From positions 2,322-66,321 of the forward strand of contig JAFPXC010000001.1 of the NCBI GenBank assembly GCA_017394805.1: a stretch of DNA of 64,000 bases. Reading direction: 5' to 3'. Positions 1-64,000 of the stretch are shown piece after piece. Within the stretch, counting starts at the first letter, position 1. Each line of letters starts with the position of its first letter. Below the pieces are notes generated by a model. That model saw nothing but the letters and a program-made list of their open reading frames with translations, ran no database searches and had not been told where the DNA came from. Origin of the DNA: Clostridia bacterium (lineage in GTDB: Bacteria > Bacillota > Clostridia > Christensenellales > CAG-1252). Made by a program: the position numbers and the translations under genes.

Positions 1-105
1 ATCGTGCGACTTAGCGTATTCGTTACATACGCGGAGTTGTCCCTCTATGGACTGTTCCGTTTGGTTATCGCTCGAATAACGAGCATAGATTACTACTGAT
101 TTCAT
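1..105 (-). CDS. Serine recombinase (resolvase/invertase family), first 35 codons only; gene continues past the left edge
   Basis: Own reverse-strand translation (too short for the ORF track). ATG at 105-103 with AGGAG about 12 nt upstream. MKSVVIYARYSSDNQTEQSIEGQLRVCNEYAKSHD contains the YARxSSxxQ catalytic-serine motif of serine recombinases. Confidence 0.7.
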   Translation of the reverse strand, partial: MKSVVIYARYSSDNQTEQSIEGQLRVCNEYAKSHD

Positions 106-200
106 TTTAACTTTTATCTCCTTTATGTTTTAGATTTGTCTTTCGACGGGAACGGACAAAACGAAAACGGCTTATCGTCTGTTTTGTTGTCGTCGGTTTT

Positions 201-250
201 CTTTTCCGTCAAGGGTTGTGAAACAATGCACTTTACCCTTGACGGGAAAG
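201..250. repeat. 16-bp imperfect inverted repeat (long hairpin) between rep and the recombinase gene
   Basis: cttttccgtcaagggt (201-216) pairs with acccttgacgggaaag (235-250) with one mismatch and an 18-nt loop. No adjacent T-run on either strand, so it is not a clean intrinsic terminator. Confidence 0.6.
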
Positions 251-290
251 ACGGTTTCGTTTACGCTCCCCGATCCGAAAGACATATTGA

Positions 291-1171
291 TTAGTTGCAC
301 TTCGGCAACTTCGCTATGGTTTCTTTGCTGACTTGCCCGATGATCTCGCCCTCGGTGATACAGGTAAAATCGTCGAACAATAACGCCTTTCTGTCGTCCA
401 CTCCGTAAGGACAGGCAATATCCGTTTCGAGAACGTCGGAAAGAAAGTAAGTTGGTAGTTTACCACCGTAAACAAGCCTTTCGCCCGTCTTTTCCAAATA
501 CTTGGTGATATACTTCGCCGCTTGAGATATATCGTCCTGCTCGTTTATCTCTCGGAAGTCGTTTCTCCCGAAGTGTTTGAGAAAATGACTGTTTGGATAG
601 GTCGTTTGTCTGCGGCGATTCGTCGTGCTGTAATCTTCGATTGTTTCTATCGTTCCTATCATTTGCGGTATGTAGAATATTCCGTGGAAGTGTAAGCGTT
701 GTTTGTCGGGTGAACGCTCCCATACGCCGATATACTTCCAACCGTTGCGATTGACAAGGTGTTTCAACGTGTTGGACAGTTTCTTTCTGAACGTTTCTTC
801 GGTGTGCAATTTGTCGTCGTAGGTGAACGTGCAAAAATAGTTCCAGTCCTGCAATCGCAGTTTTCGCATAAGTCTGACCTTGCGTTTTATGGCGTTTGTC
901 TTTACCTGCTCCATATTCGCATTGACGAAAGTGGTCAAATCTTCGCTATCTTCGAACTCGTCTTGCAAGGCTTCTTTGATTGCCTTTTTGCGTTCTTTTT
1001 TCGGTTTGGATAAACTATCCTTGTATGCCGTTTCAAAGTGTGTTGTTCTTTGGGTGTTTGTTTTCGCTTTGCCGTTGCCTTTTTACTGACTTTACCGCTC
1101 GAGAACGCGCCTTGCGGTATCGCTATGTAATGACTGCCGTCAAAGTAGATTTTTGCGTTTCGATAATTCAT
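291..1171 (-). pseudogene. Rolling-circle replication initiator (HUH endonuclease Rep) split by a -1 frame change in an A5 tract
   Basis: ORF 291-968 carries Rep motifs FCTFTYD (motif 1), HFHGIFY (HUH) and KYITKYLEK (YxxxY tyrosines). Its frame stays open upstream to 1082. A second ORF with AAGGAG RBS and ATG at 1171-1169 (MNYRNAKIYFDGSHYIAIPQGAFSSGKVSKK...) runs into it. The two frames join in a -1 relationship at AGT AAA AAG (T5 run 1080-1084 on the + strand). The joined product would be about 293 aa. Confidence 0.7.
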
Positions 1172-1216
1172 TTTCGTTTTGCTCCTTATTGAGATTTTCG
1201 TTTTGTCGGCAAGCGG

Positions 1217-1268
1217 AAAATAAAAAGAGCAGGACACAAAAAACTAACGTGTTTCTTGTATCCTGCTC
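1217..1268 (-). terminator. Rho-independent terminator (minus strand)
   Basis: 13-bp stem gagcaggacacaa (1227-1239) / ttgtatcctgctc (1256-1268) with one G-U pair on the minus-strand RNA. It is followed on the minus strand by TTTTTATTTT (1217-1226). Confidence 0.7.
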
Positions 1269-1376
1269 CATAAACCCGACCACTGTTCCTATGCGGAAAT
1301 CTCGGCTCGCGGTTGCGGTACTATCTCTCTATCTTAGACTTACCGTTCAAATATTCAGTTGTTTTGCAACGTGTTT

Positions 1377-1520
1377 TCAGCTTTGTTGCTTTTGACTTTC
1401 TTTGTACGTTTCGACTATGCTCTCATACAGCGAATCGAGAAAAGACGTTTGCTCGCTTTCCGTCATCGCCGTTATATCCGGCTTGCCGACCGTTTCAATC
1501 GTGAGTTCCGTTTTCAGCAT
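1377..1520 (-). CDS. Small hypothetical protein (47 aa)
   Basis: Own translation, below the ORF-track cutoff. GGAGG lies 9 nt upstream of ATG 1520-1518. Product is MLKTELTIETVGKPDITAMTESEQTSFLDSLYESIVETYKESQKQQS, with stop at 1379-1377. The terminator at 1217-1268 follows. Confidence 0.4.
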   Translation of the reverse strand: MLKTELTIETVGKPDITAMTESEQTSFLDSLYESIVETYKESQKQQS

Positions 1521-1727
1521 TTCTTTCTACCTCCTTTTTTCGCTATGGTAACTTCCTAACTCGCAAGTTCTTTGCGACTTTGAAAAAAAGGAATAGAAAA
1601 CGGACGAAAATTCTTTCGTATTCCGCCCGTTAAATGCAATCTCCGTCCCACAATACAAAAGATACCAAACGGAAAACAAATAAAAGACCACGGCGTAAAA
1701 TGATGTAAAACTCAAAAACAGCCGACG

Positions 1728-1877
1728 GCGGATCATCGGGGCGATTCGCAAGCGGTTTAGCGAGAACGCCCCGATCCGCTCGGCTTTGAGTGTTTCATTT
1801 TACCGTGTCGATTTGGTTTTCGGCGGGTGCTTGACCGCGCCGAGCATCGGCGCGCTTGTATATGTCAAGCACCCGCC
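1728..1877. other. Cluster of GC-rich nested inverted repeats in an AT-rich intergenic region; candidate replication origin or recombination site
   Basis: Hairpin 1: gcggatcatcggggcg (1728-1743) versus cgccccgatccgc (1767-1779), 13 bp with a 3-nt bulge. Hairpin 2: a perfect 14-bp pair ggcgggtgcttgac (1822-1835) / gtcaagcacccgcc (1864-1877) encloses a second perfect 7-bp pair cgcgccg (1836-1842) / cggcgcg (1848-1854). Confidence 0.35.
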
Positions 1878-1887
1878 ACAGTGCCAT

Positions 1888-1916
1888 TTGTTTGTTTTAT
1901 ACATTTATGATATACT
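1888..1916 (+). promoter_or_regulatory. Sigma-70-type promoter upstream of the R-M gene cluster
   Basis: TTGTTT (1888-1893), a 17-nt spacer that includes the TG of an extended -10, then TGATATACT (1908-1916). AGGAGG RBS and ATG at 1941 follow. Confidence 0.55.
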
Positions 1917-1940
1917 TTTATTTAAAAAGGAGGGTTATTT

Positions 1941-2510
1941 ATGAAACCTATCGAAAAAGACTTTATATTGCAAACAACCACGCGCAAACAAATGAGAGAC
2001 GATTTAATCAAAGAATTTCTCAAAGAAGAACCTGGCACTGGCAATGGAGATAATGCCTCCAAGTATTCATTTAGAGTGGAGACATTTGGAGTTTATCAAA
2101 TCGTATTAGAAAGACCTGCACATAATAACAAAGGGATAGATTTTATTGTTAGAGTTAATGACATAACGTTTGAACATAAAGTAAATGGCAAAAAACTCAA
2201 GTATTCAAAATTCAACAATGCACCAAGCCATGATAATATACTTGATGCACTTGAATATTGCAAAAATAACTATACAAAACTATATAATTCATTTGTTATA
2301 AACGAGCTTTCAAAGATATATAACTGTAAAATAGTTGGGTATTCGAAGCCTTCTGGAGCATCATTTGTAGATTGTAAAGGAAACCAACATCCTATTGAAA
2401 TGCTATTGTTGTCAATCAAGTGGCTTTTTATCGAGCAAGACTGTACATATTGGAACTACTCTGGTAGAAATATGTTATATACTGGTTTAAAAAATAAAAA
2501 TCTTATTTAA
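1941..2510 (+). CDS. Hypothetical protein (189 aa), first gene of the AT-rich R-M cluster
   Basis: ORF track; strong AGGAGG RBS 7 nt upstream; codon composition matches neighbouring island genes. I recognise no motif. Confidence 0.6.
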   Translation: MKPIEKDFILQTTTRKQMRDDLIKEFLKEEPGTGNGDNASKYSFRVETFGVYQIVLERPAHNNKGIDFIVRVNDITFEHKVNGKKLKYSKFNNAPSHDNILDALEYCKNNYTKLYNSFVINELSKIYNCKIVGYSKPSGASFVDCKGNQHPIEMLLLSIKWLFIEQDCTYWNYSGRNMLYTGLKNKNLI

Positions 2511-2583
2511 AACGATAAAGATTTTCTTGCTATTATTCGCTATTTTGGAATATAATATTCTTATTAAAATTCGAGGTGATATT

Positions 2584-3651
2584 ATGTTGAGTTTTATGTC
2601 CGCGAAAGAAGCCGCTGAAAAATGGGATATCTCTCAAAGGAGAGTTGCTATACTATGTTCCGAAAAACGTATCGACGGAGCAATGATGGTCGGCAATATG
2701 TGGATTATTCCGTCCACCGCTGAAAAACCTATTGATAAAAGAACCGTTCGTTATGAAAAAACAAAAACTGTCACACTTAAACCATTTGTAAAATGGGTCG
2801 GCGGTAAAAGTCAACTTGTCGATGAAATAGAAAAAATGTTACCGTCTGACGGTGAAAAAGTTTTGACGAAATACGCTGAACCTATGGTCGGCGGCGGCGC
2901 ATTATTTTTCAATATCCTTTCAAAGTATGATTTTGAAGAACTTTATATAAGCGATATAAACGCTGAACTTATAAATGCATACAAGGCGGTAAAAACCGAT
3001 ATCGACAACTTGATCTCAAAACTCAATGAAATGCAAATGTCGTTCTTGCCTATGGATGAAAACGGCAGAAAGTATTTTTATTATAATATTCGCGAAAAAT
3101 TTAATTCGACCATCTTATCTGCAGAAACTTCAACTGAAAAAGCCGCACAGTTTATTTTCTTGAATAAAACTTGTTTCAATGGCTTATATCGCGTAAATAG
3201 AAAAGGTCAATTTAACGTTCCTATGGGAGCATATAAAAATCCGACTATTTGTGATGATGAAAACTTGCGAAACATTCACGAAGCGTTGCAAAACGTAACG
3301 ATTGTTTGCGGAGATTATTCGCTTTCAAAATCATTCATAGATAAAGATACTTTCGTATATCTTGATCCCCCTTATCGTCCTATTTCCGAAACATCTGCAT
3401 TTACTTCATATAATTCTGAATCTTTTGATGATAATGAGCAGATACGACTTGCACAGTTTATTGATGAAATCAACAAGTTGGGAGCAAAGATTGTTTTAAG
3501 CAATTCGGATCCGAAAAACGTAAACGAAGATGACAATTTCTTTGATGATTTGTATAGAAATTATAAAATCAACCGTGTCGAAGCAAGCCGTGCAATCAAT
3601 AGCAAAGGTGATAAGCGCGGTAAAATAAACGAATTGCTCATTTGCAACTGA
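2584..3651 (+). CDS. Dam-family N6-adenine DNA methyltransferase (GATC type, DpnM / M.MboIA-like) with an N-terminal helix-turn-helix extension
   Basis: FVKWVGGKSQL, EPMVGGGALFF (AdoMet motif), NGLYRVNRKGQFNVP and YLDPPYRP (motif IV) match the Dam/DpnM family from memory. The extra N-terminus MLSFMSAKEAAEKWDISQRRVAILCSEKRIDGA looks like an excisionase/MerR-type HTH. Start chosen at ATG 2584 after GAGGTGA; the ORF-track TTG at 2527 is less likely. Confidence 0.9.
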   Translation: MLSFMSAKEAAEKWDISQRRVAILCSEKRIDGAMMVGNMWIIPSTAEKPIDKRTVRYEKTKTVTLKPFVKWVGGKSQLVDEIEKMLPSDGEKVLTKYAEPMVGGGALFFNILSKYDFEELYISDINAELINAYKAVKTDIDNLISKLNEMQMSFLPMDENGRKYFYYNIREKFNSTILSAETSTEKAAQFIFLNKTCFNGLYRVNRKGQFNVPMGAYKNPTICDDENLRNIHEALQNVTIVCGDYSLSKSFIDKDTFVYLDPPYRPISETSAFTSYNSESFDDNEQIRLAQFIDEINKLGAKIVLSNSDPKNVNEDDNFFDDLYRNYKINRVEASRAINSKGDKRGKINELLICN

Positions 3652-3661
3652 GGTGAGTCAA

Positions 3662-3904
3662 ATGACAAATGATAATTTCAGTATTTTGTTAGATTGTTTG
3701 CGGATAGTTGAAAATCCAAATATTGAACAGCAAGCAAAAGATAAGGCAATCAAAAATCTTATATGTAAAATGATAGATATGAATATGGCTTACGGCAATA
3801 TTACTAAACAAGACTTGAAGCATTTAGTTGATATTTCTAATACTGCAAAAGAATTATACGAAGTGGCTTCAGTATATTTCGCGAGTCATGACATTAGACT
3901 CTAA
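3662..3904 (+). CDS. Small hypothetical protein (80 aa) between the methylase and the endonuclease
   Basis: ORF track frame (GTG 3653). ATG 3662 is preferred because GAGGTGAG lies just upstream. No recognisable HTH, so it is not an obvious C-protein. Confidence 0.5.
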   Translation: MTNDNFSILLDCLRIVENPNIEQQAKDKAIKNLICKMIDMNMAYGNITKQDLKHLVDISNTAKELYEVASVYFASHDIRL

Positions 3905-3915
3905 GGAGAAAACAT

Positions 3916-4779
3916 ATGAAAAGAGATTTTAATGAGTGGCTTAAAACATTCAAGTCGAGCATTTGCAATTATGGCTATTATGTTGATTTCGAGAAAGTTT
4001 ACGGCAATATCGAGAATATAAAAGTTGAGTTGAATATTCTCAATTCTCTTATCGGCTCTAAAAATATAGAACATGATTTTGAAAAGCTTGTTGCAGAATA
4101 TCCGCAAGTGTTGAAATGTATTCCGATTTTGCTTGCGGTGCGTGGGCGTGAAATATATGCTATTGACGGCGATGGCGAATATCTTTTTAATTTCCATACG
4201 CTCAATTACACGACAAAAGAGTATATAATGTTTATGCAAAAGACGGGTTTGTTTGATTTAATCGCAAATCACGTTATCAATAACCTTGTCGATTATGTTA
4301 CGGGCGTAGAAGTAGGACTTGACAGTAACGGTCGCAAAAATCGCGGCGGACATTTAATGGAAAATCTTGTTGAAGATTATCTTGTAAAAGCGGGACTTAT
4401 AAAAGGTGAAACATACTTTAAGGAGATGAAACTATCCGCTATTGAAAAGAAATGGGATATTGATTTATCGGGTATATCAAATCAAGGAAAAGCCGAAAAG
4501 CGGTTTGATTTTGTTGTTAAAAAAGGTAAAACAATTTATGGCATAGAAACGAATTTTTATACCGGTGGCGGCTCAAAATTAAACGAAACTGCACGCAGTT
4601 ATAAAACAATCGCATTAGAGGCAAAACAAATCGACGATTTTTCCTTCGTGTGGCTTACCGACGGTTACGACGGTTGGAAATCTGCACGGCATAATTTGGA
4701 AGAAACTTTTGACGTGTTAGACAATATGTATTGTATAGCCGACTTGGAAAATGGCGTTATTGCTAAACTGTTCGATTGA
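3916..4779 (+). CDS. Type II restriction endonuclease, DpnII/MboI family (expected GATC specificity)
   Basis: 287 aa, the same size as R.DpnII. Long colinear similarity from memory: FNEWL...YYVDFEKVY..NI..IKVELNILNSLIGSKNIE, LVDYVTGVEVGLDSNGRKNRGG, KRFDFVVK, NFYTGGGSKLNETARSYK. AAGGAGA RBS. Confidence 0.9.
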   Translation: MKRDFNEWLKTFKSSICNYGYYVDFEKVYGNIENIKVELNILNSLIGSKNIEHDFEKLVAEYPQVLKCIPILLAVRGREIYAIDGDGEYLFNFHTLNYTTKEYIMFMQKTGLFDLIANHVINNLVDYVTGVEVGLDSNGRKNRGGHLMENLVEDYLVKAGLIKGETYFKEMKLSAIEKKWDIDLSGISNQGKAEKRFDFVVKKGKTIYGIETNFYTGGGSKLNETARSYKTIALEAKQIDDFSFVWLTDGYDGWKSARHNLEETFDVLDNMYCIADLENGVIAKLFD

Positions 4780-4780
4780 T

Positions 4781-5524
4781 ATGGCAAAAAAGATTCCTTT
4801 ACAACCCGAAGATTTCGAACTCGAAACAAATACCGTTTGGGCTTTTCCCGATCGCGGTAAATGGGCAACGCACGACGCTAAATATCGTGGAAATTGGTCA
4901 CCGTATATTCCGAGAAACGTAATTCTGCGTTATTCGAAAGAGAACGACATTGTTTTGGATCAGTTTGTCGGTGGCGGCACTACTGCCGTTGAAGCCAAAC
5001 TGACAGGCAGAAATTTTATCGGTGTTGATATTAACCCAAACGCACTTGAAATTACAAAAAGCAAATTGAATTTCGAGTGTGAATTTAATCCGACGATAAA
5101 TATTATGCAAGGCGATGCGCGCAATCTTTCGTCTATTGCCGACGATTCGATAGACCTTATTTGCACACACCCGCCTTATGCCGATATTATTCATTACAGC
5201 GAAGATATCGACGGCGATATGTCGCTTATGCCGATGAAAGATTTTTTGTTTGAAATCGGCAAAGTCGCAGAAGAATGCTATCGGGTATTGAAAAAGGATA
5301 AGTTTTGCGTTATACTTATGGGAGATATGCGCAAAAAAGGTATGGTCCAACCACTTGCTTTTGAAACGATGCGTATTTTTGAAATGGCAGGGTTCAAAAC
5401 GAAAGAAATTATAATCAAAGAACAACACAACTGCAAAGCCACGGGCTATTGGAAAACAAACAGTATAAAGTTTAATTTTCTTTTACTCGCCCACGAGTAT
5501 ATGTTTGTTTTAAAAAAGCGGTAA
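4781..5524 (+). CDS. Second DNA amino-methyltransferase of the R-M cluster (motif I before motif IV)
   Basis: LDQFVGGGTTAVEAKLTGRNFIGVDINPNA (AdoMet motif I) is followed by CTHPPYADI (catalytic xPPY). ATG 4781 lies 1 nt after the endonuclease stop (TGAtATG). The M-R-M order mirrors the MboI arrangement. Confidence 0.8.
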   Translation: MAKKIPLQPEDFELETNTVWAFPDRGKWATHDAKYRGNWSPYIPRNVILRYSKENDIVLDQFVGGGTTAVEAKLTGRNFIGVDINPNALEITKSKLNFECEFNPTINIMQGDARNLSSIADDSIDLICTHPPYADIIHYSEDIDGDMSLMPMKDFLFEIGKVAEECYRVLKKDKFCVILMGDMRKKGMVQPLAFETMRIFEMAGFKTKEIIIKEQHNCKATGYWKTNSIKFNFLLLAHEYMFVLKKR

Positions 5525-5613
5525 GTTTTGTAAAATGCAAGGTTTATTATAACCATCCACTACGCTTGATAGTAGTCGATAGTAGATAAGAAAAGTTATT
5601 AGGAGTGAAAAAA

Positions 5614-6885
5614 ATGACAACTATTGTACGCTCAATCGAAGATGCATTGCATTACGAAATATCTCAAGTACAAGTTGAAGAATATTGGAATTTGGGTGAT
5701 ACTCCAGAATTAAAAATACATAGTATTCATGCATACCCAGCAAAATTTCCGGCATTTATCGCAAGCAAAGCCATTCAGTTGGCATATAAAAGTGGAATTG
5801 AAGTGAATACGGTTTCGGATATTTTTTGCGGTTGTGGGACAGTTGCAATTGAAGCTAAACTTAATGGTGTAAATTTCTGGGGATGTGATATCAATCCCAT
5901 CGCAACCTTAATTACTAAGGCAAAAATAGGAAATTATAGTATAAGCAAATTAGAGGAACTGTATAATTTTATTCAAGATTCATATTCCAATAACAGAACC
6001 GTATATAATTACGAAGAGTCAAATGAACGTATAAGATACTGGTTCAAACAAGAGCAATTCTATGACTTAAGCAAGCTTAAAGAAGCAATTATGTCTATTC
6101 CCAAAGGAAAATATCGCACTTGTTTTGAGTGTCTGTTTTCATCCATATTAAAACCTACATCAAAATGGCTAACAAAATCTATAAAGCCACAAATTGATCC
6201 CAATAAGAATATTGCTGATGTTTGGAAAACTTTTGAACGTCAATTTAGAAAGTTTACTAAATGTGTGAGCGATATGCCTCAAACTCAATCTAATATTGAA
6301 ATTGTGACATGTAGTATTTTAACAAAAAAAAGTTTGCCAAAAGTAGATTTAATTATTACTAGTCCGCCTTATGTAACCTCATATGAGTATGCGGATTTGC
6401 ATCAACTTTCTTCCCTGTGGCTTGACTTTACGGATGATTACACTTTGCTACGGAAGGGAACGATGGGAAGCGCATATAATAGTGAAACATTTAACTATGA
6501 TATTCTAGAATTAAATGAAACGGCACGTGAAATTATATTAGAATTAAAGTCAAATAAAAAAATTTCAAAGGCAAAAATTAAGTCTATTGCGAGATACTAT
6601 ATTGATATGCAAAAGGCTACAGAGCAGTGCTATAAAATGTTGAATCCGCACGGTATGGCGTTATTTGTAATTGGAGATACGGAATACAAAGGAACGCAAA
6701 TACATAACTCTAGGCAACTTGTTGAATCTTTAATAAAAAGCGGGTTTCGGGAAGTTACTGTTTCTAAACGAAAGATTAGGAATAAAATATTAACTCCTTA
6801 TAGAGATGAAAATGGCAAGTTTACTAGCAACAAAGATGATCGGGAAATCTATCACGAGGAATTTGTAATTACTGGGAGAAAATAA
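5614..6885 (+). CDS. DNA amino-methyltransferase with SPPY catalytic motif (N4-cytosine or N6-adenine), first gene of a three-gene operon
   Basis: DIFCGCGTVAIEAKLNGVNFWGCDINPIA (motif I) and LIITSPPYVTSYEY (motif IV, nt 6361-6372). AGGAG lies 8 nt before ATG 5614. About 150 aa separate the two motifs, which may be a target-recognition region. Confidence 0.8.
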   Translation: MTTIVRSIEDALHYEISQVQVEEYWNLGDTPELKIHSIHAYPAKFPAFIASKAIQLAYKSGIEVNTVSDIFCGCGTVAIEAKLNGVNFWGCDINPIATLITKAKIGNYSISKLEELYNFIQDSYSNNRTVYNYEESNERIRYWFKQEQFYDLSKLKEAIMSIPKGKYRTCFECLFSSILKPTSKWLTKSIKPQIDPNKNIADVWKTFERQFRKFTKCVSDMPQTQSNIEIVTCSILTKKSLPKVDLIITSPPYVTSYEYADLHQLSSLWLDFTDDYTLLRKGTMGSAYNSETFNYDILELNETAREIILELKSNKKISKAKIKSIARYYIDMQKATEQCYKMLNPHGMALFVIGDTEYKGTQIHNSRQLVESLIKSGFREVTVSKRKIRNKILTPYRDENGKFTSNKDDREIYHEEFVITGRK

Positions 6886-6887
6886 CT

Positions 6888-9122
6888 ATGGCTAAAAGAG
6901 AACTTATAAAAATTGAACCGTATGCAAGATTATTAACTATGCTTAGTGAACAACTTATCAAAAATGAAGTAGTTGCTTTAACCGAGATTGTTAAAAATGC
7001 ATATGATGCAGATTCTAATTGGGTAAGAATAAGTTTTGAAAATTTTACAAGGAATTATAAGGCTCAAAAGGATTCAAGAATCATTATCGAAGATTGTGGA
7101 TGTGGTATGACTGAAGAAGTTTTGAGACATGACTTTATTAATCCCGCTTCTGCAAATAAAAAAATTAAAAAGGAACGCGGAGAAACATCTCCTAACGGAA
7201 GAATACTTCAAGGAGAAAAAGGGATTGGCCGCTTTTCGTTATTCAAATTAGGCAAAACCGTTACGGTTTATACAAAAACAAAAGATGATACTAGTCCTAG
7301 AAAATTAATTGCAGATTTCTCAAAATATGGAGATGAGTTTTTAAATGATGATGAAAGTCAAATTATGCTTTCAGAATTAGATGTGGAATTCATTTCAGAA
7401 GCCACTGAATTCAGTTTTGAGCCGCAAGTTATGCTCGCGGATGGGTATGCCAAACGGCCCAATCAAGGGACAACTATTATAGTCGAAAATTTAAATGATA
7501 GCTGGGGAAAGGCAAAAATAGAAAAACTACAAGATGAATTAATGAGTCTTATCGGGAACGATGAAGATGATTTTTCTATATATATTTTTAAAGATAATTC
7601 TTTCCTTCCTTCTGTCGTGATAACTGAGGATGACAGATTGCAGAAAATCATTGATCAGAAAGCGGTATATAAAATTGAGGGTCACTATATAGAAAAAGAG
7701 TCTGCATTTGAATTTACAATTAATGGGAAAGCATATAAAAAAGATATTTACGATAAACAAATTAACAAGTTAAGTACATACAAAAAATATAAAGTTGATA
7801 AAGGCTTCAAGGAAAATGACAGCTTGGAAAATAATAGTGCATTAACAAATACAGAATGTGGCGATTTTTCTTTTAGATTTTATGTGTTTGATTTGGAAAA
7901 GCAATATGTGCGAGAAAAATTTAGACTCCCTGTTGATGATTTGAAAATTGTAAAGAAGAATCGCGTTTATTTATATCGAGACGGTATAAGGGTATTTCCA
8001 TATGGAAGTATTAAGGATGATTGGTTGCAGGTTGATACTATTAGAGGAACGCAAAAGGCCAGTGCTATGTTTAGCAATGACCAATTAATTGGTTATGTAA
8101 ATATAACCTATAAGGATAATCCCAACTTGAAAGATAAAACTAATCGTGAAGGATTAATGGAGGTAGGCAATGCCTATCTAGATTTTGTTGCCATGATCCA
8201 GTGCTTTTTGCAATACATCAAAGTATATCATTATGATTTGGATTATGCAAACAAAAAAAATGCAATAAAGAAATTTGATAAGAATGAGCAAATAAATCTG
8301 TCTAATAGTTTTTCTAAAGTAATAAAAGAAGTAAATGATGATTCAATCAAAAAGCAACTAATTAAAATACAACAAGATGTTGAAAAACAAAGCGAGTATC
8401 AGTTAGGCCGTATTCGTGTCGTAGAGGATTTAGCAGGGATCGGTCTATCAATTCAAGCAACGCACCATGACCTAAATAATTTTATCAAGAGAAGTTATAA
8501 TGTTATTGATGACTACAGCAGAAATCTTTTGATAGACGACAATTCTTTTACAGATAAAAGCATTGTTTTAGAGAAATTAGAACGTCTGCGTGGTCTATTG
8601 TCTGCTATGGACGATCTTTTGGTAGACATGAAGAGTTTGTTTGCATCTACGCAAAGGAAATCCAAACAGATTCGCGTTGCGGAAGTATTAAATAAAGTAA
8701 TCGGGTATTATAAAAATTTATTTGTAACTAAAAACATAAATTTCGATGTTAAATCAATTGGAAACAATCCTTTAGTTATTACTATGCCCGAAGCATTATT
8801 AATGACTATCTTTATTAACATATTTGACAATGCTATTTATTGGCTTGAAGATGAAGATAAACAGGCAAAACAAATACGGATAACCATAAATTGCGATGAA
8901 CAATGTATCATTTTTTCAGATAATGGTCCGGGTATCTATCCCGAAGAGGAAGAAAAAATATTTGAAGCATTCTTTACAGGCAAAGGATTGGAAGGGCGCG
9001 GCCTTGGTTTATATATATGCAGGCAATTTATGGAACGATATGATTATCATATCCAAGTGATTAAAAACACCATTGATTGTTTGAACGGCGCTAATTTTTT
9101 GCTTGATTTTAACAAGGAGTGA
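6888..9122 (+). CDS. Dual GHKL protein: N-terminal MORC/MutL/Hsp90-like ATPase plus C-terminal histidine-kinase-like H-box + HATPase_c module
   Basis: N-terminal Bergerat motifs: EIVKNAYDAD, IIEDCGCGM, GEKGIGRFS. The middle contains VYLYRDGIRVFPYG..DDWL, which looks like a transducer. C-terminal motifs: IQATHHDLNNF (H-box-like, HH at nt 8463-8468), IFDNAIYW (N), FSDNGPGI (G1), FEAFFTGK (F) and GRGLGLYICRQ (G2). No TM segment. Starts 2 nt after the MTase stop. Confidence 0.8.
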   Translation: MAKRELIKIEPYARLLTMLSEQLIKNEVVALTEIVKNAYDADSNWVRISFENFTRNYKAQKDSRIIIEDCGCGMTEEVLRHDFINPASANKKIKKERGETSPNGRILQGEKGIGRFSLFKLGKTVTVYTKTKDDTSPRKLIADFSKYGDEFLNDDESQIMLSELDVEFISEATEFSFEPQVMLADGYAKRPNQGTTIIVENLNDSWGKAKIEKLQDELMSLIGNDEDDFSIYIFKDNSFLPSVVITEDDRLQKIIDQKAVYKIEGHYIEKESAFEFTINGKAYKKDIYDKQINKLSTYKKYKVDKGFKENDSLENNSALTNTECGDFSFRFYVFDLEKQYVREKFRLPVDDLKIVKKNRVYLYRDGIRVFPYGSIKDDWLQVDTIRGTQKASAMFSNDQLIGYVNITYKDNPNLKDKTNREGLMEVGNAYLDFVAMIQCFLQYIKVYHYDLDYANKKNAIKKFDKNEQINLSNSFSKVIKEVNDDSIKKQLIKIQQDVEKQSEYQLGRIRVVEDLAGIGLSIQATHHDLNNFIKRSYNVIDDYSRNLLIDDNSFTDKSIVLEKLERLRGLLSAMDDLLVDMKSLFASTQRKSKQIRVAEVLNKVIGYYKNLFVTKNINFDVKSIGNNPLVITMPEALLMTIFINIFDNAIYWLEDEDKQAKQIRITINCDEQCIIFSDNGPGIYPEEEEKIFEAFFTGKGLEGRGLGLYICRQFMERYDYHIQVIKNTIDCLNGANFLLDFNKE

Positions 9123-9127
9123 TACAT

Positions 9128-10405
9128 ATGGAAAACGTAAGACAAATGTTTTCAGGTGATATACTGATAATAGACGATGAAGTTAATGAAAAAGATACAG
9201 AAATTAATAGAATTAAAGAATTTTTGGAAACGAAGCGTTTTCATGTTATTGCATCTGAGTCTATTCCTACCCCAAATGAGTTAACAGACAAGAAAATTGC
9301 ATTTGTTGTATGCGACTGGAAATTTAATAATATAGATGAGAATTTGAATGCACAGAATGTTATTAGTTTTCTAAACAATATTAACACAAATCGCTTAATT
9401 CCTATTTTTATATGTACGACTGTAGAAAAAGATGAAATTGAAGAATATCTGCTTGATGAAAATGGATGTAAAAAGTATAAGAAAAATGAAGCATCTTGTG
9501 TTTTTATAGTTAAAAAGTCCGAGATTGTAGGAGATAATATTTTTAAAGTTATCAATAACTGGATTGAGAAAAATCCTTCAATTCAATATATGAAAGCTTG
9601 GGAAAAAACTATCGAAATTGCAAAAGAAAAGATGTTCAGTGATTTATATAATGAATCTGAATTCTGGCCGCTTGTACTACATCAATGTTTTAAAAATGAT
9701 GGCGATGATCCGACAGAAGAAATGGGACAATTTTTATCTCGGAATCTATTTTCTAGGGTTAGTGGCACGTATAAGTTTAAAGAATTAGAGCCAAGATCAA
9801 TGGATGATATTCAATTAAAAAACATATTAGATGGAGAAAGGACATTTTATTATCAGGAAGAAAACATATCCGATGAAACGCTTTTACATACAGGCGATAT
9901 ATTTGAATTGGCAGGAAACTTATACATTAACATTAAAAGGCAGTGTGATTTATTGCGGAATAACAGAGATGTTTATTTGCTTAAGCTTGACTCTGCTGGT
10001 AAAATTAGTGATTCTCCAATTAAATTGTCTGATAACAAAGAGAATCTGCAGATTTTAGGGAAAAACTATAATATTGCTGATAAGCCTATAGAAAAAATCA
10101 ACGACGCACTGGATAAAGCTTTTGCAAAAACTAATTCTTTTTATAACGGAAAATTTTTAGAAAAAATCAACGAAGTAATTATTCCATGTGTGTGTCATCT
10201 TGATGTCTGTAAAATTGATCTTCGTTCTTTAAGAGTTATATCAGTTGATAATTTAAAGACTGATTACAAACGCAAGGCGCGACTTTTAGAACCATATATC
10301 AGCATTGTCACGGAAAAATTTGCATCATATATTTCATCGAAAGGAACCATGCGTACACCTGAATCTTTGTTGACTCATAAGTTTATTTGTCAAGATATAG
10401 AATAA
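9128..10405 (+). CDS. Receiver (REC) domain protein with an uncharacterised ~280-aa C-terminal domain
   Basis: All five REC landmarks are present: ILIIDDE (acidic pair), AFVVCDWKF (phospho-acceptor Asp, nt 9314-9316), PIFICTT (Thr) and VFIVKKS (Lys). I cannot assign the remainder to any family. AAGGAG lies 8 nt before ATG 9128, which is 5 nt after the upstream stop. Confidence 0.75.
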   Translation: MENVRQMFSGDILIIDDEVNEKDTEINRIKEFLETKRFHVIASESIPTPNELTDKKIAFVVCDWKFNNIDENLNAQNVISFLNNINTNRLIPIFICTTVEKDEIEEYLLDENGCKKYKKNEASCVFIVKKSEIVGDNIFKVINNWIEKNPSIQYMKAWEKTIEIAKEKMFSDLYNESEFWPLVLHQCFKNDGDDPTEEMGQFLSRNLFSRVSGTYKFKELEPRSMDDIQLKNILDGERTFYYQEENISDETLLHTGDIFELAGNLYINIKRQCDLLRNNRDVYLLKLDSAGKISDSPIKLSDNKENLQILGKNYNIADKPIEKINDALDKAFAKTNSFYNGKFLEKINEVIIPCVCHLDVCKIDLRSLRVISVDNLKTDYKRKARLLEPYISIVTEKFASYISSKGTMRTPESLLTHKFICQDIE

Positions 10406-10436
10406 AACTCGATTTACGTTACTAACGCTCCGCCAT

Positions 10437-10480
10437 AAAGAAACGGTTATTTTGATAGAATGACCGTTTCTTTTATTTTA
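10437..10480 (+). terminator. Rho-independent terminator ending the three-gene operon
   Basis: aaagaaacggt (10437-10447) pairs with accgtttcttt (10463-10473), followed by a T-rich tail to 10480. Confidence 0.75.
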
Positions 10481-10659
10481 TCTCAAAACGGCTTGAAATA
10501 AGGGCATTTCGCCTTTTTCTTTATTGCCGTTCTTCCCCAAATACAAATCGTAGGATTATGGGGGGGTAATCGTTGGATTATGGTTTTAGTTGATACCTAC
10601 ACGCACTTTTTCGACTTTTTCTAACTTTTTTGAATTCGATCTCAATCTGACGGTTTTCG

Positions 10660-11460
10660 TCAAACGTCATCGATCGGAGCGCCGAGGAGCGCTTCGCTGA
10701 GTTTTTTTGCCTCTTCTTTTTCGCTTCGCATGTGAAACACCTTCCCCCGCAGGGAATCCATACGTTCGTCCAGTTCGGCACTGAGGTCCGCACACTTTTT
10801 GAGTTCATCCGACATTTCGCCGTCAAAGAGTGAACCCTTTTTATATCTCAGCTGATGCTCCAGACTCGCCCATGCGTCCATCGCAATGGTGCGAAGTTGT
10901 ATTTCCGCTTTCATCACGCGCTTTTCCTGCTGCAGAAAAATAGGGACGGCTACGATCATATGGAGGCTGCGGTATCCGTTCTCTTTGGGAGAAGAGATAT
11001 AATCCTTTTCCTGAATGATTTGTATATCGTCCTGCTTTTTCAACGCGTCCGCCAGCATAGAAACGTCGTCTGTAAAAGAGCAGATCACCCGTATCCCGGC
11101 AATATCGTTCAGGTTTTCCTCTATGCTGTTGATCGTGAGCGGATACCCGCGTGAGATCAGTTTATTCCTGATCGAAAGCGGATTTTTAAGTCTTGTTTTG
11201 ATCGAGCTGATCGGCTGGCGATCAAAACGGAGCGAGAATTCCTCGTTCAGCACCTTGAACTTTGTCTCGATCTCCATCATGGCGCAGTTGTAATAGGACA
11301 TGAGTTTCGCAAAGGAATAGGTTTTTTGTATCGCCGCTTCAAACATCTCCTTGCTGATCGGCATCTCGGAAAAGTCCGACCTGTCTTCCGACAAAGGCAT
11401 CAATTCATTGTTTTTCATAAACATCGTCCCCTTTACTTTTTTCGCATTAAGATTGGTCAT
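10660..11460 (-). CDS. Small alarmone synthetase (RelA/SpoT-domain (p)ppGpp synthetase, RelQ/RelP-like)
   Basis: SIKTRLK...S...K, DIAGIRVIC, GYRSLHMIV, EIQLRTIAMDAWASLEHQLRYK are the classic synthetase-domain motifs. The exact start is uncertain (11460, or ATGs near 11424/11418). Confidence 0.85.
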   Translation of the reverse strand: MTNLNAKKVKGTMFMKNNELMPLSEDRSDFSEMPISKEMFEAAIQKTYSFAKLMSYYNCAMMEIETKFKVLNEEFSLRFDRQPISSIKTRLKNPLSIRNKLISRGYPLTINSIEENLNDIAGIRVICSFTDDVSMLADALKKQDDIQIIQEKDYISSPKENGYRSLHMIVAVPIFLQQEKRVMKAEIQLRTIAMDAWASLEHQLRYKKGSLFDGEMSDELKKCADLSAELDERMDSLRGKVFHMRSEKEEAKKLSEALLGAPIDDV

Positions 11461-11803
11461 TCTTCCTTAGTTTTTTGCAGTACTGCGTACAAAGCTTATC
11501 CGTGCAGTCCGAGCATCGAAGCGCGGCGTTGGAATGCTCCCAGAAGCGTTCGGGAAACATCATAACGCAAAGTTTCCATATCAGCCACGCCGCAAACGCC
11601 ATCAAAATCAGACTTGCCGAATAAAACCCCTTGACAGCAATCATCGGCGTAAACATCATCAGATGATCCCAGTTGAAGATCCTGCAGGTCGTACAGCATC
11701 TGTTTCGCATAATGAGGCGGAAAGGGCACCACACGAGAACACAGATCAGGTCGCAGACGTAGAACGCGCAGCTGATCATAAAAAGGTGCGTGTCGTTAAG
11801 CAC
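11447..11803 (-). CDS. Cys-rich integral membrane protein, hypothetical
   Basis: ORF track. Several hydrophobic segments plus CCTTC and CSDCTDKLCTQYC clusters. Its 3' end overlaps the SAS start by 14 nt, implying an operon. The start is uncertain. Confidence 0.5.
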   Translation of the reverse strand: MLNDTHLFMISCAFYVCDLICVLVWCPFRLIMRNRCCTTCRIFNWDHLMMFTPMIAVKGFYSASLILMAFAAWLIWKLCVMMFPERFWEHSNAALRCSDCTDKLCTQYCKKLRKNDQS

Positions 11804-11960
11804 GTCGTTCGGGCGCAGGAAGACGAGGTTGCATTTTTGTCTTTCACCGCAATCTTCCTCCCGATCATGATTCCGCCTTATGAAAAGGACCGGACTGCTG
11901 TTCGCAGCCCGGTCTTGAACGGTTCGTTCGTATGCCTTTGACGAGCGCGTACTTCCGGAC

Positions 11961-12590
11961 TCAGTCTTTTTTCTTGAATTTTGCCTTGAAGTCCTCGAAA
12001 TCCGCCTTCATCTTCGCCCGCTTTTCCTCGACTCTCTGACGGCGCGATTCCTTCTTTTCTTCGCGCAACTTTGCGCGGGCGTCTTTTTCCATTTGCTTCT
12101 GAAGCTTTTCCGCCTCTTCGATCTCTTCCGCGACCTCGGCGGCGTCAAGTCTTACGAGTACGGATTCGTATTTAGCAAAGCAGAGGTCTGCCGCAAGAGG
12201 CTCAAGTTCGGAAACGAGCTCGATGACGGCGGTGCTTTCCGGCAGGATTGCCTCACACACCTTCTCAATAAGCGATGCGTTTTTAGCCGCGTCGGAGGAG
12301 TCGATCGCACTGCCGATCAGAGCGCCCATGCCGCCGCCTAAAAGCATACCGATGGGTCCCCCGATGACGCCCACAAGACCGCCGATCAGTCCGCCGTGAC
12401 GGGTATCGTCGGTCGTTTCAACGCCCGTGTCGAAATGATCCTTCATAACGATCCGTCCGCCCTCGTTCTTAACGATACACGCCTGCGAGACGATGAACGC
12501 CGGATTGACCGACGCCTGACGGATCTCGGAAAGCGCTTGATACGCTTCGCTTTCCACCTTGAAATTGACGACCAAAATATTCTCTGCCAT
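11961..12590 (-). CDS. Glycine-zipper membrane protein with K/E-rich C-terminal tail (DUF1269-like)
   Basis: Start moved to ATG 12590 (AAGGAGAG RBS). The product contains GGLIGGLVGVIGGPIGMLLGGGMGALIGS and a charged coiled tail. Confidence 0.6.
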   Translation of the reverse strand: MAENILVVNFKVESEAYQALSEIRQASVNPAFIVSQACIVKNEGGRIVMKDHFDTGVETTDDTRHGGLIGGLVGVIGGPIGMLLGGGMGALIGSAIDSSDAAKNASLIEKVCEAILPESTAVIELVSELEPLAADLCFAKYESVLVRLDAAEVAEEIEEAEKLQKQMEKDARAKLREEKKESRRQRVEEKRAKMKADFEDFKAKFKKKD

Positions 12591-12621
12591 TGTTGTTCTC
12601 TCCTTTTTTCTTTTCAGGCTC

Positions 12622-12675
12622 TTGACAAAGCCGTTTTTGCGTGGTACACTTGTTACACCGTCGCAATTGTACCAC
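12622..12675 (+). promoter_or_regulatory. Promoter with overlapping inverted repeat (candidate TetR operator)
   Basis: TTGACA (12622-12627), 17 nt, TACACT (12645-12650). The 8-bp inverted repeat gtggtaca (12641-12648) / tgtaccac (12668-12675) spans the -10 element. Confidence 0.5.
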
Positions 12676-12758
12676 GGATTACACGCATATGTCAATACCA
12701 TATCCGTCGGACTGAACAATCGTCGGGCAATTTGTAACGTCGGAAAGGGTAACTATTT

Positions 12759-13307
12759 ATGACAGAGATTGAAAAGAACGAGATCCTCCGTCTCTCAAAC
12801 GAGGAATCGAACGCCTTGACGAGAAAATGTCTTCAAACCGCTATGGGTAAAATGCTGGCGAGGCAGAGCCTTGAAAAGATCAGCATTTCCGAGCTTGTTC
12901 GTGTTGCGGGCGTTTCTCGGAACGCTTTTTACCGGAACTATGAGTCCAAAGAAGCACTCGTGGAGGAAATGTGCGCAGGCGTGACGTCATGGCTGAAAAC
13001 GTCTGCGGAAAAATGGGAGAACAGCGATGATAAAGAGGAGAGTATGATCTCCATCTTCCGGTTCGTCCGCGATAACGCAATAACGTTCCGGATCCTCGTG
13101 GACGCCCGCCGCGCGCTGATCGAAAAGATCGAGTTTGCCGCCGTTCCGACTTACGGCGATGGACCTGAACGCTATCTCGGAGTAGCTCGCGCCGGAGTTT
13201 ATATCATGATCCTCAAGGAATGGTTTGAAAGCGGGATGAAGGAATCTCCCGAAGAAATAGGAGCGCTTTGCAGCCGCTACGTCTCGGCTGTCGGCGCCCG
13301 CAAATGA
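12759..13307 (+). CDS. TetR/AcrR family transcriptional regulator
   Basis: N-terminal HTH ISISELVRVAGVSRNAFYRNYESKEALVEEM. Confidence 0.85.
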   Translation: MTEIEKNEILRLSNEESNALTRKCLQTAMGKMLARQSLEKISISELVRVAGVSRNAFYRNYESKEALVEEMCAGVTSWLKTSAEKWENSDDKEESMISIFRFVRDNAITFRILVDARRALIEKIEFAAVPTYGDGPERYLGVARAGVYIMILKEWFESGMKESPEEIGALCSRYVSAVGARK

Positions 13308-13612
13308 AACGGCTTCCAACAGGAGCAAAAAAAAAGAATTCGAAAACTTCATAATATAAAGGAAACAAGAATCGTTAAAAAATAATGATATAATCTGTGT
13401 CATTTTTGCCCGAGAGCGTAAAAATGCAAGGAGCGTATCCTTCACAATGGAGGGTAACCACTCACCCCCCTTGCATGGATTCTATCAATATCTACTATGC
13501 AACACAAGTTTTGAGTGCGCCCGGCGATTGGGTATAGACGACGAAACGTACCATTTTGTAACAGGCGGATGGGATTAAGCGCTCGGTAGGGCTCCCACTC
13601 GCTCCGCCATAA

Positions 13613-13654
13613 GCCTTCAAGTTTGAACCATCAGACTTGAGGGCTTTTGTTTTG
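13613..13654 (+). terminator. Rho-independent terminator
   Basis: gccttcaagt (13613-13622) pairs with acttgagggc (13635-13644), followed by TTTTGTTTTG. Confidence 0.7.
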
Positions 13655-13715
13655 TCACGCATAGATGGTAAACGAAAATTTTTACGGTTAATCGGATAAA
13701 ACACGCCGAAATCGC

Positions 13716-14185
13716 TTATAGATACTTCTCCATGCATACGGCGTCCGACTCGACGTCGTAGGGCGGATGGTTGGGGCAGACCGAATAGCCGTTGCGAAGA
13801 TAAAACGCAATGGCGCGGGGGTTCCCGCCGCGGCACTCCAGTACGAGGCGGCGGTAACCTAAGGCGCGCGCCTCGTCTTCCACGGCCGCCATCTGCGCGG
13901 CGCCTACGCCACGACTGCGGGTGCGAGCGTACACGCGCTTCACTTCACCCGTTTCGTCGTCCAAAACGCGCACGCCGGCGCAACATATGGGCGTGCCACA
14001 TTCGTATCCGACGAGGAAAAACGCTTTGTTTTGCCCGAAATCTTCGGGACAAACGTGAGGGTGCCGTCGTGCCCGAGTGTGCCGATAAGCACCTCGTTCA
14101 ACTCTTGAAGAAGTGCTTTCGAATCGACGGATTCGATAGATGATTTTACGAAAGAAAGTGTCGTTTCCCCTTGCCTTATGCTCAT
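13716..14185 (-). pseudogene. GNAT family N-acetyltransferase interrupted by a 1-nt frameshift
   Basis: The N-terminal part MSIRQGETTLSFVKSS...GTLTFVP (frame of ORF 13940-14218) continues as EDFGQNKAFFLVGYECG...RSRGVGAAQM...AFYLRNGY (frame of ORF 13716-14270). The frames switch at the GGG run 14046-14048; one extra base would restore a single ORF. Confidence 0.7.
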
Positions 14186-14366
14186 AATACGCACAACTTT
14201 TTGCGGTGCGGTGCGCACCGCGATCGCTATGGATTATAGGGATTTCACGCCCGTTTGTCAAGCGTTCCACCTTGGGGGCATCGCCCGCGTCGGCCTTCTT
14301 CCGCTCACCCCGTAAAAAACGTAACTAAAGTTGTAATTCGGTATTGAAAAGCCGACGGCTACTTGT

Positions 14367-14662
14367 TATAATAGAAGCAAGTGTGCAAGCACGAGCGAAG
14401 CGAAGTATTTGCATAACGCTTGCGCCGCATTGCAACCGAACGCGGGGAGCGTAGCGACCAATCTATACGCAGTATAGATACCATTCGTAAGAATGGGCGT
14501 TCGTATGGTTGTATAATAGAAGCAAGCGTGCAAGCACGAGCGAAGCGAAGTATTTGCATAACGCTTGCGCCGCATTGCAACCGAACGCGGGGAGCGTAGC
14601 GACCAATCTATACGTAGTATAGATACCATTCGTAAGAATGGGCGTTCGTATGGTTGTATAAT
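14367..14662. repeat. Tandem direct repeat: two full 145-bp units plus the first bases of a third
   Basis: Unit starts (TATAAT) are at 14367, 14512 and 14657. The copies differ at only two positions (14382 t vs 14527 c; 14470 c vs 14615 t). Each unit contains hairpins tctatac-gNa-gtataga and ccattc-gtaa-gaatgg. Confidence 0.9.
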
Positions 14663-14721
14663 GAAAAAGTATTTTATCTGCGCGCCAACGCATACGCGCA
14701 GAAATAAGCGAGGAGAGAACT

Positions 14722-15798
14722 ATGAAATTCGTCAAAAAAGCAATCGTGGTATTATTAATCGTCGCCGTCGTCGCCGGCGTTACGGCGTGCGCCAACGGCA
14801 AAGACGCCGTCAAGTTCGATACCTGGAACGAATGTACGGCCTTGACGTCGCTCAAAGAGTACGTCAAAGCGGTGACGGACAAAAACAGCAAAGAGTATAT
14901 CCCCGTGGAAGATCGCATCGCGGTGTTCGACATGGACGGCACCTTGTGCGGCGAATTGTTCCCCGAGTATCTCGAGTATCTTCTCTTGGCCTACCGCTGC
15001 TTGGACGATCCTACCTACCAAGCGAGCGAAGACCTCGTCGAAGTCGCCACCGAGATACGCGAAGCTGGCAAGAACTACAAGACGCCCGCTATCCCCGAGT
15101 ACGACGTGCGCCACGGCAAGGCGCAAGCCAAAGCCTTCGCGGGGATGACGCCCAACGAGTTTATACAATACGTCAAGACCTTCCTGCAACAGGACGCGCA
15201 AGGATTCACGGGGTTGAAATACGCCGACTCCATCTACAAACCCATGATAGAGGTGGTGACCTACCTGCAACAAAACGACTTTACCTGCTACGTGGTCAGC
15301 GGCTCCGACCGCATGATCTGCCGCGCGGTGGCGTGCGAAGCGCTCAACCTGCCCGAAAACCAAATCATCGGCATGGACGTCACCTTGGTGGCCACCAACG
15401 AGCCGACCTATGAGAACAACGAGGGCTATCACTACAACAATCTGCACTATCAATTCAACGACGGCGGCAAGGACACCTTGGTAAGAGGCGACAGTCTGTG
15501 GATAAAGAACCTCAAGATGAACAAGGTCTTCCAAATCGCGCAGGAGATCGGCAAGCAACCCGTGCTTTCCTTCGGCAACAGCAGCGGCGACGTGAGTATG
15601 CACGAGTACACCGTCACCGACAATAAATACCGCTCGATGGCCTTTATGCTCATCGCGGACGACGCCGAAAGAGACCACGCCGACCTCACGGAGACCGCCA
15701 AACGCAAAGCGCAATGGGAAACGCGCGGCTACACCATCATCTCGATGAAAAACGACTTCAAGACCATCTACGGCGAAGGCGTTACGATGACGAAATAA
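14722..15798 (+). CDS. HAD-superfamily hydrolase, predicted lipoprotein
   Basis: Signal peptide with lipobox VTAC. HAD motifs FDMDGTL, VVSGSD and GNSSGD. GAGGAGAG RBS. Confidence 0.8.
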   Translation: MKFVKKAIVVLLIVAVVAGVTACANGKDAVKFDTWNECTALTSLKEYVKAVTDKNSKEYIPVEDRIAVFDMDGTLCGELFPEYLEYLLLAYRCLDDPTYQASEDLVEVATEIREAGKNYKTPAIPEYDVRHGKAQAKAFAGMTPNEFIQYVKTFLQQDAQGFTGLKYADSIYKPMIEVVTYLQQNDFTCYVVSGSDRMICRAVACEALNLPENQIIGMDVTLVATNEPTYENNEGYHYNNLHYQFNDGGKDTLVRGDSLWIKNLKMNKVFQIAQEIGKQPVLSFGNSSGDVSMHEYTVTDNKYRSMAFMLIADDAERDHADLTETAKRKAQWETRGYTIISMKNDFKTIYGEGVTMTK

Positions 15799-15818
15799 TC
15801 GAAAAAGAGGAAACCGAT

Positions 15819-16523
15819 ATGGAACAAAAATTGCTGATAGAAGCGAAAAACCTCGTAAAAACCTACGGCGAGGGCGAAGGCTTGACCTTTGCGTTGAACA
15901 AGGTGTCCATCAACGTGTACGAACACGACTTTTTGGTGATCTTGGGCGGCTCGGGCTCGGGCAAGTCCACCTTCCTTAATATGCTGGGCGGCATAGACAA
16001 GGTGGAATCGGGCGAAATATTGGTCAACGGACAAGACATCGTCAAATTCAACGACAAGCAGTTGACCTTGTACCGCCGCAATACGATAGGATTCGTCTAT
16101 CAGTTCTTCAACCTCATCAACGATATCACCGTCTATCAAAACGTCGTGTTGGCCCCCGGCTCGCGCAACAAAGAACGCGCCATGGCGCTCTTGGAACGCG
16201 TGGAATTGGCCGACAAAAAGGATAAATTCCCCCGTCAACTGTCGGGCGGACAGCAACAGCGCGTGGCCATCGCCCGCGCCCTCAACAAGCCCAGCGACAT
16301 ACTCCTCTGCGACGAACCCACGGGCGCATTGGACGACGTGTCGGGCAAAGCCGTCCTCAAACTGCTCGAGGACATACACAACGAAGGCAAAACCATCGTG
16401 TTGGTGACGCACACCCGCGAGATAGCTGGTATGGCCAACCGTATCATCACGATGAAAAACGGGCAAGTGGTCAAAGAGGAATACAACGACCACGTCGTCA
16501 AAGCGGAAGAGGTGATTTGGTAA
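15819..16523 (+). CDS. ABC transporter ATP-binding protein (MacB/LolD type)
   Basis: GGSGSGKST (Walker A), LSGGQQQRVAIARAL (signature), LLCDEPTGALD (Walker B). Start moved to ATG 15819 after AAGAGG. Confidence 0.9.
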   Translation: MEQKLLIEAKNLVKTYGEGEGLTFALNKVSINVYEHDFLVILGGSGSGKSTFLNMLGGIDKVESGEILVNGQDIVKFNDKQLTLYRRNTIGFVYQFFNLINDITVYQNVVLAPGSRNKERAMALLERVELADKKDKFPRQLSGGQQQRVAIARALNKPSDILLCDEPTGALDDVSGKAVLKLLEDIHNEGKTIVLVTHTREIAGMANRIITMKNGQVVKEEYNDHVVKAEEVIW

Positions 16524-16524
16524 T

Positions 16525-19002
16525 ATGATCGGCACGATGCTCAAGCCCTTTTTCAAGAAGTTCATAGGGCTGTTCATTTCTATGGTCTTCGTTTCGATGC
16601 TGTCCATCGGTCTCTTGACGGCGTTCGCCTCCACCTTGCGCAATTTGGGCGAGACCTTCCGCACCTATTTATCGGAATATGAGGACGTCAACGTCGTGGC
16701 CGATATCGGGTTCACTTCCCTCACCAAGCTGGCTGACTTGTCGCAAGTGGACGGCGTGGAAACCGTGGAGTACCGCCTGACCATGACCGCCAATATGAAA
16801 ACGGCGGACGACAAGCACACGTACACGATGAAGCTGTTTACGTTCAAAGACGACGGCACGTCCCGCTTCAATCGCTTCGTGCTCAAAACGGCCGCCGAAA
16901 AGAGCGCGGACAAAGTCAACGTCTCCCTCGTGCGCAAATTCGCCGACAACAACGGCTTCAAGCCCGGCGATTCGGTCAAGATAGGGTTCTACGACACCTT
17001 CCTCGACTGCAACGTCTACGAGATCATCGAGACGCCCGAGGCCATTCTCCCCCGCGTCAACGCCCTCGTATGGTCGGACAACACCGACTTCGGCTACGTC
17101 TACGTCGCCGAGAGCGAATTGGACAAATTGATCGCCGAAGCGGCCGTCGCCATTGAAAACAAGATAGAAGCGAACGACGCGTTCCGCGCCGTTTACGAAA
17201 AAGCGGTCGAAGCCGCGGGCGGCACCATTCCCGACCTCGTCGATACCTACGTCCTGGGCATGGACTACACGCGCGTATTCGCCAACCAGATCCTCATCAA
17301 GGGCGAAGACGGACTGCCCGAAGAAGTGGTCGTCTACAACGTCAACAAGTATCTGAAAACCCCCGAAAAAGAGGTAAAGGTCGATTCCGTCACCGAAAAT
17401 CACAAGCAAGCCTATTACGCCTACGTCGAGAACTCCATCAAGACCATGCGCGTGGCGGCGGTATTTTTGCCCGTGTTCTTCTTCTCGGTGACGATGATCA
17501 TCATCAGCCTGTTTATCAACCAGATCATCAAGGCGATGACGCCGCAAATAGGCATTATGATGTCCATCGGCGCGGGCAAATTGGATATTATATCCATCTT
17601 CCAGGTGTTCACGCTCATTATGTCCCTTTGCGCGGGCGCGCTGGGTACGGGCGTCGCCATAGGCCTCAATCGTATGCTGGCCTCCGCCCTTATCAACGTC
17701 TATTCCATTCCGACCATTCCCTACGGCGTCAATCCCCTCATCGCGGTGTTGTCGGTGTTGGCGTTGATGGTATTCGCGCAAGGCGCCACGGCATTCTCCT
17801 GCCGTAGTATTTTCCGCATCACGCCCAAAGACGCCACCATCTCCAACGAGGCCAAGCGCAAGCGTATGTCGCCCAAATTGGAGGCCGCCATCGACCGCGC
17901 GCCTATGATTATAAGACTCGGCGTCAATTCCATCGCGCAAAACCCCAAGCGCTTTTTGGTGTCCGCTTTCGCCATCCTCGCGTCGTTCGTCATTATCCTT
18001 ATGTCCCTCTTCTTCTACGACGCAAAGATGAACCTATTGCATCAGACGGTGGACGAGAGATGGTCTTTCGACGCGCAGGTCTATATGGCGTCCGTGGCCA
18101 CCGAGGAAGATATAGCCGCCGTGCGCAGCCAGCCTTCGGTGAAACAATTTTTGGATTGCTACTGCACCTACGCCAAGGTCGAAAACCTGTACGACTCCAA
18201 AAAGCACGCGTCCATCGCTTGCGTGGGGTTTGACGAGGATCCCAACAACGATCTCATTGTCATTCCCGACGAAAAAGGCAAAGGTGATATGTCCTTGCCC
18301 TCGTCGGGCGTAGTCTTGCCGCAACCCGTCGCCAAGGCGATAGGCGTCAAGAAGGGCGATTGGGTGAAGATGAACGGCGTGCCCTACCGTGTGTCCGCCA
18401 TCTCCTTCCAATACGGGCACACCATCGCCTTTATGACCAAGGCGGAACTCGTGCGTATGGATATGCAATATATCTCCACGTATATCCTCAATCTCAACGA
18501 CGACGCGGCTTTCCTTACCTATATGCAGGAGCACAATCCCGCCACCGTCACCGTGTTCTCGAAAAATCTCCGCAAGGATATGCGCGGTATGTTCGGCGCC
18601 ATCGACATCTTCATCTATCTGCTTATCGGATTCTCCCTCGCGATGGGCTTCATCATTTTGTGCATCATGGGGCAGAACGCCTTGATGGAGCAAAAACGGC
18701 AAATATCCGTCTTCCGCCTCATCGGCTTCACGGTGCTGGACGTGTCCAACCTGTGGACGTTGCAGGGCGTGGCGCAACTGGTATTGTCGTCCATCTTCGC
18801 CATTCCCGCGGGCGTGGGCGCGTCCGCCGCTCTGTACGCGATGGTCAATTCGTCCTCTCAGATATTCCCCCTCACCGTCAAGGCGACGACCGTTCTTGCC
18901 GCCTTTGCCTTCGTGTTCGTCATCATAGTCGCCAGCCACTTGTTGTCCATGCTGTCCATCAAGCGGTGGAACCTGGCCGACAACACGCGAAGCCGCGAAT
19001 GA
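16525..19002 (+). CDS. ABC transporter permease, FtsX/MacB type (duplicated FtsX module)
   Basis: 825 aa. The N-terminal TM, large extracytoplasmic domain and 3-TM cluster occur twice. ATG lies 1 nt after the ATPase stop. Confidence 0.85.
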   Translation: MIGTMLKPFFKKFIGLFISMVFVSMLSIGLLTAFASTLRNLGETFRTYLSEYEDVNVVADIGFTSLTKLADLSQVDGVETVEYRLTMTANMKTADDKHTYTMKLFTFKDDGTSRFNRFVLKTAAEKSADKVNVSLVRKFADNNGFKPGDSVKIGFYDTFLDCNVYEIIETPEAILPRVNALVWSDNTDFGYVYVAESELDKLIAEAAVAIENKIEANDAFRAVYEKAVEAAGGTIPDLVDTYVLGMDYTRVFANQILIKGEDGLPEEVVVYNVNKYLKTPEKEVKVDSVTENHKQAYYAYVENSIKTMRVAAVFLPVFFFSVTMIIISLFINQIIKAMTPQIGIMMSIGAGKLDIISIFQVFTLIMSLCAGALGTGVAIGLNRMLASALINVYSIPTIPYGVNPLIAVLSVLALMVFAQGATAFSCRSIFRITPKDATISNEAKRKRMSPKLEAAIDRAPMIIRLGVNSIAQNPKRFLVSAFAILASFVIILMSLFFYDAKMNLLHQTVDERWSFDAQVYMASVATEEDIAAVRSQPSVKQFLDCYCTYAKVENLYDSKKHASIACVGFDEDPNNDLIVIPDEKGKGDMSLPSSGVVLPQPVAKAIGVKKGDWVKMNGVPYRVSAISFQYGHTIAFMTKAELVRMDMQYISTYILNLNDDAAFLTYMQEHNPATVTVFSKNLRKDMRGMFGAIDIFIYLLIGFSLAMGFIILCIMGQNALMEQKRQISVFRLIGFTVLDVSNLWTLQGVAQLVLSSIFAIPAGVGASAALYAMVNSSSQIFPLTVKATTVLAAFAFVFVIIVASHLLSMLSIKRWNLADNTRSRE

Positions 19003-19083
19003 TCGAGGATACGCGCGGCGCGGTTTTGCGGCAAAGTCGCCCGTAGGCGCGCCGCTCGACCGACAGATAAGGAGCGAACGGAT

Positions 19084-19674
19084 ATGGTAAAGGTGGTATT
19101 GGCAAAGACTCGTGGTCTGACGTGGGCAAAAGCCCGCGCCTTGCCCTTCGTCCTCGCAGAGGACGTAGCCGAGGCCGACCGCTACCGAAGCCCCGACGAC
19201 AAGGTGCTGCACCTCGTATCGGCCTTTCTCAAACGGAAATACGTGGGGACGTGGACGGTTTCGCCCGAGGGCAAGCCCCTTTCCCTCGCCGTTTGCTTCA
19301 ACGTGTCGCACACCGAATGGCTGGTGGCTTTGGCGCTCGCCCCCTTTGACGTGGGCGTAGACGTGGAGCGCGTCCGCACGGCCGACGCGGATTTGCGCAA
19401 CTATATCGCCGCCTCCGACGAGCGGGCGCACGTCCACTCGGACGAGGACTTTTTCCGTCTGTGGACGGCCAAAGAGAGCCTGGTCAAAGCCGAAGGCACG
19501 GGCTTTGACGTCAAACCCGACGAAGTGCCCGCCTTGCCCCTCGAAGGGTGCAAGACCTACAAAAATCATCGCTATTATTCCCGCCAAACCGAGGTGGGCG
19601 ACTGCGTGCTATCCGTCACGTGCCGCACCGACCGACCGTTTGAGTGGGCCATTGAAAAGGAGAATATACTATGA
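19084..19674 (+). CDS. 4'-phosphopantetheinyl transferase (Sfp type)
   Basis: FNVSHT, VGVDVERV and FRLWTAKESLVKAEGTG motifs. The stop overlaps the NRPS start (ATGA at 19671-19674). Confidence 0.85.
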   Translation: MVKVVLAKTRGLTWAKARALPFVLAEDVAEADRYRSPDDKVLHLVSAFLKRKYVGTWTVSPEGKPLSLAVCFNVSHTEWLVALALAPFDVGVDVERVRTADADLRNYIAASDERAHVHSDEDFFRLWTAKESLVKAEGTGFDVKPDEVPALPLEGCKTYKNHRYYSRQTEVGDCVLSVTCRTDRPFEWAIEKENIL

Positions 19675-22600
19675 GCCAATATTATCCGCTGTCCAAAACC
19701 GAAGAAGGCATCTACGTATCCTGTCTTACGCCTACCGACGCCTACAACCTCACCAACGTACTGCGGTTGGGCAAATCCTTGGACGTTCCTCGTTTCACCG
19801 CCGCGGTGGCCGCGGTATTCGACGCGCACCCCTATCTGTTCACCGTGTTGTTCGAGGGAGAGGACGGCGGCATATACAAAAAACTCCAACCCGTACCCAT
19901 AGAGTTGCCCGTCGTCGAGGTGGACGAACTCGACGTACAGTCGCCCCCCTTCGAGATGCTGGGGCGGCATTTGTTCCGCTTGGCTTTGTACCGCGTGGCG
20001 GGCGAATACGTCTTCGTCTTCGACTTCCATCATATCATTTTCGACGGCACTTCGGCCAAATTGTTCATCGACCAAGTGGGCGCCGTCTATCGCGGCGAAT
20101 CCATCGAAAAAGAGACCTACAGCGCCAACGAATTCGGCCTTGACGAGCAAAAACGCCTGCAAACGGACGACTACCGCAAGGCAAAAGATTTCTTCGAGAA
20201 GGCCGTCAAAGACCCCGAGACCGATTCCGCGCTCATCGAGGACAAGTCGGAGGGCACGATCCTTCACGGCACGTTCCATCAGGACCTCACCGTCCTCAAC
20301 GCGGACGTAAAAGACCTGACCAAACGGCTGAAAATCAAAACGTCGGCATTCTTCTTGGCGACTTTCGGCTATTTGTTGTCCAAAATCAATATGGACGACA
20401 AGGCGCTCTTCCTCACCGTCAACAACGGCCGCGACGAGATGACGCGCCATTCGTTGGGTATGTTCGTCAAGACCTTTCCCTTCTATCTGGAAAACAAAGA
20501 AACGGTGGCCGAATACCTCTCGGCCGCCAACGACTATCTGGTGGGCGCGACCGCCAGCCTACTGTATCCCTTCTCGGACGCGGTCAAGGATTTGGGCGTG
20601 CCCGACGGCGTGATGTTCGCCTATCAAGGGGACAGTTTCTACAAGACCGAGTGGGAGGGGCGTGACGCCTTCGTGTCCCTTCTCGACCGCAAGGACGGCA
20701 AGGACAAGTTGAGCGTGGAAGTATATCGTGAAAACGGGTGCTTCCTGGTGTGGGTAGAGTACCGCGCCGACCTCTACGAAGAGGACACCGTTCGGCACCT
20801 CATCCGCCTCTACGACGTGGCGCTCAAAGAGTTTTTGCGAAAAGCCGCGCTTGCCGACGTCGATCTCGTCGACGAAAAGGAAAAGGCGCTGTTGGATTCT
20901 TTCAACCGCGCGGACCTCTCCTATATAGACGCAAACCGCACGGTATTGGACGATTTCCGCGATATGGTAAAGAAATATCCCGACCACCCCGCCGTCGTGT
21001 TCCGCGACAAGCGCTACACCTATCGTGACGTGGATCGCTTGTCCGACAATATAGCCGCCTACCTCGCGGCCAAAGGCGTGGGCAAAGAGGACGTGGTGTC
21101 CGTACTCATCAACAAGAGCGAATATATCGTCATCGCCTCGTTGGGCGTGCTCAAATCGGGCGCGGCCTACCAGCCCCTCGATCCGTCTTACCCCGTGGAG
21201 CGATTGGCGTTCATGGTCAAGGACGTCGCCGCCAAGGCCCTCATCAAGGACCGTGACCTCGATTTGTTGCAAGACTACGACGGCCCCATTCTCTACACGG
21301 ACGAAGTAGACGCGTTGCCCGACCACGCGGCGCCTCGGGTGGACGTGCGGCCCCGAGATTTGTTCATTATGCTGTATACGTCGGGTTCGACGGGCGTGCC
21401 GAAAGGCGTTATGCTCGAGCACGGCAACCTCAACACGTTCGCCACCTATCACGCGCGGCGGTTCGGCGTAGACCATACGGCCAGAGTAGCCGCCTACGCA
21501 TCGTACGGGTTCGACGCGGATATGCTCGACCTCTATCCCACCCTCACGCACGGCGGGTGCGTATACGTCATACCCAACGAACTCAGGCTGGACCTCATCA
21601 AGTTGGGGGACTACTTCAACCAAAACGGCGTCACGCACGCCATGCTCACCACGCAGGTGGGGCGGCAATTCATCGAAATGATAGACGCGCCCACGTTGCG
21701 TTTCCTCTTGGTCGGCGGCGAAAAGTTGGTGCCCGTCGCACCGCCCAAATACACGTTGGCCAACGGCTACGGTCCCACCGAGGGCACGGTATATTGCTCG
21801 GCCCAAGTGGTGGATCGCACGTACTATCGCGTGCCTATCGGCAAAGCCAACGAAACCTACAAGACCTACGTCCTCGACAAAAACGGCCGTCGCCTGCCCA
21901 CCTTGGCGCAAGGCGAATTGTGCATAGCCGGCCCGCAGGTGGCGAGGGGCTATCTCAACCGTGAGGAAGAGAACAAAAAAGCCTTTCTCCTTAATCCCTT
22001 CGACGAAGACGCCGCCTTTGCGCGGCTCTATCGCACGGGCGACGTGGTGCGCTATCTCGCGGACGGCACGTTGGACTTCATCGGTCGCAAGGACGGTCAG
22101 GTGAAGATACGCGGCTTCCGCGTGGAACTCTCGGAAGTGGAAAAGGTCATTCGGGAATACGCGGGCGTCAAAGACGCCACCGTCAAGGACTTCGTGGACC
22201 CCGCGGGCGTCAAGTATTTGTGCGCCTACGTCGTGTCGAACGACGAGATAGACGTGGACGACCTCAACGCCTTTATCGCGTCCAAAAAGCCCCCCTATAT
22301 GGTGCCCGCCTACACGATGCAGATAGACGCCATTCCCCTCAACCAAAACCAAAAAGTCAACAAACGCGCCTTGCCGCAGCCCCAACTCAAACAGCGCGAA
22401 AAGGTAGCGCCCGCGGGTGAGGACGAGCAAGCGGTGTACGACATTCTCGCGGGCATTCTGGGCACGCGGGACTTCGGCGTTACCACGGACGTCTACGAGG
22501 CGGGCCTCACCAGCGTGTCCTCTATCCGTTTCGCCATTCTCTTGTCCAAACGATTCGGCAAAGAGGTGGGCAACGCCGACTTCCGCGCCTGCCCCACCGT

Positions 22601-25600
22601 GCGGGCGTTGACCGCGCGGCTGGCGGCCAAAGAGGAAGTGAAGACCTACGAAATACGGGCGGAATACCCCCTCTCCAAGTTGCAGGAAGGCATTTTCGTG
22701 GAATGTACCACCCACCCCGATACCACCGTCTACAATATCCCCGTTTTGATCAAACTCCACCCCTCGGTGGACGTAGAACGCCTGGCCGAGGCCGTAGAGA
22801 GGGTCGTGGACGCGCACCCCTATCTCAAAATGCGCCTGCACGTCCGTGACGACGGGGACGTGGTGGCCACCCGCGACGACGCGCGCAAGATAGCGGTCGG
22901 TCGCATCACGGTTGCCGAGGGCGAAACGAGCGGTCTCGTCAAGCCCTTCGACCTGCAAAAAGACGATCTCTTCCGCGCCGCCATCGTCACGGACGGCAAG
23001 CAGAATTATCTGTTCGTGGACGCGCACCATATCGTATTCGACGGCGAATCGCTGGTCGTCTTTATGCGCGAAGTGGAAGAAGCCTATCAAGGTCAAAGCG
23101 TCCCCGCCGAAACCTACACGGGGTTCGAAGTGGCCTTGGACGAAGAGGAAAGAGTAAAGAGCGACGACTATCGTCGGGCCAAAGCCTATTACGAGGATCT
23201 TTTGGGCGCGGTGGACACCGAATGTATGCCCATTCGCGACCGCGACGAAGGCGTCGACCGAGGGGAAGATTTCTTGGTGGCCGCCGTCATAGACAAAGCC
23301 CCTCTCGCCGCCTTCCTCAAAGATAGCGGCACCACCGTCAACGCCCTTTGGAACGCCGCGTTCGGCTACGCCTTGGCCAAGTTTCTGGCGCGGGAAGACT
23401 GCGTGTATACCACCGTCTACAACGGCCGTAGTGACAGTCGTCTGGCGGACGCCATCGGTATGTACGTGCACACATTGCCCGTGGTATTCCGCATGACGGC
23501 GGGGCAAAGCGCCAAAGACGCCGTGCGCAACGTGGCCAAACTGCTCGCAGACGACATGGCCAACGACGTCTATCCCTTTGCCGAAATATCCCGCAACTTC
23601 GGCGTCAAAGCCAACGTGATGTTCGTGTACGAGGGCAATATCGGCACGGGGCTGACGGTCGGCGGACAACCAGCCGAAAGCGTGATGCTCAAATTGGACG
23701 CGCTCAAAGCAGACCTCTCCGTCTTCGTGTACGAAACGGGAAACGGCTTCCGCTTAGATTGCGAATACAACGCGCGCTACTACGAAGAATGGAGCATTCG
23801 CTCCTTGCTGCAAAGCACCGTGGCGGCGCTCAACGCGATGATTTCGGGCGTCAAAATAGACGAAATATCCCTGCTTTCGCCCCAAGAAAAGGCCCGTCTG
23901 GACGCTACCTTCGTGGCGCACGAAACCGAGGATACCGACGTCGTTACCCTCTTCAGACGCGCCGCCGCGGCGTACCCCGAGCGCAACGCCGTCATCTTCC
24001 GCGACAAGCGCCTCACCTATCGGCAATTGGACGAGATATCCGACCGCGTGGCCGCCTACGTCCAAAGCCGTGGCGTGGGCAAAGAAGACCGCGTGTCCAT
24101 TCTCGTCCCGAGAGGGGAATATATGGTGATAGCGGCCTTGGGCGTGCTCAAAGCGGGCGCGGCCTACGAGCCGTTGGATCCCTCCTATCCCCCCGAGCGG
24201 CTCAACTTTATGGTGCAAAACGCCAAGGCAAAATTGGTCATCGCGGATAGCGCCCTCATCGGGTTGCTGTCCGAATACGAGGGCGACCGCCTTTTCATCG
24301 AGGACGTTCCCTCTCTGCCGCAGGCGAAACCCGTCGATCCCTCGCTCAAAGGGAATAATATGTTCATCATCCTGTACACCTCGGGCACGACGGGCACGCC
24401 CAAGGGCGTGATGCTCGAGCATCACAACCTCGTCAACTTCTGCACTTGGTATAGAGCGCATTACGATCTCACCCCCGAATCGGTGGTGGGCGCTTACGCG
24501 AGTTTCGGCTTCGACGCGGATATGATGGATTTGTACCCCGCGCTCACGACGGGTGCGGCGGTCTACGTCATTCCCGAAGATATGCGCCTTGACCTCAACG
24601 CCCTCAACGAAGCGTTCAAGGAGAACGGGGTGTCGCACGTCTTTATGACCACCCAGATGGGGCGTATGTTCGCCGAAAACATTGCGGGCGAAAGCCTTGC
24701 GCACCTGTCGGTGGGCGGCGAAACGCTCGCTCCCGTCAATCCGCCCAAAGGGTTCGCGCTTTGGAACGGATACGGCCCCACCGAATGCACCATCTTCTCC
24801 ACGATATGGAAGATAGATCGCCTCTACTACCGCAATCCCATCGGCGCGGCCTTGTGGAACTACAAACTGTACGTCGTGGGCAAAGCGGGCGACGAATTGC
24901 CCGTAGGCGCGTTGGGCGAGTTGTGGATAGCGGGCGCGGGCGTAGGCAGAGGCTACCTCGACCTACCCGAGCAGACCAAAAAGGTCTTTATTGCCAACCC
25001 CTTCGACAGCACCTCAGGCTTCGAGCGCGCGTATCGCACGGGCGACGTGGTGCGCCGCCTCGCGGACGGTAGCATCGACTTCGTAGGGCGCAACGACGGG
25101 CAGGTGAAGATACGCGGTTTCCGCATCGAATTGGCCGAGGTTGAAGGCGTTATACGCGAGTACCCCGGCGTCAAAAACGTGACCGTGCAAGCCTTCGAGG
25201 ACAAGGCCTTCGGCGGCAAGTTCCTCGCGGCCTACGTCGTGGCGGACGACAAATTGGACTTCGGCGCCATCGGCGAGTTCATCAAGAGCAAAAAGCCCCC
25301 CTATATGGTGCCTGCGGCCTTTATGCAGTTGGACGAGATACCCCTCAACCAAAACCAAAAAGTCAACAAACGCGCTTTGCCCGCCCCCGTGCGCAACGCG
25401 GCGGATACGAGCGTCAAAGACGAGCCGACCACCGCGCTCGAACGCGAGATATGCAAGGTGTTCGCCAACATATTGGGACTTGAAAAAGTCGGCGCCACCG
25501 ACGATTTCTTCGACATCGGCGGCACTTCGATAAGCGCCGCGAAGGTGTCTATGTACGCCGCGGGCAAGAGTTATCCCGTGGCCTACAAGGACATTTTCGA

Positions 25601-26861
25601 CAATCCCACCGCCCGCGCTTTGGCCAAACATATCACCGAGGCGAGCGGCCAAACGGCAGAAACGCAAGCGGTGCAAGAGGAAGAAAAGAGCGAAGAGGCG
25701 CTCCGCCACAACGCGGTGACCTACGTCAACGAGATTGCGTCCGTGCGCCCCCTCGGCAGAACGCTCCTCGCGGGCGGCACGGGCTTCCTCGGCTCTCACA
25801 TACTCAAAGCCCTCTTGGACGACGGGGTGGACACGGTGGTATTGAGCCGTAGCAGCAAGACCTTGGACGCCAAAACGCGCTTGTCGGCCATGATGATGTA
25901 CTACTTCGACGAAACGGCGGACGACCTCGTGGACAATCGCCTCACCGTGATCGACGGCGACATCACCAACGCCGACCTCTTGGACAAACTGAAAGACGAG
26001 CAGATAGACACCATCATCAACGCGGCCGCCTGCGTCAAGCACTTCGCCGCGGACGACATTATCGAGCGCATCAACGTAGGCGGGGTGGAGAACCTTATCA
26101 AGGTGGCTTTGGCGCACGACGCCAGGCTCATTCAAATCTCCACTTTGTCCGTCGCGGGCGAGAATGTGGGCAACAAGTTCCCCCCGACCTACCGCATGAA
26201 AGAGACGCAACTCTACTTCGGGCAGGACATCTCCAACAAGTACGTCAATTCCAAATTCAAGGCCGAGCAAGCCATCGTAGAAGCCATCGAGCGCGAGGGG
26301 TTGGACGCCAAGATGATCCGCGTAGGCAACTTGATGAGCCGACTGTCGGACGGCGAGTTCCAGGTCAACGCCATCACCAACGGCTTTATGCGCAACCTCA
26401 AAGGCTACGCCACTCTCAAGAAGTTCCCCGTCAACAGTATGGACGCCGTCATCGACTTCACCCCCATCGACGAAGTGGCCAAGGCCGTGTTGCTACTGTC
26501 CACCACGGGCAAAGAGTTCACCACGTTCCACGCCGCCAACTCGCATCAGGTGCAGATGGGCGACGTCATCTACGCGATGAACGAGATGGGCTTCGGCATC
26601 GACGTGGTGCCGGACGAGGAATTTGTGCGCGCCCTCAAAGAAATGATGGCCGACGAAAAGAAGAATATGCTGGTGTCCGCTCTCATCAATTACGCCTCTT
26701 CGGACGGCAAGGCGCACGCCTTCATTCAATCGGACAACGAGTTTTCCAACAAAGCGCTCTATCATCTGGGCTACAAGTGGCCCATTACGGACGAGCGTTA
26801 TCTCGAAAACGCCATTCGGGCTTTGGCCGAACTCAACTTCTTCATTCGCACGGATATCTAA
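19671..26861 (+). CDS. Bimodular non-ribosomal peptide synthetase, C-A-T-C-A-T-R (terminal thioester reductase)
   Basis: C1 HHIIFDG (nt 20028-20048). A1 LYTSGSTGVPKG (21372-21407), YRTGD and GRKDGQVKIRGFRVEL. T1 AGLTSVS. C2 HHIVFDGES. A2 LYTSGTTGTPKG. T2 FFDIGGTSISA. R domain GGTGFLGSH plus YVNSK (SDR YxxxK). Confidence 0.95.
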   Translation: MSQYYPLSKTEEGIYVSCLTPTDAYNLTNVLRLGKSLDVPRFTAAVAAVFDAHPYLFTVLFEGEDGGIYKKLQPVPIELPVVEVDELDVQSPPFEMLGRHLFRLALYRVAGEYVFVFDFHHIIFDGTSAKLFIDQVGAVYRGESIEKETYSANEFGLDEQKRLQTDDYRKAKDFFEKAVKDPETDSALIEDKSEGTILHGTFHQDLTVLNADVKDLTKRLKIKTSAFFLATFGYLLSKINMDDKALFLTVNNGRDEMTRHSLGMFVKTFPFYLENKETVAEYLSAANDYLVGATASLLYPFSDAVKDLGVPDGVMFAYQGDSFYKTEWEGRDAFVSLLDRKDGKDKLSVEVYRENGCFLVWVEYRADLYEEDTVRHLIRLYDVALKEFLRKAALADVDLVDEKEKALLDSFNRADLSYIDANRTVLDDFRDMVKKYPDHPAVVFRDKRYTYRDVDRLSDNIAAYLAAKGVGKEDVVSVLINKSEYIVIASLGVLKSGAAYQPLDPSYPVERLAFMVKDVAAKALIKDRDLDLLQDYDGPILYTDEVDALPDHAAPRVDVRPRDLFIMLYTSGSTGVPKGVMLEHGNLNTFATYHARRFGVDHTARVAAYASYGFDADMLDLYPTLTHGGCVYVIPNELRLDLIKLGDYFNQNGVTHAMLTTQVGRQFIEMIDAPTLRFLLVGGEKLVPVAPPKYTLANGYGPTEGTVYCSAQVVDRTYYRVPIGKANETYKTYVLDKNGRRLPTLAQGELCIAGPQVARGYLNREEENKKAFLLNPFDEDAAFARLYRTGDVVRYLADGTLDFIGRKDGQVKIRGFRVELSEVEKVIREYAGVKDATVKDFVDPAGVKYLCAYVVSNDEIDVDDLNAFIASKKPPYMVPAYTMQIDAIPLNQNQKVNKRALPQPQLKQREKVAPAGEDEQAVYDILAGILGTRDFGVTTDVYEAGLTSVSSIRFAILLSKRFGKEVGNADFRACPTVRALTARLAAKEEVKTYEIRAEYPLSKLQEGIFVECTTHPDTTVYNIPVLIKLHPSVDVERLAEAVERVVDAHPYLKMRLHVRDDGDVVATRDDARKIAVGRITVAEGETSGLVKPFDLQKDDLFRAAIVTDGKQNYLFVDAHHIVFDGESLVVFMREVEEAYQGQSVPAETYTGFEVALDEEERVKSDDYRRAKAYYEDLLGAVDTECMPIRDRDEGVDRGEDFLVAAVIDKAPLAAFLKDSGTTVNALWNAAFGYALAKFLAREDCVYTTVYNGRSDSRLADAIGMYVHTLPVVFRMTAGQSAKDAVRNVAKLLADDMANDVYPFAEISRNFGVKANVMFVYEGNIGTGLTVGGQPAESVMLKLDALKADLSVFVYETGNGFRLDCEYNARYYEEWSIRSLLQSTVAALNAMISGVKIDEISLLSPQEKARLDATFVAHETEDTDVVTLFRRAAAAYPERNAVIFRDKRLTYRQLDEISDRVAAYVQSRGVGKEDRVSILVPRGEYMVIAALGVLKAGAAYEPLDPSYPPERLNFMVQNAKAKLVIADSALIGLLSEYEGDRLFIEDVPSLPQAKPVDPSLKGNNMFIILYTSGTTGTPKGVMLEHHNLVNFCTWYRAHYDLTPESVVGAYASFGFDADMMDLYPALTTGAAVYVIPEDMRLDLNALNEAFKENGVSHVFMTTQMGRMFAENIAGESLAHLSVGGETLAPVNPPKGFALWNGYGPTECTIFSTIWKIDRLYYRNPIGAALWNYKLYVVGKAGDELPVGALGELWIAGAGVGRGYLDLPEQTKKVFIANPFDSTSGFERAYRTGDVVRRLADGSIDFVGRNDGQVKIRGFRIELAEVEGVIREYPGVKNVTVQAFEDKAFGGKFLAAYVVADDKLDFGAIGEFIKSKKPPYMVPAAFMQLDEIPLNQNQKVNKRALPAPVRNAADTSVKDEPTTALEREICKVFANILGLEKVGATDDFFDIGGTSISAAKVSMYAAGKSYPVAYKDIFDNPTARALAKHITEASGQTAETQAVQEEEKSEEALRHNAVTYVNEIASVRPLGRTLLAGGTGFLGSHILKALLDDGVDTVVLSRSSKTLDAKTRLSAMMMYYFDETADDLVDNRLTVIDGDITNADLLDKLKDEQIDTIINAAACVKHFAADDIIERINVGGVENLIKVALAHDARLIQISTLSVAGENVGNKFPPTYRMKETQLYFGQDISNKYVNSKFKAEQAIVEAIEREGLDAKMIRVGNLMSRLSDGEFQVNAITNGFMRNLKGYATLKKFPVNSMDAVIDFTPIDEVAKAVLLLSTTGKEFTTFHAANSHQVQMGDVIYAMNEMGFGIDVVPDEEFVRALKEMMADEKKNMLVSALINYASSDGKAHAFIQSDNEFSNKALYHLGYKWPITDERYLENAIRALAELNFFIRTDI

Positions 26862-26912
26862 CGATAATCTCACTTTTGCAATCGCAAAAACAACTCTTAT
26901 AGGAGAAAGAAA

Positions 26913-27209
26913 ATGGAAGTCAACATTGAACACAACGAAGCAATGGTCATTGCCGTCAAAGGCAGATTGGACACGGTTACGTCCGCGCAGTTGGACGCCG
27001 CCATCAAGGCCGAAACCATCACGGAAAACTTGGTCGTCTTCGACTTCACCGACGTGGAGTACATTTCGTCGGCGGGGCTTCGCGTACTATTGGGGCTCAA
27101 ACGCACCTTGGACGACGAAGGCAAAGCGCTCGAGGTACACAATATCAACGCGGTGGTACGAGAGATATTCTCGGTGACCGGTTTTATCAACGCGCTGACC
27201 GTCAAGTAA
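26913..27209 (+). CDS. STAS-domain anti-sigma-factor antagonist (SpoIIAA/RsbV-like)
   Basis: 98 aa. VVFDFTDVEYISSAGLRVLL contains the conserved phosphorylatable Ser context. Confidence 0.85.
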   Translation: MEVNIEHNEAMVIAVKGRLDTVTSAQLDAAIKAETITENLVVFDFTDVEYISSAGLRVLLGLKRTLDDEGKALEVHNINAVVREIFSVTGFINALTVK

Positions 27210-27218
27210 CGCCCTCTT

Positions 27219-29345
27219 ATGAAAATAAGCCTGCGTCTGAAGGTCGTGTTTATGACCGTTATTTTGTCGATGGCACTCATCGGCGCGTCCGTTCTCATCG
27301 CGTCGCTGTTTTTCACCGAGCGCACGCAAAAAGACGCCGATAACGATTGCGCCATGGCCGCCGCCAATATGGCGAAGCGCCTCGACGAATCGTATGGGGA
27401 TTTTATCGTGAATTACGCCGCTTCCATGCGCCAAATCTACGAGGATAACTACGAAGATTTGGTGTATCACGAACAGCACGGATTCGCCTCCCGTGAGGAA
27501 GAAGCGGAGTATTACAAGAGCCTTACCGCGCCTTTGTTCCCCGCTTCGACCGGCTTCGGCATGAGTTACGCGCAGTCCGAGTTCCGCAACAACTACAACT
27601 TCGTTATGCAGGAATTGTTGCTGGTCTCCAACAATTTCAACACCGAGGGCGGCTATGTCTATCTCTACGACAGCCAAAACGATTATATCGTCTTTATGAT
27701 GGATTGCACGGACGACGATTCGCCGTTGTACGCCTTCCCCGCCAGCATTCAGCGGCCCTCCCCACAATGGAAATCGGCCGTAGGCGACGCGAATACCGTG
27801 GTTACGTACCTCAAAAAATTGAACGGCGTGCAGTATTGCTACGGGACGTACCCGCTCTTGGACGAAGACGAGGGCACGGTCGTCGCCTACGTCGGATTCA
27901 ACTACGATATGGCCAAATTGCAGACCGCCCAACGCGAATTTATCACCACGATCACCATCATTATGGTTATCGTGATGGCGGTCATCACCCTCGTGTATTT
28001 GTTGTTGGCGGAGTATTTCCTCATCAAAAACATTCGCAAACTGTCCCGCTCTACCGTGGCGTTCTCGGACAACCTCGCGGAAGGCAAGCGGTTGACCTAC
28101 GTCGATAGCGGCGTCAAGTCCCGCGACGAGGTGGGTATGCTCTCCGCGCAGTTTGGCGTCATGCAGCACAAACTCATCGAATACGTGGACACCATCGCCC
28201 AAAAGACGGCGGAAGAGCACCGTCGCGGCGCGGAGTTGTCCATAGCCGCCGAGATACAGCAAGAAGAATTGCCGCCCTCCGCGTATTCGGACGAGGCGGT
28301 ATCCGTTCGCGCCAGTTTCACCGCCGCCAAAGAGGTAGGCGGCGACTTCTACGATTATTTCTACGTGGACGAAGGACGAGTGGCGGTGGTGATAGCCGAC
28401 GTCACGGGCAAAGGGATACCCGCCGCCTTGTTTATGATGAAAGCGAAGAGCATCATCAAGAGCGAGGTCAAGGCGACCGAAGACCTAGTCAGAGCGATGG
28501 CCAAAGCCAACGACGCCATTCTCGAAAACAACCGCGCGGGGCTGTTCGTCACGGCCTTCGTGGGCGTCGTAGACGTGCGTACGCGTCGTATGACGTGCGT
28601 CAGCGCGGGGCACGAAAAGCCCTACCTCGTGGGCGAGGACGGCGCGGTCGAACGGTTGAACGTGCACGCCAACTTCGTGCTGGGCGGCATCGCGGGCTTC
28701 CCCTATGCGGCGGACGAGGTCGACCTCGGCGATAGGCGGCTCTTCCTCTTCACGGACGGGCTGAACGAGTCCATCGACGGCAACGAAGAGGAGTTCGGCT
28801 ATCAACGCGTCGAAGACGCGCTCCGCATTTCCGCCCATCTCGGCCAAGACCAAGTGCTGTCGGCGATGCAAGACGCACTCGGCGCTTTCGTGGGCGACAA
28901 AGAGCCGTTCGACGACGTGACGATGCTGTCGTTTGCGCTCAAAGACGCCGCCTTGCACTTACGATTCGACGATCCCGACTACGACGTTATCGAGCAAACG
29001 ACGGAAGCGGTCAACGCCGCTTTCCCGCAACTCGAAAGGGAGGTCTTGGTCAAAGCGGGCGTTATTATCGACGAGATACTCAACAATCTGGTTTCCTACG
29101 AAAAGAAAGAGGGGTTCGTCGTCACCGTCGACGCCGCCGTCAAGGCGGACGGTTTGACCCTCGTTTTCTCTTCCAACGGCGACGCGTTCAACCCTCTCCA
29201 AACGAAAGGAAAGCCCCTTACCTCGGACGCCGCCGAAGCGACTCTCGGCGGTTGGGGCATCGCCATCACGCGAAGTCTGTCTTCGGGCGTTTCCTACGCC
29301 CGCGTAGACGATCGCAACGTGTTAGAGGTGACGTTCGCGCTCTGA
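27219..29345 (+). CDS. Membrane sensor - HAMP - PP2C (SpoIIE/RsbU-type) phosphatase fused to a C-terminal RsbW/SpoIIAB-like kinase domain
   Basis: N-terminal TM, periplasmic-type domain and second TM. PP2C motifs EVGGDFYDYF, VVIADVTGKGIPAALFM, FLFTDGLNES and DDVTML. C-terminal IIDEILNNLVSY and GGWGIAITRSL resemble HATPase_c_2 N and G2 boxes. Confidence 0.85.
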   Translation: MKISLRLKVVFMTVILSMALIGASVLIASLFFTERTQKDADNDCAMAAANMAKRLDESYGDFIVNYAASMRQIYEDNYEDLVYHEQHGFASREEEAEYYKSLTAPLFPASTGFGMSYAQSEFRNNYNFVMQELLLVSNNFNTEGGYVYLYDSQNDYIVFMMDCTDDDSPLYAFPASIQRPSPQWKSAVGDANTVVTYLKKLNGVQYCYGTYPLLDEDEGTVVAYVGFNYDMAKLQTAQREFITTITIIMVIVMAVITLVYLLLAEYFLIKNIRKLSRSTVAFSDNLAEGKRLTYVDSGVKSRDEVGMLSAQFGVMQHKLIEYVDTIAQKTAEEHRRGAELSIAAEIQQEELPPSAYSDEAVSVRASFTAAKEVGGDFYDYFYVDEGRVAVVIADVTGKGIPAALFMMKAKSIIKSEVKATEDLVRAMAKANDAILENNRAGLFVTAFVGVVDVRTRRMTCVSAGHEKPYLVGEDGAVERLNVHANFVLGGIAGFPYAADEVDLGDRRLFLFTDGLNESIDGNEEEFGYQRVEDALRISAHLGQDQVLSAMQDALGAFVGDKEPFDDVTMLSFALKDAALHLRFDDPDYDVIEQTTEAVNAAFPQLEREVLVKAGVIIDEILNNLVSYEKKEGFVVTVDAAVKADGLTLVFSSNGDAFNPLQTKGKPLTSDAAEATLGGWGIAITRSLSSGVSYARVDDRNVLEVTFAL

Positions 29346-29387
29346 TATGCGCGCCGACAAGACGCGCACGCCGTAGCACGACCGCAA

Positions 29388-29416
29388 AGCGTTCCCCGCA
29401 CGGGGAGCGTTTTTTC
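29388..29416 (+). terminator. Rho-independent terminator after the PP2C gene
   Basis: Stem gcgttcccc (29389-29397) / ggggagcgt (29402-29410), loop gcac, then a T-run 29410-29415. Confidence 0.8.
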
Positions 29417-29508
29417 GTGCCGTCCGCACGGGTGATGGCGCAATTTCGGGTGGGACGTATGGCCGAAAACCGTACCGTTCTCCTCACGAATCTCGACTTG
29501 GGTCAAAT

Positions 29509-29545
29509 AAAACTCGCTCGGATTTCGAAGATTCGAGCGAGTTTT
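29509..29545. terminator. Perfect 12-bp hairpin flanked by A- and T-tracts (possible bidirectional terminator)
   Basis: aaaactcgctcg (29509-29520) / cgagcgagtttt (29534-29545) with a 13-nt loop. Confidence 0.5.
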
Positions 29546-29719
29546 ATATGGCGTCGTTTCGGCTCGCTCGGTCGTCCGTGCCTCGTTTCCGACGGAGTAG
29601 CGGCGGTTATTCGTCGCCTTTACCCTCGGTGAAACATACGATCCAAGTCCCCGTCGCAACCTTGGGGCGCATACATAGTCCCTTCCCGCGCGGGGCATAC
29701 TATCCCCAAAGGAGCGGTT

Positions 29720-30001
29720 ATGGCAACAAAAGCGGGCTATCTCGAAATACCGATAGAAGTCTTCGTCAAATATACCGAAAAGGGCGACTGCATTCCCTAC
29801 AAATTGATCTATACCGACCGACTGTTCGTCATCGACAAAGTGCTGGACGAAAGCCCGCCCTATCCCGCCAAGGTATACGGCTACGCGCCGCGCGTATTCA
29901 CCTGTCTCATCGCCGGTCGCAAGCGGCAACTCTATTTCTACGCGCACGAAAGCAAGTGGGTATTGCTGAAGCCTTCTTTCTCCGCGTCTTTCGACGGATA
30001 G
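29720..30001 (+). CDS. Small hypothetical protein (93 aa) abutting the trailer end of the CRISPR array
   Basis: ORF track; AAAGGAG RBS 6 nt upstream. No motif recognised with confidence. Confidence 0.55.
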   Translation: MATKAGYLEIPIEVFVKYTEKGDCIPYKLIYTDRLFVIDKVLDESPPYPAKVYGYAPRVFTCLIAGRKRQLYFYAHESKWVLLKPSFSASFDG

Positions 30002-30052
30002 CCCATTCCGTCCCCGTTAAACATGACTCCATTTCCCTTTGCCTTCGCTGTT

Positions 30053-30550
30053 GTTTTAGTACCACTTTGAATCACATACGGCTAAAATGGGGGTATTGCA
30101 CGGGATTTTCGGGAACAGGTTTTAGTACCATTTTGAATCACATACTGCTAAAACTGATTGTTAGACGTACTCTTGTCTGGACAAGTTTTAGTACCATTTT
30201 GAATCACATACGGCTAAGACTTGTGCGCTATATAGTACCCCTTAGACGCAGTTATAGTACCATTTTGAATCACATACGGCTAAAACATACGTTGGGTATA
30301 AAGTTTTCGTATGCCAGTTTTAGTACCATTTTGAATCACATACGGCTAAAACTTATTTTAGCGGTGGTAGGCGCAACAACAGGTTTTAGTACCATTTTGA
30401 ATCACATACGGCTAAAACAGCGGTGCTTTGTTGATTTCCTCGGCGGTTGTTTTAGTACCATTTTGAATCACATGCGGCTAAAACGTTCGCCGGACGGCAT
30501 CTCCTCGATGCGGAGTTTTAGTACCATTTTGAATCACATACGGCTAAAAC
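30053..30550 (-). CRISPR. CRISPR array, 8 x 36-bp repeats and 7 x 30-bp spacers (type II-A)
   Basis: Repeats start at 30053, 30119, 30185, 30251, 30317, 30383, 30449 and 30515 (period 66). The + strand consensus is GTTTTAGTACCATTTTGAATCACATACGGCTAAAAC. Minus-strand transcription (crRNA repeat GTTTTAGCCGTATGTGATTCAAAATGGTACTAAAAC) is inferred from tracrRNA complementarity, cas gene direction, the AT-rich leader at 30551-30626 and the doubly mutated distal repeat at 30053. Spacers on the + strand are: gggggtattgcacgggattttcgggaacag; tgattgttagacgtactcttgtctggacaa; ttgtgcgctatatagtaccccttagacgca; atacgttgggtataaagttttcgtatgcca; ttattttagcggtggtaggcgcaacaacag; agcggtgctttgttgatttcctcggcggtt; gttcgccggacggcatctcctcgatgcgga. 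Confidence 0.95.
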
Positions 30551-30584
30551 CTCAAAACCCGCACGCGCCCAAAATAGGAACCGT

Positions 30585-30607
30585 ATTATACTGTTATCAT
30601 TATATCA
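30585..30607 (-). promoter_or_regulatory. Candidate leader promoter(s) for pre-crRNA
   Basis: On the minus strand there are two -10 elements, TGATATAAT (30607-30599, extended -10) and TATAAT (30590-30585). They lie 35-50 nt upstream of the first repeat, in the AT-rich leader. Confidence 0.45.
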
Positions 30608-30626
30608 TAAAAATCCTCATCAACAA

Positions 30627-31244
30627 CTATCTTTTTTCATTTTGCAAAAGATTATTCGCATCAACGTTATCTACTAGCAGTAGTTTTAAGCCGCTGTAGA
30701 TGGTGCATTTGATGATTTCATTCAATTCTTCCACCGAAAAAAATGATTTTGCGTTAATCAAAACGCATATTTCATAAGCCTTGGTGAGCGCGACTATTGC
30801 GATGAGGTTTTGCAAGTCTTCCACGATGGTGCCTGAAGTGTTGGCAATATGTGCATTGCATAGTTTAAGATAGGAAGAAATCGTTCGGGGCACATCATAA
30901 TCCCATTGCAAATCGGTGTCTTCTATTTGTCGTAGTAGTCGGCATACCGCCTGTTCGACTTCATCCAAAAGAGATGTATATTCATCCCCTCGACAAGAGG
31001 AGTCCAGCAGTTTGCAATACTTGGCAAAGACGGTTTTTCCGATAGTAGCCAAAGAATAATAGTCAAGGATAACGACGGCTTCCTTCGTCCAATTCAGAGA
31101 TCGATCGCCGAATAAAACAGCAATATGACCGTCCGCATAGCCGTTGCATTGCGCCACCAACGAGGCGAAGTACGCCCGACTCTTGCAAACGACGCCTATG
31201 ACTTCGCCGTCCGCGGGCAAAATTTCATCCGCATATCCCAACAA
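30627..31244 (-). CDS. csn2: Csn2-like protein (type II-A adaptation accessory)
   Basis: 205 aa, located between cas1 and the leader as in II-A loci. The N-terminus LGYADEILPADGEVIGVVCKSRAYFASLV and the segment ICVLINAKSFFSVEELNEIIKCTIYSGLKLLLVD resemble S. pyogenes Csn2 ([60 protein letters not shown]) from memory. TTG start with GAGGGG 8 nt upstream. Confidence 0.6.
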   Translation of the reverse strand: MLGYADEILPADGEVIGVVCKSRAYFASLVAQCNGYADGHIAVLFGDRSLNWTKEAVVILDYYSLATIGKTVFAKYCKLLDSSCRGDEYTSLLDEVEQAVCRLLRQIEDTDLQWDYDVPRTISSYLKLCNAHIANTSGTIVEDLQNLIAIVALTKAYEICVLINAKSFFSVEELNEIIKCTIYSGLKLLLVDNVDANNLLQNEKR

Positions 31245-31633
31245 TAATCGTGCCCCTCATTTTGTCCTATTTGCGAAAGCAGGCGTGCCTGATTGCAAAT
31301 TTTCTGCCGAAGGATTGCCGCCGATACGATATCCTTGATCTCGTCATTCCAGTGTGCCTGCGTCATAATCCGCTTGGACGAGTGGTAGTGGTCGTGATGC
31401 CCTACCACTTCGCCCATAGGATTGTGCTTTTCATCACAAAAGATAATTTTCACCTTCGATTTGACCAATTCAGCCAACGCCATACCGGTGAAACTGACCT
31501 GAGGCGAAGCCAGAATAAGCACGTCGATTTCGGAGATATGTATTTGTACGTCCGCTTCTTTTTTGACGATGACGTAGCCGCCGCGATAACATATTTTACT
31601 GCGGCTGTCCACTATGATGGTGCGCCAGCCCAT
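31196..31633 (-). pseudogene. cas1: cas1 remnant: N-terminal ~125 codons only, then an out-of-family tail and stop
   Basis: MGWRTIIVDSRSKICYRGGYVIVK...IDVLILASPQVSFTGMALAELVKSKVKIIFCDEKHNP...AILRQKICNQARLL is colinear with residues 1 to ~125 of type II-A Cas1 (~290 aa). Similarity ends near nt 31250. The last ~18 codons overlap csn2 in another frame. Confidence 0.8.
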
Positions 31634-31636
31634 GGC

Positions 31637-34600
31637 TTACTTTTTGGTGCGATAGTAGCCCGTGACGGATTGGTCGAGCCATTTCACTTTGTCGGGGTAT
31701 ATCGTCTTGCCGGTCAGTCGTCCCCAACTGCTTCCGCCGTTCCACTCTTTGGGCATATCGACACGACCTGCGCCACGCTTGGCGACGGTCAACAAATTGT
31801 CTATGTACTGACACTTGTCAATAGGACTTAATCCATCGAACCCCGTTTCTAAGAATGATTTGACTCTGGCGGCAATGTTGGCATACAGCGGATAGTATCG
31901 ACGCATTTTTTCCACGATTTGTTCGACCAAACCGTGCGCGTCCCGCTCTATAACGTCTGCGGCATTGTTTTCTATCCAATGCTCGGCCACCGCTTGCCCT
32001 CTGCTCTTGTCTTTTTTCAAGTTCATCGCGTGCTCTATGGCGGCGATACACGCCATATAAGGGACATCCGTCACCAACTGCCTGGCGTTTTGCACCTCTT
32101 TCTCGCCTACGATATATACCAGATGTCCCTCGAGCGAAATCAGTTGGTATTTATACACGATACCACCCAGTACCTCGCCGCCCGAGTAGTTGTCTCGAAC
32201 GTATGTTTCCAACGTAGTGTCTCCATTCTTTATGGCGGTGGCCGCTTGAACAGGTATGCCCACCAACGTCGTTTCACTCTTTTTGCCTTTGTCTCGGCTC
32301 ACCTTGACGAAGTAGGCGCAATTCTCGTTGCTGTACCCGCCGTAAATGGCGGTATCGAGCGGTACGCGATTGCCGTCCTTGTCGGTTACGTAACGCAGGG
32401 GTATGCTTCCCTTGCCCGCGGGCATAATGGTTTGATTGTAAAAACCGCTATTTGCCCAAGGCTCCTTGATATACACCACGGCGATATCGTTATGGTCCAT
32501 CTGACGGCAAATATTGCCGAACGCTACGTCCTCGGGGATGATTTCACCGTCCCCGTTGGTCGGCTTGTAGGGATAATGTCCGTATCGCAGCAGTTGTAAA
32601 ATAGCGCCGTAGTAGTTGTTCTTTTGGGCAATCATGCGTGCGGCTTCCGTTTCTTCCTGCATATACTGTTTGGCACTGCGTACGCATTCGTTTTGCCCCC
32701 ACATGGGATACAAATCAGTGGTAAATGTGCCCAATACGCCGGCCAAATAGGCGTCCTTGGCATGGTGCAGGTCGTTTAAGGTGCGCAATTTGAAAAAACT
32801 GCCATATCGAATGGAATCTTCGTCCGTCATCATGTGGCGGAAGTTACTGCTCAATCCTGCGCGGATATTACGCACGAATTGTTCTTGCATTCGGTGCGCA
32901 GGGAATGCGCGATAGATAACCTCGGCGAAGCACTTGTTGATTTGGGTGGTTTCTACCAACTGACGATTGATAAAGCCCGATAGTGCCTGCTCGTCCCAAT
33001 GGTTGCGCTGTAGATTGTCCAATTTCTTTTGCGATATAAATCCTTTGCGTTGGAGAAATTGCCACCAACCGAGCATACGCTCGATGATTGCATCCGACAA
33101 GGCTTGGTCGCGCTTGCGCTGATTGCTGCTATGCAACACCAGTGCTTTGTTGTCGAGACTGTTATCCGTAATGTAACTGCGCGGGACGATGTGGTCTACC
33201 TCATAGTCGTTCAAGTGGTCGAGCGACAACGGCTCGCCCGTGTACATACAGCGCCCCATTTGAAGAAAATAGAGGAACACCTTTTCGTTATCGAAGTATT
33301 TTTGGGAGCCATCTTCTTTTTCCTTTGTCATTAATTCCTTTTTGCAGGATGGATAGCTTTCAGCGGCCCAGCCGTATTCCGCCACTTGTTGTTGTATGTT
33401 CTTGTACAACAGATCCAACATCTTTTGTCGACTGCTCTTTTTTTGCCCCTTGACATCGTCTTCCCGCGTGGTTTCCACAAAGATGTGTTGCGGCTCACAG
33501 CCCATTATCTGCACCACTTCACACACCACTTTGTAGGCTTGCCATACCGCTTTCTTGACCGCGGCGTCGGCATACAGCGGTTCTATCAACGCCTCGTACG
33601 TCAGGGCTTCGGCCGCTTCGTCGTTTCGTTGGAAGAGATCGACGAACCCGTATCGTTCGTCGTGAATGATTTGCTGCATGTTGTCGGGCGTTTCGTACAA
33701 TAAATCCAGCACGCAACGTGGGGGCATGGCTGCGCTTGTTACCTCACACAAAGTGTGGCGCGAATATTTACCCCACCCCGCATATTTTTTCTTGCACAGC
33801 GTATCAATGTACTTTCTTAGGTACGAACGGGATTGGAATAAGGTATTCAGCACGCGCTTGCGCGCGTCGCGATCGGTGAACACGGTCAGACACTCTATCA
33901 CTTTGTCGTAGAGAGGAACGTCGGCTTCGGCATAATCACTACCGAAAAGCGTTCGTAGGTCATACTCGGTTTTCATCCCGAAATCAAGCGCGTCATTGGC
34001 GTTTGGCGACGTAAATTTATAGTCGTTGATGTCGTTGCTCCACCGATAGTGGTTGTTGAGATATCCCAGAATCTCCTTTATTTTTATGTCCGCGCGTCCG
34101 CGAATCAAATGGTTGAAAACGTCTTGTTTTACTTCCACGGGGAATGGGTTGCCTTTATAGCGCAAGTTATTCAATCCGTTGAGGGTAATGTACCGCTGAT
34201 AGGTGATGGATTGCAAAGGTAGCACGTATTCTTCGGGGAAAAATTGGTCGTGGGACAGCATACGCGCAATAAAGTTGAGATTGGCGGCATCCAAGTTCAC
34301 CTTATCGGCGAAGTTCCAAGGATACACCCTTTCTTCGATTGTTTGGTCTATCCAACCCCCCTTCAACGTACCCACCGAATACGGACGGCGGAAAGAGAGA
34401 AGGGAGAGGATTTTGTCGCGGTTGGCGGCCAGTTCGGGATAATAAGGCGCTTGATTATCCAATATGTTCTTCAATTCGTTGAGTCCCAGTTGGTAGGGGA
34501 CCACGCCGTTGTCGGTGCTGTTGAGACGCGGCATAAAGGTTTCGCACTCGATCAGGCGCAGTACCTCTGCCTTCGCGTCGCTGTCGGGCAGTTGGGCCAG

Positions 34601-35782
34601 CACCGATTTGACGTATTTGTAAAAGTCTTCTCGGGTGCATCCGCCCGCTTTGCCGCTATCTTTCCTGCTATAGCGCGTGCGACGCGTAGACGTCCGCACG
34701 TACGAGGGATAGTTGTCCAACGCGGTGGAATTTTTGCGCGGGGAATAAAACACTTGCCGGTATAATACTTTATTGCCGCGCAACAAATCTTTTAACAACT
34801 TCAAATGCTTACGATGTTGCTCGTACTTCGCCATCATCGCCTGCGAAAAAGAAGTATTGCCTTCTCCCAGTATATCTACGAAGCAATACTCGGTGTAGGC
34901 GACATGGAGAGCGTCCAAAAAGTTGCCGATTTCGTCGCCGAAAAGGGTATGGCAAGCGGCCAGTTGTTCTTCGGCGGTGTCCGTGCCGAATTGCAATTTT
35001 ATCTCCACTTCGCCTTCCCATTTGAGCATTTGCCGCAATTCTTTTTCGGTTAGCAGGTATCCGCACAGCAGTTTTGCCATGCCTTTGGCAAAGTCGGTTG
35101 CGCTGCCGCATACGCCGACCATATCCTTTTGCCTATCCTTGCGGGGTTTCGACTTGTCTTTCATCTTGTCGTAGTAATCTTTGCCGTCGAAAGAATAATC
35201 CTCGGGCGTGAGGTCTGCCTCTATGGCAAGTTCTATCGCGTCTCGTAGCAGTTTTATTACGCCGTCACCGCTAACCGTGATGCTTTCCTCTTCGTGCAAA
35301 AAATTGCCGCGATATTTGATAATGTGGTGCATAGCAAGATAGACCAAACGTATATCCTTTCGTTCGGTCGTGCGGGTGAGCGCGTCACGCAAATGATAGA
35401 TGGTGGGATATTCCTTGTAGTATTGCTTGTCCGTGTAGGCGCCGTTGAATAAGTTGTAGCGATAGTTGCGCCCCGTTTTGGCGTCGACGCGATTGCCGGC
35501 CAAAAAAGACATATCCATGCGGTGAAAGAACTGGGGGTCGACGGCTTTTACCGATTCCGCAGTTAATTCGCGCAACAGTTCGATGCGCTCGCGCCGTCTT
35601 TCGTAGCGGCGACGGGCGCTTCGAGCCAGCCGTCGATCTTTTGCCGAATGCCCCTCATCGAAAAGCACTACGCCCCACAGGTGCTGATTGCCTCTCTTGA
35701 TGACGCGAAAATCCTGCCCGACCGCGGCCCAGCCGACGGAATTTGTGCCCAAATCCAAAGAAAGATTATAATATTTGTCCAT
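31637..35782 (-). CDS. cas9: Cas9 (type II-A), 1381 aa
   Basis: RuvC-I YNLSLDLGTNSVGWA; arginine bridge helix RRLARSARRRYERRRERI; HNH DYEVDHIVPRSYITDNSLDNKALVLHSSNQRK; RuvC-III LNDLHHAKDAYL. Start set at ATG 35782-35780 (MDKYYNLSLDLG) with a GGAGG RBS (rc of 35795-35799). The ORF-track start at 35827 would add 15 aa and run into the tracrRNA. Confidence 0.95.
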   Translation of the reverse strand: MDKYYNLSLDLGTNSVGWAAVGQDFRVIKRGNQHLWGVVLFDEGHSAKDRRLARSARRRYERRRERIELLRELTAESVKAVDPQFFHRMDMSFLAGNRVDAKTGRNYRYNLFNGAYTDKQYYKEYPTIYHLRDALTRTTERKDIRLVYLAMHHIIKYRGNFLHEEESITVSGDGVIKLLRDAIELAIEADLTPEDYSFDGKDYYDKMKDKSKPRKDRQKDMVGVCGSATDFAKGMAKLLCGYLLTEKELRQMLKWEGEVEIKLQFGTDTAEEQLAACHTLFGDEIGNFLDALHVAYTEYCFVDILGEGNTSFSQAMMAKYEQHRKHLKLLKDLLRGNKVLYRQVFYSPRKNSTALDNYPSYVRTSTRRTRYSRKDSGKAGGCTREDFYKYVKSVLAQLPDSDAKAEVLRLIECETFMPRLNSTDNGVVPYQLGLNELKNILDNQAPYYPELAANRDKILSLLSFRRPYSVGTLKGGWIDQTIEERVYPWNFADKVNLDAANLNFIARMLSHDQFFPEEYVLPLQSITYQRYITLNGLNNLRYKGNPFPVEVKQDVFNHLIRGRADIKIKEILGYLNNHYRWSNDINDYKFTSPNANDALDFGMKTEYDLRTLFGSDYAEADVPLYDKVIECLTVFTDRDARKRVLNTLFQSRSYLRKYIDTLCKKKYAGWGKYSRHTLCEVTSAAMPPRCVLDLLYETPDNMQQIIHDERYGFVDLFQRNDEAAEALTYEALIEPLYADAAVKKAVWQAYKVVCEVVQIMGCEPQHIFVETTREDDVKGQKKSSRQKMLDLLYKNIQQQVAEYGWAAESYPSCKKELMTKEKEDGSQKYFDNEKVFLYFLQMGRCMYTGEPLSLDHLNDYEVDHIVPRSYITDNSLDNKALVLHSSNQRKRDQALSDAIIERMLGWWQFLQRKGFISQKKLDNLQRNHWDEQALSGFINRQLVETTQINKCFAEVIYRAFPAHRMQEQFVRNIRAGLSSNFRHMMTDEDSIRYGSFFKLRTLNDLHHAKDAYLAGVLGTFTTDLYPMWGQNECVRSAKQYMQEETEAARMIAQKNNYYGAILQLLRYGHYPYKPTNGDGEIIPEDVAFGNICRQMDHNDIAVVYIKEPWANSGFYNQTIMPAGKGSIPLRYVTDKDGNRVPLDTAIYGGYSNENCAYFVKVSRDKGKKSETTLVGIPVQAATAIKNGDTTLETYVRDNYSGGEVLGGIVYKYQLISLEGHLVYIVGEKEVQNARQLVTDVPYMACIAAIEHAMNLKKDKSRGQAVAEHWIENNAADVIERDAHGLVEQIVEKMRRYYPLYANIAARVKSFLETGFDGLSPIDKCQYIDNLLTVAKRGAGRVDMPKEWNGGSSWGRLTGKTIYPDKVKWLDQSVTGYYRTKK

Positions 35783-35787
35783 ATCTA

Positions 35788-35816
35788 TTGACAACCTCCT
35801 CGTTTGATGGTAGAAT
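35788..35816 (+). promoter_or_regulatory. tracrRNA promoter
   Basis: TTGACA (35788-35793), exactly 17 nt, TAGAAT (35811-35816). The predicted start at ~35823-35825 coincides with the first base of the anti-repeat. Confidence 0.7.
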
Positions 35817-35822
35817 AAATTC

Positions 35823-35922
35823 AGCATTTTGAATCACATACGAAGTTAAAATAAATGCTAAACTCAATGCCTTTTTAGGTTCCGTTTTGACGGAGAAGTG
35901 CCACCTCGGTGGCATTTTTTTT
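35823..35922 (+). ncRNA. tracrRNA
   Basis: The anti-repeat CATTTTGAATCACATACG (35825-35842) is a perfect 18-nt complement of crRNA repeat positions 9-26. It is followed by AAGTTAAAATAA, the bulge plus lower stem seen in the S. pyogenes tracrRNA. Two downstream hairpins follow (tccgt-tttg-acgga; gccacc-tc-ggtggc), ending in a T8 run at 35915-35922. Confidence 0.85.
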
Positions 35923-36471
35923 AGATTGCACCTAAGTTCATCGTTATTTCTTCTCGTATGTAGTTTAATTTAATACTATATTACCTCTCCACTTCAGGAT
36001 ACACAATCTCTCGGGTACAGTCAACGCAAAGATGTCCGTTTATTCGGATAATACAGCGATTTTGGTTCGGAAAATAATAATCGTGATATCATAATAGGCC
36101 GAAACGATGCGCCCGCATCTATATTTTAGCAGGTTTTATTATAAAAACAAGCCAAAAATCAAAAAATTTTTGTTGCATTTTTTCATTTTCCGAAACCCAT
36201 TGAAAATTCGGTTAATATGGAGTTTGGATATTCATAATAATATGCTTCGTTTTATATCGACAGCGCCCGTTGGTGCGGTGTATAATATCCGTGTCTTAAA
36301 TGACTGGATACCGACTTCGGTATGCTCTTCGCCCCATAGAGACGATGTTAGCAGTCCCACTGTGTCATACTCGGGGCATATTTATTCTCGCCCCTTTAGG
36401 CGGCGGACTCTCTGCCCGTTCTTTCGTCCCCGTTGTTGGAAGCGGAATAGAGTTTTAACGACGCCAAACGC

Positions 36472-36518
36472 ATAAAAACAGGAAGAGAAATCAATCTCTT
36501 CCTGCTGTGCGTTTTTTT
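36472..36518. terminator. Bidirectional rho-independent terminator
   Basis: Perfect 10-bp stem caggaagaga (36479-36488) / tctcttcctg (36495-36504). On the minus strand TTTTT follows directly, downstream of the ABC-2 permease. A T7 run at 36512-36518 lies on the plus strand. Confidence 0.7.
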
Positions 36519-36568
36519 ATAGAGTGGACCCAACGGGGGTTCACTTTAGACGCTTGCACGTTTTGTCG

Positions 36569-37330
36569 TTATTGGGCTTTCATCTTGCGGCGGAAGGCGA
36601 GGATGGCGACCACCTGAACGACCACGGTGTAGGCAAGCACGATGAGGAAGGGCGCGAGGACGTCCGCAAAGGGGTCGGCGGTGCCGTTGACCACGTTTTG
36701 GAGCGCCATCGTGACGTTCTTGAAGGGTAGGACGCGCATAACGACGAGGATGCCTTTGGGCAAGCCCTCGATGGGAAACCACATACCCGACAGAATGGAT
36801 TGTCCCGTGATGACGATGGAGCACACGCCCCCGATGGCGCGTTCGTTGCACACCGAGCCGAAGAGAAGTCCCAGCGCGATATACAGCACCGAGGTGACCA
36901 CGCTCATCAAAACGCCCCATATCATGCCGACGCTCCAGAAGGTGGGGTCGATGATGCCGCCGACCACGAAGAACAGGACGGACTGTACGAGGCTGAACGG
37001 CAGCAAGGCGACGGTATAGCCCAAGATAAACTCGTACGATTTGGCGGGGCTGACGTAGAGGCGGGTGAGGAAAGAGGACGAGCGGTCCAACGCCAAAAGT
37101 ATCCCCGTGAAGAGGGTGAGAAAACTCTGCGCAAAGCCCACGATACCCGTGGCGAGATAGCGCATTTCGAACTGCGCCGTCATGTTGTGAAAAATATAGT
37201 AGAACAACACTTCCATCACCAAGGGAAGTCCCAACATAAAGACGAGGCCCAACGGCTCGCGCACGAGTTCTTTGAGGTTACGCGCAGCCAATACGAACAC
37301 GCGACGGCACGAATTACGCATATACGTCAC
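36569..37330 (-). CDS. ABC-2 type transporter permease
   Basis: 253 aa with about six hydrophobic segments; overlaps the upstream ATPase gene by 17 nt. Confidence 0.8.
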   Translation of the reverse strand: MTYMRNSCRRVFVLAARNLKELVREPLGLVFMLGLPLVMEVLFYYIFHNMTAQFEMRYLATGIVGFAQSFLTLFTGILLALDRSSSFLTRLYVSPAKSYEFILGYTVALLPFSLVQSVLFFVVGGIIDPTFWSVGMIWGVLMSVVTSVLYIALGLLFGSVCNERAIGGVCSIVITGQSILSGMWFPIEGLPKGILVVMRVLPFKNVTMALQNVVNGTADPFADVLAPFLIVLAYTVVVQVVAILAFRRKMKAQ

Positions 37331-38048
37331 CCCCTTCTACGATACGCACGAAGGCTTCTTCCACGTTGGACGCGTTCGTTTTGGCGTACAGTTCTTCTTT
37401 GGTTCCCACGAAGAAGAGCCGCCCGTCTTTCATGACGCCTATGCGGTCGGCGAGCGCCTCGGCTTCTTCCATATAGTGGGTGGTCAGTACGATGGTCACC
37501 TTGCCCTTGAGCGTTTCGATGACCTTCCACAATTCACGCCGCGCCAGCACGTCCAAACCCAACGTCGGCTCGTCCAAAAACAGCACCTTCGGATCGCTCA
37601 CCAACGCCAACGCGATGGACAACTTGCGTTGCCACCCGCCCGACAGTTTGGCGGCACGCTTGTCCTTGACCGAGTCCAATCCAAAGCGCTCGTAGATGGT
37701 ACGCAAAGTCTCGGCCACCTGCGCCTTGTCCTGTCCGTTGAGTCGGGCGTAAAAGCGGATATTCTCTTCCACGGTCAATTTGCGAGCGACAGCGGTCTCC
37801 TGCATGGATACGTCGATACGCTGCTTGACCGCCGACAGTTCTTTGGTGACGGAGTGTCCCATCACGTACGCTTCGCCCTCGGTGGGCGTAGACAGCCCCG
37901 TCAACATTTTGACGGTCGTGGTCTTGCCCGCGCCGTTGACGCCCATCAGCGCAAACAGTTCGCCTTCCTCTATCGTGAGGTCGAGCGAGTCCACCGCCAC
38001 CGTATCGCGGTATCGTTTGGACAATCCTATCGTCTCAATGGCCGCCAT
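37314..38048 (-). CDS. ABC transporter ATP-binding protein
   Basis: GVNGAGKTTT (Walker A), LSGGWQRKLSIALAL (signature), LFLDEPTLGLD (Walker B). Confidence 0.9.
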   Translation of the reverse strand: MAAIETIGLSKRYRDTVAVDSLDLTIEEGELFALMGVNGAGKTTTVKMLTGLSTPTEGEAYVMGHSVTKELSAVKQRIDVSMQETAVARKLTVEENIRFYARLNGQDKAQVAETLRTIYERFGLDSVKDKRAAKLSGGWQRKLSIALALVSDPKVLFLDEPTLGLDVLARRELWKVIETLKGKVTIVLTTHYMEEAEALADRIGVMKDGRLFFVGTKEELYAKTNASNVEEAFVRIVEGGDVYA

Positions 38049-38247
38049 CGTCTACGATACCTCCCATCAGTTTGTAAAACTCGTCGGCTTTGACGAGCGC
38101 AAGCCCGCGCGTGCGGTCGCCCATCACCATGAGGGTATCGCCCTCGTTGATGTCGAACATTCGCCTGGCCTCTTTGGGCACGGTGATCTGTCCTTTCGGC
38201 CCCACACGAACGCTGACGATAAACCTATCTTCTTGCACGTCTTTCAT
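38035..38247 (-). CDS. AbrB/SpoVT-family DNA-binding protein
   Basis: 70 aa. GQITVPKEARRMFDINEGDTLMVM matches the swapped-hairpin AbrB motif. Overlaps the ATPase start. Confidence 0.75.
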   Translation of the reverse strand: MKDVQEDRFIVSVRVGPKGQITVPKEARRMFDINEGDTLMVMGDRTRGLALVKADEFYKLMGGIVDDGGH

Positions 38248-38406
38248 AATTTCCTCTTATTTTTCTTAGTTTTCTTATATTATATCGCGTTCACAGCGAT
38301 TTGTCAAGACGTTGCGAGCCGATTGTCGGAATTTGCCGACCTCTCCATGAAACGCGGATAGAACGCCCATTCCGTAGGGCGACATACAATGGAATAAGGA
38401 GGGATT

Positions 38407-38847
38407 ATGCAAGAACAAGAACCTATCACGAATCAAACGCAACCCGAACCGCGATCCGCCGCGGGCGAAGTGCTCAACGTCAGCCAAATCACCTGCGCCA
38501 ACCCCTATTATCGCAAGGAAATATGGACGGGCGATTATATGCAGTTGACCGTTATGAGCATCCCCACGGGCGGCGAAGTGGGGCTGGAACGACACGAAAC
38601 CTTCGACCAAATGCTGCGCGTGGAGAGCGGCGTGGGCACGGTCTACATGGGCGCGACTAAGCAGGAAGTCAAATTCGTGGGCTACGCCAACGCGGACAGC
38701 CTCATCCTCGTGCCCGCTGGCACGTGGCACAATGTCCTCAACGACCAAAACCGTCCGCTGAAACTCTACTCGGTGTACGCGCCGCCCCATCATCCGGTGG
38801 GCACGTTGCAAAAGACGAAATTCGAGGCCGACCTCGCGGATTATTAG
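38407..38847 (+). CDS. Cupin-domain protein
   Basis: 146 aa. GGEVGLERHETFDQMLRVESGVG and LVPAGTWHNV resemble cupin motifs 1 and 2. Confidence 0.65.
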   Translation: MQEQEPITNQTQPEPRSAAGEVLNVSQITCANPYYRKEIWTGDYMQLTVMSIPTGGEVGLERHETFDQMLRVESGVGTVYMGATKQEVKFVGYANADSLILVPAGTWHNVLNDQNRPLKLYSVYAPPHHPVGTLQKTKFEADLADY

Positions 38848-38944
38848 CAAAACGAACGCAGACGAAAAAGGGCTATGCCGACCGAATGGTCGATATAGCC
38901 CCTATACGTCGTATGCTTTTTGCGACCAAAAGGCCGCCGATGCC

Positions 38945-40099
38945 TCAGTCTTTCGGCAAATCTTCCGCGAGCGCTTCGCCTTCCTCGTCCGTGGCCTCCG
39001 CCGCATCCTCCTGCACGACTTCTCCCGTCGTTTCGGGCGCGGCCGCTTGCGCTTCGACTGCGGCTTGCTTGCCGAACAAGGCCTTGACGTGGCAACCCTT
39101 GCACACGAATATCTCGCGCATGATCATCGCGCCCGCAAAGGCGATGGTACCGCCGAACAGCACGTCGCTCATAAAGTGCGCGCCCGCCACGATGCGGCTG
39201 ACGGCCACCAAACCGACGTAGGCGACGGTGCACAGCCACAACGTCAACTTAACGCCTTTCTTCGCGCACTTCTCGGACACGTACGGCAACCCCAACAAAG
39301 TATAAATCATACCGGCCGAGAACGTGTGTCCGCTGGGGAAGGACTTGCAGGTATCCGACGCCACGATGATGGCGGCCTTGGTCTCGGCGGTAGAGGCGAC
39401 GATGCCGTCCGCCGTCAGGACGCGCTTACCGTTGAGGACGTACCAGCGCGTATAGTAATCGAAGTCGCCGAGGTAGTTCATCGTGCGGAAACGCGCTCTA
39501 CCAACGGGCCCCTTGATGAAGTGCGGCACGAAGAAGAAGATCATCGTGCCCACGATGGCGATGGCCCACCAGATCATCTTGTCGTTGGTGCTCTTGGCGA
39601 TGCGCCCCCAGGCGACCAACAAGCAGACGGCGGGCATAGCGCCCACGACTACCGAAACCGCGGTGAGGTATCCCGCGCCGGCCAATTTGTGCGCGGCCAA
39701 AACCAAACTGCCGTCGGTGAGGTTGGCGCCGATATACTCGGCGGCATAGCCGAACAAGTCCTTGACAGTCAGCGTAAAGCCGGCCACGGCCGCCGCTATG
39801 CCGATCACGGACAAGATGCGCAACTTGCCGCTCTTACGCCAGAAAAACCAAAAGACGATAGCGCCCGCAATGGAACCCATCAAATAGATGGGGCAGCACC
39901 CGATCGTCTCGAAAAGCAGAGCGAATCCGTTGTGCGAAATGTATTCTCCCTCGCTCAAACTGTGCTTGGTGAGGATGCGGCTGATATCGAGGTCGTAGAA
40001 CGTGGCGACGACCGTCAACCCCGCGAAGACGACGGCGAAACACGCCAACGCGATGATCGTCTTGGCACGAAGCGAAAGTTCTTTGGACGTTTTGAGCAT
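38945..40099 (-). CDS. PAP2-family membrane phosphatase
   Basis: KSFPSGHTFSAG and SRIVAGAHFMSDVLFG (PAP2 motifs) with multiple TM segments. Start moved to ATG 40099 (GGGAGA RBS) from the ORF-track GTG at 40129. Confidence 0.8.
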   Translation of the reverse strand: MLKTSKELSLRAKTIIALACFAVVFAGLTVVATFYDLDISRILTKHSLSEGEYISHNGFALLFETIGCCPIYLMGSIAGAIVFWFFWRKSGKLRILSVIGIAAAVAGFTLTVKDLFGYAAEYIGANLTDGSLVLAAHKLAGAGYLTAVSVVVGAMPAVCLLVAWGRIAKSTNDKMIWWAIAIVGTMIFFFVPHFIKGPVGRARFRTMNYLGDFDYYTRWYVLNGKRVLTADGIVASTAETKAAIIVASDTCKSFPSGHTFSAGMIYTLLGLPYVSEKCAKKGVKLTLWLCTVAYVGLVAVSRIVAGAHFMSDVLFGGTIAFAGAMIMREIFVCKGCHVKALFGKQAAVEAQAAAPETTGEVVQEDAAEATDEEGEALAEDLPKD

Positions 40100-40280
40100 A
40101 TTCTTTCTCCCGTAAAAAAGATTATCCACACACGATGGATATTATAATTATACGCCACCCGCCCGCGTCTGTCAATAGCGCACTTTTCGCAAAAAACGAA
40201 AAAGCCGCCCATTCAGAGCTGTTCCATTAGGGATTTTACAAAAAACTAAAATTCAAAGGTAATCGCACTTTCAAGCGGTC

Positions 40281-40328
40281 AAAAAAAACAGGCATTCGGA
40301 ATGTTCCGAGTGCCTGTTTCTTTTTTTT
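40281..40328. terminator. Bidirectional rho-independent terminator
   Basis: acaggcattcgg (40288-40299) / ccgagtgcctgt (40306-40317) with one mismatch, flanked by A8 and T-rich runs. It lies just downstream of the minus-strand TetR gene. Confidence 0.7.
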
Positions 40329-40338
40329 GTCATTCGTA

Positions 40339-40854
40339 TCATTCTCCGGCTTTGTAATCGGTACGCCTTCTCAAAAATCCGGCGACGTATGCGGGGGGAT
40401 CGGTCATGCCTCGCCGGATCCATTCGTTTACAAGTCCGCAAATAATGCCCGAAACTCTCGCCGTCAGATAGGCTTGTTCTTTGTCGATCAGACTGCGACC
40501 GCCTTTCGCACAATCGAAAACGTGCTTTTCAAATGGATAGTACAAACCTTTTTGATAGACGAGCAATAGTTCTTCTTTCATGGTAAGCAAATGCTCGAAA
40601 ACGCTCGTTTCCACCTCTTTTTCACCGTAGAGGAACGTCTGCTCGTTTTCCTTCCACCAACTTTGCGTTTTATCCATGAAATAGGAATAGATCACATTCT
40701 CAAACGAATTGAAATTCCGATAAAACGAACTGCGGCTCACGCCCGCTTTCGTAACCAGATCCGTGACCGAAATCTCCGATAATTCTTTCTCTTTCAATAG
40801 GATAAACAGCGCTTGAATGATGGAATCGGTAATGATAACGTCTTTTCTTTTCAT
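40339..40854 (-). CDS. TetR/AcrR family transcriptional regulator (171 aa)
   Basis: ISVTDLVTKAGVSRSSFYRNFNSFENVIYSYF HTH motif. ATG 40854-40852 with an AGGAG RBS. The 453-aa ORF-track entry is an artefactual 5' extension. Confidence 0.85.
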   Translation of the reverse strand: MKRKDVIITDSIIQALFILLKEKELSEISVTDLVTKAGVSRSSFYRNFNSFENVIYSYFMDKTQSWWKENEQTFLYGEKEVETSVFEHLLTMKEELLLVYQKGLYYPFEKHVFDCAKGGRSLIDKEQAYLTARVSGIICGLVNEWIRRGMTDPPAYVAGFLRRRTDYKAGE

Positions 40855-40941
40855 AATGGCTCCTTTTTTGCGACAAATCGCCGATCTTGTTTCCTTATGG
40901 CTGTAATTTCGCCGATTTTCTTGATTTTGTTTTTGTCTTAT

Positions 40942-40955
40942 GATACAACTGTATC
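40942..40955. promoter_or_regulatory. Palindrome in the TetR/esterase divergent intergenic region (candidate operator)
   Basis: gataca-ac-tgtatc, 6+6 bp inverted repeat at 40942-40955, about 50 nt upstream of the esterase ATG. Confidence 0.35.
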
Positions 40956-41004
40956 GCAAAGCAAATTCAAATGCAACACTTTTTTGAAAAAAGGAGAAAT
41001 TTTT

Positions 41005-42147
41005 ATGGCTGAACATGTAAAAAAGAAAAAGAAACATGTGGTGCTTATTGTAGTCTTGGTGATTGTAGCAGTCATTATTGCAGTAGGCGTCGTCGCGACC
41101 GTCCTTCTGAAAAAAACGATCTTTATGAGTTACCCGGAATTGAATGGAACGCCGGAGGTCGGTCAATGGTATCAGGTGACGCCCGAAGGGACCATCTCGT
41201 CCAACGGAACCGAATGGCACGGTATTTTCAGAAAGGGTACGGAAAACAAAGTCGTCGTCTATTTCTTCGGCGGCGGGGTAAGCATCACCCCCGAAACCTC
41301 TGAGCAGGGGAAAACGTTTTTTGCGGTCGATATGACGGCGCAGAACTTTGTTGCGCAGGGCGGGATCGGAAGCACTGCGGAAGACAACCCATTCAAAGAT
41401 TGGTCGTTTATCGTCATTCCGTATGCTTCCGGGGATTTCCACACGGGAACGGGTGAATACCGTTACACGTCCGACGGAAAGGAAAAGACCGTTTATCACC
41501 ACGGTTATACCAACTATGCCGCAATGGTGGAAACCGTCAAACCGTATATCGGAGAACCGGACGCCTTGCTTGTAACGGGTTTTTCTGCGGGCGGTTTTGC
41601 AACGTCGCTGCTTGCGGACGACGTGATCGACCGTTTCCCCTCGGCAAATAACGTTACGGTCTGCGTGGACAGTTCGCTTCTTCTGTACGACGGTTGGCAT
41701 GAAACCGCACGGGACCTTTGGAAGTCGCCGGCGGAAATTACGGAACGGCTCACAACGAACAACATCGTTCTCGACAGTCTGACAGCCCTTTCCAACAAGC
41801 GCGGCGACAGCGTGAAAATTCTGTTTGATTGCTCGTACAGAGACGATACCTTACAACAATATCAAGGGTATATCAACAACGGGAAAATGGAAAAGAACAA
41901 GGCAAACGGCGATCGGTTCCAAGCGGATCTGAAAGAAATGGTCGCCGGACTGAAAACAAACATTCCGAACGCCGGTATTTATATATGGGACTATAAAGCA
42001 GACGTGGAAACCAAAAACACGCAGCACACCATTATTTCAAGCGATTTCCTTGTGGAACTGGAAAGCGGGAAAAGCATTGCCGATTGGCTAAACGACGCGA
42101 TCAACGGAACGGTTCGGTCTTATGGGTTGGATTTGTTGGATAAATAA
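41005..42147 (+). CDS. Membrane-anchored alpha/beta hydrolase (pectin-acetylesterase-like)
   Basis: Start moved to ATG 41005 (AAGGAGA RBS). N-terminal TM helix, VVYFFGGGVS and LVTGFSAGGFA (GxSxG nucleophile elbow). Confidence 0.7.
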   Translation: MAEHVKKKKKHVVLIVVLVIVAVIIAVGVVATVLLKKTIFMSYPELNGTPEVGQWYQVTPEGTISSNGTEWHGIFRKGTENKVVVYFFGGGVSITPETSEQGKTFFAVDMTAQNFVAQGGIGSTAEDNPFKDWSFIVIPYASGDFHTGTGEYRYTSDGKEKTVYHHGYTNYAAMVETVKPYIGEPDALLVTGFSAGGFATSLLADDVIDRFPSANNVTVCVDSSLLLYDGWHETARDLWKSPAEITERLTTNNIVLDSLTALSNKRGDSVKILFDCSYRDDTLQQYQGYINNGKMEKNKANGDRFQADLKEMVAGLKTNIPNAGIYIWDYKADVETKNTQHTIISSDFLVELESGKSIADWLNDAINGTVRSYGLDLLDK

Positions 42148-42165
42148 TATTCGGAGACAAGCATA

Positions 42166-43197
42166 ATGGAAACAAAGAAAAACCATAAAGGACTTATAAT
42201 CGCAGGCTCCATTATCGGATCGTTTCTGCTCTTACTGTTTGTTTTATTTTTCGTACTTACAACGCATACGCAGATCGTGGTCGGGCTGATCCAGAAAGCA
42301 ACTTACGGCGACAAATCGTTTAATTCTTACGAGCCGTATTATGAGCCGATCAACGGGTTAAAGGAAAACGGACAATATCTGATCAGTGAGATCAAATACG
42401 ATACGGAATATCCAAACAGTTATCTCGATATTACCTATCCGGACGGTGATTTGGCCGCCGATCGCCCGACGCTAATCTATTTCCATGGCGGCGGTTTCTT
42501 TGCCGGGAGCAAAAACATGGGTGATCCGCTTGCCGCAAGCGAAGCGACGGCGCTCCTTGACGATATTTGCACGCAAGGATACAACATTGTCAACGTCGAT
42601 TATGCGCTTGTTCCCGCGGCGCATTTTCCCGTTCCGCTTATTCAGGCGAACAGGGCGTTTGCATATCTGCTTGCACATCAAGACGAGTACCATCTTGATA
42701 TGGACAATATAGTTATTATGGGTAGTTCTGCCGGCGCGATCATATCCAGCCAAATGGGAAGCATCGTTACAAATCCCGAATATGCGGACCTTCTCGGTAT
42801 AACGCCCACCCTAAAACCAGAACAAGTAAAAGCGGTCGTTCTCGACGACGCGCCGCTTGATTATAATCATTTTGATCTTGCGACGAAAATGCTTGTCGGC
42901 AATTATGTTAAAGGCAGTATATATCTGAACAAGGAAGAAATAAAAAAATATAACAATATCGGTAGTCTTACCGCAAACTATCCTGCCGCCGTACTTCTCG
43001 GCAGTGAGTACAGAAACGATATGAACGTCATGCACAAAGAGTTGGATAGCCTCGGTTGTGAGCATATTCTCGTCGATCCGTATGCGGAACACGGTGTTCA
43101 GAAACCGCATTGCTTTGTTGCGGAAGAACGGGTTGACGCAATTGCAAAAGACGCATTCGATAGAATGATGGATTTTATAAACAACAAAACGAAATAA
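42166..43197 (+). CDS. Alpha/beta hydrolase-fold esterase/lipase with N-terminal TM anchor
   Basis: IYFHGGGFFAGS (HGGG oxyanion motif) and IMGSSAGA (GxSxG). Confidence 0.85.
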   Translation: METKKNHKGLIIAGSIIGSFLLLLFVLFFVLTTHTQIVVGLIQKATYGDKSFNSYEPYYEPINGLKENGQYLISEIKYDTEYPNSYLDITYPDGDLAADRPTLIYFHGGGFFAGSKNMGDPLAASEATALLDDICTQGYNIVNVDYALVPAAHFPVPLIQANRAFAYLLAHQDEYHLDMDNIVIMGSSAGAIISSQMGSIVTNPEYADLLGITPTLKPEQVKAVVLDDAPLDYNHFDLATKMLVGNYVKGSIYLNKEEIKKYNNIGSLTANYPAAVLLGSEYRNDMNVMHKELDSLGCEHILVDPYAEHGVQKPHCFVAEERVDAIAKDAFDRMMDFINNKTK

Positions 43198-43203
43198 GTA
43201 GTT

Positions 43204-43238
43204 AGCCTACTACACCAAACGTTGTTTGGTCGTAGGCT
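43204..43238 (+). terminator. Long hairpin downstream of the esterase operon (probable terminator)
   Basis: The outer pair agcctac/gtaggct encloses the inner pair accaaac-gtt-gtttggt. A T5 run follows about 10 nt downstream. Confidence 0.45.
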
Positions 43239-43530
43239 CTGCGAGGCTTTTTGTCCACCGAACAAAGTCGAGATGACTATTTCTACGCACCTATTTCGCA
43301 CAACAAAAAACGGTGAATCGAAATCATGTACAACTTTGTCGGAGCCGTTGAAATCCCCGACTTCGACTGAAACAAACAAGAGAAAAGGTGGCATCACGCC
43401 ACGCCTGATTTTCAAAGGACAGCCTTACCGAAAATTCCCTAATGGAAGTGCGATTCTACGGACGACTTTTTGATTGTTTTCGTATTATTTTCACCGAACG
43501 ACGGAAGATACCGCCGCCGCTTGCCCCGCC

Positions 43531-43932
43531 TTACAGCGTGGCGCTTATCCCCGCCGCACGGAGGGCCGCCATTGCCTTTTCGTTGTCGTCCACGCGGAAG
43601 ACCATCATCGCCTTGCCTTCTTCGGAAGAGGTGAATGCGTAGGCGTATTCCACGTCGATATCGCCGCCCAACGCGGCCATGATCTTGGCCAAACTGCCCG
43701 CCTTGTCCTCGGTCTTGACGACCAGCACCTCGGTCACCTTGACGAGGTAGCCGTTGTCGGTGAGCGTCCGCACGGCCACGTCCACTTCGTCGGTAGCCAA
43801 ACGCAGTATGCCGTACTCCACGCTGTCCGCTATGCAGAGCGCCTTCAAGTTGACGTTGCGGGAGGCGAGCAACTCGGTCACCGCCGCCAATTTACCTTTT
43901 TCGTTCTCGATAAATACGGATATTTGTTTCAT
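43531..43932 (-). CDS. ACT-domain protein (tandem ACT)
   Basis: 133 aa with two ACT-like repeats (ISVFIENEKGKLAAVTELL; VVKTEDKAGSLAKIMAAL). This is the typical partner of phenylacetate-CoA ligase genes. Confidence 0.8.
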   Translation of the reverse strand: MKQISVFIENEKGKLAAVTELLASRNVNLKALCIADSVEYGILRLATDEVDVAVRTLTDNGYLVKVTEVLVVKTEDKAGSLAKIMAALGGDIDVEYAYAFTSSEEGKAMMVFRVDDNEKAMAALRAAGISATL

Positions 43933-43947
43933 ACGATTCTCCTTGCC

Positions 43948-45258
43948 TTAGTCGTGCAACTTGCGTTTGTCCACCACGCGCACCGCTTTCCCCTCGCTGC
44001 GTTCGATGGTTTTGGGCGCCACCAAATGCACCTTGGGGTTGATGCCGAGCATGGTTTTCATCGCCGAAGCGAGTTCTTTCTCCTTGGACGCCACTACCTT
44101 GATCGTGTCGTCGAATTGCTCGGGATCCATCTCGACGTACACGTCGAACGTGTCGGTATTGTTCACCCTATCCAATTCGATGCGGTAGTTGGGCGTATAG
44201 CCTTGCTCCAGCAATACGGTTTCGATTTGGGAGGGGAAGACGTTGACGCCCCGTATAATGAGCATATCGTCGCTTCTGCCCATGGGCTTGCACATCTTGA
44301 TAAAGGTACGCCCGCACCCGCACTTGCACCGATTGAGGACGCAAATATCCCGCGTGCGGTAGCGCAAGAGGGGAAACGCCTTTTTGTCCAACGACGTAAA
44401 CACGAGTTCGCCTTTCGAGCCCTCGGGCAGCGGCTCCAAGGTGTTGGGGTCGATGATTTCGGCGTAGAAGTGGTCCTCGTTGATATGCATACCCGATTGC
44501 TCGCTGCACTCGAAGGCCACCCCCGGGCCGCTCGTCTCGGTCAGACCGTAGATATCGTAGGCCTTCAGCCCCAACGACTTCTCGATATCCCTGCGCATCT
44601 CTTCCGTCCAAGGCTCCGCGCCGAAGATACCCGCTTTCAGTTGGATATCGTCGGGCGTCAATCCCATTTCTTTGAGCGTTTCGCCGATATAAGCCGCGTA
44701 GGAGGGCGTACAGCAGAGGATGGTCGCGCCGAGGTCGCGCATAAAGGTGATTTGCCGCTCGGTATTGCCGCTCGACATGGGCAAGGTCAAACACCCTACC
44801 TTGTGTGAGCCGCCGTTCAACCCCGCGCCGCCCGTAAAGAGGCCGAAGCCGTAGGCGATTTGGCACACGTCGTCCTTGGAGCCGCCCGCCGCCACGATGG
44901 CACGGGCCACGCAGTCGTCCCACAGGTCGATATCTTCCTGCGTGTAAAAGGCCACCACGCGCTTGCCCGTCGTGCCGCTCGTGGAATGGATGCGCACGCA
45001 CTCGGACAAAGGTACCGCCAACAAGCCGTACGGATAGGCGTCGCGAAGGTCGGCCTTGCTGAGGAAGGGCAACTTGCTGATGTCGTCTATCGACCGTATA
45101 TCCTCGGGCTTCACGCCCTTTGCGTCCATCAAATCGCGATAGTACTTCACGTTGGCGTAAACGTGCGCCACTTGCTTGACGATTTTGGCGTTCTGTATCG
45201 CCCGTATCTCCTCGAGGGGCGCCGTTTCTATTTCCTTTTGATAATAATCGTTACTCAT
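43948..45258 (-). CDS. paaK: Phenylacetate-CoA ligase (PaaK / F390-synthetase family)
   Basis: IHSTSGTTGKRVV (AMP-binding P-loop), YGLTE and overall family colinearity. 436 aa. Confidence 0.9.
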   Translation of the reverse strand: MSNDYYQKEIETAPLEEIRAIQNAKIVKQVAHVYANVKYYRDLMDAKGVKPEDIRSIDDISKLPFLSKADLRDAYPYGLLAVPLSECVRIHSTSGTTGKRVVAFYTQEDIDLWDDCVARAIVAAGGSKDDVCQIAYGFGLFTGGAGLNGGSHKVGCLTLPMSSGNTERQITFMRDLGATILCCTPSYAAYIGETLKEMGLTPDDIQLKAGIFGAEPWTEEMRRDIEKSLGLKAYDIYGLTETSGPGVAFECSEQSGMHINEDHFYAEIIDPNTLEPLPEGSKGELVFTSLDKKAFPLLRYRTRDICVLNRCKCGCGRTFIKMCKPMGRSDDMLIIRGVNVFPSQIETVLLEQGYTPNYRIELDRVNNTDTFDVYVEMDPEQFDDTIKVVASKEKELASAMKTMLGINPKVHLVAPKTIERSEGKAVRVVDKRKLHD

Positions 45259-45622
45259 AAGTTTTACCCGAACTTTTCGTATATTTCCGTCCTTCGACGG
45301 CTCTATTTCAATTTTATCATATCGTTTTTCCCCGTGTCAAACCGTAGAAGAGAGCAAATCAATTATATTTGGCGGTTTTCCGCCTCGAAATCGCCCGATA
45401 AACCCCACGCGCGCAAGCGGCAAACCGCCGCGACGTCGAGGACGCCAAAGGGCGCAAAGACAAAGTAGCCGAACGGCCACCCCATATTATACGGCGTATT
45501 GAATTGACATTTTGGATAAAATGATAGTACGATATAGAATATATAAATAAAGAAGCCGTGGGCGAGCGCGCCCGTGCAAGCGGCTTCGCATCAATCGAAA
45601 TCCTCGAAAGGAGAATTGCAAA

Positions 45623-48600
45623 ATGAACCGAACTATGAGAATGACCGAAGTGACGTATTTGGTCTTGGCTGCCGTGGTCGTGCTGGCCGTGGTAGGCTTG
45701 GCCGTCTTCGGCGCTATGGCAGTCAAAGCCACGGCGTCGGCCGAGCCCGAACACGTACATAGCTTCACTTACGAAGTCGTCAACAAGAACGGGTTGGATT
45801 ATATCTACGCGACTTGTTCGGGCGACGATTGCCCGTTGCCGAACCATCAAGCCGGTGCGATGCTGAGCAGCAAAACTGTCATCACCTACACGGGCAGTCC
45901 GGTCAATCCGTTGCAGTGGTACTACAACGCCGACTTTTTGGACAAGACCGGCATCGATGTCACGACCTTCGACCCCGTCTATACGGGCACGTCGAACGGC
46001 GGCGTGGCGTACGGCCCTTCCACGACCGCGCCGACCGACGCGGGCGACTACGTGGGCACGGTGACCGTGACCATCGACGGCAACGACTACGCGCTGTCGA
46101 GAGCCTTTACGGTCAATAAAACGGACGTGTCGCTGACGACGAATCCGACCTGTCCCACGTACAACGGCACCGAACAGCCGATCTTCACCGACCCGGTCGC
46201 CGGCTGCCAAGCGACTTTCACGTATATGTACAGGTCCAAAGTGGGCGACGCATGGGGCGCATGGACGGACGGATACATTGCGGGAATCCCCACCGAAACG
46301 AATTGTATTCCGTATCAGGTCCAGTTCAAGATCATACCGACGGGCGACGACGCCGGCAACTACAACGTAACTACTACCTATTCGTATAATGTCGGCGTCA
46401 AGCAGGCGTCGTATGGCGTTTACAATGGCAGTGCCAGCGGCGACAACAAGCGGAATTTGCAGTTCTATTTGGACGGCGTGTCCACGACCGTTGCGCCTTT
46501 GGACAGCGGCAGCAACTGGAACAGATATTATCCCGCCGGCTTCGCGTACGACGGCAACGCGCACACGTTCGAAGCGAAAATCACGGGCGTGGGCGACGAA
46601 GTGATCACGGTAATATCCATTACGAGAACCGATGCGGGAAGAAACGCGTCTACGATTGTAGCCGGGAATTATGCCGCAGAAGGAAGCGACTATCAAAACT
46701 ATTATTTGTCGCAAGGCGTCAACAGTTCGTTCGGCATCAATATACTCAAAGCCGACTACGATATGTCGGGTGTGGTGTACGACACCGAAAAAGAGTACAA
46801 CGGCGAAATGCAATTCCTGACCGTCGGCAATCTACCCGTTGGCTTGGACGGCGTAGCCGTGACCGCCTCTTGCTCGGGCAATCCCGCGACCTATCCTTCG
46901 AACGGGGAGCAGCTGTGGACGGTGACCTTCGCCACCACCAGCACCAACTATAACGTGCCCGCCGCCGTCAACAAGAACTTCTCCATCGTCAAAAAGAACG
47001 TGACGGTCTCCGTCGGCGACGTGGGGTACTACGACGGCACCGCCAAACTGCCCCTCGTCACCTTTACGGGTACCGAGGAGGGAGAGGAAGCCGCTGTCGC
47101 GCTCGTTGACAATACGCAGGACAACGTCAACGCGGGCACTTTCGACGTGACCATCGAGGTGGACGACGACCTCTACACCTTGGTAGCGGGCGAAGGCTAC
47201 ACCGTCACGGCGGGCGTGGGCGCGGCCACCGTCACCATTGCCAAGCGCCCCATCGAAGTCACCCTCACGGGCGCGACCTCGGTCTACGGCGAGGCCATCG
47301 CCGTGCCGGCGGTCGAGGTGACGTCCGCTGTGGACGTCGTCGAGGGCGACAACCCTTGGGCGACCACCGCAGCCTACGAGGCGCTCACCGCCACCACTAC
47401 GGTAGGGGCGGGCAGCGTGGCAGTTCTCCAATCGAGCGACGACAATTATCAAATCACGTTCGTGGGCAATACCTACGCCATTACGCCCAAACCCATCACC
47501 GTCACGGCGGACGACAAGTCCTCTCCCTACGGCGATGCCACCGTGGCCTTGACGGCTACCTTGTCTGCGGCGTTGGTGGGTGCCGACCAAGAGGCCGACC
47601 TCTTCTACCTTACCAAAGAAGCGGGTACGGACGCGGGCGATTATACCATCGCGGTCGTCCCCTCTAATAACCTCAACTACGATCTTACCGCCGAGGACGG
47701 CGTTTACACCATCGTACCTCGCGCCATCACCGTCACCATCGAGGACAAGACCTCGACCTACGGCGACAACCGCGTGCCCCTGACGGCCGGCGTCACCGAG
47801 GGCACTCTCGCGGTGGGTGACGCAGCGCCCTATACGCTTTCTTGCGCCGCCACCGAGACCTATATCTACTTCAGCGACGCGCAGGGTTGGGGCTATCCCA
47901 TATACGCCTACGCCTGGTCGGACGATCCCGCCGTGGGCAGCAACGCCGCTTGGCCCGGCATGGAATGCACCTGGCTCGAAAAGAACGAGTATTTCGAGGA
48001 CGTCTACTATTACGACCTCGGCGACAAAGGTTACACCAAGATCATCTTCTCGTCCAACGGCAGACAAACGCAGGACGTCGTGCTGTCCGCCGCCTACAAC
48101 GCCTACTACAGCACCAACGTGGCGGACGGCCTCGGGCATTACGCGGCCGAGGGCTACCTGCACGCCTTTACCAAAGCGGCATCGAACGCGGGCGAGTACG
48201 CCATCGAGGGTACCGCCACCGACGACAACTACGCCGTGACCTTCGTCACGGGCACCTACGTGGTAGCGCCCCGCCAAGTGACCGTGTCGGGCATCGAGGT
48301 TACCGGTCGTGCCTACGACGGCACCGCCGAGGCCACTTTGGACTACACCTCGCTCCAAATCGAGGGCGTTCTCAAGGGCGACGAACTCACCGTCACCGCC
48401 ACGGGTACTTTCGACAGCAAGAACGTGGGCGTAGACAAGACCGTGTCCATCACGGATTACGTCTTCGGCGGCACGTCGGCCGCCAACTATGCCGTGAAGA
48501 ACGACAGCCAAACCCTCGCCACCGCCACCATCACGGCGTTGGAAATCGTGGTTGCGGGCATCGAGGCCGAGGATAAGACCTACGACGGCACCACCGCCGC

Positions 48601-51600
48601 CACCCTCGATTATACGGGCGTGACCTTGGACGGCGGGCTCGACGGGGACGACCTCGCGGTCACCGCCACGGGCACCTTCAACAGCAAGAACGTGGGCGAG
48701 GACAAGGCCGTAGCCATCTCCGGCCTCACCCTCGTGGGTGCGGACGCGGTCAACTACTATCTGGCCGCCGAGGGGCAACAGACCGCTTCCGTGGCCACCA
48801 TCGCCCAACAGGCCATCGTGGTGTCGGGCGTCCAAGACGCTTCCACGCGGTATCCCTATTTCAAAAAGTCCTACGACGGCACGACCAACGTCGAAAGCCT
48901 GTATTTCGTTACGAGCGACGCCGTACTTGACGGCAAAGCGGACGGCGACGATTTGACCGTTACGGTCACGGGCACGTTAGAAGACAAATACCCCGGCGAA
49001 AACAAGACCGCGGCCATTTTGTTGCAATTGAGTGGCGCCGACGTAGCCAACTACTACCTTGCCGCCGAGGGACAGCAGACCACGGTCACCGGCCTTATCG
49101 TCAACAAAAAGACGCTCATTCCGAGTGTGAGCGGCTTGACTGCCGAGGGCGCAAGGAAAGTATATAACGGTTCGATTTATCAGACGTTTGCGGGGTCCGA
49201 TTTCACGGGGATAGGCTGGTTCAGCGGCAGTGCACCCGTCGCGGGCGACGACGTCTATATCGAGAGCGTCACCGCCAAGGTCGGCAAGAACGTCGGCTCT
49301 CATCAAATCGTGGTCAATACTTCCGAGAACCCCGGTTGTATCGTATTGGGCGGCGCGGACAAGGATTATTACAACATTGCCACCCGCAATACGCAATACG
49401 GCAGTTTCTACGTCATCTATGCGACCGTCGTCGCCAGAAACTTGATCGTGACGGGGCTTACCGCGGGGGATAAGAACTACGACGGTACGATATATGCGCA
49501 AATCAATATTTCGGGCGCCGCGCTCACGGGCGTCATCGAGGGGGACGACGTCAGCCTCGTAAACGGCGGCACGTCGGGCACTTTCGCGGATGCTTCTGCG
49601 GGCGAAGACAAATTGGTCACCGTTTCGGGCTTCACCCTCGAGGGCGAGGCTGCCGGCAACTACGTCATCGCCTCGTGCCGAGCCACCGCGACCATCCACC
49701 CCAAGCAAGTGACGGTTGCGGGCATCGAGGCTGCGGATAAGACCTACGACGGCACCACCGCCGCCACCCTTAGTTACGAGGGCGTCACCCTGACGGGCAA
49801 AGTAGGCGAGGACGAACTCACCGTCACCGCCACGGGCACCTTCGCGGACAAGAACGCCGCCGAGGGCAAGACGGTCACCATTTCGGACATCACCTTCGGC
49901 GGTGCTGCGGCCTCTAACTATGTCGTCAAGTCCAACAGTCAGACCTCTGCAACCGCCACCATCAACCAAAGAGAAGTTGAGATCGAGTGGGGCAACGACG
50001 CGTTGACTTACAACGGCGTGGCGCAACAACCCACGGCAACGGTTGCCAATGCGGTGGAAGGCGACGTCGTCACGATTACGGTCAGCGGTGCGCAAACCGA
50101 TTATAGCGCGGACGCCTATACCGCCACGGTGACCGCCGTGGACGACGCCAACTACAAGTTGCCCGCCTCCGTTACGCACGAATATACCATCGCGCAATTC
50201 GAGGTGGAACTCGTTTGGAATAACGACGCGTTGACCTACGACGGTACCGCGCAACAACCCATCGCCACCGTCGGCAACAAACCCGCCGAGGGCGAGGCCG
50301 TGACCGTGACCGTTGAGGGCGCGGCGACGGATTACAGCGCGGAAGCGTACGTCGCTACGGCGACCGCGTTGAGCAGCGACAACTACAAGTTGCCCGCTTC
50401 TGCCACGCACGCGTTCACCATTGCCCAATTCGAGGTGGAACTCGTTTGGGCGAACGACGCGTTGACCTACAACGCTTCGCAACAAAAACCCATCGCCACC
50501 GTCGGCAACAAACCCGCCAACGGCGAGGCCGTGACCGTGACCGTAGAGGGCGCGGCGACGAATTACAGCGCGGAAGCGTACGTCGCTACGGCGACCGCGT
50601 TGAGTAGCGACAACTACAAGTTGCCTGCCGACGTCACGCACGAGTTCACGATCGCGCGCAAGACGGTTGTCGTCACGTACAAAGAAACGGGGCCGATGAG
50701 TTTTACCTACGGCGATCAAGGCAGTTACAACGTCTCCAACGTCGGCGGAGCGTCGCAAAACTTGGTCAATAACGTCACGGCGACGGGGCAGTATTATTGC
50801 ACGCAACTCGATATGATTGCGGATATTCAAGCGCAAAACGTCGAAACGGGCGAGATAGTACCCGGCAACGGTTTCCGTTATTACACGCCCGTCGGCACCT
50901 ATCATTTCCTCGTTACGGCCAGGAATGTCGCGCTTGCCGACAACTACGAGATCGTCGGCGCCGTCAACGACGACGATCGCGCCATTATCACCATCAATCC
51001 CGCGACGATTACCAATATCTCCATCTCCGATATAGCCACACCCACGTATGACGGCAGCAATACCGCCGTCGCCACCGTCACGGCTACGGCTACCGTGCAA
51101 CGTCCGTTTGAAAACCAAGCCTCTCTGGCCTTCGTTTACAGCGCGACCGATAGCGGCGAATATACGGCGGCAATTCCGCAGTTCGTCACGGCGGGTGACT
51201 ACACGGTGTATTACAAGGTTTCGGCAGACAATCACAATACCGCTACCGGTACGTTTACGGTAACGGTCGCCAAGAGAACGGTCGAACTCGTCACGTATTT
51301 TAACGATGACGCTACGCAAACCGCTACTTCCTATATGGGTGCGGCGCAGACCTTCCACGCGATCGTGGCCAATCCGGCCAAAGCCGACGGCGTCAATGAC
51401 GACGACGTGACCGTCACGCTTTCACTGAATGGCGGTACCGCCGCAGGCGAATACGCGGTGACGTTGAGCATTGCCAACGACAACTATGCGTTCGACAACG
51501 GCGCGGCCGCCAAGGACGTGGTCTTCTCCATCGCCAAGGCCACCTACGCCGTGACCTTCGAAGACCTCACCGTCACCTACGACGGCACCGCGAAGTCCGT

Positions 51601-54600
51601 CTATACGAGCGAATTGAGCGAGGAAATTACGGTCGAGTACGCGGGCAACGGTCAAATCAACGCGGGCGAGTACGTCGTGACCGCCCACTTCACCGTGAGC
51701 GACAACTACAATCCCATCGCTGATAAGACGGCCACCTTGACCATCAACAAGGCCACGGTCAGTATGTCTTCGGTGACGTTCAACGACGTGAGTTACACCT
51801 ACAACAACACCGAACGCACCGTTACGATAGGCGGCTCCGTACCCGCCATCGTGCGCGTAACGTACACCAATAACACGCGTACCAACGCAGGCTCGCAAGT
51901 GGCGACGGCCTCTTTCGAGGTCATCGAAGGTGCCGACAACTACAACCCCATCGCGGATATGACCGCCACCTTGACCATCAACAAAGCCAACTACAATATG
52001 TATGGCATCGAGTATCCCAACCAGGTCAAGACCTACAACGGCGAGACGCAATATCCCGACACCAAGGGCAAAGTTGCTTTGCCTACGGGTTTGGACGGCG
52101 TACAACTGACGGCTTCTTTCTCGAGCGGCGTGACCAACGTGTCCGAGGGCAACAAGGCCATCACCGTGACCTTCGTTACCGAGAGCGCCAACTACAATGC
52201 GCCCGCCTCTCGCACGGTAAATTTGCAACTCTACGCCAAGCACGTGACGGTGGTCTGGTCGAATAGCGAGCTCGTCTTCAACGGGCAGAACCAAGCGCCC
52301 ACGGCCGTCGTAGAGGATGAATTGTGCGGGGACGACGCCCTCAACGTCGTTGTGCGCGGCGAACAAATGAATTACAGCGCCAATGCCTACACCGCTACCG
52401 CCTACCTGTACAACTTGGATAATACGCCCAATACCAACTATAGTGCCGGCAGCACGGGGACGTGCAGTTTCACCATCGCCAAGCGCGTGGTCGAGTACTA
52501 CGTCACCTTGGACGGCGCGGAAGTCTCCGAGGATAATATTCACGCTACCTACGGCGTCAACTACGATACGGGTGCCTACGTCAATGGGGCGACCGTTTAC
52601 GGCCATTCGATGGACGCGGTGGTGACCAACAGCGTAGGCGCGGGTGCTCGATTGGACCACGGCGGCGACTACTACAAGACGAATGCGGGCACCTATTCCG
52701 TCCGTTTTGTTCTGGCGGGCGGCGCTGCCGCCAACTATCAATTCGCGGACGGTACTACCGAACGCGAGGTGACTTGGTACGTCGATCCTTTGACCGTCAA
52801 CGTGACCTTGGCGGGCAATACCATCACCTATGGTGATGAGGTTACTTGGCCTTATGCCACTACCAATGTTCCGTGGACGACGTTGGCCGTGGATGCGGAC
52901 AGCGTGTACGAGGTTGTGTGCGCGGCGGCGGATATCGTCAATGCAGGCGAGCGTCCCAATGCGGGCACCTATCCCATCACCGTGGTAGACAAACACAACC
53001 CAAACTTCACGGTCAACGTCACCAATACGGCGAACCTCGTCATCAACAAGCGCAACATTTCCGTGAGTTTCGTGGGCGAGTCCAAGACCTTTACCTATGG
53101 TGACGCGGACGCTTGGGAGACCGTGAAAGCATACTACGTGGACAACGATATGCAACTGGAGGTCGTCGGCGAGGATGACGCCGCGCTGGTCGAGGAAGAC
53201 GGCGGCATCGCCGACTTCGTCTACCTTGCCTTCTATACGTACAACGCCCAAGAGCAAAGCACCGTGCAAGGCAATTTAGAGGCGGAATATCTCTATGCGG
53301 GCACCTATAGATTGGTGGTGAACGACGCGAACAACGGCGACAACTACAAAGTGGACTACTTGGTCGTGCAGGGCGCTATCGTCGTCGAACAAGCGACGCT
53401 TGCGGTGAGCGTAGATGTTCCGGGCAAGACTTACGACGGCGTCGCGCTGCCCACTGTCAACTTCTTGTACAACTACGTGACCGTGACCGGTTTTGTCGGC
53501 AACGACGCGGTCGGCTCCGGCGAATTTGTCGGTTATAATCTCATTGAAAATCACTATGCTTTCAAGTACGCTTCCGCCGAGGGCAGAGCGTGGGACGCCG
53601 TTCCCGAGGAAGAGTGGACGAGCGTTGCGCCCGCCAATGCGGAGCAATACTACGTGCTGGTCGCAATCAGTGGGCTTTGTAACTACGCCGATACTGTGGC
53701 TGTCGGCACCGTCACCATCGAGCGTCGCACCGTCAACATCGTGCCCGTCTACGGTCAAGGCAAGGTCTACGGCGAAGAGGACGGCACGCTCGTCTACGAG
53801 GTGCTCAACGTCGTCGTGGGCGAGCAGGTCGTGCTTACGGGCAGTCTGGCGTACGAAGGCGACGGTGGCGCAGGCGTACACGCCTTCACGATGGGCACTT
53901 TGGCGTTGACCGAGGACGAAGTTAACGTCAACTATGTGCTTTCGCTGTCCGCCGAGGTGTACACCATCACCAAGGCGACCTTCGAGGGCGAAATTCGCTT
54001 CGAGGATGCGACCTACGTCTACGATGGCACCGCAAAGTCCCTCGCCGTCGAGGCCGAGTTGAACGACGAGATCACCGTGTCGTACGAGAATAACGATCAA
54101 GTGAACGCGGGCGAGTACGTCGTGACCGCCCACTTCATCGTGAGCGCCAACTACAACGCCATCGCGGACGTCACGGCCACCCTTACCATCAACAAGGCCG
54201 TCTACGATATGACGGGCGTGTCCTTTGCGGACGTTGTGACCGTCTACGACGGCAATGCGCACACGATCACCGTGACGGGCGAACTGCCCGCGGGCGTGAC
54301 GGTAGCGTACGCCGACAACAGCCTCGTCAACGTGGGCACTACCACCGCCACGGCGACCTTCCAAGGCGATTACGACAATTACGAAAGCGTCGCTTCTATG
54401 CTGGCCACCCTCACCGTCAGCAAAGCCACCTACGATATGTCTTCGGTGGTCTTCGCGGATGTCACGGCCACCTACGACGGCGCGGCCCATACGGCCACCG
54501 TATCGGGCGACCTGCCCGCGGGCGTCACCGTGACCTACATCAACAACAGCCTCATCAACGCGGGCGCTGTGGAGGCCATCGCCATCTTCCAAGGCGACTA

Positions 54601-55696
54601 CGCCAACTACAAGGCCATCACGGATATGACCGCCACCGTCACCGTGCGCAAGGCGCGTATCGACATAGGTGCGTTCAACGACGGCACCTTCGTCTACGAC
54701 GGCAGCGAGAAGGCCATCACGATGGGCGAGTTGCCCGAGGTCGTCGCCGTATCCTACGAGGGCAATGGCGTCAAAAACGTGGGTACGTATGTGGTTATTG
54801 CGCACTTCATCGTGGGTGCCAACTACGAGTCCATCGCGGACAAGACGGCCACCATCACCATCACCAAGGCCACCTACGATATGACGGGCGTCACCTTCGC
54901 GGACGTAGTGGCCGCCTATGACGGCGCGGCCCATACGGCCACCGTAGCGGGCGAATTGCCCGAGGGCGTGACGGTCGCGTACGAGAACAATAGCCTCACC
55001 AAAGTGGGCGTCTTGACCGCCAAAGCGATCTTCAGCGGTGATTACGACAACTACAACGCCATCGCCGATATGACGGCTACCATCACCGTCACCGAGGCGG
55101 CGCCCACCCAAAACGAGGACGGCTCCAAGACCTACGAGAAAGAGGTCGACCAAAAACAAGCGGCTTCCGAGGGCGTGGACATGACCGCCATCTTCGACGA
55201 CGCGGCCAAGGACGACAGCACCGAGAAAGAAGTCAAACTGTCCGTGGGTACGACCGAGATCGTCTTCGACGCGGCGGCCATCGCGGCCATCGCGGGCAAG
55301 GACGTCAAGTTGCAGGTCAACGTCATTATGCCCGACGAGAACGACGCCGAAGAGAATGCCGAGATGACCTTGGATATCACCTTGACGGGCGCCACCTTCG
55401 AGCAAGGCAAAGTGACCGTCACCGCCGCTTTCGACAAAGCCGCGCCCAAGGGCATGGTCAGCAAGGTGTACTACGTGGATGCGGACGGCAATCGCACGGA
55501 TATGAACGCCACCTTCTCGGACGGCAAAGTCGTCTTCGAGACCAATCACTTCTCGCGCTACATCGTCGTGTTCGAGAAAGCAGGGTTGTCGGGTGGTGCC
55601 GTAGCGGGCATCGTCATCGCCTGCGTGGTCTTCGCGGCACTCGTCGCCGTGGGCGTCATCTTCTTGCTTCGCAAGAAAAAGAGCGCGGCGAAATAG
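45623..55696 (+). CDS. Giant repeat-rich cell-surface adhesin-like protein (3357 aa)
   Basis: N-terminal signal/TM segment (LVLAAVVVLAVVGLAVFGAMAV...ASA). There are dozens of ~75-90-aa modules of two kinds. One kind is ...KTYDGTTAATL...VTATGTF.SKNVG.DK... (YDG-type). The other is ...ITV.ADDK...YG...NY.... (MBG/YGX-type), assigned from memory. It ends in a C-terminal TM anchor plus basic tail GIVIACVVFAALVAVGVIFLLRKKKSAAK. Confidence 0.9.
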   Translation: MNRTMRMTEVTYLVLAAVVVLAVVGLAVFGAMAVKATASAEPEHVHSFTYEVVNKNGLDYIYATCSGDDCPLPNHQAGAMLSSKTVITYTGSPVNPLQWYYNADFLDKTGIDVTTFDPVYTGTSNGGVAYGPSTTAPTDAGDYVGTVTVTIDGNDYALSRAFTVNKTDVSLTTNPTCPTYNGTEQPIFTDPVAGCQATFTYMYRSKVGDAWGAWTDGYIAGIPTETNCIPYQVQFKIIPTGDDAGNYNVTTTYSYNVGVKQASYGVYNGSASGDNKRNLQFYLDGVSTTVAPLDSGSNWNRYYPAGFAYDGNAHTFEAKITGVGDEVITVISITRTDAGRNASTIVAGNYAAEGSDYQNYYLSQGVNSSFGINILKADYDMSGVVYDTEKEYNGEMQFLTVGNLPVGLDGVAVTASCSGNPATYPSNGEQLWTVTFATTSTNYNVPAAVNKNFSIVKKNVTVSVGDVGYYDGTAKLPLVTFTGTEEGEEAAVALVDNTQDNVNAGTFDVTIEVDDDLYTLVAGEGYTVTAGVGAATVTIAKRPIEVTLTGATSVYGEAIAVPAVEVTSAVDVVEGDNPWATTAAYEALTATTTVGAGSVAVLQSSDDNYQITFVGNTYAITPKPITVTADDKSSPYGDATVALTATLSAALVGADQEADLFYLTKEAGTDAGDYTIAVVPSNNLNYDLTAEDGVYTIVPRAITVTIEDKTSTYGDNRVPLTAGVTEGTLAVGDAAPYTLSCAATETYIYFSDAQGWGYPIYAYAWSDDPAVGSNAAWPGMECTWLEKNEYFEDVYYYDLGDKGYTKIIFSSNGRQTQDVVLSAAYNAYYSTNVADGLGHYAAEGYLHAFTKAASNAGEYAIEGTATDDNYAVTFVTGTYVVAPRQVTVSGIEVTGRAYDGTAEATLDYTSLQIEGVLKGDELTVTATGTFDSKNVGVDKTVSITDYVFGGTSAANYAVKNDSQTLATATITALEIVVAGIEAEDKTYDGTTAATLDYTGVTLDGGLDGDDLAVTATGTFNSKNVGEDKAVAISGLTLVGADAVNYYLAAEGQQTASVATIAQQAIVVSGVQDASTRYPYFKKSYDGTTNVESLYFVTSDAVLDGKADGDDLTVTVTGTLEDKYPGENKTAAILLQLSGADVANYYLAAEGQQTTVTGLIVNKKTLIPSVSGLTAEGARKVYNGSIYQTFAGSDFTGIGWFSGSAPVAGDDVYIESVTAKVGKNVGSHQIVVNTSENPGCIVLGGADKDYYNIATRNTQYGSFYVIYATVVARNLIVTGLTAGDKNYDGTIYAQINISGAALTGVIEGDDVSLVNGGTSGTFADASAGEDKLVTVSGFTLEGEAAGNYVIASCRATATIHPKQVTVAGIEAADKTYDGTTAATLSYEGVTLTGKVGEDELTVTATGTFADKNAAEGKTVTISDITFGGAAASNYVVKSNSQTSATATINQREVEIEWGNDALTYNGVAQQPTATVANAVEGDVVTITVSGAQTDYSADAYTATVTAVDDANYKLPASVTHEYTIAQFEVELVWNNDALTYDGTAQQPIATVGNKPAEGEAVTVTVEGAATDYSAEAYVATATALSSDNYKLPASATHAFTIAQFEVELVWANDALTYNASQQKPIATVGNKPANGEAVTVTVEGAATNYSAEAYVATATALSSDNYKLPADVTHEFTIARKTVVVTYKETGPMSFTYGDQGSYNVSNVGGASQNLVNNVTATGQYYCTQLDMIADIQAQNVETGEIVPGNGFRYYTPVGTYHFLVTARNVALADNYEIVGAVNDDDRAIITINPATITNISISDIATPTYDGSNTAVATVTATATVQRPFENQASLAFVYSATDSGEYTAAIPQFVTAGDYTVYYKVSADNHNTATGTFTVTVAKRTVELVTYFNDDATQTATSYMGAAQTFHAIVANPAKADGVNDDDVTVTLSLNGGTAAGEYAVTLSIANDNYAFDNGAAAKDVVFSIAKATYAVTFEDLTVTYDGTAKSVYTSELSEEITVEYAGNGQINAGEYVVTAHFTVSDNYNPIADKTATLTINKATVSMSSVTFNDVSYTYNNTERTVTIGGSVPAIVRVTYTNNTRTNAGSQVATASFEVIEGADNYNPIADMTATLTINKANYNMYGIEYPNQVKTYNGETQYPDTKGKVALPTGLDGVQLTASFSSGVTNVSEGNKAITVTFVTESANYNAPASRTVNLQLYAKHVTVVWSNSELVFNGQNQAPTAVVEDELCGDDALNVVVRGEQMNYSANAYTATAYLYNLDNTPNTNYSAGSTGTCSFTIAKRVVEYYVTLDGAEVSEDNIHATYGVNYDTGAYVNGATVYGHSMDAVVTNSVGAGARLDHGGDYYKTNAGTYSVRFVLAGGAAANYQFADGTTEREVTWYVDPLTVNVTLAGNTITYGDEVTWPYATTNVPWTTLAVDADSVYEVVCAAADIVNAGERPNAGTYPITVVDKHNPNFTVNVTNTANLVINKRNISVSFVGESKTFTYGDADAWETVKAYYVDNDMQLEVVGEDDAALVEEDGGIADFVYLAFYTYNAQEQSTVQGNLEAEYLYAGTYRLVVNDANNGDNYKVDYLVVQGAIVVEQATLAVSVDVPGKTYDGVALPTVNFLYNYVTVTGFVGNDAVGSGEFVGYNLIENHYAFKYASAEGRAWDAVPEEEWTSVAPANAEQYYVLVAISGLCNYADTVAVGTVTIERRTVNIVPVYGQGKVYGEEDGTLVYEVLNVVVGEQVVLTGSLAYEGDGGAGVHAFTMGTLALTEDEVNVNYVLSLSAEVYTITKATFEGEIRFEDATYVYDGTAKSLAVEAELNDEITVSYENNDQVNAGEYVVTAHFIVSANYNAIADVTATLTINKAVYDMTGVSFADVVTVYDGNAHTITVTGELPAGVTVAYADNSLVNVGTTTATATFQGDYDNYESVASMLATLTVSKATYDMSSVVFADVTATYDGAAHTATVSGDLPAGVTVTYINNSLINAGAVEAIAIFQGDYANYKAITDMTATVTVRKARIDIGAFNDGTFVYDGSEKAITMGELPEVVAVSYEGNGVKNVGTYVVIAHFIVGANYESIADKTATITITKATYDMTGVTFADVVAAYDGAAHTATVAGELPEGVTVAYENNSLTKVGVLTAKAIFSGDYDNYNAIADMTATITVTEAAPTQNEDGSKTYEKEVDQKQAASEGVDMTAIFDDAAKDDSTEKEVKLSVGTTEIVFDAAAIAAIAGKDVKLQVNVIMPDENDAEENAEMTLDITLTGATFEQGKVTVTAAFDKAAPKGMVSKVYYVDADGNRTDMNATFSDGKVVFETNHFSRYIVVFEKAGLSGGAVAGIVIACVVFAALVAVGVIFLLRKKKSAAK
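49970..50659 (+). repeat. Three tandem coding repeats (228 + 231 + 231 bp) inside the adhesin gene
   Basis: Units start at 49970, 50198 and 50429. Units 2 and 3 are near-identical at the DNA level (FEVELVW.NDALTY...PIATVGNKPA.GEAVTVTVEGAAT.YSAEAYVATATALSSDNYKLPA). Unit 1 is more diverged. Confidence 0.85.
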
Positions 55697-55720
55697 TAAC
55701 GCTCCATCCGATTAAACGTG

Positions 55721-55750
55721 CGGCACCCTTCGGGGTGCCGTATCTTTTTT
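55721..55750 (+). terminator. Rho-independent terminator after the adhesin gene
   Basis: cggcaccc-ttcg-gggtgccg (8-bp stem with a UUCG loop, 55721-55740), then tatcTTTTTT. Confidence 0.85.
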
Positions 55751-56023
55751 GCCGAGCGGCGAAAAACGCATCGGCCGGCGGCGGATTTTCCTCGCGCCAA
55801 GAACGACCGAGCGAATATTCCGCGTTATTCTCGCGTTTCGGCAAGGGCGGCTCTTTTCTGCGTGCGTATTGGCTTTCGCGTAGGGCGCAGGCGCAAATAA
55901 CGGGGGTACGTACGGTGGCAATTCGCGCCAAAACGGGCGCAAATCGCGCTCGGTAATCTCCTTTTGCGTCCCCTCGCGCTTCGGTGTTCGGCGCGGAATG
56001 CGGCGGTTGGTGAAAAATGGCTA

Positions 56024-56053
56024 TTGACAAAGGCGGCGCATTTGCTGTATCAT
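56024..56053 (+). promoter_or_regulatory. Candidate promoter of the 2168-aa lipoprotein gene
   Basis: TTGACA (56024-56029), 18 nt, TATCAT (56048-56053). GGAGG RBS lies before ATG 56116. Confidence 0.45.
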
Positions 56054-56115
56054 ATATACTGTACTTCTATACTTAGGCGTACCCGCGCATTTTTGCGCGT
56101 ATATGTGGAGGCAGT

Positions 56116-59100
56116 ATGAAAAAAAGATTTTTATTCGCAATAACGATTGTCCTGTTCATCGTGACGACGGCGGTTGCGCTTACGGCTTGCCGTAAGAAAC
56201 CCACGGAGCCGACGGTCAAGACCATTTACGACGTGTCTTTGGGTACGATGGCGGTAGGCACAGCTATCGAGAAGGCCGTGCAGGTCGAGGGCGCCGAAAA
56301 CGTCTATTTGTCGTTCACGTTCGTCGTGGATAAGGGCGCGGATACCTACAACGAGGTGTACGAATTGGCGGCCTTGCTCGACTTGGACGACGACCGCAAC
56401 TGCGCGCTGTCTTTCAAGAATTATACGGATATCGAGAATATCATTTCCACCGAGGTCTACTACAAAAACGGCGTCTTGTATCTCAACAAGCAACCCGCCG
56501 TGGATCGTGCCGCCGTACAGGGCGTATCGTTGTCGCAAATCGCCTCCACCCTTGCGACTTCTACCGTGAGCGGCCAAGTCGGTACGGTACTGCAACTCCT
56601 GCCCGCCTTGGGCGACCGCGTCTTTTCGGCGTGCGAGCGCACCCAAGAGGGTGACAAGACCACCTACGCCTTCACGGTGGATTACAGCCAAATCGGCACG
56701 ACCGTCGGGTACCTCGTGTCCCAGACGGGGTTGCTCAACGCGGCGGAAATGACTAAGCTTTTGGGGCTTGACGACGTCGCCGAAGGGGGTAGCACCCAGT
56801 TGGTCTTTGTGACGCAAAACGTGGAGAACGTGGGCGAAGTGTTCGTCTCGGCCGATTGCCGCACCACCCGTGGGGGCGTCGCCACCGCCAAAACCGTGCA
56901 GTCCTTCAGTTGCAAAGTGCTGTCGGACGCCGCCGTGGCACAGCCGCAATATCAGGTGGCCATGCCCGACAATTTGTCTTCGTTCGGGTACGCGCACCCC
57001 GCCAATCTCAACCTGTTGGGCACCGTGACCATGGACGTCAGCAGCGCCTCCCGCGCCGCGTATCTCGGGGCGCAACCCCTCACCCTTTCTCTGTCCAACT
57101 ACCGTTATCAATGGGATTTCAGTCTGCAGAGCAACGTGGACGCCTTGGGCAAGTGGACGGCGAACCTCGTCTTCACCAACCAAGCGGACCGTTCGCGCCG
57201 CGTGGGGCTCTATTTCGCCGACCAAACCCTCTATCTCGACCTCTCTTCGCTGTCCTTGGGCAGTTGGCAGCTTCCCGCCGCCAAAGTGCAGGAGATTGCC
57301 GCCGAGTTGGGCAGAGGTCGCGCCGCCCAAACTCTGACGCCCCAAAATTACCGCGACATCATTTTCGACCTTTTGGTGGATAGGGTAGAGGAGAGCGAAA
57401 AGGTCACCTATACCCTCAAGGCCGATTCCATCGTCAAGTTGTACAACGCCATCGAGGAGACCTTGACCGAGGGCGCGTTGTGCACCTTGCCTCCCGTGGC
57501 CGCGGACGGTGCGTCCGTGGTCGTGGACACCCAAAACAACGCCTTCCGCACCCTGACCGTATCGGCCTCCGTGTGGGGCTCCACCGTCACGGTGGTCGCG
57601 TCCAATCCCTCGGTGGGCAAGCCCGTCAACGTGGTCGCGCCCGAGTGGGTGGCGACGTGCGTCAATCCGCTTACGGCCGCCACTATCACGCCCACCGCGC
57701 GCGGTATCGTGCGCTCGTACACCGCCGCCGGCGGCAACACCGCGTTGGTGGAAGCGTTGCTTCGCTCGGTGTCCGACGAGGACGTGGATTTGGGAGATAA
57801 AGAAATCTACTATTACAATTTCGCCGCCACTTTGGCGGGTAGCGGCAAGATAAACGCGTTTTCGGTGGACTTCGACACCGACCACAACGAGCGCGTGTGC
57901 TCGCTCTACTATCACGCGGATTCGCCCGACGAGTTGTTCGTCATTATGCCTACCGTCGGCACGGAGACCCAAGTGGTCGCCTTGACCGTCAAGAACGAAA
58001 TGCGCTACGTGGACTTCGTCCGCGCCGTCAACGGCAATATCGAGATCCGCGAGGACCTTGCCGAGTGCACCCTGTCCAACACGCAGTCCTCCTTGTCGTT
58101 TACTTGGAGCAACGCGGGGTTGAAGGCGCTCCTTGCCAAAGCCGCCGCTTTCCTCACGGCCCCGACCGTCACCACCGTACCCAACGACTTGGGCTTGCAG
58201 GCCTTGCGCCTTACCTTGGGCGGCGATAGAGCCTTGCGCTTGGCGTTCGCGGCCGACCGCTTCATCGAGTTCGGGATGGACGCTTTGTCCATCGGGGACG
58301 CGGATTTGTCCCTGACGACCTCGCTGAAACACAACGCCGTATCCTATTTCGATCAATACAATTTGCCGCAGTCCGTCGCGGTGACCATCGGCGACGGTAG
58401 CGCCGCGCCGCGCAAGCTCAACGTGGCGCTTGCCGACTTCGGCACCGATTGGACCTTCGCGCACGAGCCCGCCTTGGGCAGCGGCAAGCAGTTGGTCACC
58501 GCCACCGGCGTGGTGTTCGGCCAAGAGGTGGATTTGAGTTTCGAGGTGGATTGCACTTGCCCCTCCGAAGTGACCGTGCTGGACGTGCCCACCTACGCCG
58601 CGCATCTCGAGGACAAGACCTTTACCTTTGCCCGTTACAGCGAAACGGTATCGCCCGTGGACGTGGTCGGTGCGTACCGCACCGTCAAGGTGGTCGTGGG
58701 CAGTAACCCCGCGCGGGAGTTGCCCTTGTCTTGGTTGCACAACGGCGAAGAGATCGCCGAGGCCGATTGGTCTACGCCCGACAGGAGGGAAGGCAATCAA
58801 TCCGAGTTCGTCATTTTGCCCGCCGTCAAAAACTTCTTCGGGCGCATGGTGGCGTTGGACGCCGCCGGCACGACGAATTTGGCGGGGCAATACGTCCTGC
58901 GGTTGGAGGGCGCCCGCATCGCCAACGTCAAGAACGCAGGGGAGTATATGACCTTGCAAACGTACGGCGCCAATTACGATCCCTTCGATCCCGCCACCTA
59001 CGATAGCGCCGAATTGGTGTTCCAGACCGACCTCGGCATCGTGGTGGACGGCGTGAGCAAGTGGGAATGGGATATAGATTCCATTCGCAACAGATCGCAC

Positions 59101-62100
59101 GCCGAGGGCGGCATACACAACGGCGGCGCGTTGTACGACACCGCAGGCTTGCGCCAGGCCATGAAGGAAAAACTGTACGCGTTGAGCGGCAAGTACGCCG
59201 TCAACGTCAACGTCTACAACACGTTGGGCGTGGTGGAGAACAGCATTACGGTCACCGTGCGCGTGGGCTCCTACGTCATCAAAGAGGTGACCTTCGAGCA
59301 GTTGGCGGACGGCGTGGCGTACACCAAAGAAACGGGCGACTATATGGGACGCTTCGCGGTGGCGACGCGCACCCTTAGCGACGTGCCCTACAACTTCGCC
59401 TTCGCCAAGGTGGCGGTCGTCACGTTCGACAACGGCACGACCCAACGCTTCGACGCGCGCGATTGGACCACTTCGCCTTTGGCCGCCGTCTTTATGTTCC
59501 AATCCTATCAAGGTGACGTCAAATTGACTTTGGGTGACCAAGCGGGCGGACGACAGACCCTCTCCCTGCACTACGACGTGGCGGCCGAGCCCGTGGACGG
59601 CGTGGCCGTTTGGGGCTACAAGAACGGCGTCAAAACCGAGATAGAAGGAAGTCTTGTGGAGGCGACCGCGGCGACCAAGCAGTTGAGCTTCACCTTCGAG
59701 CACCTCAATCCCTACGACTACGTTATGCCCGCCGGTTTGGCGGTGCACTATCAGCTCGGCACGCAGTACGTCGAGCACGCCTTCGCCTTCGAGGGGTGGA
59801 ACGCCAACGCGTTGTGGCACAATAATACCCCCTACGTTACCACGGAAAACGTGTACAACGTGGCGGTGACCATCACGATGTCCTTCGACAACAAGTTCGT
59901 TTCGGGCGAGTGGTATTTCGCCGGTATGGTGGAGGATGCGGACGGCTTGTACGTCTTCGACGCCGAGGAGGGCAACTTCGTCTTGTACAACAACAGCGTG
60001 CCCGCGCATCGCAATTTGACGCGCTATAGCCGCGTGGCAACGCCTTCCGTCGTGCACCAAAAGAGCAAATCGGGCGCCTACGTCTACTACGGCGGCAGTT
60101 ATGTGCCCTACGAGGACGGCAACCCCGACCACAGCACCTTGGATCGCTACACCTACGATACCATTCTCGCCGTGCCCTACGTGTATGAGGAGAACGAACT
60201 CGGCGATTACGTATATTTGAACGGCGTGCACGTTCTGTACGACGCCGAGAAACACCAAGGGCAAAAGCGCTATGCCCGAGCGGGCACCGTCAACGTGTTC
60301 TATCGCAAAGGCACGGACGGATTGGAGCGATTGGTGCTCGATCCCAACAAGGTGGACTACACCTGCACCGAGGCCTATCCCGCGTTGGTGGTCGTGACCT
60401 TTGAGGACGGCACCAAGGCCGTGTTGCCCGCCGTGTGGGATTTGTCGGCGTTGGCCACGGTCAGCCCCGAAGAGGACTATACCGAAACGGTCGGCCTATC
60501 CATTCCCATGGCGCAATTCTTGGCGGACGTCTATATGCGTATCGAGTCCACCAAGCCCAAATACACTTACTATCAAGTGGCCGTAGACGGCGAGTCGGGC
60601 GAGCCTATTCTGGACGCGGACGGCTTCTATACGGACGGCCGTAGCGAGGTGACGCTCACTTTGTTGGGCACGGATGCGGACGGCAGGCTGGTCGTCAACG
60701 ACCTCACTTCCGAGAAGCGTCTCCACGACGTCATCTGCGGCTGTGACCAAGAGGGTTGCAAAGGGCATCTCTACTTTGACTACGGCGATTCCACCACGGC
60801 CAACGCGCGCTTTGCCGTGACCGAGTGGAAGCGGCTCAACGCCATTGCCGAGGGGTTGCGCCAAGCGGCCGCGGAGCGTCCCGACGTGCCGTTGCAAGAG
60901 TTGTCCTACCAAGTGACGGTCATTGCCGTGGCGCACAATATCGAGATAGAGGTGGTCGTCCACGTGCAAGCCTCCAATATGAGCGACGTGGCGTACACCG
61001 CGGCGGGTATGCCGTTGGTGGCCAGTTCCATGTCCTCGGCGGGCGCGACGGTGTACAGCATGGCGGCGGACGGCACCGCCCTTACGGTGGATCCGTACGT
61101 GGCGGATATCTTCAACGCGGACAATTACCCCAAGGAGTTGCAATTCAATTTGGGCGGCGTGGTCGGCAAGGCCTACGTGGACGGGTGGGATTTGTCCGCT
61201 CTCAAGGGCGTAATGCCGTACGAAGGCGCTACGGCTACCGTCTATGCGCAAATCAATACCGCCTTCGGGCCTGTGCGCGTGGCTGCGCCTTTGACCGTCA
61301 AACGGCGCAAGATCCAGTCGGTGACGATAGACGGCTCGACGGGCTTCTTCCTGTGCGTCAACGCGATGAGCGCCCAGCCCTTCGGCTCGGAGATCGTCGA
61401 GGAAGCCGGCCGCACCATCGCGCTCAAGACGGTGGACGTCAGGTTCGAAAACGACGACTTGGCCTATCACATGACCATGCGCTACGATATTACCGACTAC
61501 GTCGCGCCCTATTCGGCGGCTACGCTCAACGAGAACGCGACCGTGTACGTGGGCAACGCGGCGGGCGGCTATCAAGCCATAGCGGGCTATCGAGTGCTCA
61601 CCAACGACAATTATATAATGCGCGTACGCGTGCCCATGGACGATCCCGCCTACGATTTGCTCAAAGCCTACCTCAAGGACGGCGAGGGCAATTGGGACGG
61701 CGTGATATTCGCGGTGGGCGCTTCGGACAACGGCACGTTCGTCACCTTCGACGACTCCGCGGCCGCCAACGAGGCGTGGCGCGCGTTGACCACCGCCAAC
61801 CGTCGGCTCGTGTTGAGTTGCGGCTATATGGATGAGACCAACGCCTTGCATACCACCGACTATACGGCTGCTTTGGGCGAGCCCGACGACGTGGGCGTGG
61901 GCTACAAGTGGGAGCGCGCCACTATGCAGGGCAAGGCGGTGTTGCGCCTCTCGGTGTGGAACACCGTGTCCGCGGGCGCCGAGCACCTCTCCACCGTGCA
62001 GTACGTCAGCACGGGCACCGACCGTTACGTCAGCCTGACGCGCTCGATGCTGAGTCTGGCGGGCGTGGACGGCGAGAGCATCACCGAGGCCTATGATCGC

Positions 62101-62622
62101 GCGTTCACCGTAGGTGACCTCTTGGCGGCGCATACGCTTGGCGTGGTGGGCGAATTGTTCGCCGTGGGCGACCTCTCGTCGGCCGTCTACGCGGCTGAGG
62201 ACGCGACCTATTCGAATCCGTTGCCTTTGGATACCGTCATGACCGTCGGCAATTACGTGTGGCATATCGCCATCGGCGAGCACACGCATTACACGGGCGC
62301 GGTGGATATCGCCGTCACCATCACCACCCGCGCGTTGACGTCGGTGGAGATCCGCGTCATCGACAACGTGAAACTCAATGACAACAGCGTATTGCTGTCG
62401 GGCTATACCTATCAACTTTCGTCGGGTTCGGTCTTGGACGTGAGCGCCCGAGACAACGCCACCGCCATCGGCGTAGCCTACTACGACAGTGAGGACAATC
62501 TCCTCTCCAGCAACCCCTATCTGCCGGGCACGTACACTGTCAAATTCGTCACGGCGGACGCGGGTTATCGCGTGGATTTGGGCGGCGGCGCGGACAGCTT
62601 CGTGCTGACGATAGTGAAATAA
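56116..62622 (+). CDS. Giant predicted lipoprotein (2168 aa), no recognisable domains
   Basis: Signal peptide with lipobox LTAC (MKKRFLFAITIVLFIVTTAVALTAC). Long uninterrupted ORF with a strong RBS. The sense frame has ordinary amino-acid composition, unlike the R/G/H-rich antisense ORFs. Confidence 0.85.
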   Translation: MKKRFLFAITIVLFIVTTAVALTACRKKPTEPTVKTIYDVSLGTMAVGTAIEKAVQVEGAENVYLSFTFVVDKGADTYNEVYELAALLDLDDDRNCALSFKNYTDIENIISTEVYYKNGVLYLNKQPAVDRAAVQGVSLSQIASTLATSTVSGQVGTVLQLLPALGDRVFSACERTQEGDKTTYAFTVDYSQIGTTVGYLVSQTGLLNAAEMTKLLGLDDVAEGGSTQLVFVTQNVENVGEVFVSADCRTTRGGVATAKTVQSFSCKVLSDAAVAQPQYQVAMPDNLSSFGYAHPANLNLLGTVTMDVSSASRAAYLGAQPLTLSLSNYRYQWDFSLQSNVDALGKWTANLVFTNQADRSRRVGLYFADQTLYLDLSSLSLGSWQLPAAKVQEIAAELGRGRAAQTLTPQNYRDIIFDLLVDRVEESEKVTYTLKADSIVKLYNAIEETLTEGALCTLPPVAADGASVVVDTQNNAFRTLTVSASVWGSTVTVVASNPSVGKPVNVVAPEWVATCVNPLTAATITPTARGIVRSYTAAGGNTALVEALLRSVSDEDVDLGDKEIYYYNFAATLAGSGKINAFSVDFDTDHNERVCSLYYHADSPDELFVIMPTVGTETQVVALTVKNEMRYVDFVRAVNGNIEIREDLAECTLSNTQSSLSFTWSNAGLKALLAKAAAFLTAPTVTTVPNDLGLQALRLTLGGDRALRLAFAADRFIEFGMDALSIGDADLSLTTSLKHNAVSYFDQYNLPQSVAVTIGDGSAAPRKLNVALADFGTDWTFAHEPALGSGKQLVTATGVVFGQEVDLSFEVDCTCPSEVTVLDVPTYAAHLEDKTFTFARYSETVSPVDVVGAYRTVKVVVGSNPARELPLSWLHNGEEIAEADWSTPDRREGNQSEFVILPAVKNFFGRMVALDAAGTTNLAGQYVLRLEGARIANVKNAGEYMTLQTYGANYDPFDPATYDSAELVFQTDLGIVVDGVSKWEWDIDSIRNRSHAEGGIHNGGALYDTAGLRQAMKEKLYALSGKYAVNVNVYNTLGVVENSITVTVRVGSYVIKEVTFEQLADGVAYTKETGDYMGRFAVATRTLSDVPYNFAFAKVAVVTFDNGTTQRFDARDWTTSPLAAVFMFQSYQGDVKLTLGDQAGGRQTLSLHYDVAAEPVDGVAVWGYKNGVKTEIEGSLVEATAATKQLSFTFEHLNPYDYVMPAGLAVHYQLGTQYVEHAFAFEGWNANALWHNNTPYVTTENVYNVAVTITMSFDNKFVSGEWYFAGMVEDADGLYVFDAEEGNFVLYNNSVPAHRNLTRYSRVATPSVVHQKSKSGAYVYYGGSYVPYEDGNPDHSTLDRYTYDTILAVPYVYEENELGDYVYLNGVHVLYDAEKHQGQKRYARAGTVNVFYRKGTDGLERLVLDPNKVDYTCTEAYPALVVVTFEDGTKAVLPAVWDLSALATVSPEEDYTETVGLSIPMAQFLADVYMRIESTKPKYTYYQVAVDGESGEPILDADGFYTDGRSEVTLTLLGTDADGRLVVNDLTSEKRLHDVICGCDQEGCKGHLYFDYGDSTTANARFAVTEWKRLNAIAEGLRQAAAERPDVPLQELSYQVTVIAVAHNIEIEVVVHVQASNMSDVAYTAAGMPLVASSMSSAGATVYSMAADGTALTVDPYVADIFNADNYPKELQFNLGGVVGKAYVDGWDLSALKGVMPYEGATATVYAQINTAFGPVRVAAPLTVKRRKIQSVTIDGSTGFFLCVNAMSAQPFGSEIVEEAGRTIALKTVDVRFENDDLAYHMTMRYDITDYVAPYSAATLNENATVYVGNAAGGYQAIAGYRVLTNDNYIMRVRVPMDDPAYDLLKAYLKDGEGNWDGVIFAVGASDNGTFVTFDDSAAANEAWRALTTANRRLVLSCGYMDETNALHTTDYTAALGEPDDVGVGYKWERATMQGKAVLRLSVWNTVSAGAEHLSTVQYVSTGTDRYVSLTRSMLSLAGVDGESITEAYDRAFTVGDLLAAHTLGVVGELFAVGDLSSAVYAAEDATYSNPLPLDTVMTVGNYVWHIAIGEHTHYTGAVDIAVTITTRALTSVEIRVIDNVKLNDNSVLLSGYTYQLSSGSVLDVSARDNATAIGVAYYDSEDNLLSSNPYLPGTYTVKFVTADAGYRVDLGGGADSFVLTIVK

Positions 62623-62640
62623 GCGGGCGTTTTGCCCGCT
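62622..62640 (+). terminator. Hairpin immediately after the lipoprotein stop (weak terminator candidate)
   Basis: agcgggc-gtttt-gcccgct. No clear T-run follows, so confidence is low. Confidence 0.35.
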
Positions 62641-62721
62641 CGGCAAATTTCTTCGCAACGCACGGGCGAACCGCTTCCCGCACAAGTTCGGGTCGTTTGA
62701 AGGTATTATGCAAAAAAACAC

Positions 62722-62750
62722 TTGCCAATATCGGCGGTTTGGTGTACAAT
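62722..62750 (+). promoter_or_regulatory. gap promoter
   Basis: TTGCCA (62722-62727), 17 nt, TACAAT (62745-62750). Confidence 0.6.
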
Positions 62751-62824
62751 GTAGGTGATTTGAAAGGCGCGTGCCTTCCAAGCATAAGCAAGAAAAAATT
62801 TATATCTAAATGGAGGATATTTTT

Positions 62825-63892
62825 ATGGCAAAGAACGTAAGAGTCGCTATCAATGGTTTCGGCAGAATCGGTCGTTTGGCTTTCCGTCAAATGTTCGGTG
62901 CGGAGGGTTACGAAGTCGTCGCTATCAACGACCTCACCAGCCCCAAGATGCTCGCGCATCTGTTGAAATATGACACCGCTCAGGGCAACTACGTCCGCAT
63001 GGGTCACACCGTGACCTACAAAGACGCCGTGTTGGCCGAAGACGGCAAGACCGTCGTCACCCCCGGTTCCATCACCGTGGACGGCAAAGAGATCACCATC
63101 TACGCGATGGCCAAAGCCAACGAGCTTCCCTGGAAAGAGTTGGATATCGACGTCGTGTTGGAGTGCACCGGTTTCTACACCAGCAAGGCCAAATCGCAAG
63201 CCCACATCGACGCGGGCGCCAAGAAGGTCGTCATTTCCGCTCCCGCCGGCAACGACTTGCCCACCATCGTCTACAACGTCAACCACGACAAGCTCACCGC
63301 CGAGGACAACATCATCTCGGCCGCCAGCTGCACCACCAACTGCTTGGCTCCCATGGCCAAAGCCCTCAACGATTTCGCGCCCATCCAAAGCGGTATCATG
63401 ACCACCGTGCACGCCTACACCGGTGACCAAATGATCTTGGACGGTCCCCAACGCAAAGGTGACCTCCGTCGTAGCCGCGCGGGTGCGCAAAACATCGTGC
63501 CCAACTCCACCGGCGCCGCCAAAGCCATCGGCTTGGTCATCCCCGAGTTGAACGGCAAACTCATCGGTTCCGCCCAGCGCGTGCCCACCCCCACCGGTTC
63601 CACCACCATCTTGGTCGCCGTCGTGAAGGGCAAAGACATCACCAAAGAGGGCATCAACGCCGCTATGAAGGCCGCTTCCAACGAGAGCTTCGGCTACAAC
63701 ACCGACGAGATCGTCTCCTCTGACGTCATCGGTATGACCTACGGCAGCTTGTTCGACGCCACCCAAACCATGGTCGCCAAGATCGACGACGACACCTATC
63801 AAGTGCAAGTCGTGTCCTGGTACGACAACGAGAACAGCTACACCAGCCAAATGGTGCGCACCATCAAGTACTTCAGCAACTTCCTGAAATAA
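62825..63892 (+). CDS. gap: Glyceraldehyde-3-phosphate dehydrogenase, type I
   Basis: INGFGRIGR (NAD fold), SCTTNCLAP (catalytic Cys) and WYDNE. Start at ATG 62825 ([11 protein letters not shown]) after GGAGGA. Confidence 0.95.
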
Positions 63893-63915
63893 TCAAACTC
63901 GTACAAAAGACAAAG

Positions 63916-63949
63916 CCCGTCCTTCCCCCGAAGGGCGGGTTATTTTTTT
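63916..63949 (+). terminator. Rho-independent terminator after gap
   Basis: 10-bp stem cccgtccttc / gaagggcggg (one G-U pair), loop cccc, then tTATTTTTTT. Confidence 0.85.
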
Positions 63950-64000
63950 CCCTCTACGGCGTCGATCCATCGCCGCGCGCCGTCCGGTCCGTAGGGGGTT

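Follow-up and report, generated by a model that had tools for sequence, protein, structure and literature searches.

Within the window (the whole 64-kb stretch of DNA analysed), a single 7.2-kb ORF on the + strand (19671-26861) encodes a nonribosomal peptide synthetase (NRPS) of 2396 aa. Pfam profiles and regular-expression searches gave the domain order C-A-T-C-A-T-R with all core motifs intact, which bears out the complete synthetase reported in a preliminary description of this DNA; the other elements listed there are also present where they had been placed. With an ORF of this length and domain E-values down to 1e-151, the locus is no chance feature. Pfam identified two Condensation, two AMP-binding (E=2.8e-151), two AMP-binding_C and two PP-binding domains, and NAD_binding_4/Epimerase at residues 2033-2273. 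The N-terminal condensation domain C1 occupies the starter position (19671-20915, from residue 1; HHIIFDG at residue 120) and is followed by the adenylation domain A1 (20916-22385; TSGSTGVPKG at 570, NGYGPTE at 698, YRTGD at 787, GRxDGQVKIRG at 805) and the carrier T1 (22416-22640; Pfam PP-binding at residues 921-984), whose GLTSV site at 945 contains Ser948 (nt 22512-22514). The second module comprises the predicted peptide bond-forming domain C2 (22641-23915; Pfam Condensation at residues 997-1410, HHIVFDG at 1119), A2 (23916-25391; TSGTTGTPKG at 1570, NGYGPTE at 1699, YRTGD at 1788, GRxDGQVKIRG at 1806) and T2 (25428-25655; GGTSI at 1950, with Ser1953 at nt 25527-25529). A terminal thioester reductase of the SDR type completes the protein (25656-26861; NAD_binding_4, E=8e-32; GGTGFLG at 2035, YVNSK at 2191).

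The flanking genes lie on the same strand. Immediately upstream, a 196-aa Sfp/AusB-like 4'-phosphopantetheinyl transferase (PPTase; 19084-19674; Pfam ACPS) ends in a TGA that overlaps the ATG of the NRPS gene ('ctATGAgcc', with a GGAG ribosome-binding site 5' of it), so that the ATGA overlap from which translational coupling had been proposed is indeed there. Farther upstream are genes for a HAD-family lipoprotein (358 aa; 14722-15798; Pfam HAD/Hydrolase, 27-29 bits), a 234-aa MacB/LolD/FtsE-type ABC ATPase (15819-16523; Pfam ABC_tran, E=4.7e-33) and a tandem double-FtsX permease (825 aa; 16525-19002; two Pfam FtsX domains and hydropathy). Downstream of the NRPS follow a STAS/anti-sigma-factor-antagonist-like protein (98 aa; 26913-27209; Pfam STAS, E=2e-14) and a 708-aa membrane sensor that bears a PP2C and an RsbW-like domain (27219-29345; E=2.8e-39 for Pfam SpoIIE and 1.5e-9 for HATPase_c_2). 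From the HAD to the sensor gene, the gaps measure 20, 1, 81, -4, 51 and 9 nt, and no strong internal terminator was found across the gene string.

The best promoter-like site, a consensus match only, is located at 14344-14372 (+; TTGAAA-17-TATAAT after TG, 11 of 12 consensus positions); no comparable + strand site was detected in the 81 nt that separate the permease and PPTase genes. The leader region harbors a 145-bp tandem repeat (14367-14662, +; 2.0 copies, 98% identical), which is present in two copies in the sibling contig L082, in three in L081 and in none of the other loci. The repeat unit is predicted to form a stable RNA fold (z = -3.6) and has no match in Rfam. At the other end, a terminator-like hairpin with a T-run (29392-29415, +; pattern match only) likely marks the end of the transcription unit.

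Specificity codes, putative starter domain and predicted product

The codes of the adenylation domains, whose extraction had been suggested as a check, were obtained by motif anchoring and alignment to a GrsA fragment; this method reproduces DAWTIAAIC at the canonical positions. It yielded DALMLGGVYK for A1 and DAMFSGGIFK for A2. Both codes are hydrophobic, and neither matches a canonical code that can be named with confidence. DAMFSGGIFK occurs more often in the family than any other A2 code (15 of 56). Overall, A2 varies much less than A1: 55 relatives show 14 distinct A2 codes but 40 distinct A1 codes. Judging from the pocket codes, A1 would load a hydrophobic, probably aliphatic amino acid and A2 a second hydrophobic residue. 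The carrier site of T1, GLTSVS, had been regarded as atypical. GLTS(V/I) is instead found in essentially all of the 56 two-module relatives aligned, always with the serine retained; on this alignment, GLTS characterises the family as a whole and is no defect. Adjacency and the ATGA coupling suggest that the PPTase would convert Ser948 and Ser1953 to the holo form.

No domain precedes C1 in the NRPS, and a second NRPS gene able to feed C1 is absent from the 64-kb window, in which two giant downstream ORFs code for surface-protein domains or contain no Pfam domain. Because the window holds no other NRPS gene, a starter (acylating) role of C1 is the natural reading, in agreement with the N-acylation that had been deduced from a starter C domain. 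This reading is based on the position of C1. C1 would then N-acylate the first residue with an acyl group that primary metabolism supplies as acyl-CoA or acyl-ACP, and the cluster encodes neither an acyl-activating enzyme nor an acyl carrier protein. C2 would form the dipeptide after this acylation, and the terminal reductase, as its homology suggests, would use NAD(P)H to free the product as an aldehyde.

C1 is a divergent domain. It shares 32% identity with C2 and about 30% with each of the remaining C domains of the family, and its resemblance to solved C domains is no more than remote (nearest E=1e-10), whereas C2 strongly matches the C domains of the LgrA, SrfA-C and TycC multi-domain structures. 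This divergence would fit an alternative in which C1 is structural or inactive, so that a free dipeptide aldehyde is released and forms a pyrazinone. About 45 of the 120 relatives listed (of 2134) begin directly with A-T, without a C domain in first position, and pyrazinones are reported as isolated end products of the gut family. However, the HHxxxDG motif of C1 is intact, as in 53 of the 56 relatives aligned, which argues for selection on catalysis. Alternatively, a four-electron reduction might release an alcohol. Two- and four-electron reductases are not separated with certainty by sequence or motifs, from which the outcome is thus unreadable, but the reductase is far nearer to that of AusA (132 bits) than to alcohol-forming MxaA (63 bits) or the reductase of Mycobacterium tuberculosis Nrp (34 bits). 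AusA R is the second-closest solved reductase; the closest is the PCP-R of Mru_0351 (6VTJ, 241 bits), also the nearest solved structure for the T2-R region (E=1.3e-87). AusA releases a dipeptide aldehyde (PMC8210680). Taken together, alcohol release or pyrazinone formation appears improbable.

Cyclisation to a pyrazinone requires a free amine, so N-terminal acylation by C1 would shut off that route. The most likely predicted product is consequently a fatty-acylated (N-acyl) dipeptide aldehyde. The preliminary description had expected dipeptide aldehydes that either act as inhibitors or become pyrazinones; the assignment to an aldehyde-forming family stands, but the two outcomes are not both available if C1 acylates, since an acylated amine blocks the pyrazinone. 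N-acyl dipeptide aldehydes are a known class of cysteine and serine protease inhibitors.

Relatives and conserved companions of the NRPS

At least 573 relatives of the NRPS occur in genome contigs, mostly of rumen and gut MAGs, and 2134 related proteins were found at E<=1e-50, including two-, three- and four-module versions. Reductase-type Pfam domains are present in 119 of the 120 relatives listed out of these 2134. Outside sibling contigs with 99% identity, the best identity is 64%, and the nearest relatives stem from ruminant-gut metagenomes; genes of Blautia and Ruminococcus gut isolates are 40-41% identical over the full length. Sequence and architecture thus place the NRPS in a known reductase-terminated family of gut and rumen anaerobes, as had been suggested for gut Clostridia, and mark it as a further representative. 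The clusters of gut Clostridia (Guo et al., 2017, Cell 168:517) and the rup cluster of Ruminococcus bromii (ruminopeptin; Schneider and Balskus, 2018) are likewise short and reductase-ended and possess their own PPTase. Their products are reported to be dipeptide aldehydes, which inhibit proteases in a stable manner when N-acylated. Cathepsins are named as targets of the dipeptide aldehydes of this family, some of them N-acylated, and ruminopeptin is given as an N-acylated Leu-Glu aldehyde. The window differs from both in having no MATE exporter and in carrying the ABC/FtsX pair and the HAD lipoprotein upstream.

A similar gene is mru0068 of Methanobrevibacter ruminantium M1, described as an NRPS of two modules, the first of which includes a C domain (PMC2812497). 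Its terminal domain is called a thioesterase in the text of that paper and is colored as a thioester reductase in the legend of Figure S8. This C-A-T-C-A-T-R gene adjoins the same gene set as the window family (PMC2812497), but its host is an archaeon, and the window lacks the MatE gene. The best NCBIfam models are AusA for the NRPS (1035 bits) and AusB for the PPTase (42.7 bits), from the aureusimine/phevalin system of Staphylococcus aureus. Orthology was rejected, as both scores are far below the equivalog cut-offs of 2500 and 225. Like the window NRPS as predicted here, AusA has two modules and reductively releases a dipeptide aldehyde. It is organized as A-T-C-A-T-R without a starter C domain, and its product, with a free amine, cyclises to a pyrazinone; the aus operon is not known to contain a STAS/PP2C pair.

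Companion genes were counted in 80 related loci and in four closer relatives with 61-64% identity. The PPTase gene adjoins the NRPS in at least 38 of the 80 loci and in all four close relatives, which share the whole PPTase-NRPS-STAS-PP2C core in otherwise unrelated flanks. STAS and SpoIIE-HATPase_c_2 sensor genes were each detected in 49 loci, and a MATE-HATPase_c_2 fusion exporter, missing from the window unlike most relatives, in 43. Where at least 4 kb of sequence was available on both sides, 38 of 42 loci contain one or more partner-switch genes. This association spans Clostridia, Bacilli and Bacteroidales, and the genes stay adjacent in a conserved order. By these counts, the conserved companions of the NRPS are the PPTase, the STAS protein and the membrane sensor, and not the upstream transporter or lipoprotein. 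The cluster end previously set at 26861 therefore falls short of the STAS and sensor genes that travel with the NRPS.

Upstream HAD lipoprotein and ABC/FtsX pair

The HAD protein has a signal helix (residues 7-25), a lipobox (V-T-A-C23) and a DMDGT motif, and no match in NCBIfam. For the ABC ATPase, the best NCBIfam models are the ATPase part of MacB, LolD, DarD and FtsE, each below its cut-off; its ATG at 15819 is preceded by a ribosome-binding site, and sibling contigs encode the same 234-aa product. Hydropathy predicts eight membrane helices in the permease, arranged as two MacB-like four-helix units with two large outside loops. The name MacB-type exporter holds at the superfamily level only: ATPase and permease are distinct proteins, and the latter is a tandem double FtsX unit. 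MacB-type transporters act on substrates located on the external side of the membrane and do not pump them from the cytoplasm.

These genes had been counted as cluster members, and the lipoprotein (in tailoring or immunity) and the pair (in export) might be dedicated to the NRPS, which would make 14722-26861 a single functional unit. The common strand and narrow gaps would agree with this, as would the lack of a promoter-like or strong terminator-like site between the permease and PPTase genes. The HAD-ABC-FtsX block is also intact in two 99%-identical sibling contigs with differing flanks, some other exporter would be needed in a window without the MATE of the family, and in one relative with 52% identity (L060) a HAD homologue lies about 5 kb upstream of the NRPS. 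However, this is the only such case among the 80 loci searched by tblastn, in none of which the permease was found, and neither permease nor HAD protein occurs in any of the four relatives with 61-64% identity, the block being retained only in the siblings. Permease homologues with 42-59% identity are always paired with an ATPase, and in six of six other genomes these pairs reside in unrelated contexts among housekeeping genes, with no NRPS or HAD gene nearby. Furthermore, an acyl-dipeptide aldehyde pathway offers a phosphatase no obvious substrate, and the outer-face mode of action of MacB-type transporters also speaks against dedicated export. A single unit of this extent is thus rather unlikely; as far as the compared loci indicate, the lipoprotein and the ABC/FtsX pair are adjacent genes but no conserved companions of the family. 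Given their adjacency and the absence of a MATE exporter, the pair may nevertheless clear or export the lipophilic product.

Putative partner-switching genes downstream of the NRPS

The STAS protein scores above the cut-off of the NCBIfam model ant_ant_sig (58.5 versus 53.45 bits) and matches solved anti-sigma antagonists. Its conserved Ser53 (nt 27069-27071) is the candidate phosphorylation site, and the motif YISSAGLR is at least 90% conserved. By hydropathy and domain profiles, the sensor consists of a first helix, an outside domain of about 217 aa that is highly variable among homologues, a second helix, a long coiled linker, a SpoIIE-type PP2C domain and an RsbW-like HATPase_c_2 domain. 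The metal-binding Asp residues of the PP2C domain are invariant in 69 homologues. In the kinase-like domain the G1-box Asp is replaced by Ser, and 51 of the 69 close homologues have Ser or Asn at this position; given this replacement, the domain may lack kinase activity.

An AF2 model of the sensor (pLDDT 87.7) best matches the RsbU-RsbW didomain of M. tuberculosis Rv1364c (3KE6), which also combines PP2C and RsbW-like domains on one polypeptide, and next the PP2C domain of Pseudomonas aeruginosa SiaA (6K4E); SiaA is also the best, albeit weak, NCBIfam match. A conserved-serine single-domain STAS, a PP2C and an RsbW-like domain are common to Rv1364c, SiaA/B/C, SypE/SypA of Vibrio fischeri and the window. 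SypE likewise unites PP2C and RsbW-like domains on one polypeptide, and all three count as non-sigma partner-switching systems, with targets of another kind. The window sensor differs from these switches in its order (sensor, linker, PP2C, RsbW-like), its two-helix membrane input, the unconserved G1-box Asp, and its linkage to an NRPS and, in relatives, to the MATE-RsbW-like fusion.

STAS and SpoIIE genes are frequent in Clostridia, and one locus (L090) contains a similar pair beside ABC and FtsX genes without any NRPS. The two genes might therefore be mere neighbors of the NRPS and belong to an ordinary, unrelated sigma-factor partner switch. Yet the recurrence and conserved order described above contradict this view, and the STAS/PP2C linkage persists in close relatives whose flanks have been replaced entirely and is also reported in a methanogenic archaeon (PMC2812497). 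Within 10 kb, the 80 loci share no conserved sigma factor family, and the MATE exporters of 43 loci are themselves fused to RsbW-like domains. Chance proximity is thus a very doubtful explanation, and a sigma factor encoded nearby is an improbable target of the switch.

We consider it reasonably probable that the locus encodes an N-acyl dipeptide aldehyde synthetase within a four-gene cassette, probably controlled by a partner-switching-type phospho-switch. The cassette comprises the PPTase, the C-A-T-C-A-T-R synthetase, the STAS protein and the PP2C/RsbW-like membrane sensor, and in this lineage it closes a co-directional string of eight genes after the HAD lipoprotein and the ABC/FtsX pair. 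The sensor would read an outside cue and set the phosphorylation state of Ser53 through its PP2C and possibly its kinase-like domain, and the STAS protein might then affect synthesis or export through protein-protein contact.

The synthetase and its predicted product

The NRPS (19671-26861, + strand, 2396 aa) has the Pfam order Condensation, AMP-binding, PP-binding, Condensation, AMP-binding, PP-binding, NAD_binding_4. Together with a motif search this confirms the C-A-T-C-A-T-R arrangement and all core motifs listed in a preliminary description of the locus, and both modules are complete with intact catalytic motifs. Identity between the two adenylation domains is 57%, and between the two condensation domains 32%. 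The terminal domain is a thioester reductase of the SDR type (NAD_binding_4, E=8e-32) with GGTGFLG at residue 2035 and YVNSK at residue 2191, and an alignment of 56 two-module relatives found the glycine motif and YxxxK both kept in 55. The same alignment removes an apparent anomaly, because the GLTSVS site of the first carrier domain, previously regarded as atypical, corresponds to a G-(L/I)-(T/S/N)-S site present in 56 of 56 relatives. Judged from these sequences it is a family signature with an intact serine and no defect. The second carrier domain has GG(T/S/N)S in all relatives but one aberrant sequence that has no reductase. Upstream of the NRPS, and translationally coupled to it as described earlier, lies the gene of a 196-aa phosphopantetheinyl transferase (PPTase; 19084-19674, +), whose stop codon overlaps the NRPS start (ATGA) behind a GGAG ribosome-binding site.

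The window synthetase is an ordinary addition to a very large, already described family. With each species represented by a single genome, a scan returned at least 573 relatives, and the best 80 align over their full length at 39-54% identity. Rumen and other gut MAGs, belonging to Clostridia, Erysipelotrichaceae/Acholeplasmatales, and Bacteroidales, contribute most of these 80, and some others stem from Blautia, Ruminococcus, and mouse or pig gut isolates. Taken together, hundreds of genes from rumen and gut Clostridia, Bacilli, and Bacteroidales, Blautia and Ruminococcus isolates among them, share 40-64% identity with the window gene over about 100% of the length. In the protein database 2134 proteins match at E<=1e-50; a 99% identical copy is found solely in ENA metagenome assemblies, and the next matches are at 60-64%. 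The host is a Clostridia-like bacterium that probably lived in a ruminant gut. Family members have two, three, or four modules. Among 120 members listed, nearly all have reductase-type Pfam domains, and the N-terminus is a C domain in about 68 and A-T in about 45. A rumen survey counted 5,346 NRPS clusters in 8,160 genomes (PMC8241843).

[quoted passage not shown] AusA and AusB are also the best NCBIfam models, but the scores (1035 and 42.7 bits) stay far below the equivalog cut-offs of 2500 and 225, respectively. According to the secondary literature, gut NRPS of this family make dipeptide aldehydes, which cyclise to pyrazinones if the amine is free and are protease inhibitors if N-acylated. 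Ruminopeptin, an N-acyl Leu-Glu aldehyde, is one of the latter, and human-gut members are already known as sources of protease-inhibiting dipeptide aldehydes. For the window enzyme, the original assignment as an N-acyl dipeptide-aldehyde-type NRPS still appears to be the best reading of the sequence, and the likeness of its reductase to AusA R speaks indirectly for an aldehyde product.

The acyl group of such a product would be introduced by C1, which opens at residue 1, has an intact HHxxxDG motif, and is not preceded by a carrier domain. Attempts to type C1 by its similarity to solved structures, which is weak, and by its best match within multi-module relatives pointed to no particular type, as identity to every C domain of the family is about 30%. 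If C1 is active as a starter C domain, the pyrazinone outcome, also considered in the preliminary description, does not apply. Neither the 64-kb window nor the conserved cassette of the four closest relatives (61-64% NRPS identity) contains a second NRPS. As candidates for a second synthetase feeding C1, the giant ORFs at 45623-62622 were rejected, as they encode surface-protein domains or no Pfam domain.

The specificity codes, whose extraction had been proposed, were obtained by motif anchoring and GrsA alignment and read DALMLGGVYK for A1 and DAMFSGGIFK for A2. A GrsA fragment was aligned as a control and yields DAWTIAAIC at the canonical residue numbers. Both pockets are hydrophobic and uncharged, and the A1 code is presumably closest to Leu/Ile-type codes. 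In the alignment of two-module relatives, A2 (window NRPS residues 1614-1899) has 14 distinct codes among 55 and an entropy of 2.98 bits, versus 40 codes and 5.14 bits for A1 (residues 614-897). DAMFSGGIFK, DAQFDGGITK, and DAMFAGGIFK together account for 38 of 56 A2 codes, with DAMFSGGIFK/DAMFAGGIFK as one dominant class and DAQFDGGITK as the other. The acidic pocket residue of the latter may be a sign of a basic or polar aldehyde residue. A conserved A2 combined with a variable A1 would fit inhibitors with a fixed, aldehyde-bearing P1 residue and a diversified P2 that are aimed at a protease class.

Conserved companions and cluster boundaries

To define the neighbour families, ORFs were called in the 80 related loci and clustered, and Pfam and tblastn were used for assignment. 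Two families dominate: a STAS protein of about 100 aa and a SpoIIE plus HATPase_c_2 protein of about 700 aa, each found in 49 of 80 loci with the window included. A MatE plus HATPase_c_2 fusion (about 587 aa) occurs in 43 of 80 loci, the window not among them, and a stand-alone HATPase_c_2 protein in nine. The PPTase adjoins the NRPS in 31 of the 80 loci by clustering and in 38 by tblastn. Where at least 4 kb were available on both sides of the NRPS, 38 of 42 loci contained at least one partner-switch gene. In Bacteroidales loci the STAS and PP2C genes lie ahead of the NRPS, accompanied by either an Alginate_exp-like porin or an SNF symporter. The four closest relatives have PPTase-NRPS-STAS-PP2C or those four genes reordered, and their flanks are wholly different; no transporter adjoins the NRPS cassette in these four, and the MATE fusion is likewise absent there.

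The three genes upstream of the PPTase behave differently from these companions. The first encodes a HAD-family lipoprotein (14722-15798, +) with a signal helix, a VTAC lipobox, and a DMDGT catalytic motif. It is followed by an ABC ATPase (15819-16523, +; best NCBIfam models MacB, LolD, DarD, and FtsE) and a permease of 825 aa (16525-19002, +) with two Pfam FtsX domains and eight predicted helices. The permease consists of two MacB-type units, in each of which a single helix is followed by a large loop on the outside (about 280 and 200 aa) and three further helices. The pair had been called a MacB-type exporter, and this holds insofar as the MacB/LolD/FtsE-type ATPase and the FtsX permease with its large loop match MacB-type (type VII ABC) transporters. 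In contrast to MacB itself, however, the window ATPase is not fused to the permease, and the permease is a tandem duplication.

The idea of a dedicated exporter fared less well. In tblastn searches a homologue of the permease was found in none of the 80 loci and one of the HAD protein in a single locus, and the ABC/FtsX pair is absent from all four close relatives; the order HAD-ABC-FtsX before the PPTase is kept only in two 99%-identical sibling contigs. Permease homologues (42-59% identity) are common in MAGs of Clostridia and Bacilli, where all six contexts inspected show an ABC+FtsX pair amid unrelated, often housekeeping genes, with NRPS and HAD genes absent nearby. An exporter co-conserved with the synthetase was therefore rejected. 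The HAD, ABC, and FtsX genes are a lineage-specific addition to the cluster, and their functional tie to it is by adjacency alone. As the MATE fusion of the family is absent, the ABC/FtsX pair may have assumed an export or clearance role.

Since the companions are kept in relatives and HAD-ABC-FtsX in the siblings alone, the family-defined cluster is, by gene content, 19084-29345. The range proposed earlier, 14722-26861, was thus wrong at both ends, as it took in the three lineage-specific genes upstream and missed the STAS and sensor genes downstream. The re-examination is mainly corrective: the boundary moves, the transporter and the lipoprotein become lineage-specific, and the STAS/sensor-phosphatase pair emerges as the real companion of the family.

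The MatE transporters with a C-terminal RsbW-like HATPase_c_2 domain are exemplified by three of the related loci (L001, 7310-9073; L059, 13789-15561; L023, 8192-9940). A fusion of this kind beside the NRPS physically ties export to partner-switch components, and no description of it was found in the searchable literature. The whole 64-kb window contains no MATE-HATPase_c_2 gene. A general tie of ABC/FtsX pairs to partner-switch genes was also considered and dismissed, because such genes lie directly upstream in one of six contexts and SpoIIE is nearby in one of six, which is too few. The former case is L090 (5283-11457), one of the six contexts of permease homologues, where genes for a fusion of STAS with an aminoglycoside-phosphotransferase-like kinase (STAS-APH) and for a SpoIIE-HATPase_c_2 protein are located directly 5' of the ABC+FtsX pair. 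The L090 permease is 46% identical to that of the window, and an NRPS is absent nearby. In Lachnospiraceae loci with a three-module NRPS (such as L038, L040, L046, and L080), a Response_reg protein and a GHKL HATPase_c_5 membrane kinase recur beside the NRPS, which we suspect from their domains to be an Agr/LytTR-like pair.

A putative phospho-switch

The STAS protein (26913-27209, +, 98 aa) scores above the cut-off of the NCBIfam anti-sigma-factor-antagonist model (ant_ant_sig) and can be aligned with solved anti-sigma antagonists. Its Ser53, in YISSAGL (S-x-G-L), is at least 90% conserved in 50 homologues. The adjacent gene (27219-29345, +) encodes a 708-aa membrane protein with two membrane helices around an outside domain of about 217 aa, a long helical linker, a PP2C domain, and a C-terminal RsbW-like domain. 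In 69 homologues the PP2C metal-binding residues D376, D379, D394, D513, D565, and D566 are invariant, as are the N-box (E619, N623) and G2 (GGxG at 677-680) of the RsbW-like domain. The G1 Asp position of this domain is Ser652 in the window and varies among the 69 homologues (28 Ser, 23 Asn, 13 Asp), and the outside domain is highly variable. A confident AlphaFold model built with 69 sequences (mean pLDDT 87.7) most resembles, among solved structures, the Rv1364c RsbU-RsbW didomain of M. tuberculosis and the PP2C of SiaA; the PP2C fold also matches RssB, RsbX, and SpoIIE. The whole-protein fold search gave PP2C and RsbW matches only. The modelled outside domain, a long helix followed by a five-stranded sheet, gives the impression of being Cache/PAS-like.

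As regards the output, the gene families conserved within 10 kb of the NRPS across the 80 loci include no sigma-factor family, although a distant sigma factor may still be the regulated partner. A matching gene set beside the NRPS mru0068 of Methanobrevibacter ruminantium was noted in 2010, with suggested roles in sensing, regulation, and export (PMC2812497). No later study of the link between NRPS and STAS/sensor-phosphatase genes was found in the searchable literature. The archaeal occurrence, the lack of a sigma factor conserved nearby, and the fusion of RsbW-like domains to the exporter make a sigma factor less likely as the output, and the switch would more likely act via protein-protein contact on export or synthesis. 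Comparable systems with protein-protein output are SypE/SypA and SiaABC. On this basis we propose, as a tentative scenario that we consider rather doubtful in its entirety, that the cluster carries its own sigma-independent phospho-switch, made up of the STAS protein and the sensor-PP2C-RsbW-like protein and passed along with this NRPS family across Clostridia, Bacilli, Bacteroidales, and methanogenic archaea, which gates the making or export of the peptide aldehyde post-translationally in response to an outside signal. The STAS protein would then dock on an RsbW-like domain, which is MATE-fused in most relatives, or on the synthetase itself. If true, this would be a new control mode for a non-ribosomal assembly line and a handle to turn on otherwise silent gut clusters. 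The cassette may also explain the difficulty of obtaining cluster products from cultures, and it offers a concrete candidate switch.

Transcription and other features of the window

Between 14.3 and 29.4 kb, the genes from the HAD lipoprotein to the sensor form a co-directional string on the + strand with gaps of 20, 1, 81, -4, 51, and 9 nt. The best promoter-like site found by pattern matching is at 14344-14372, and the sole convincing hairpin with a T-run past the end of the string is at 29392-29415; terminator-like matches inside the string are weak and lie within coding sequence. Co-transcription of 14722-29345 is therefore plausible. Between the promoter-like site and the HAD gene lies a tandem repeat of 145 bp (14367-14662; 2.0 copies, 98% identical). 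Each unit ends with TATAAT and has a stable predicted RNA fold (z = -3.6) with no Rfam match, and an Rfam scan of 13000-31000 matched no family except for one chance-level match. Of the sibling contigs, L082 has two copies of the repeat and L081 three, and the remaining loci have none. Synteny of L081 with the window ends exactly at 14363, where L081 contains PcfJ/PcfK genes of a conjugative element.

Downstream of the string, a type II-A CRISPR-Cas locus (30005-36347) is an insertion, as in both 99%-identical siblings 36348 follows immediately on 30004. The locus consists of an array at 30053-30550 (period 66 nt; repeat GTTTTAGTACCATTTTGAATCACATACGGCTAAAAC), csn2 (30627-31244), and cas9 (31637-35827). 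The sole Cas1 match is a 145-aa ORF (31196-31633) that aligns to positions 3-123 of the 283 in the HMM, and cas2 was not observed; by its gene content the adaptation module looks degraded.

At the other end of the window, a low-GC island (about 2000-10400; 31-37% GC vs 52-61% elsewhere) encodes a D12-class DNA methyltransferase (2527-3651), an N6_N4/D12 DNA methyltransferase (5605-6885), a 744-aa protein with HATPase_c_3 and HATPase_c domains (6888-9122), and a 428-aa protein without a Pfam match. It probably is an acquired restriction-modification or defence island. Between the island and the gene string are genes for a small alarmone synthetase with a RelA/SpoT domain (10660-11460, -), a DUF1269 protein (11961-12719, -), a TetR regulator (12759-13307, +), and a GNAT acetyltransferase (13716-14186, -), none of which recurs near the NRPS in related loci. 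The giant ORFs encode 3357 aa (45623-55696; five YDG domains, a CBM26 starch-binding module, and MBG_2) and 2168 aa (56116-62622; no Pfam match), and both products probably are cell-surface proteins.

Follow-up and report, generated by a model that had tools for sequence, protein, structure and literature searches.

Here we report a type II-A CRISPR-Cas locus, carried by an uncultured gut Clostridia bacterium, whose adaptation operon cas1-cas2-csn2 has very probably been destroyed by three mutations while the interference half has survived. These lesions, an 807-bp deletion and two 1-nt frameshifts, are an ordinary kind of gene decay.

Organization of the locus

The locus lies in a 64-kb stretch of DNA, hereafter the window, which comes from a metagenome-assembled genome (NCBI name 'MAG: Clostridia bacterium'). 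On the minus strand the order is cas9 (31637-35782), a Cas1-like ORF (31196-31633), a Csn2-like ORF (30627-31244), the leader and an 8-repeat array. The ORF list of the window agrees exactly with the layout given in an earlier reading of this DNA, referred to below as the original prediction. The features of the locus are as follows.

30053..30550, minus strand: CRISPR array, 8 repeats of 36 nt and 7 spacers of 30 nt
30551..30626, minus strand: CRISPR leader, ending in ...GGGTTTTGAG beside repeat 1, with 1 substitution relative to the other alleles
30627..31208, minus strand: csn2 remnant, native codons 19-211 followed by a premature stop, with not one ATG codon inside
30632..30637, minus strand: A6 run, a 1-nt loss relative to A7 in the intact alleles, which replaces the last 14 residues (KIVVDEDFYDIMITV) by R-stop
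31196..31198, minus strand: TAG stop of the 145-aa Cas1-like ORF, 11 nt into csn2-derived sequence
31209..31214, minus strand: deletion junction, the sole surviving copy of GCGGAC, where 807 bp of the intact allele are gone
31209..31252, minus strand: cas1 codons 128-142 (ARLLLGYADEILPAD), lying in the reading frame of the csn2 remnant and not in that of the cas1 ATG
31253..31256, minus strand: G4 run, a 1-nt loss relative to G5 in all other alleles, shifting the frame after cas1 codon 127
31253..31633, minus strand: cas1 codons 1-127, in frame with the ATG at 31633, covering the N-terminal domain and the start of the helical domain
31637..35782, minus strand: cas9, 1381 aa from the ATG at 35782, uninterrupted (the mechanical ORF extends up to 35827)
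35788..35917, plus strand: tracrRNA gene, with promoter, anti-repeat, AAGTTAAAATAA and 3' hairpins closing in a T-run

The GAPDH of the species is nearest (90%) to that of an uncultured Christensenellaceae MAG. The Csn2 remnant, used as a query against the GTDB species genomes and the JGI metagenomes, returned no relatives, the species being missing from both collections.

A microhomology deletion removes most of the adaptation operon

Undeleted alleles of the same species (L004, L090, L091 and L094) have flanks 98.6-99% identical to the window and encode a Cas1 of 290 aa (290 bits with TIGR03639, full length), a Cas2 of 101 aa and a Csn2 of 225 aa. Base-level alignment with these alleles showed that the window has lost cas1 codons 143-290, all of cas2 and csn2 codons 1-16/18, and that cas1 codon 142 is joined in frame to csn2 codon 19. 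The original prediction had proposed a clean deletion of about 0.8 kb, from the middle of cas1 to the start of csn2, and an alignment with intact II-A loci to map it. The same-species alleles fixed both endpoints: the loss is exactly 807 bp, it takes cas2 with it and it leaves the 5' end of csn2 joined to cas1. The L090 and L091 alignments gave the same endpoints as the first one. The accompanying claim, that there is neither room nor an ORF for the C-terminus of Cas1 or for Cas2, also stands, since tblastn of the 64-kb window, queried with Cas1 and Cas2 from intact same-species alleles, found no cas2 and no C-terminal half of Cas1.

In the intact L004, L090 and L091, two copies of GCGGAC lie exactly 807 bp apart, and the window keeps one of them without filler. 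With a direct repeat at its ends, one copy left and no insert, the loss is, as judged from the sequence, a microhomology-mediated deletion. Slippage or illegitimate recombination at GCGGAC would have produced it; replication slippage and illegitimate recombination cannot be told apart from the sequence. Self-targeting was also considered as the cause, and rejected: with up to 7 mismatches allowed, none of the spacers in the window, L092 or L091 had a match in the 807 bp that were lost, in the window itself or in related loci.

The same junction is present in a second haplotype of the same synteny (L092, ~97.3% identical), in which the junction region is an in-frame cas1-csn2 fusion unbroken by the G4 and A6 lesions of the window. 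L092 has this junction but keeps G5 and a complete csn2 3' end, so of the three lesions in the window the deletion probably came first; the two homopolymer losses of 1 nt in the window lineage, which broke the chimeric ORF, would have followed. This intermediate allele was found on the L092 background only, and intermediates on the window background (G5 with the deletion, G4 without it, A7 variants) had no exact protein in a 15-billion-protein collection. In the L092 remnant, 4 nonsynonymous and 2 synonymous changes are private, and a frameshift (A7) lies at cas1 codon ~25, as would be expected, from the sequence, of a pseudogene. Together with two other cas1 frameshifts, the deletion makes three independent cas1 lesions in one species.

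SNPs flanking the junction group the two deletion haplotypes with different undeleted alleles: L092 with L004, and the window with L090 and L091. Since the four-gamete test fails, recombination must be invoked anyway. It is unlikely that the identical deletion arose twice independently. GCGGAC is no special site, as the intact module contains 507 pairs of direct repeats with a length of 6 bp or more, 9 of these pairs reaching at least 9 bp.

The cas1 and csn2 ORFs are remnants

Using tblastn, residues 1-127 of the intact 290-aa Cas1 matched 31253-31633 at 99% identity, and residues 127-142 matched 31256-31209 at 100% identity in the neighbouring frame. The similarity changes frame because the window has GGGG at 31256-31253 where the intact alleles have GGGGG, a call made on the alignments with L004, L090, L091 and L092. 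The statement that Cas1 similarity runs from 31633 to about 31250 and then stops therefore needs correcting: in the neighbouring frame the similarity continues, through codons 128-142, to 31209. The eighteen unrelated codons and the stop inside csn2 that had been described for the ATG frame were found as such (TAG at 31198-31196). It is not the deletion, however, that truncates cas1 after about 125 codons, as had been thought: a separate 1-nt frameshift ends Cas1 at codon 127, and the junction lies at codon 142.

In the 145-aa ORF (31196-31633, minus strand) the Cas1 match is confined to residues 3-127, corresponding to positions 7-126 of 283 in Pfam PF01867 and 1-126 of 278 in TIGR03639, and the score of 101 bits is below the TIGR03639 cutoff of 120. 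The intact Cas1 aligns end to end with the II-A Cas1 structures 5XVN and 6QXF, with conserved motifs beyond residue 142, and its NREGH, GIHH and DLMEPFRP motifs fall in the 148 deleted residues. The window cas1 lacks the C-terminal alpha-helical domain and the metal-binding Glu/His/Asp(Glu) triad, and does not qualify as a functional integrase.

The csn2-type ancestry of the 205-aa ORF (30627-31244, minus strand, from the TTG at 31244) is clear from its profile match. It aligns with positions 10-211 of 222 in TIGR01866 at 78 bits (cutoff 35), compared to 95 bits and positions 5-222 for the intact 225-aa Csn2. Contrary to the original prediction, csn2 does not begin at this TTG, which is cas1 codon 131; the first 12 residues of the ORF are cas1 codons 131-142. 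The native start (MKLILYDVDFNNETDW) and the overlap with cas2 lie within the deleted DNA, and the ORF is left without a start codon of its own, without TIGR01866 positions 1-9 and without positions 212-222, the conserved C-terminus formed by the 14 lost residues. Nor can csn2 be called retained, as it had been, with the start, the coupling to cas2, the first 16-18 codons and the last 14 residues gone. It is a remnant because its start is deleted and the A7 to A6 change cuts off the conserved C-terminus. The loss of one G from G5 at cas1 codon 127 and of one A from A7 at csn2 codon 211 broke the chimera and left the 145-aa and 205-aa ORFs. The fusion and its fragments would be pseudogene products, with no new protein among them. 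The public annotation names the two remnants plain Cas1 (MBQ4443053.1) and plain Csn2 (MBQ4443052.1).

Cas9, tracrRNA, leader and array

The surviving components looked intact in the original prediction, and at the sequence level this was supported by the cas9 ORF and motifs, the promoter and terminator of the tracrRNA gene, the leader end and the repeats. Cas9 scores 718 bits with TIGR01865, has the Pfam REC, HNH, RuvC, PI and bridge-helix domains, and contains the motifs DLGTNSVGW (D10) and DHIVP. Compared to the intact allele L090, cas9 has 17 codons with nonsynonymous and 15 with synonymous differences, plus a single 3-nt indel that keeps the frame. The 130-nt tracrRNA gene differs from that of L090 by 1 nt only. 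It has a promoter-like site (TTGACA-17-TAGAAT, 35788-35816), an anti-repeat (CATTTTGAATCACATACG, 35825-35842, plus strand) that is an 18-nt perfect complement of repeat positions 9-26, and a terminal GC hairpin with a U-tract (fold of -28.1 kcal/mol, z = -4.1). Rfam at gathering thresholds returned no family over the whole window, and the tracrRNA call is based on anti-repeat, promoter and fold.

The boundary between leader and first repeat reads TTTTGAG/GTTTTAG, similar to ATTTGAG/GTTT in group 1 II-A loci (PMC5382924). The array repeat is GTTTTAGCCGTATGTGATTCAAAATGGTACTAAAAC, with one private substitution each in repeats 2, 5, 6 and 7 and two in the terminal repeat 8 (6 in 288 nt overall). 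No protospacer was found for the seven spacers by exact search of IMG/VR, and a degenerate pattern spanning window spacer 2 and L091 spacer 1 had no match there either, so that no PAM or target can be inferred. The array-spanning ORF, used as a protein query for other arrays with the same repeat, returned nothing.

The intact-allele contigs stop at or just past the first repeat, and the array comparison covers the deletion-allele samples. In other samples of the same clone, the first four spacers (L005) and the last spacer (L008) are unchanged. The sole array variant seen is shorter: L006 is without the three leader-proximal spacers of the window and starts at spacer 4. The seven spacers of the window and the eight of L092 have none in common, though both haplotypes carry the deletion. 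The missing spacers of L006 and the lack of shared spacers between the deletion haplotypes would also suit continued acquisition.

Functional state of the locus

On the sequence evidence, the locus is probably a frozen, interference-only system. Cas9, the tracrRNA and crRNAs from the seven existing spacers would still cut matching DNA, while the locus by itself would be unable to add spacers, leaving a memory that could only shrink.

Since the window is drawn from a metagenome-assembled genome, the organism might have an intact cas1-cas2 that the assembler collapsed, an outcome that the original prediction had named as one that would refute it. This can be practically discarded. The deletion ends share only 6 bp, far under any assembler k-mer size, which leaves nothing to collapse. 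Moreover, at least six independent assemblies, built with different assemblers, contain the exact 145-aa, 205-aa and Cas9 products at 100% identity to those of the window. The junction, G4 and A6 are the same in Logan contigs from SRR12529067 and SRR12529382 and in the ENA assemblies ERZ28594220, ERZ27317935, ERZ28654536 and ERZ28019094, from different assemblers and BioSamples, and the junction recurs on the diverged haplotype L092. It is also extremely improbable that the short Cas1, by itself or as an N-terminal part joined to Csn2, is a natural variant that performs some function. In favour of this are the reading frame kept across the deletion, the persistence of the deletion on two haplotypes and the presence of Cas1'::'Csn2 chimeras in three other taxa, unrelated II-A loci (L095, L096 and L097) with other breakpoints. 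However, the four fusions, including that of the window, have four breakpoints (~77, ~142, ~163 and ~194 on the Cas1 profile, ~8 to ~83 on the Csn2 profile), which argues for independent accidents and not for a conserved architecture. The chimeric ORF is frameshifted in both haplotypes (by G4 in the window and, in L092, by A7 at codon ~25), the changes in the L092 remnant are mostly nonsynonymous, and the nearest relatives carry a normal 290-aa Cas1, so the idea of a conserved short Cas1 did not hold.

Two further explanations concern what the surviving half does. The locus might still acquire spacers through Cas1-Cas2(-Csn2) encoded elsewhere in the genome, which we consider quite unlikely. 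The window could have gained its three leader-end spacers after the deletion, given that L006, with the same deletion allele, has an array starting at window spacer 4; the haplotypes sharing the deletion have wholly different spacer sets; and adaptation genes used in trans are documented for other CRISPR types (PMC8092290; bioRxiv 10.1101/2024.10.25.620265). Yet L006 is otherwise the same as the window over ~1 kb, and one loss by repeat-repeat recombination is simpler than three acquisitions plus the repeat-2 substitution. L006 is, besides, a short MEGAHIT contig that opens with adapter sequence and could be mis-joined across repeats. The recombination implied by the four-gamete failure can also account for the differing arrays, and there is no second cas1/cas2 and no second array within the 64-kb window. 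Since II-A adaptation requires Cas1, Cas2, Csn2 and Cas9 (PMC4335292), the proviso that Cas1-Cas2 might be supplied in trans was incomplete: Csn2 would have to be supplied as well. Alternatively, the whole locus could be drifting, because four of the seven internal repeats are substituted and the 17:15 ratio in cas9 relative to L090 is not low. That it is already inactive and decaying, with Cas9 intact merely because too little time has elapsed, we regard as unlikely. The six repeat substitutions and the cas9 differences would fit such decay, as would the lack of an IMG/VR protospacer for any of the seven spacers and the unrelated fusion locus L095, where cas9 is fragmented as well and the array is absent. 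Against this, the ~1-kb adaptation remnant has one large deletion and two frameshifts and the 4.1-kb cas9 has none, the tracrRNA gene is 1 nt off that of the intact-allele strain, and L092 likewise has an unbroken cas9, as do the unrelated fusion loci L096 and L097, where leader and array remain.

Comparison with known systems

The frozen, interference-only reading can be set beside several known loci. With canonical II-A systems (cas9-cas1-cas2-csn2, as in E. faecalis and S. thermophilus; 5XVN, 6QXF), which have a short Csn2 of ~220 aa and an ATTTGAG-type leader end, the window shares the gene order, the 36-nt GTTTTAG...AAAAC repeat, the 30-nt spacers, a divergently oriented tracrRNA gene upstream of cas9 and the leader end TTTTGAG. 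It differs in having no Cas1 catalytic domain, no Cas2 and neither end of Csn2. II-A loci without cas1, cas2 and csn2 have been engineered, namely the S. thermophilus CRISPR3 'pCas9' in E. coli (Sapranauskas et al. 2011, PMC3241640) and the S. thermophilus cas1/cas2/csn2 deletion strain (Wei et al. 2015, PMC4335292). Like these, the window has lost the three adaptation genes and still has cas9, tracrRNA, leader and array. By contrast, the loss in the window is natural (a microhomology deletion and two frameshifts), leaves Cas1' and Csn2' fragments and is polymorphic in a wild species.

The type I-C system of S. mutans UA159 was judged inactive on account of truncated cas1 and cas8c (as cited in PMC7316486). 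The likeness is a strain-level cas1 truncation with inactivation read from sequence; the CRISPR type is another one, and in the window the lesion is limited to the adaptation genes, with mechanism and ancestral state mapped. The VI-B system of F. columnare borrows II-C adaptation machinery, and its acquisition in trans has been shown (PMC8092290). It resembles the window as an array and effector without their own Cas1-Cas2, but it is natively module-free, whereas the module of the window was recently lost and acquisition in trans is not favoured. We found no description of natural cas1-csn2 fusion genes in the literature searched.

The locus is a base-resolved, natural Cas9 system cut to its interference half, for which public metagenomes show what the ancestral allele was, by what mechanism it mutated and in what order the events probably took place. 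It also corrects the annotation, as tools that count cas1 and csn2 matches would score it as a complete II-A locus. Finally, there are three independent cas1 lesions in one species and four independent fusions across taxa, most of them keeping cas9 and the array. It is a tentative and rather doubtful idea that loss of the II-A adaptation operon with Cas9 kept is favoured and not random decay, spacer acquisition having, for instance, a cost in autoimmunity, and that the deletion allele, present on two recombinant haplotypes of this species beside two other independent cas1 frameshifts, is a maintained polymorphism. If it were true, unrelated II-A loci with cas9, leader and array still in place, such as L096 and L097, would repeatedly give rise to Cas1'::'Csn2 deletion-fusions. 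If the lesion pattern holds, it would be relevant to the debate over what CRISPR adaptation costs and to the frequency of 'frozen' natural Cas9 loci.

Layout of the cas locus

The cas genes, leader and array of the type II-A locus lie on the reverse strand:

31637-35827, minus strand, cas9 ORF; the true start is the ATG at 35782, giving 1381 aa
31196-31633, minus strand, 145-aa Cas1-like ORF, four bases downstream of cas9
30627-31244, minus strand, 205-aa Csn2-like ORF, overlapping the 145-aa ORF by 49 nt
76-nt leader, minus strand, between the 205-aa ORF and the array
30550-30053, minus strand, CRISPR array with 8 repeats of 36 nt and 7 spacers of 30 nt

The large ORF encodes a complete Cas9 (TIGR01865, 718 bits), the 205-aa product is Csn2-like (TIGR01866 positions 10-211 of 222, 78 bits), and the Cas1 similarity of the 145-aa product is confined to its first ~127 residues (PF01867, about 3-123 of 283; TIGR03639, 1-126 of 278), scoring 101 bits, below the cutoff of 120. 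The ORF list and these profile matches agree with the layout given in the original prediction. Note that NCBI labels 31196-31633 plainly as "CRISPR-associated endonuclease Cas1" (MBQ4443053.1, 145 aa) and 30627-31241 as "type II-A CRISPR-associated protein Csn2" (MBQ4443052.1, 204 aa).

An 807-bp deletion fuses cas1 to csn2

A protein search with the short Cas1 led to a longer, 99%-identical Cas1 (P0001) on L004, a contig of the same species that carries cas9-cas1-cas2-csn2. Searching with the L004 Cas2 gave two further contigs, and a look-up of the intact Cas1 (P0128) a third (together L090, L091 and L094). In these the three genes are all intact (Cas1 290 aa, Cas2 101 aa, Csn2 225 aa), and the flanks share 98.6-99% identity and the same neighbouring genes with the window. 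Alignment with the undeleted alleles revealed that exactly 807 bp are missing from the window. In the intact alleles GCGGAC stands at cas1 codons 141-142 and once more 807 bp further downstream, in csn2 (codons 17-18); a single copy is left in the window (31214-31209), a pattern that marks a microhomology-mediated deletion. As 807 bp make up 269 whole codons and each hexamer encodes Ala-Asp, Cas1(1-142) was joined in frame to Csn2(19-225).

Intact Cas1 aligns full-length to the solved II-A Cas1 structures 5XVN and 6QXF. The deletion took Cas1 residues 143-290, all of cas2 and the csn2 start, including its ATGA overlap with cas2. The NREGH, GIHH and DLMEPFRP motifs, conserved in the intact Cas1 and home to the catalytic Glu/His/acidic triad, are all C-terminal to residue 142. 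The core of the original prediction, a deletion in the adaptation module, stands. The proposed ~0.8-kb event is real, and its junction joins cas1 codon 142 to csn2 codon 19.

Two single-base losses break the fusion

The Cas1 frame ends at codon 127 because of a 1-nt G loss (GGGG at 31256-31253, GGGGG in every other allele), and not because of the deletion, to which a truncation after ~125 codons had been ascribed. The 18 codons described as unrelated consist of 15 from cas1 (128-142) and three from csn2, all in the wrong frame. Shifted to the adjacent frame, codons 128-142 read ARLLLGYADEILPAD, the same as the intact protein, so the TTG at 31244, taken for the csn2 start, is cas1 codon 131, and the 205-aa ORF opens with 12 residues (MLGYADEILPAD) that belong to Cas1. 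No ATG occurs in the csn2 remnant. At its 3' end (30637-30632) the window has A6 and the intact alleles A7, which replaces the final 14 residues by Arg-stop; intact Csn2 reaches the last TIGR01866 position (5-222, 95 bits). With both ends cut and its own start lost, csn2 is therefore not retained, contrary to the original prediction.

Exact-sequence look-ups with the 145-aa, 205-aa and Cas9 products recovered them in Logan contigs from SRR12529067 and SRR12529382 and in the ENA assemblies ERZ28594220, ERZ27317935, ERZ28654536 and ERZ28019094; the NCBI MAG (66.5-kb contig) carries them as proteins MBQ4443052-54. Contigs L001, L002, L003, L005, L007 and L008 equal the window at 100% identity over up to 12.8 kb, and this repeated recovery indicates that the allele represents one clone sampled many times. 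An assembly collapse of an intact cas1-cas2, the alternative raised with the original prediction, was rejected, since a 6-bp repeat cannot cause one and the exact products recur in Logan, ENA and NCBI records.

A second haplotype and recombination

The Csn2 cluster includes the 312-aa P0132, an unbroken chimera (...GYANEILPAD/GEVIGVV...ITV) from L092, a 49-kb contig with the synteny of the window and about 97.3% identical to it. L092 has the identical junction, G5 and the csn2 3' end in frame; its remnant shows 4 private nonsynonymous and 2 private synonymous changes. The most parsimonious order places the 807-bp deletion first, the G4 and A6 of the window probably being later private decay. 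Note that L092 and the undeleted L004 share a frameshift near cas1 codon 25 (A6 to A7; L092:~9960, L004:~898; window 31565), both read from Logan contigs, where homopolymer errors are possible.

At SNPs on either side of the junction (window 31787, 31618, 31565 and 30936), L092 shares alleles with L004 and the window does so with L090/L091, whereas the deletion itself unites the window and L092. With all four combinations present, the deletion fails the four-gamete test against these SNPs, so the deletion allele either recombined between backgrounds or arose twice. L004 is itself mosaic, like the window at 32437-32252 and like L092 at 31787-30936, and the SNP mosaic of L004, L090, L091 and L092 across window 32437-30936 offers evidence of within-species homologous recombination near the cas locus. 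Two independent origins of the identical deletion would also fit the four gametes, but this is unlikely: among the direct repeats of the intact module, 507 pairs measure 6 bp or more, so that using GCGGAC twice is improbable. A single origin plus recombination is favoured, though not proven.

The interference half looks intact

The cas9 ORF is uninterrupted, with RuvC-I and HNH motifs present. Relative to L090 it has a single in-frame codon indel and 32 substitutions, which change 17 codons nonsynonymously and 15 synonymously. A predicted tracrRNA gene, one base different from that of L090, is marked by anti-repeat, promoter and fold on the other strand, upstream of cas9:

35788-35816, promoter TTGACA-17-TAGAAT
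35825-35842, anti-repeat, 18 nt, perfect
directly 3' of the anti-repeat, AAGTTAAAATAA
3' hairpins, three, the last a GC hairpin with U-tract (-28.1 kcal/mol, z = -4.1)

The leader end TTTTGAG abuts GTTTTAG, close to the ATTTGAG/GTTT leader-repeat junction of group 1 II-A loci (PMC5382924). II-A interference needs cas9 alone among the cas genes (PMC3241640), and adaptation requires Cas1, Cas2, Csn2 and Cas9 together (PMC4335292). Given these requirements and the apparently intact interference half, we predict that the locus would interfere using its seven spacers, yet add none.

Is the array frozen?

Window spacers 1-4 recur exactly in L005, and the last spacer in L008. Four of the seven internal repeats (2, 5, 6 and 7) have one distinct single substitution each and repeat 8 has two; in the L092 array, one of eight internal repeats is altered. 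The substituted window repeats would fit old units without renewal. Neither another cas1 or cas2 nor another CRISPR array was found within the 64-kb window.

L006 (1044-1140, against window 30550-30256) has the same allele and leader, with repeat 1 followed by window spacer 4; spacers 1-3 are missing and there is no other difference. Since this array, on the same deletion allele, starts at spacer 4, it could be the ancestral state, the window having gained three spacers after the deletion. However, L006 is a short MEGAHIT contig opening with adapter sequence, and we read it as three units lost via repeat recombination, or as a mis-join, either of which would account for the missing units. The window and L092 share no spacers, but this does not call for spacer acquisition after the deletion, because recombination is demonstrated and the two diverge by about 2.7%.

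The first spacer of the intact-allele strain L091 (L091:3850-3879, GACGGCCGAAGAAATCAACGCCGCACCGCT) is identical to window spacer 2 (30448-30419) at 24 of 30 positions, which suggests independent acquisition from one protospacer site of related targets; no target was found in IMG/VR for either.

Other features of the window

2527-3651, D12-class adenine methyltransferase
3916-4779, DpnII endonuclease
4751-5524, second N6/N4 methyltransferase
5605-6885, methylase-like ORF
6888-9122, 744-aa protein with two HATPase domains

The first three form a DpnII-type restriction-modification cassette (2527-5524), which the methylase-like ORF follows. At 14367-14662 two tandem copies of a 145-bp unit (98% identical) lie directly upstream of a gene group that includes a HAD hydrolase and an ABC transporter. 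The region 19671-29345 includes a 2396-aa NRPS-like ORF with two condensation, adenylation and carrier modules and a reductase-type end, as read from Pfam matches to its L092 counterpart, followed by a STAS-domain protein and a SpoIIE/HATPase_c_2 protein adjoining the array. Two giant ORFs occupy 45623-62622: one of 3357 aa, in which YDG and MBG domains recur alongside a starch-binding CBM26 module and internal tandem repeats of ~230 bp, and one of 2168 aa with zero Pfam matches.

Cas1-Csn2 fusions in unrelated loci

A HMMER scan with the chimera, run in full over 1.84 billion representative proteins, gave matches that nearly all cover only one of its two parts, Cas1 or Csn2. Both parts were matched by three proteins from unrelated organisms, P0156 (355 aa), P0148 (317 aa) and P0189 (263 aa), and all four fusions break at different points.

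Breakpoints of the fusions (end in the Cas1 profile; start in the Csn2 profile)
P0189: ~77; ~33
this species (P0132 and the window): ~142; ~8-10
P0156: ~163; ~28
P0148: ~194; ~83

The three fusion genes (L095:1092-2159, L096:4064-5017 and L097:4086-4877) lie directly after cas9, without cas2. In L096 and L097 a full cas9, a leader ending in ATTTGAG and the beginning of an array are preserved; in L095 cas9 is fragmented and the array absent. Since fusions of the same type occur in unrelated loci, the joining of cas1 to csn2 by internal deletion is, on this comparison of sequences, a recurrent route to adaptation loss in II-A loci. A functional Cas1-Csn2 fusion family was also considered; the differing breakpoints argue against it. 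We found no description of natural cas1-csn2 fusions in the literature searched.

This species presents three independent cas1 lesions (G4, A7 and the 807-bp deletion). L009, a II-A locus with 43% identity in which cas2 and csn2 are still present, has a frameshift in an A9 run near cas1 codon 117 (L009:5100-5140), which could be a homopolymer error in a Logan contig. Adaptation genes may conceivably be lost preferentially, but the cases are few and do not establish this. What the window documents is strain-level decay of an already known system; its value for annotation is that the lesion is hidden behind public protein names, and recurrent adaptation loss in II-A loci is the lead that it provides.
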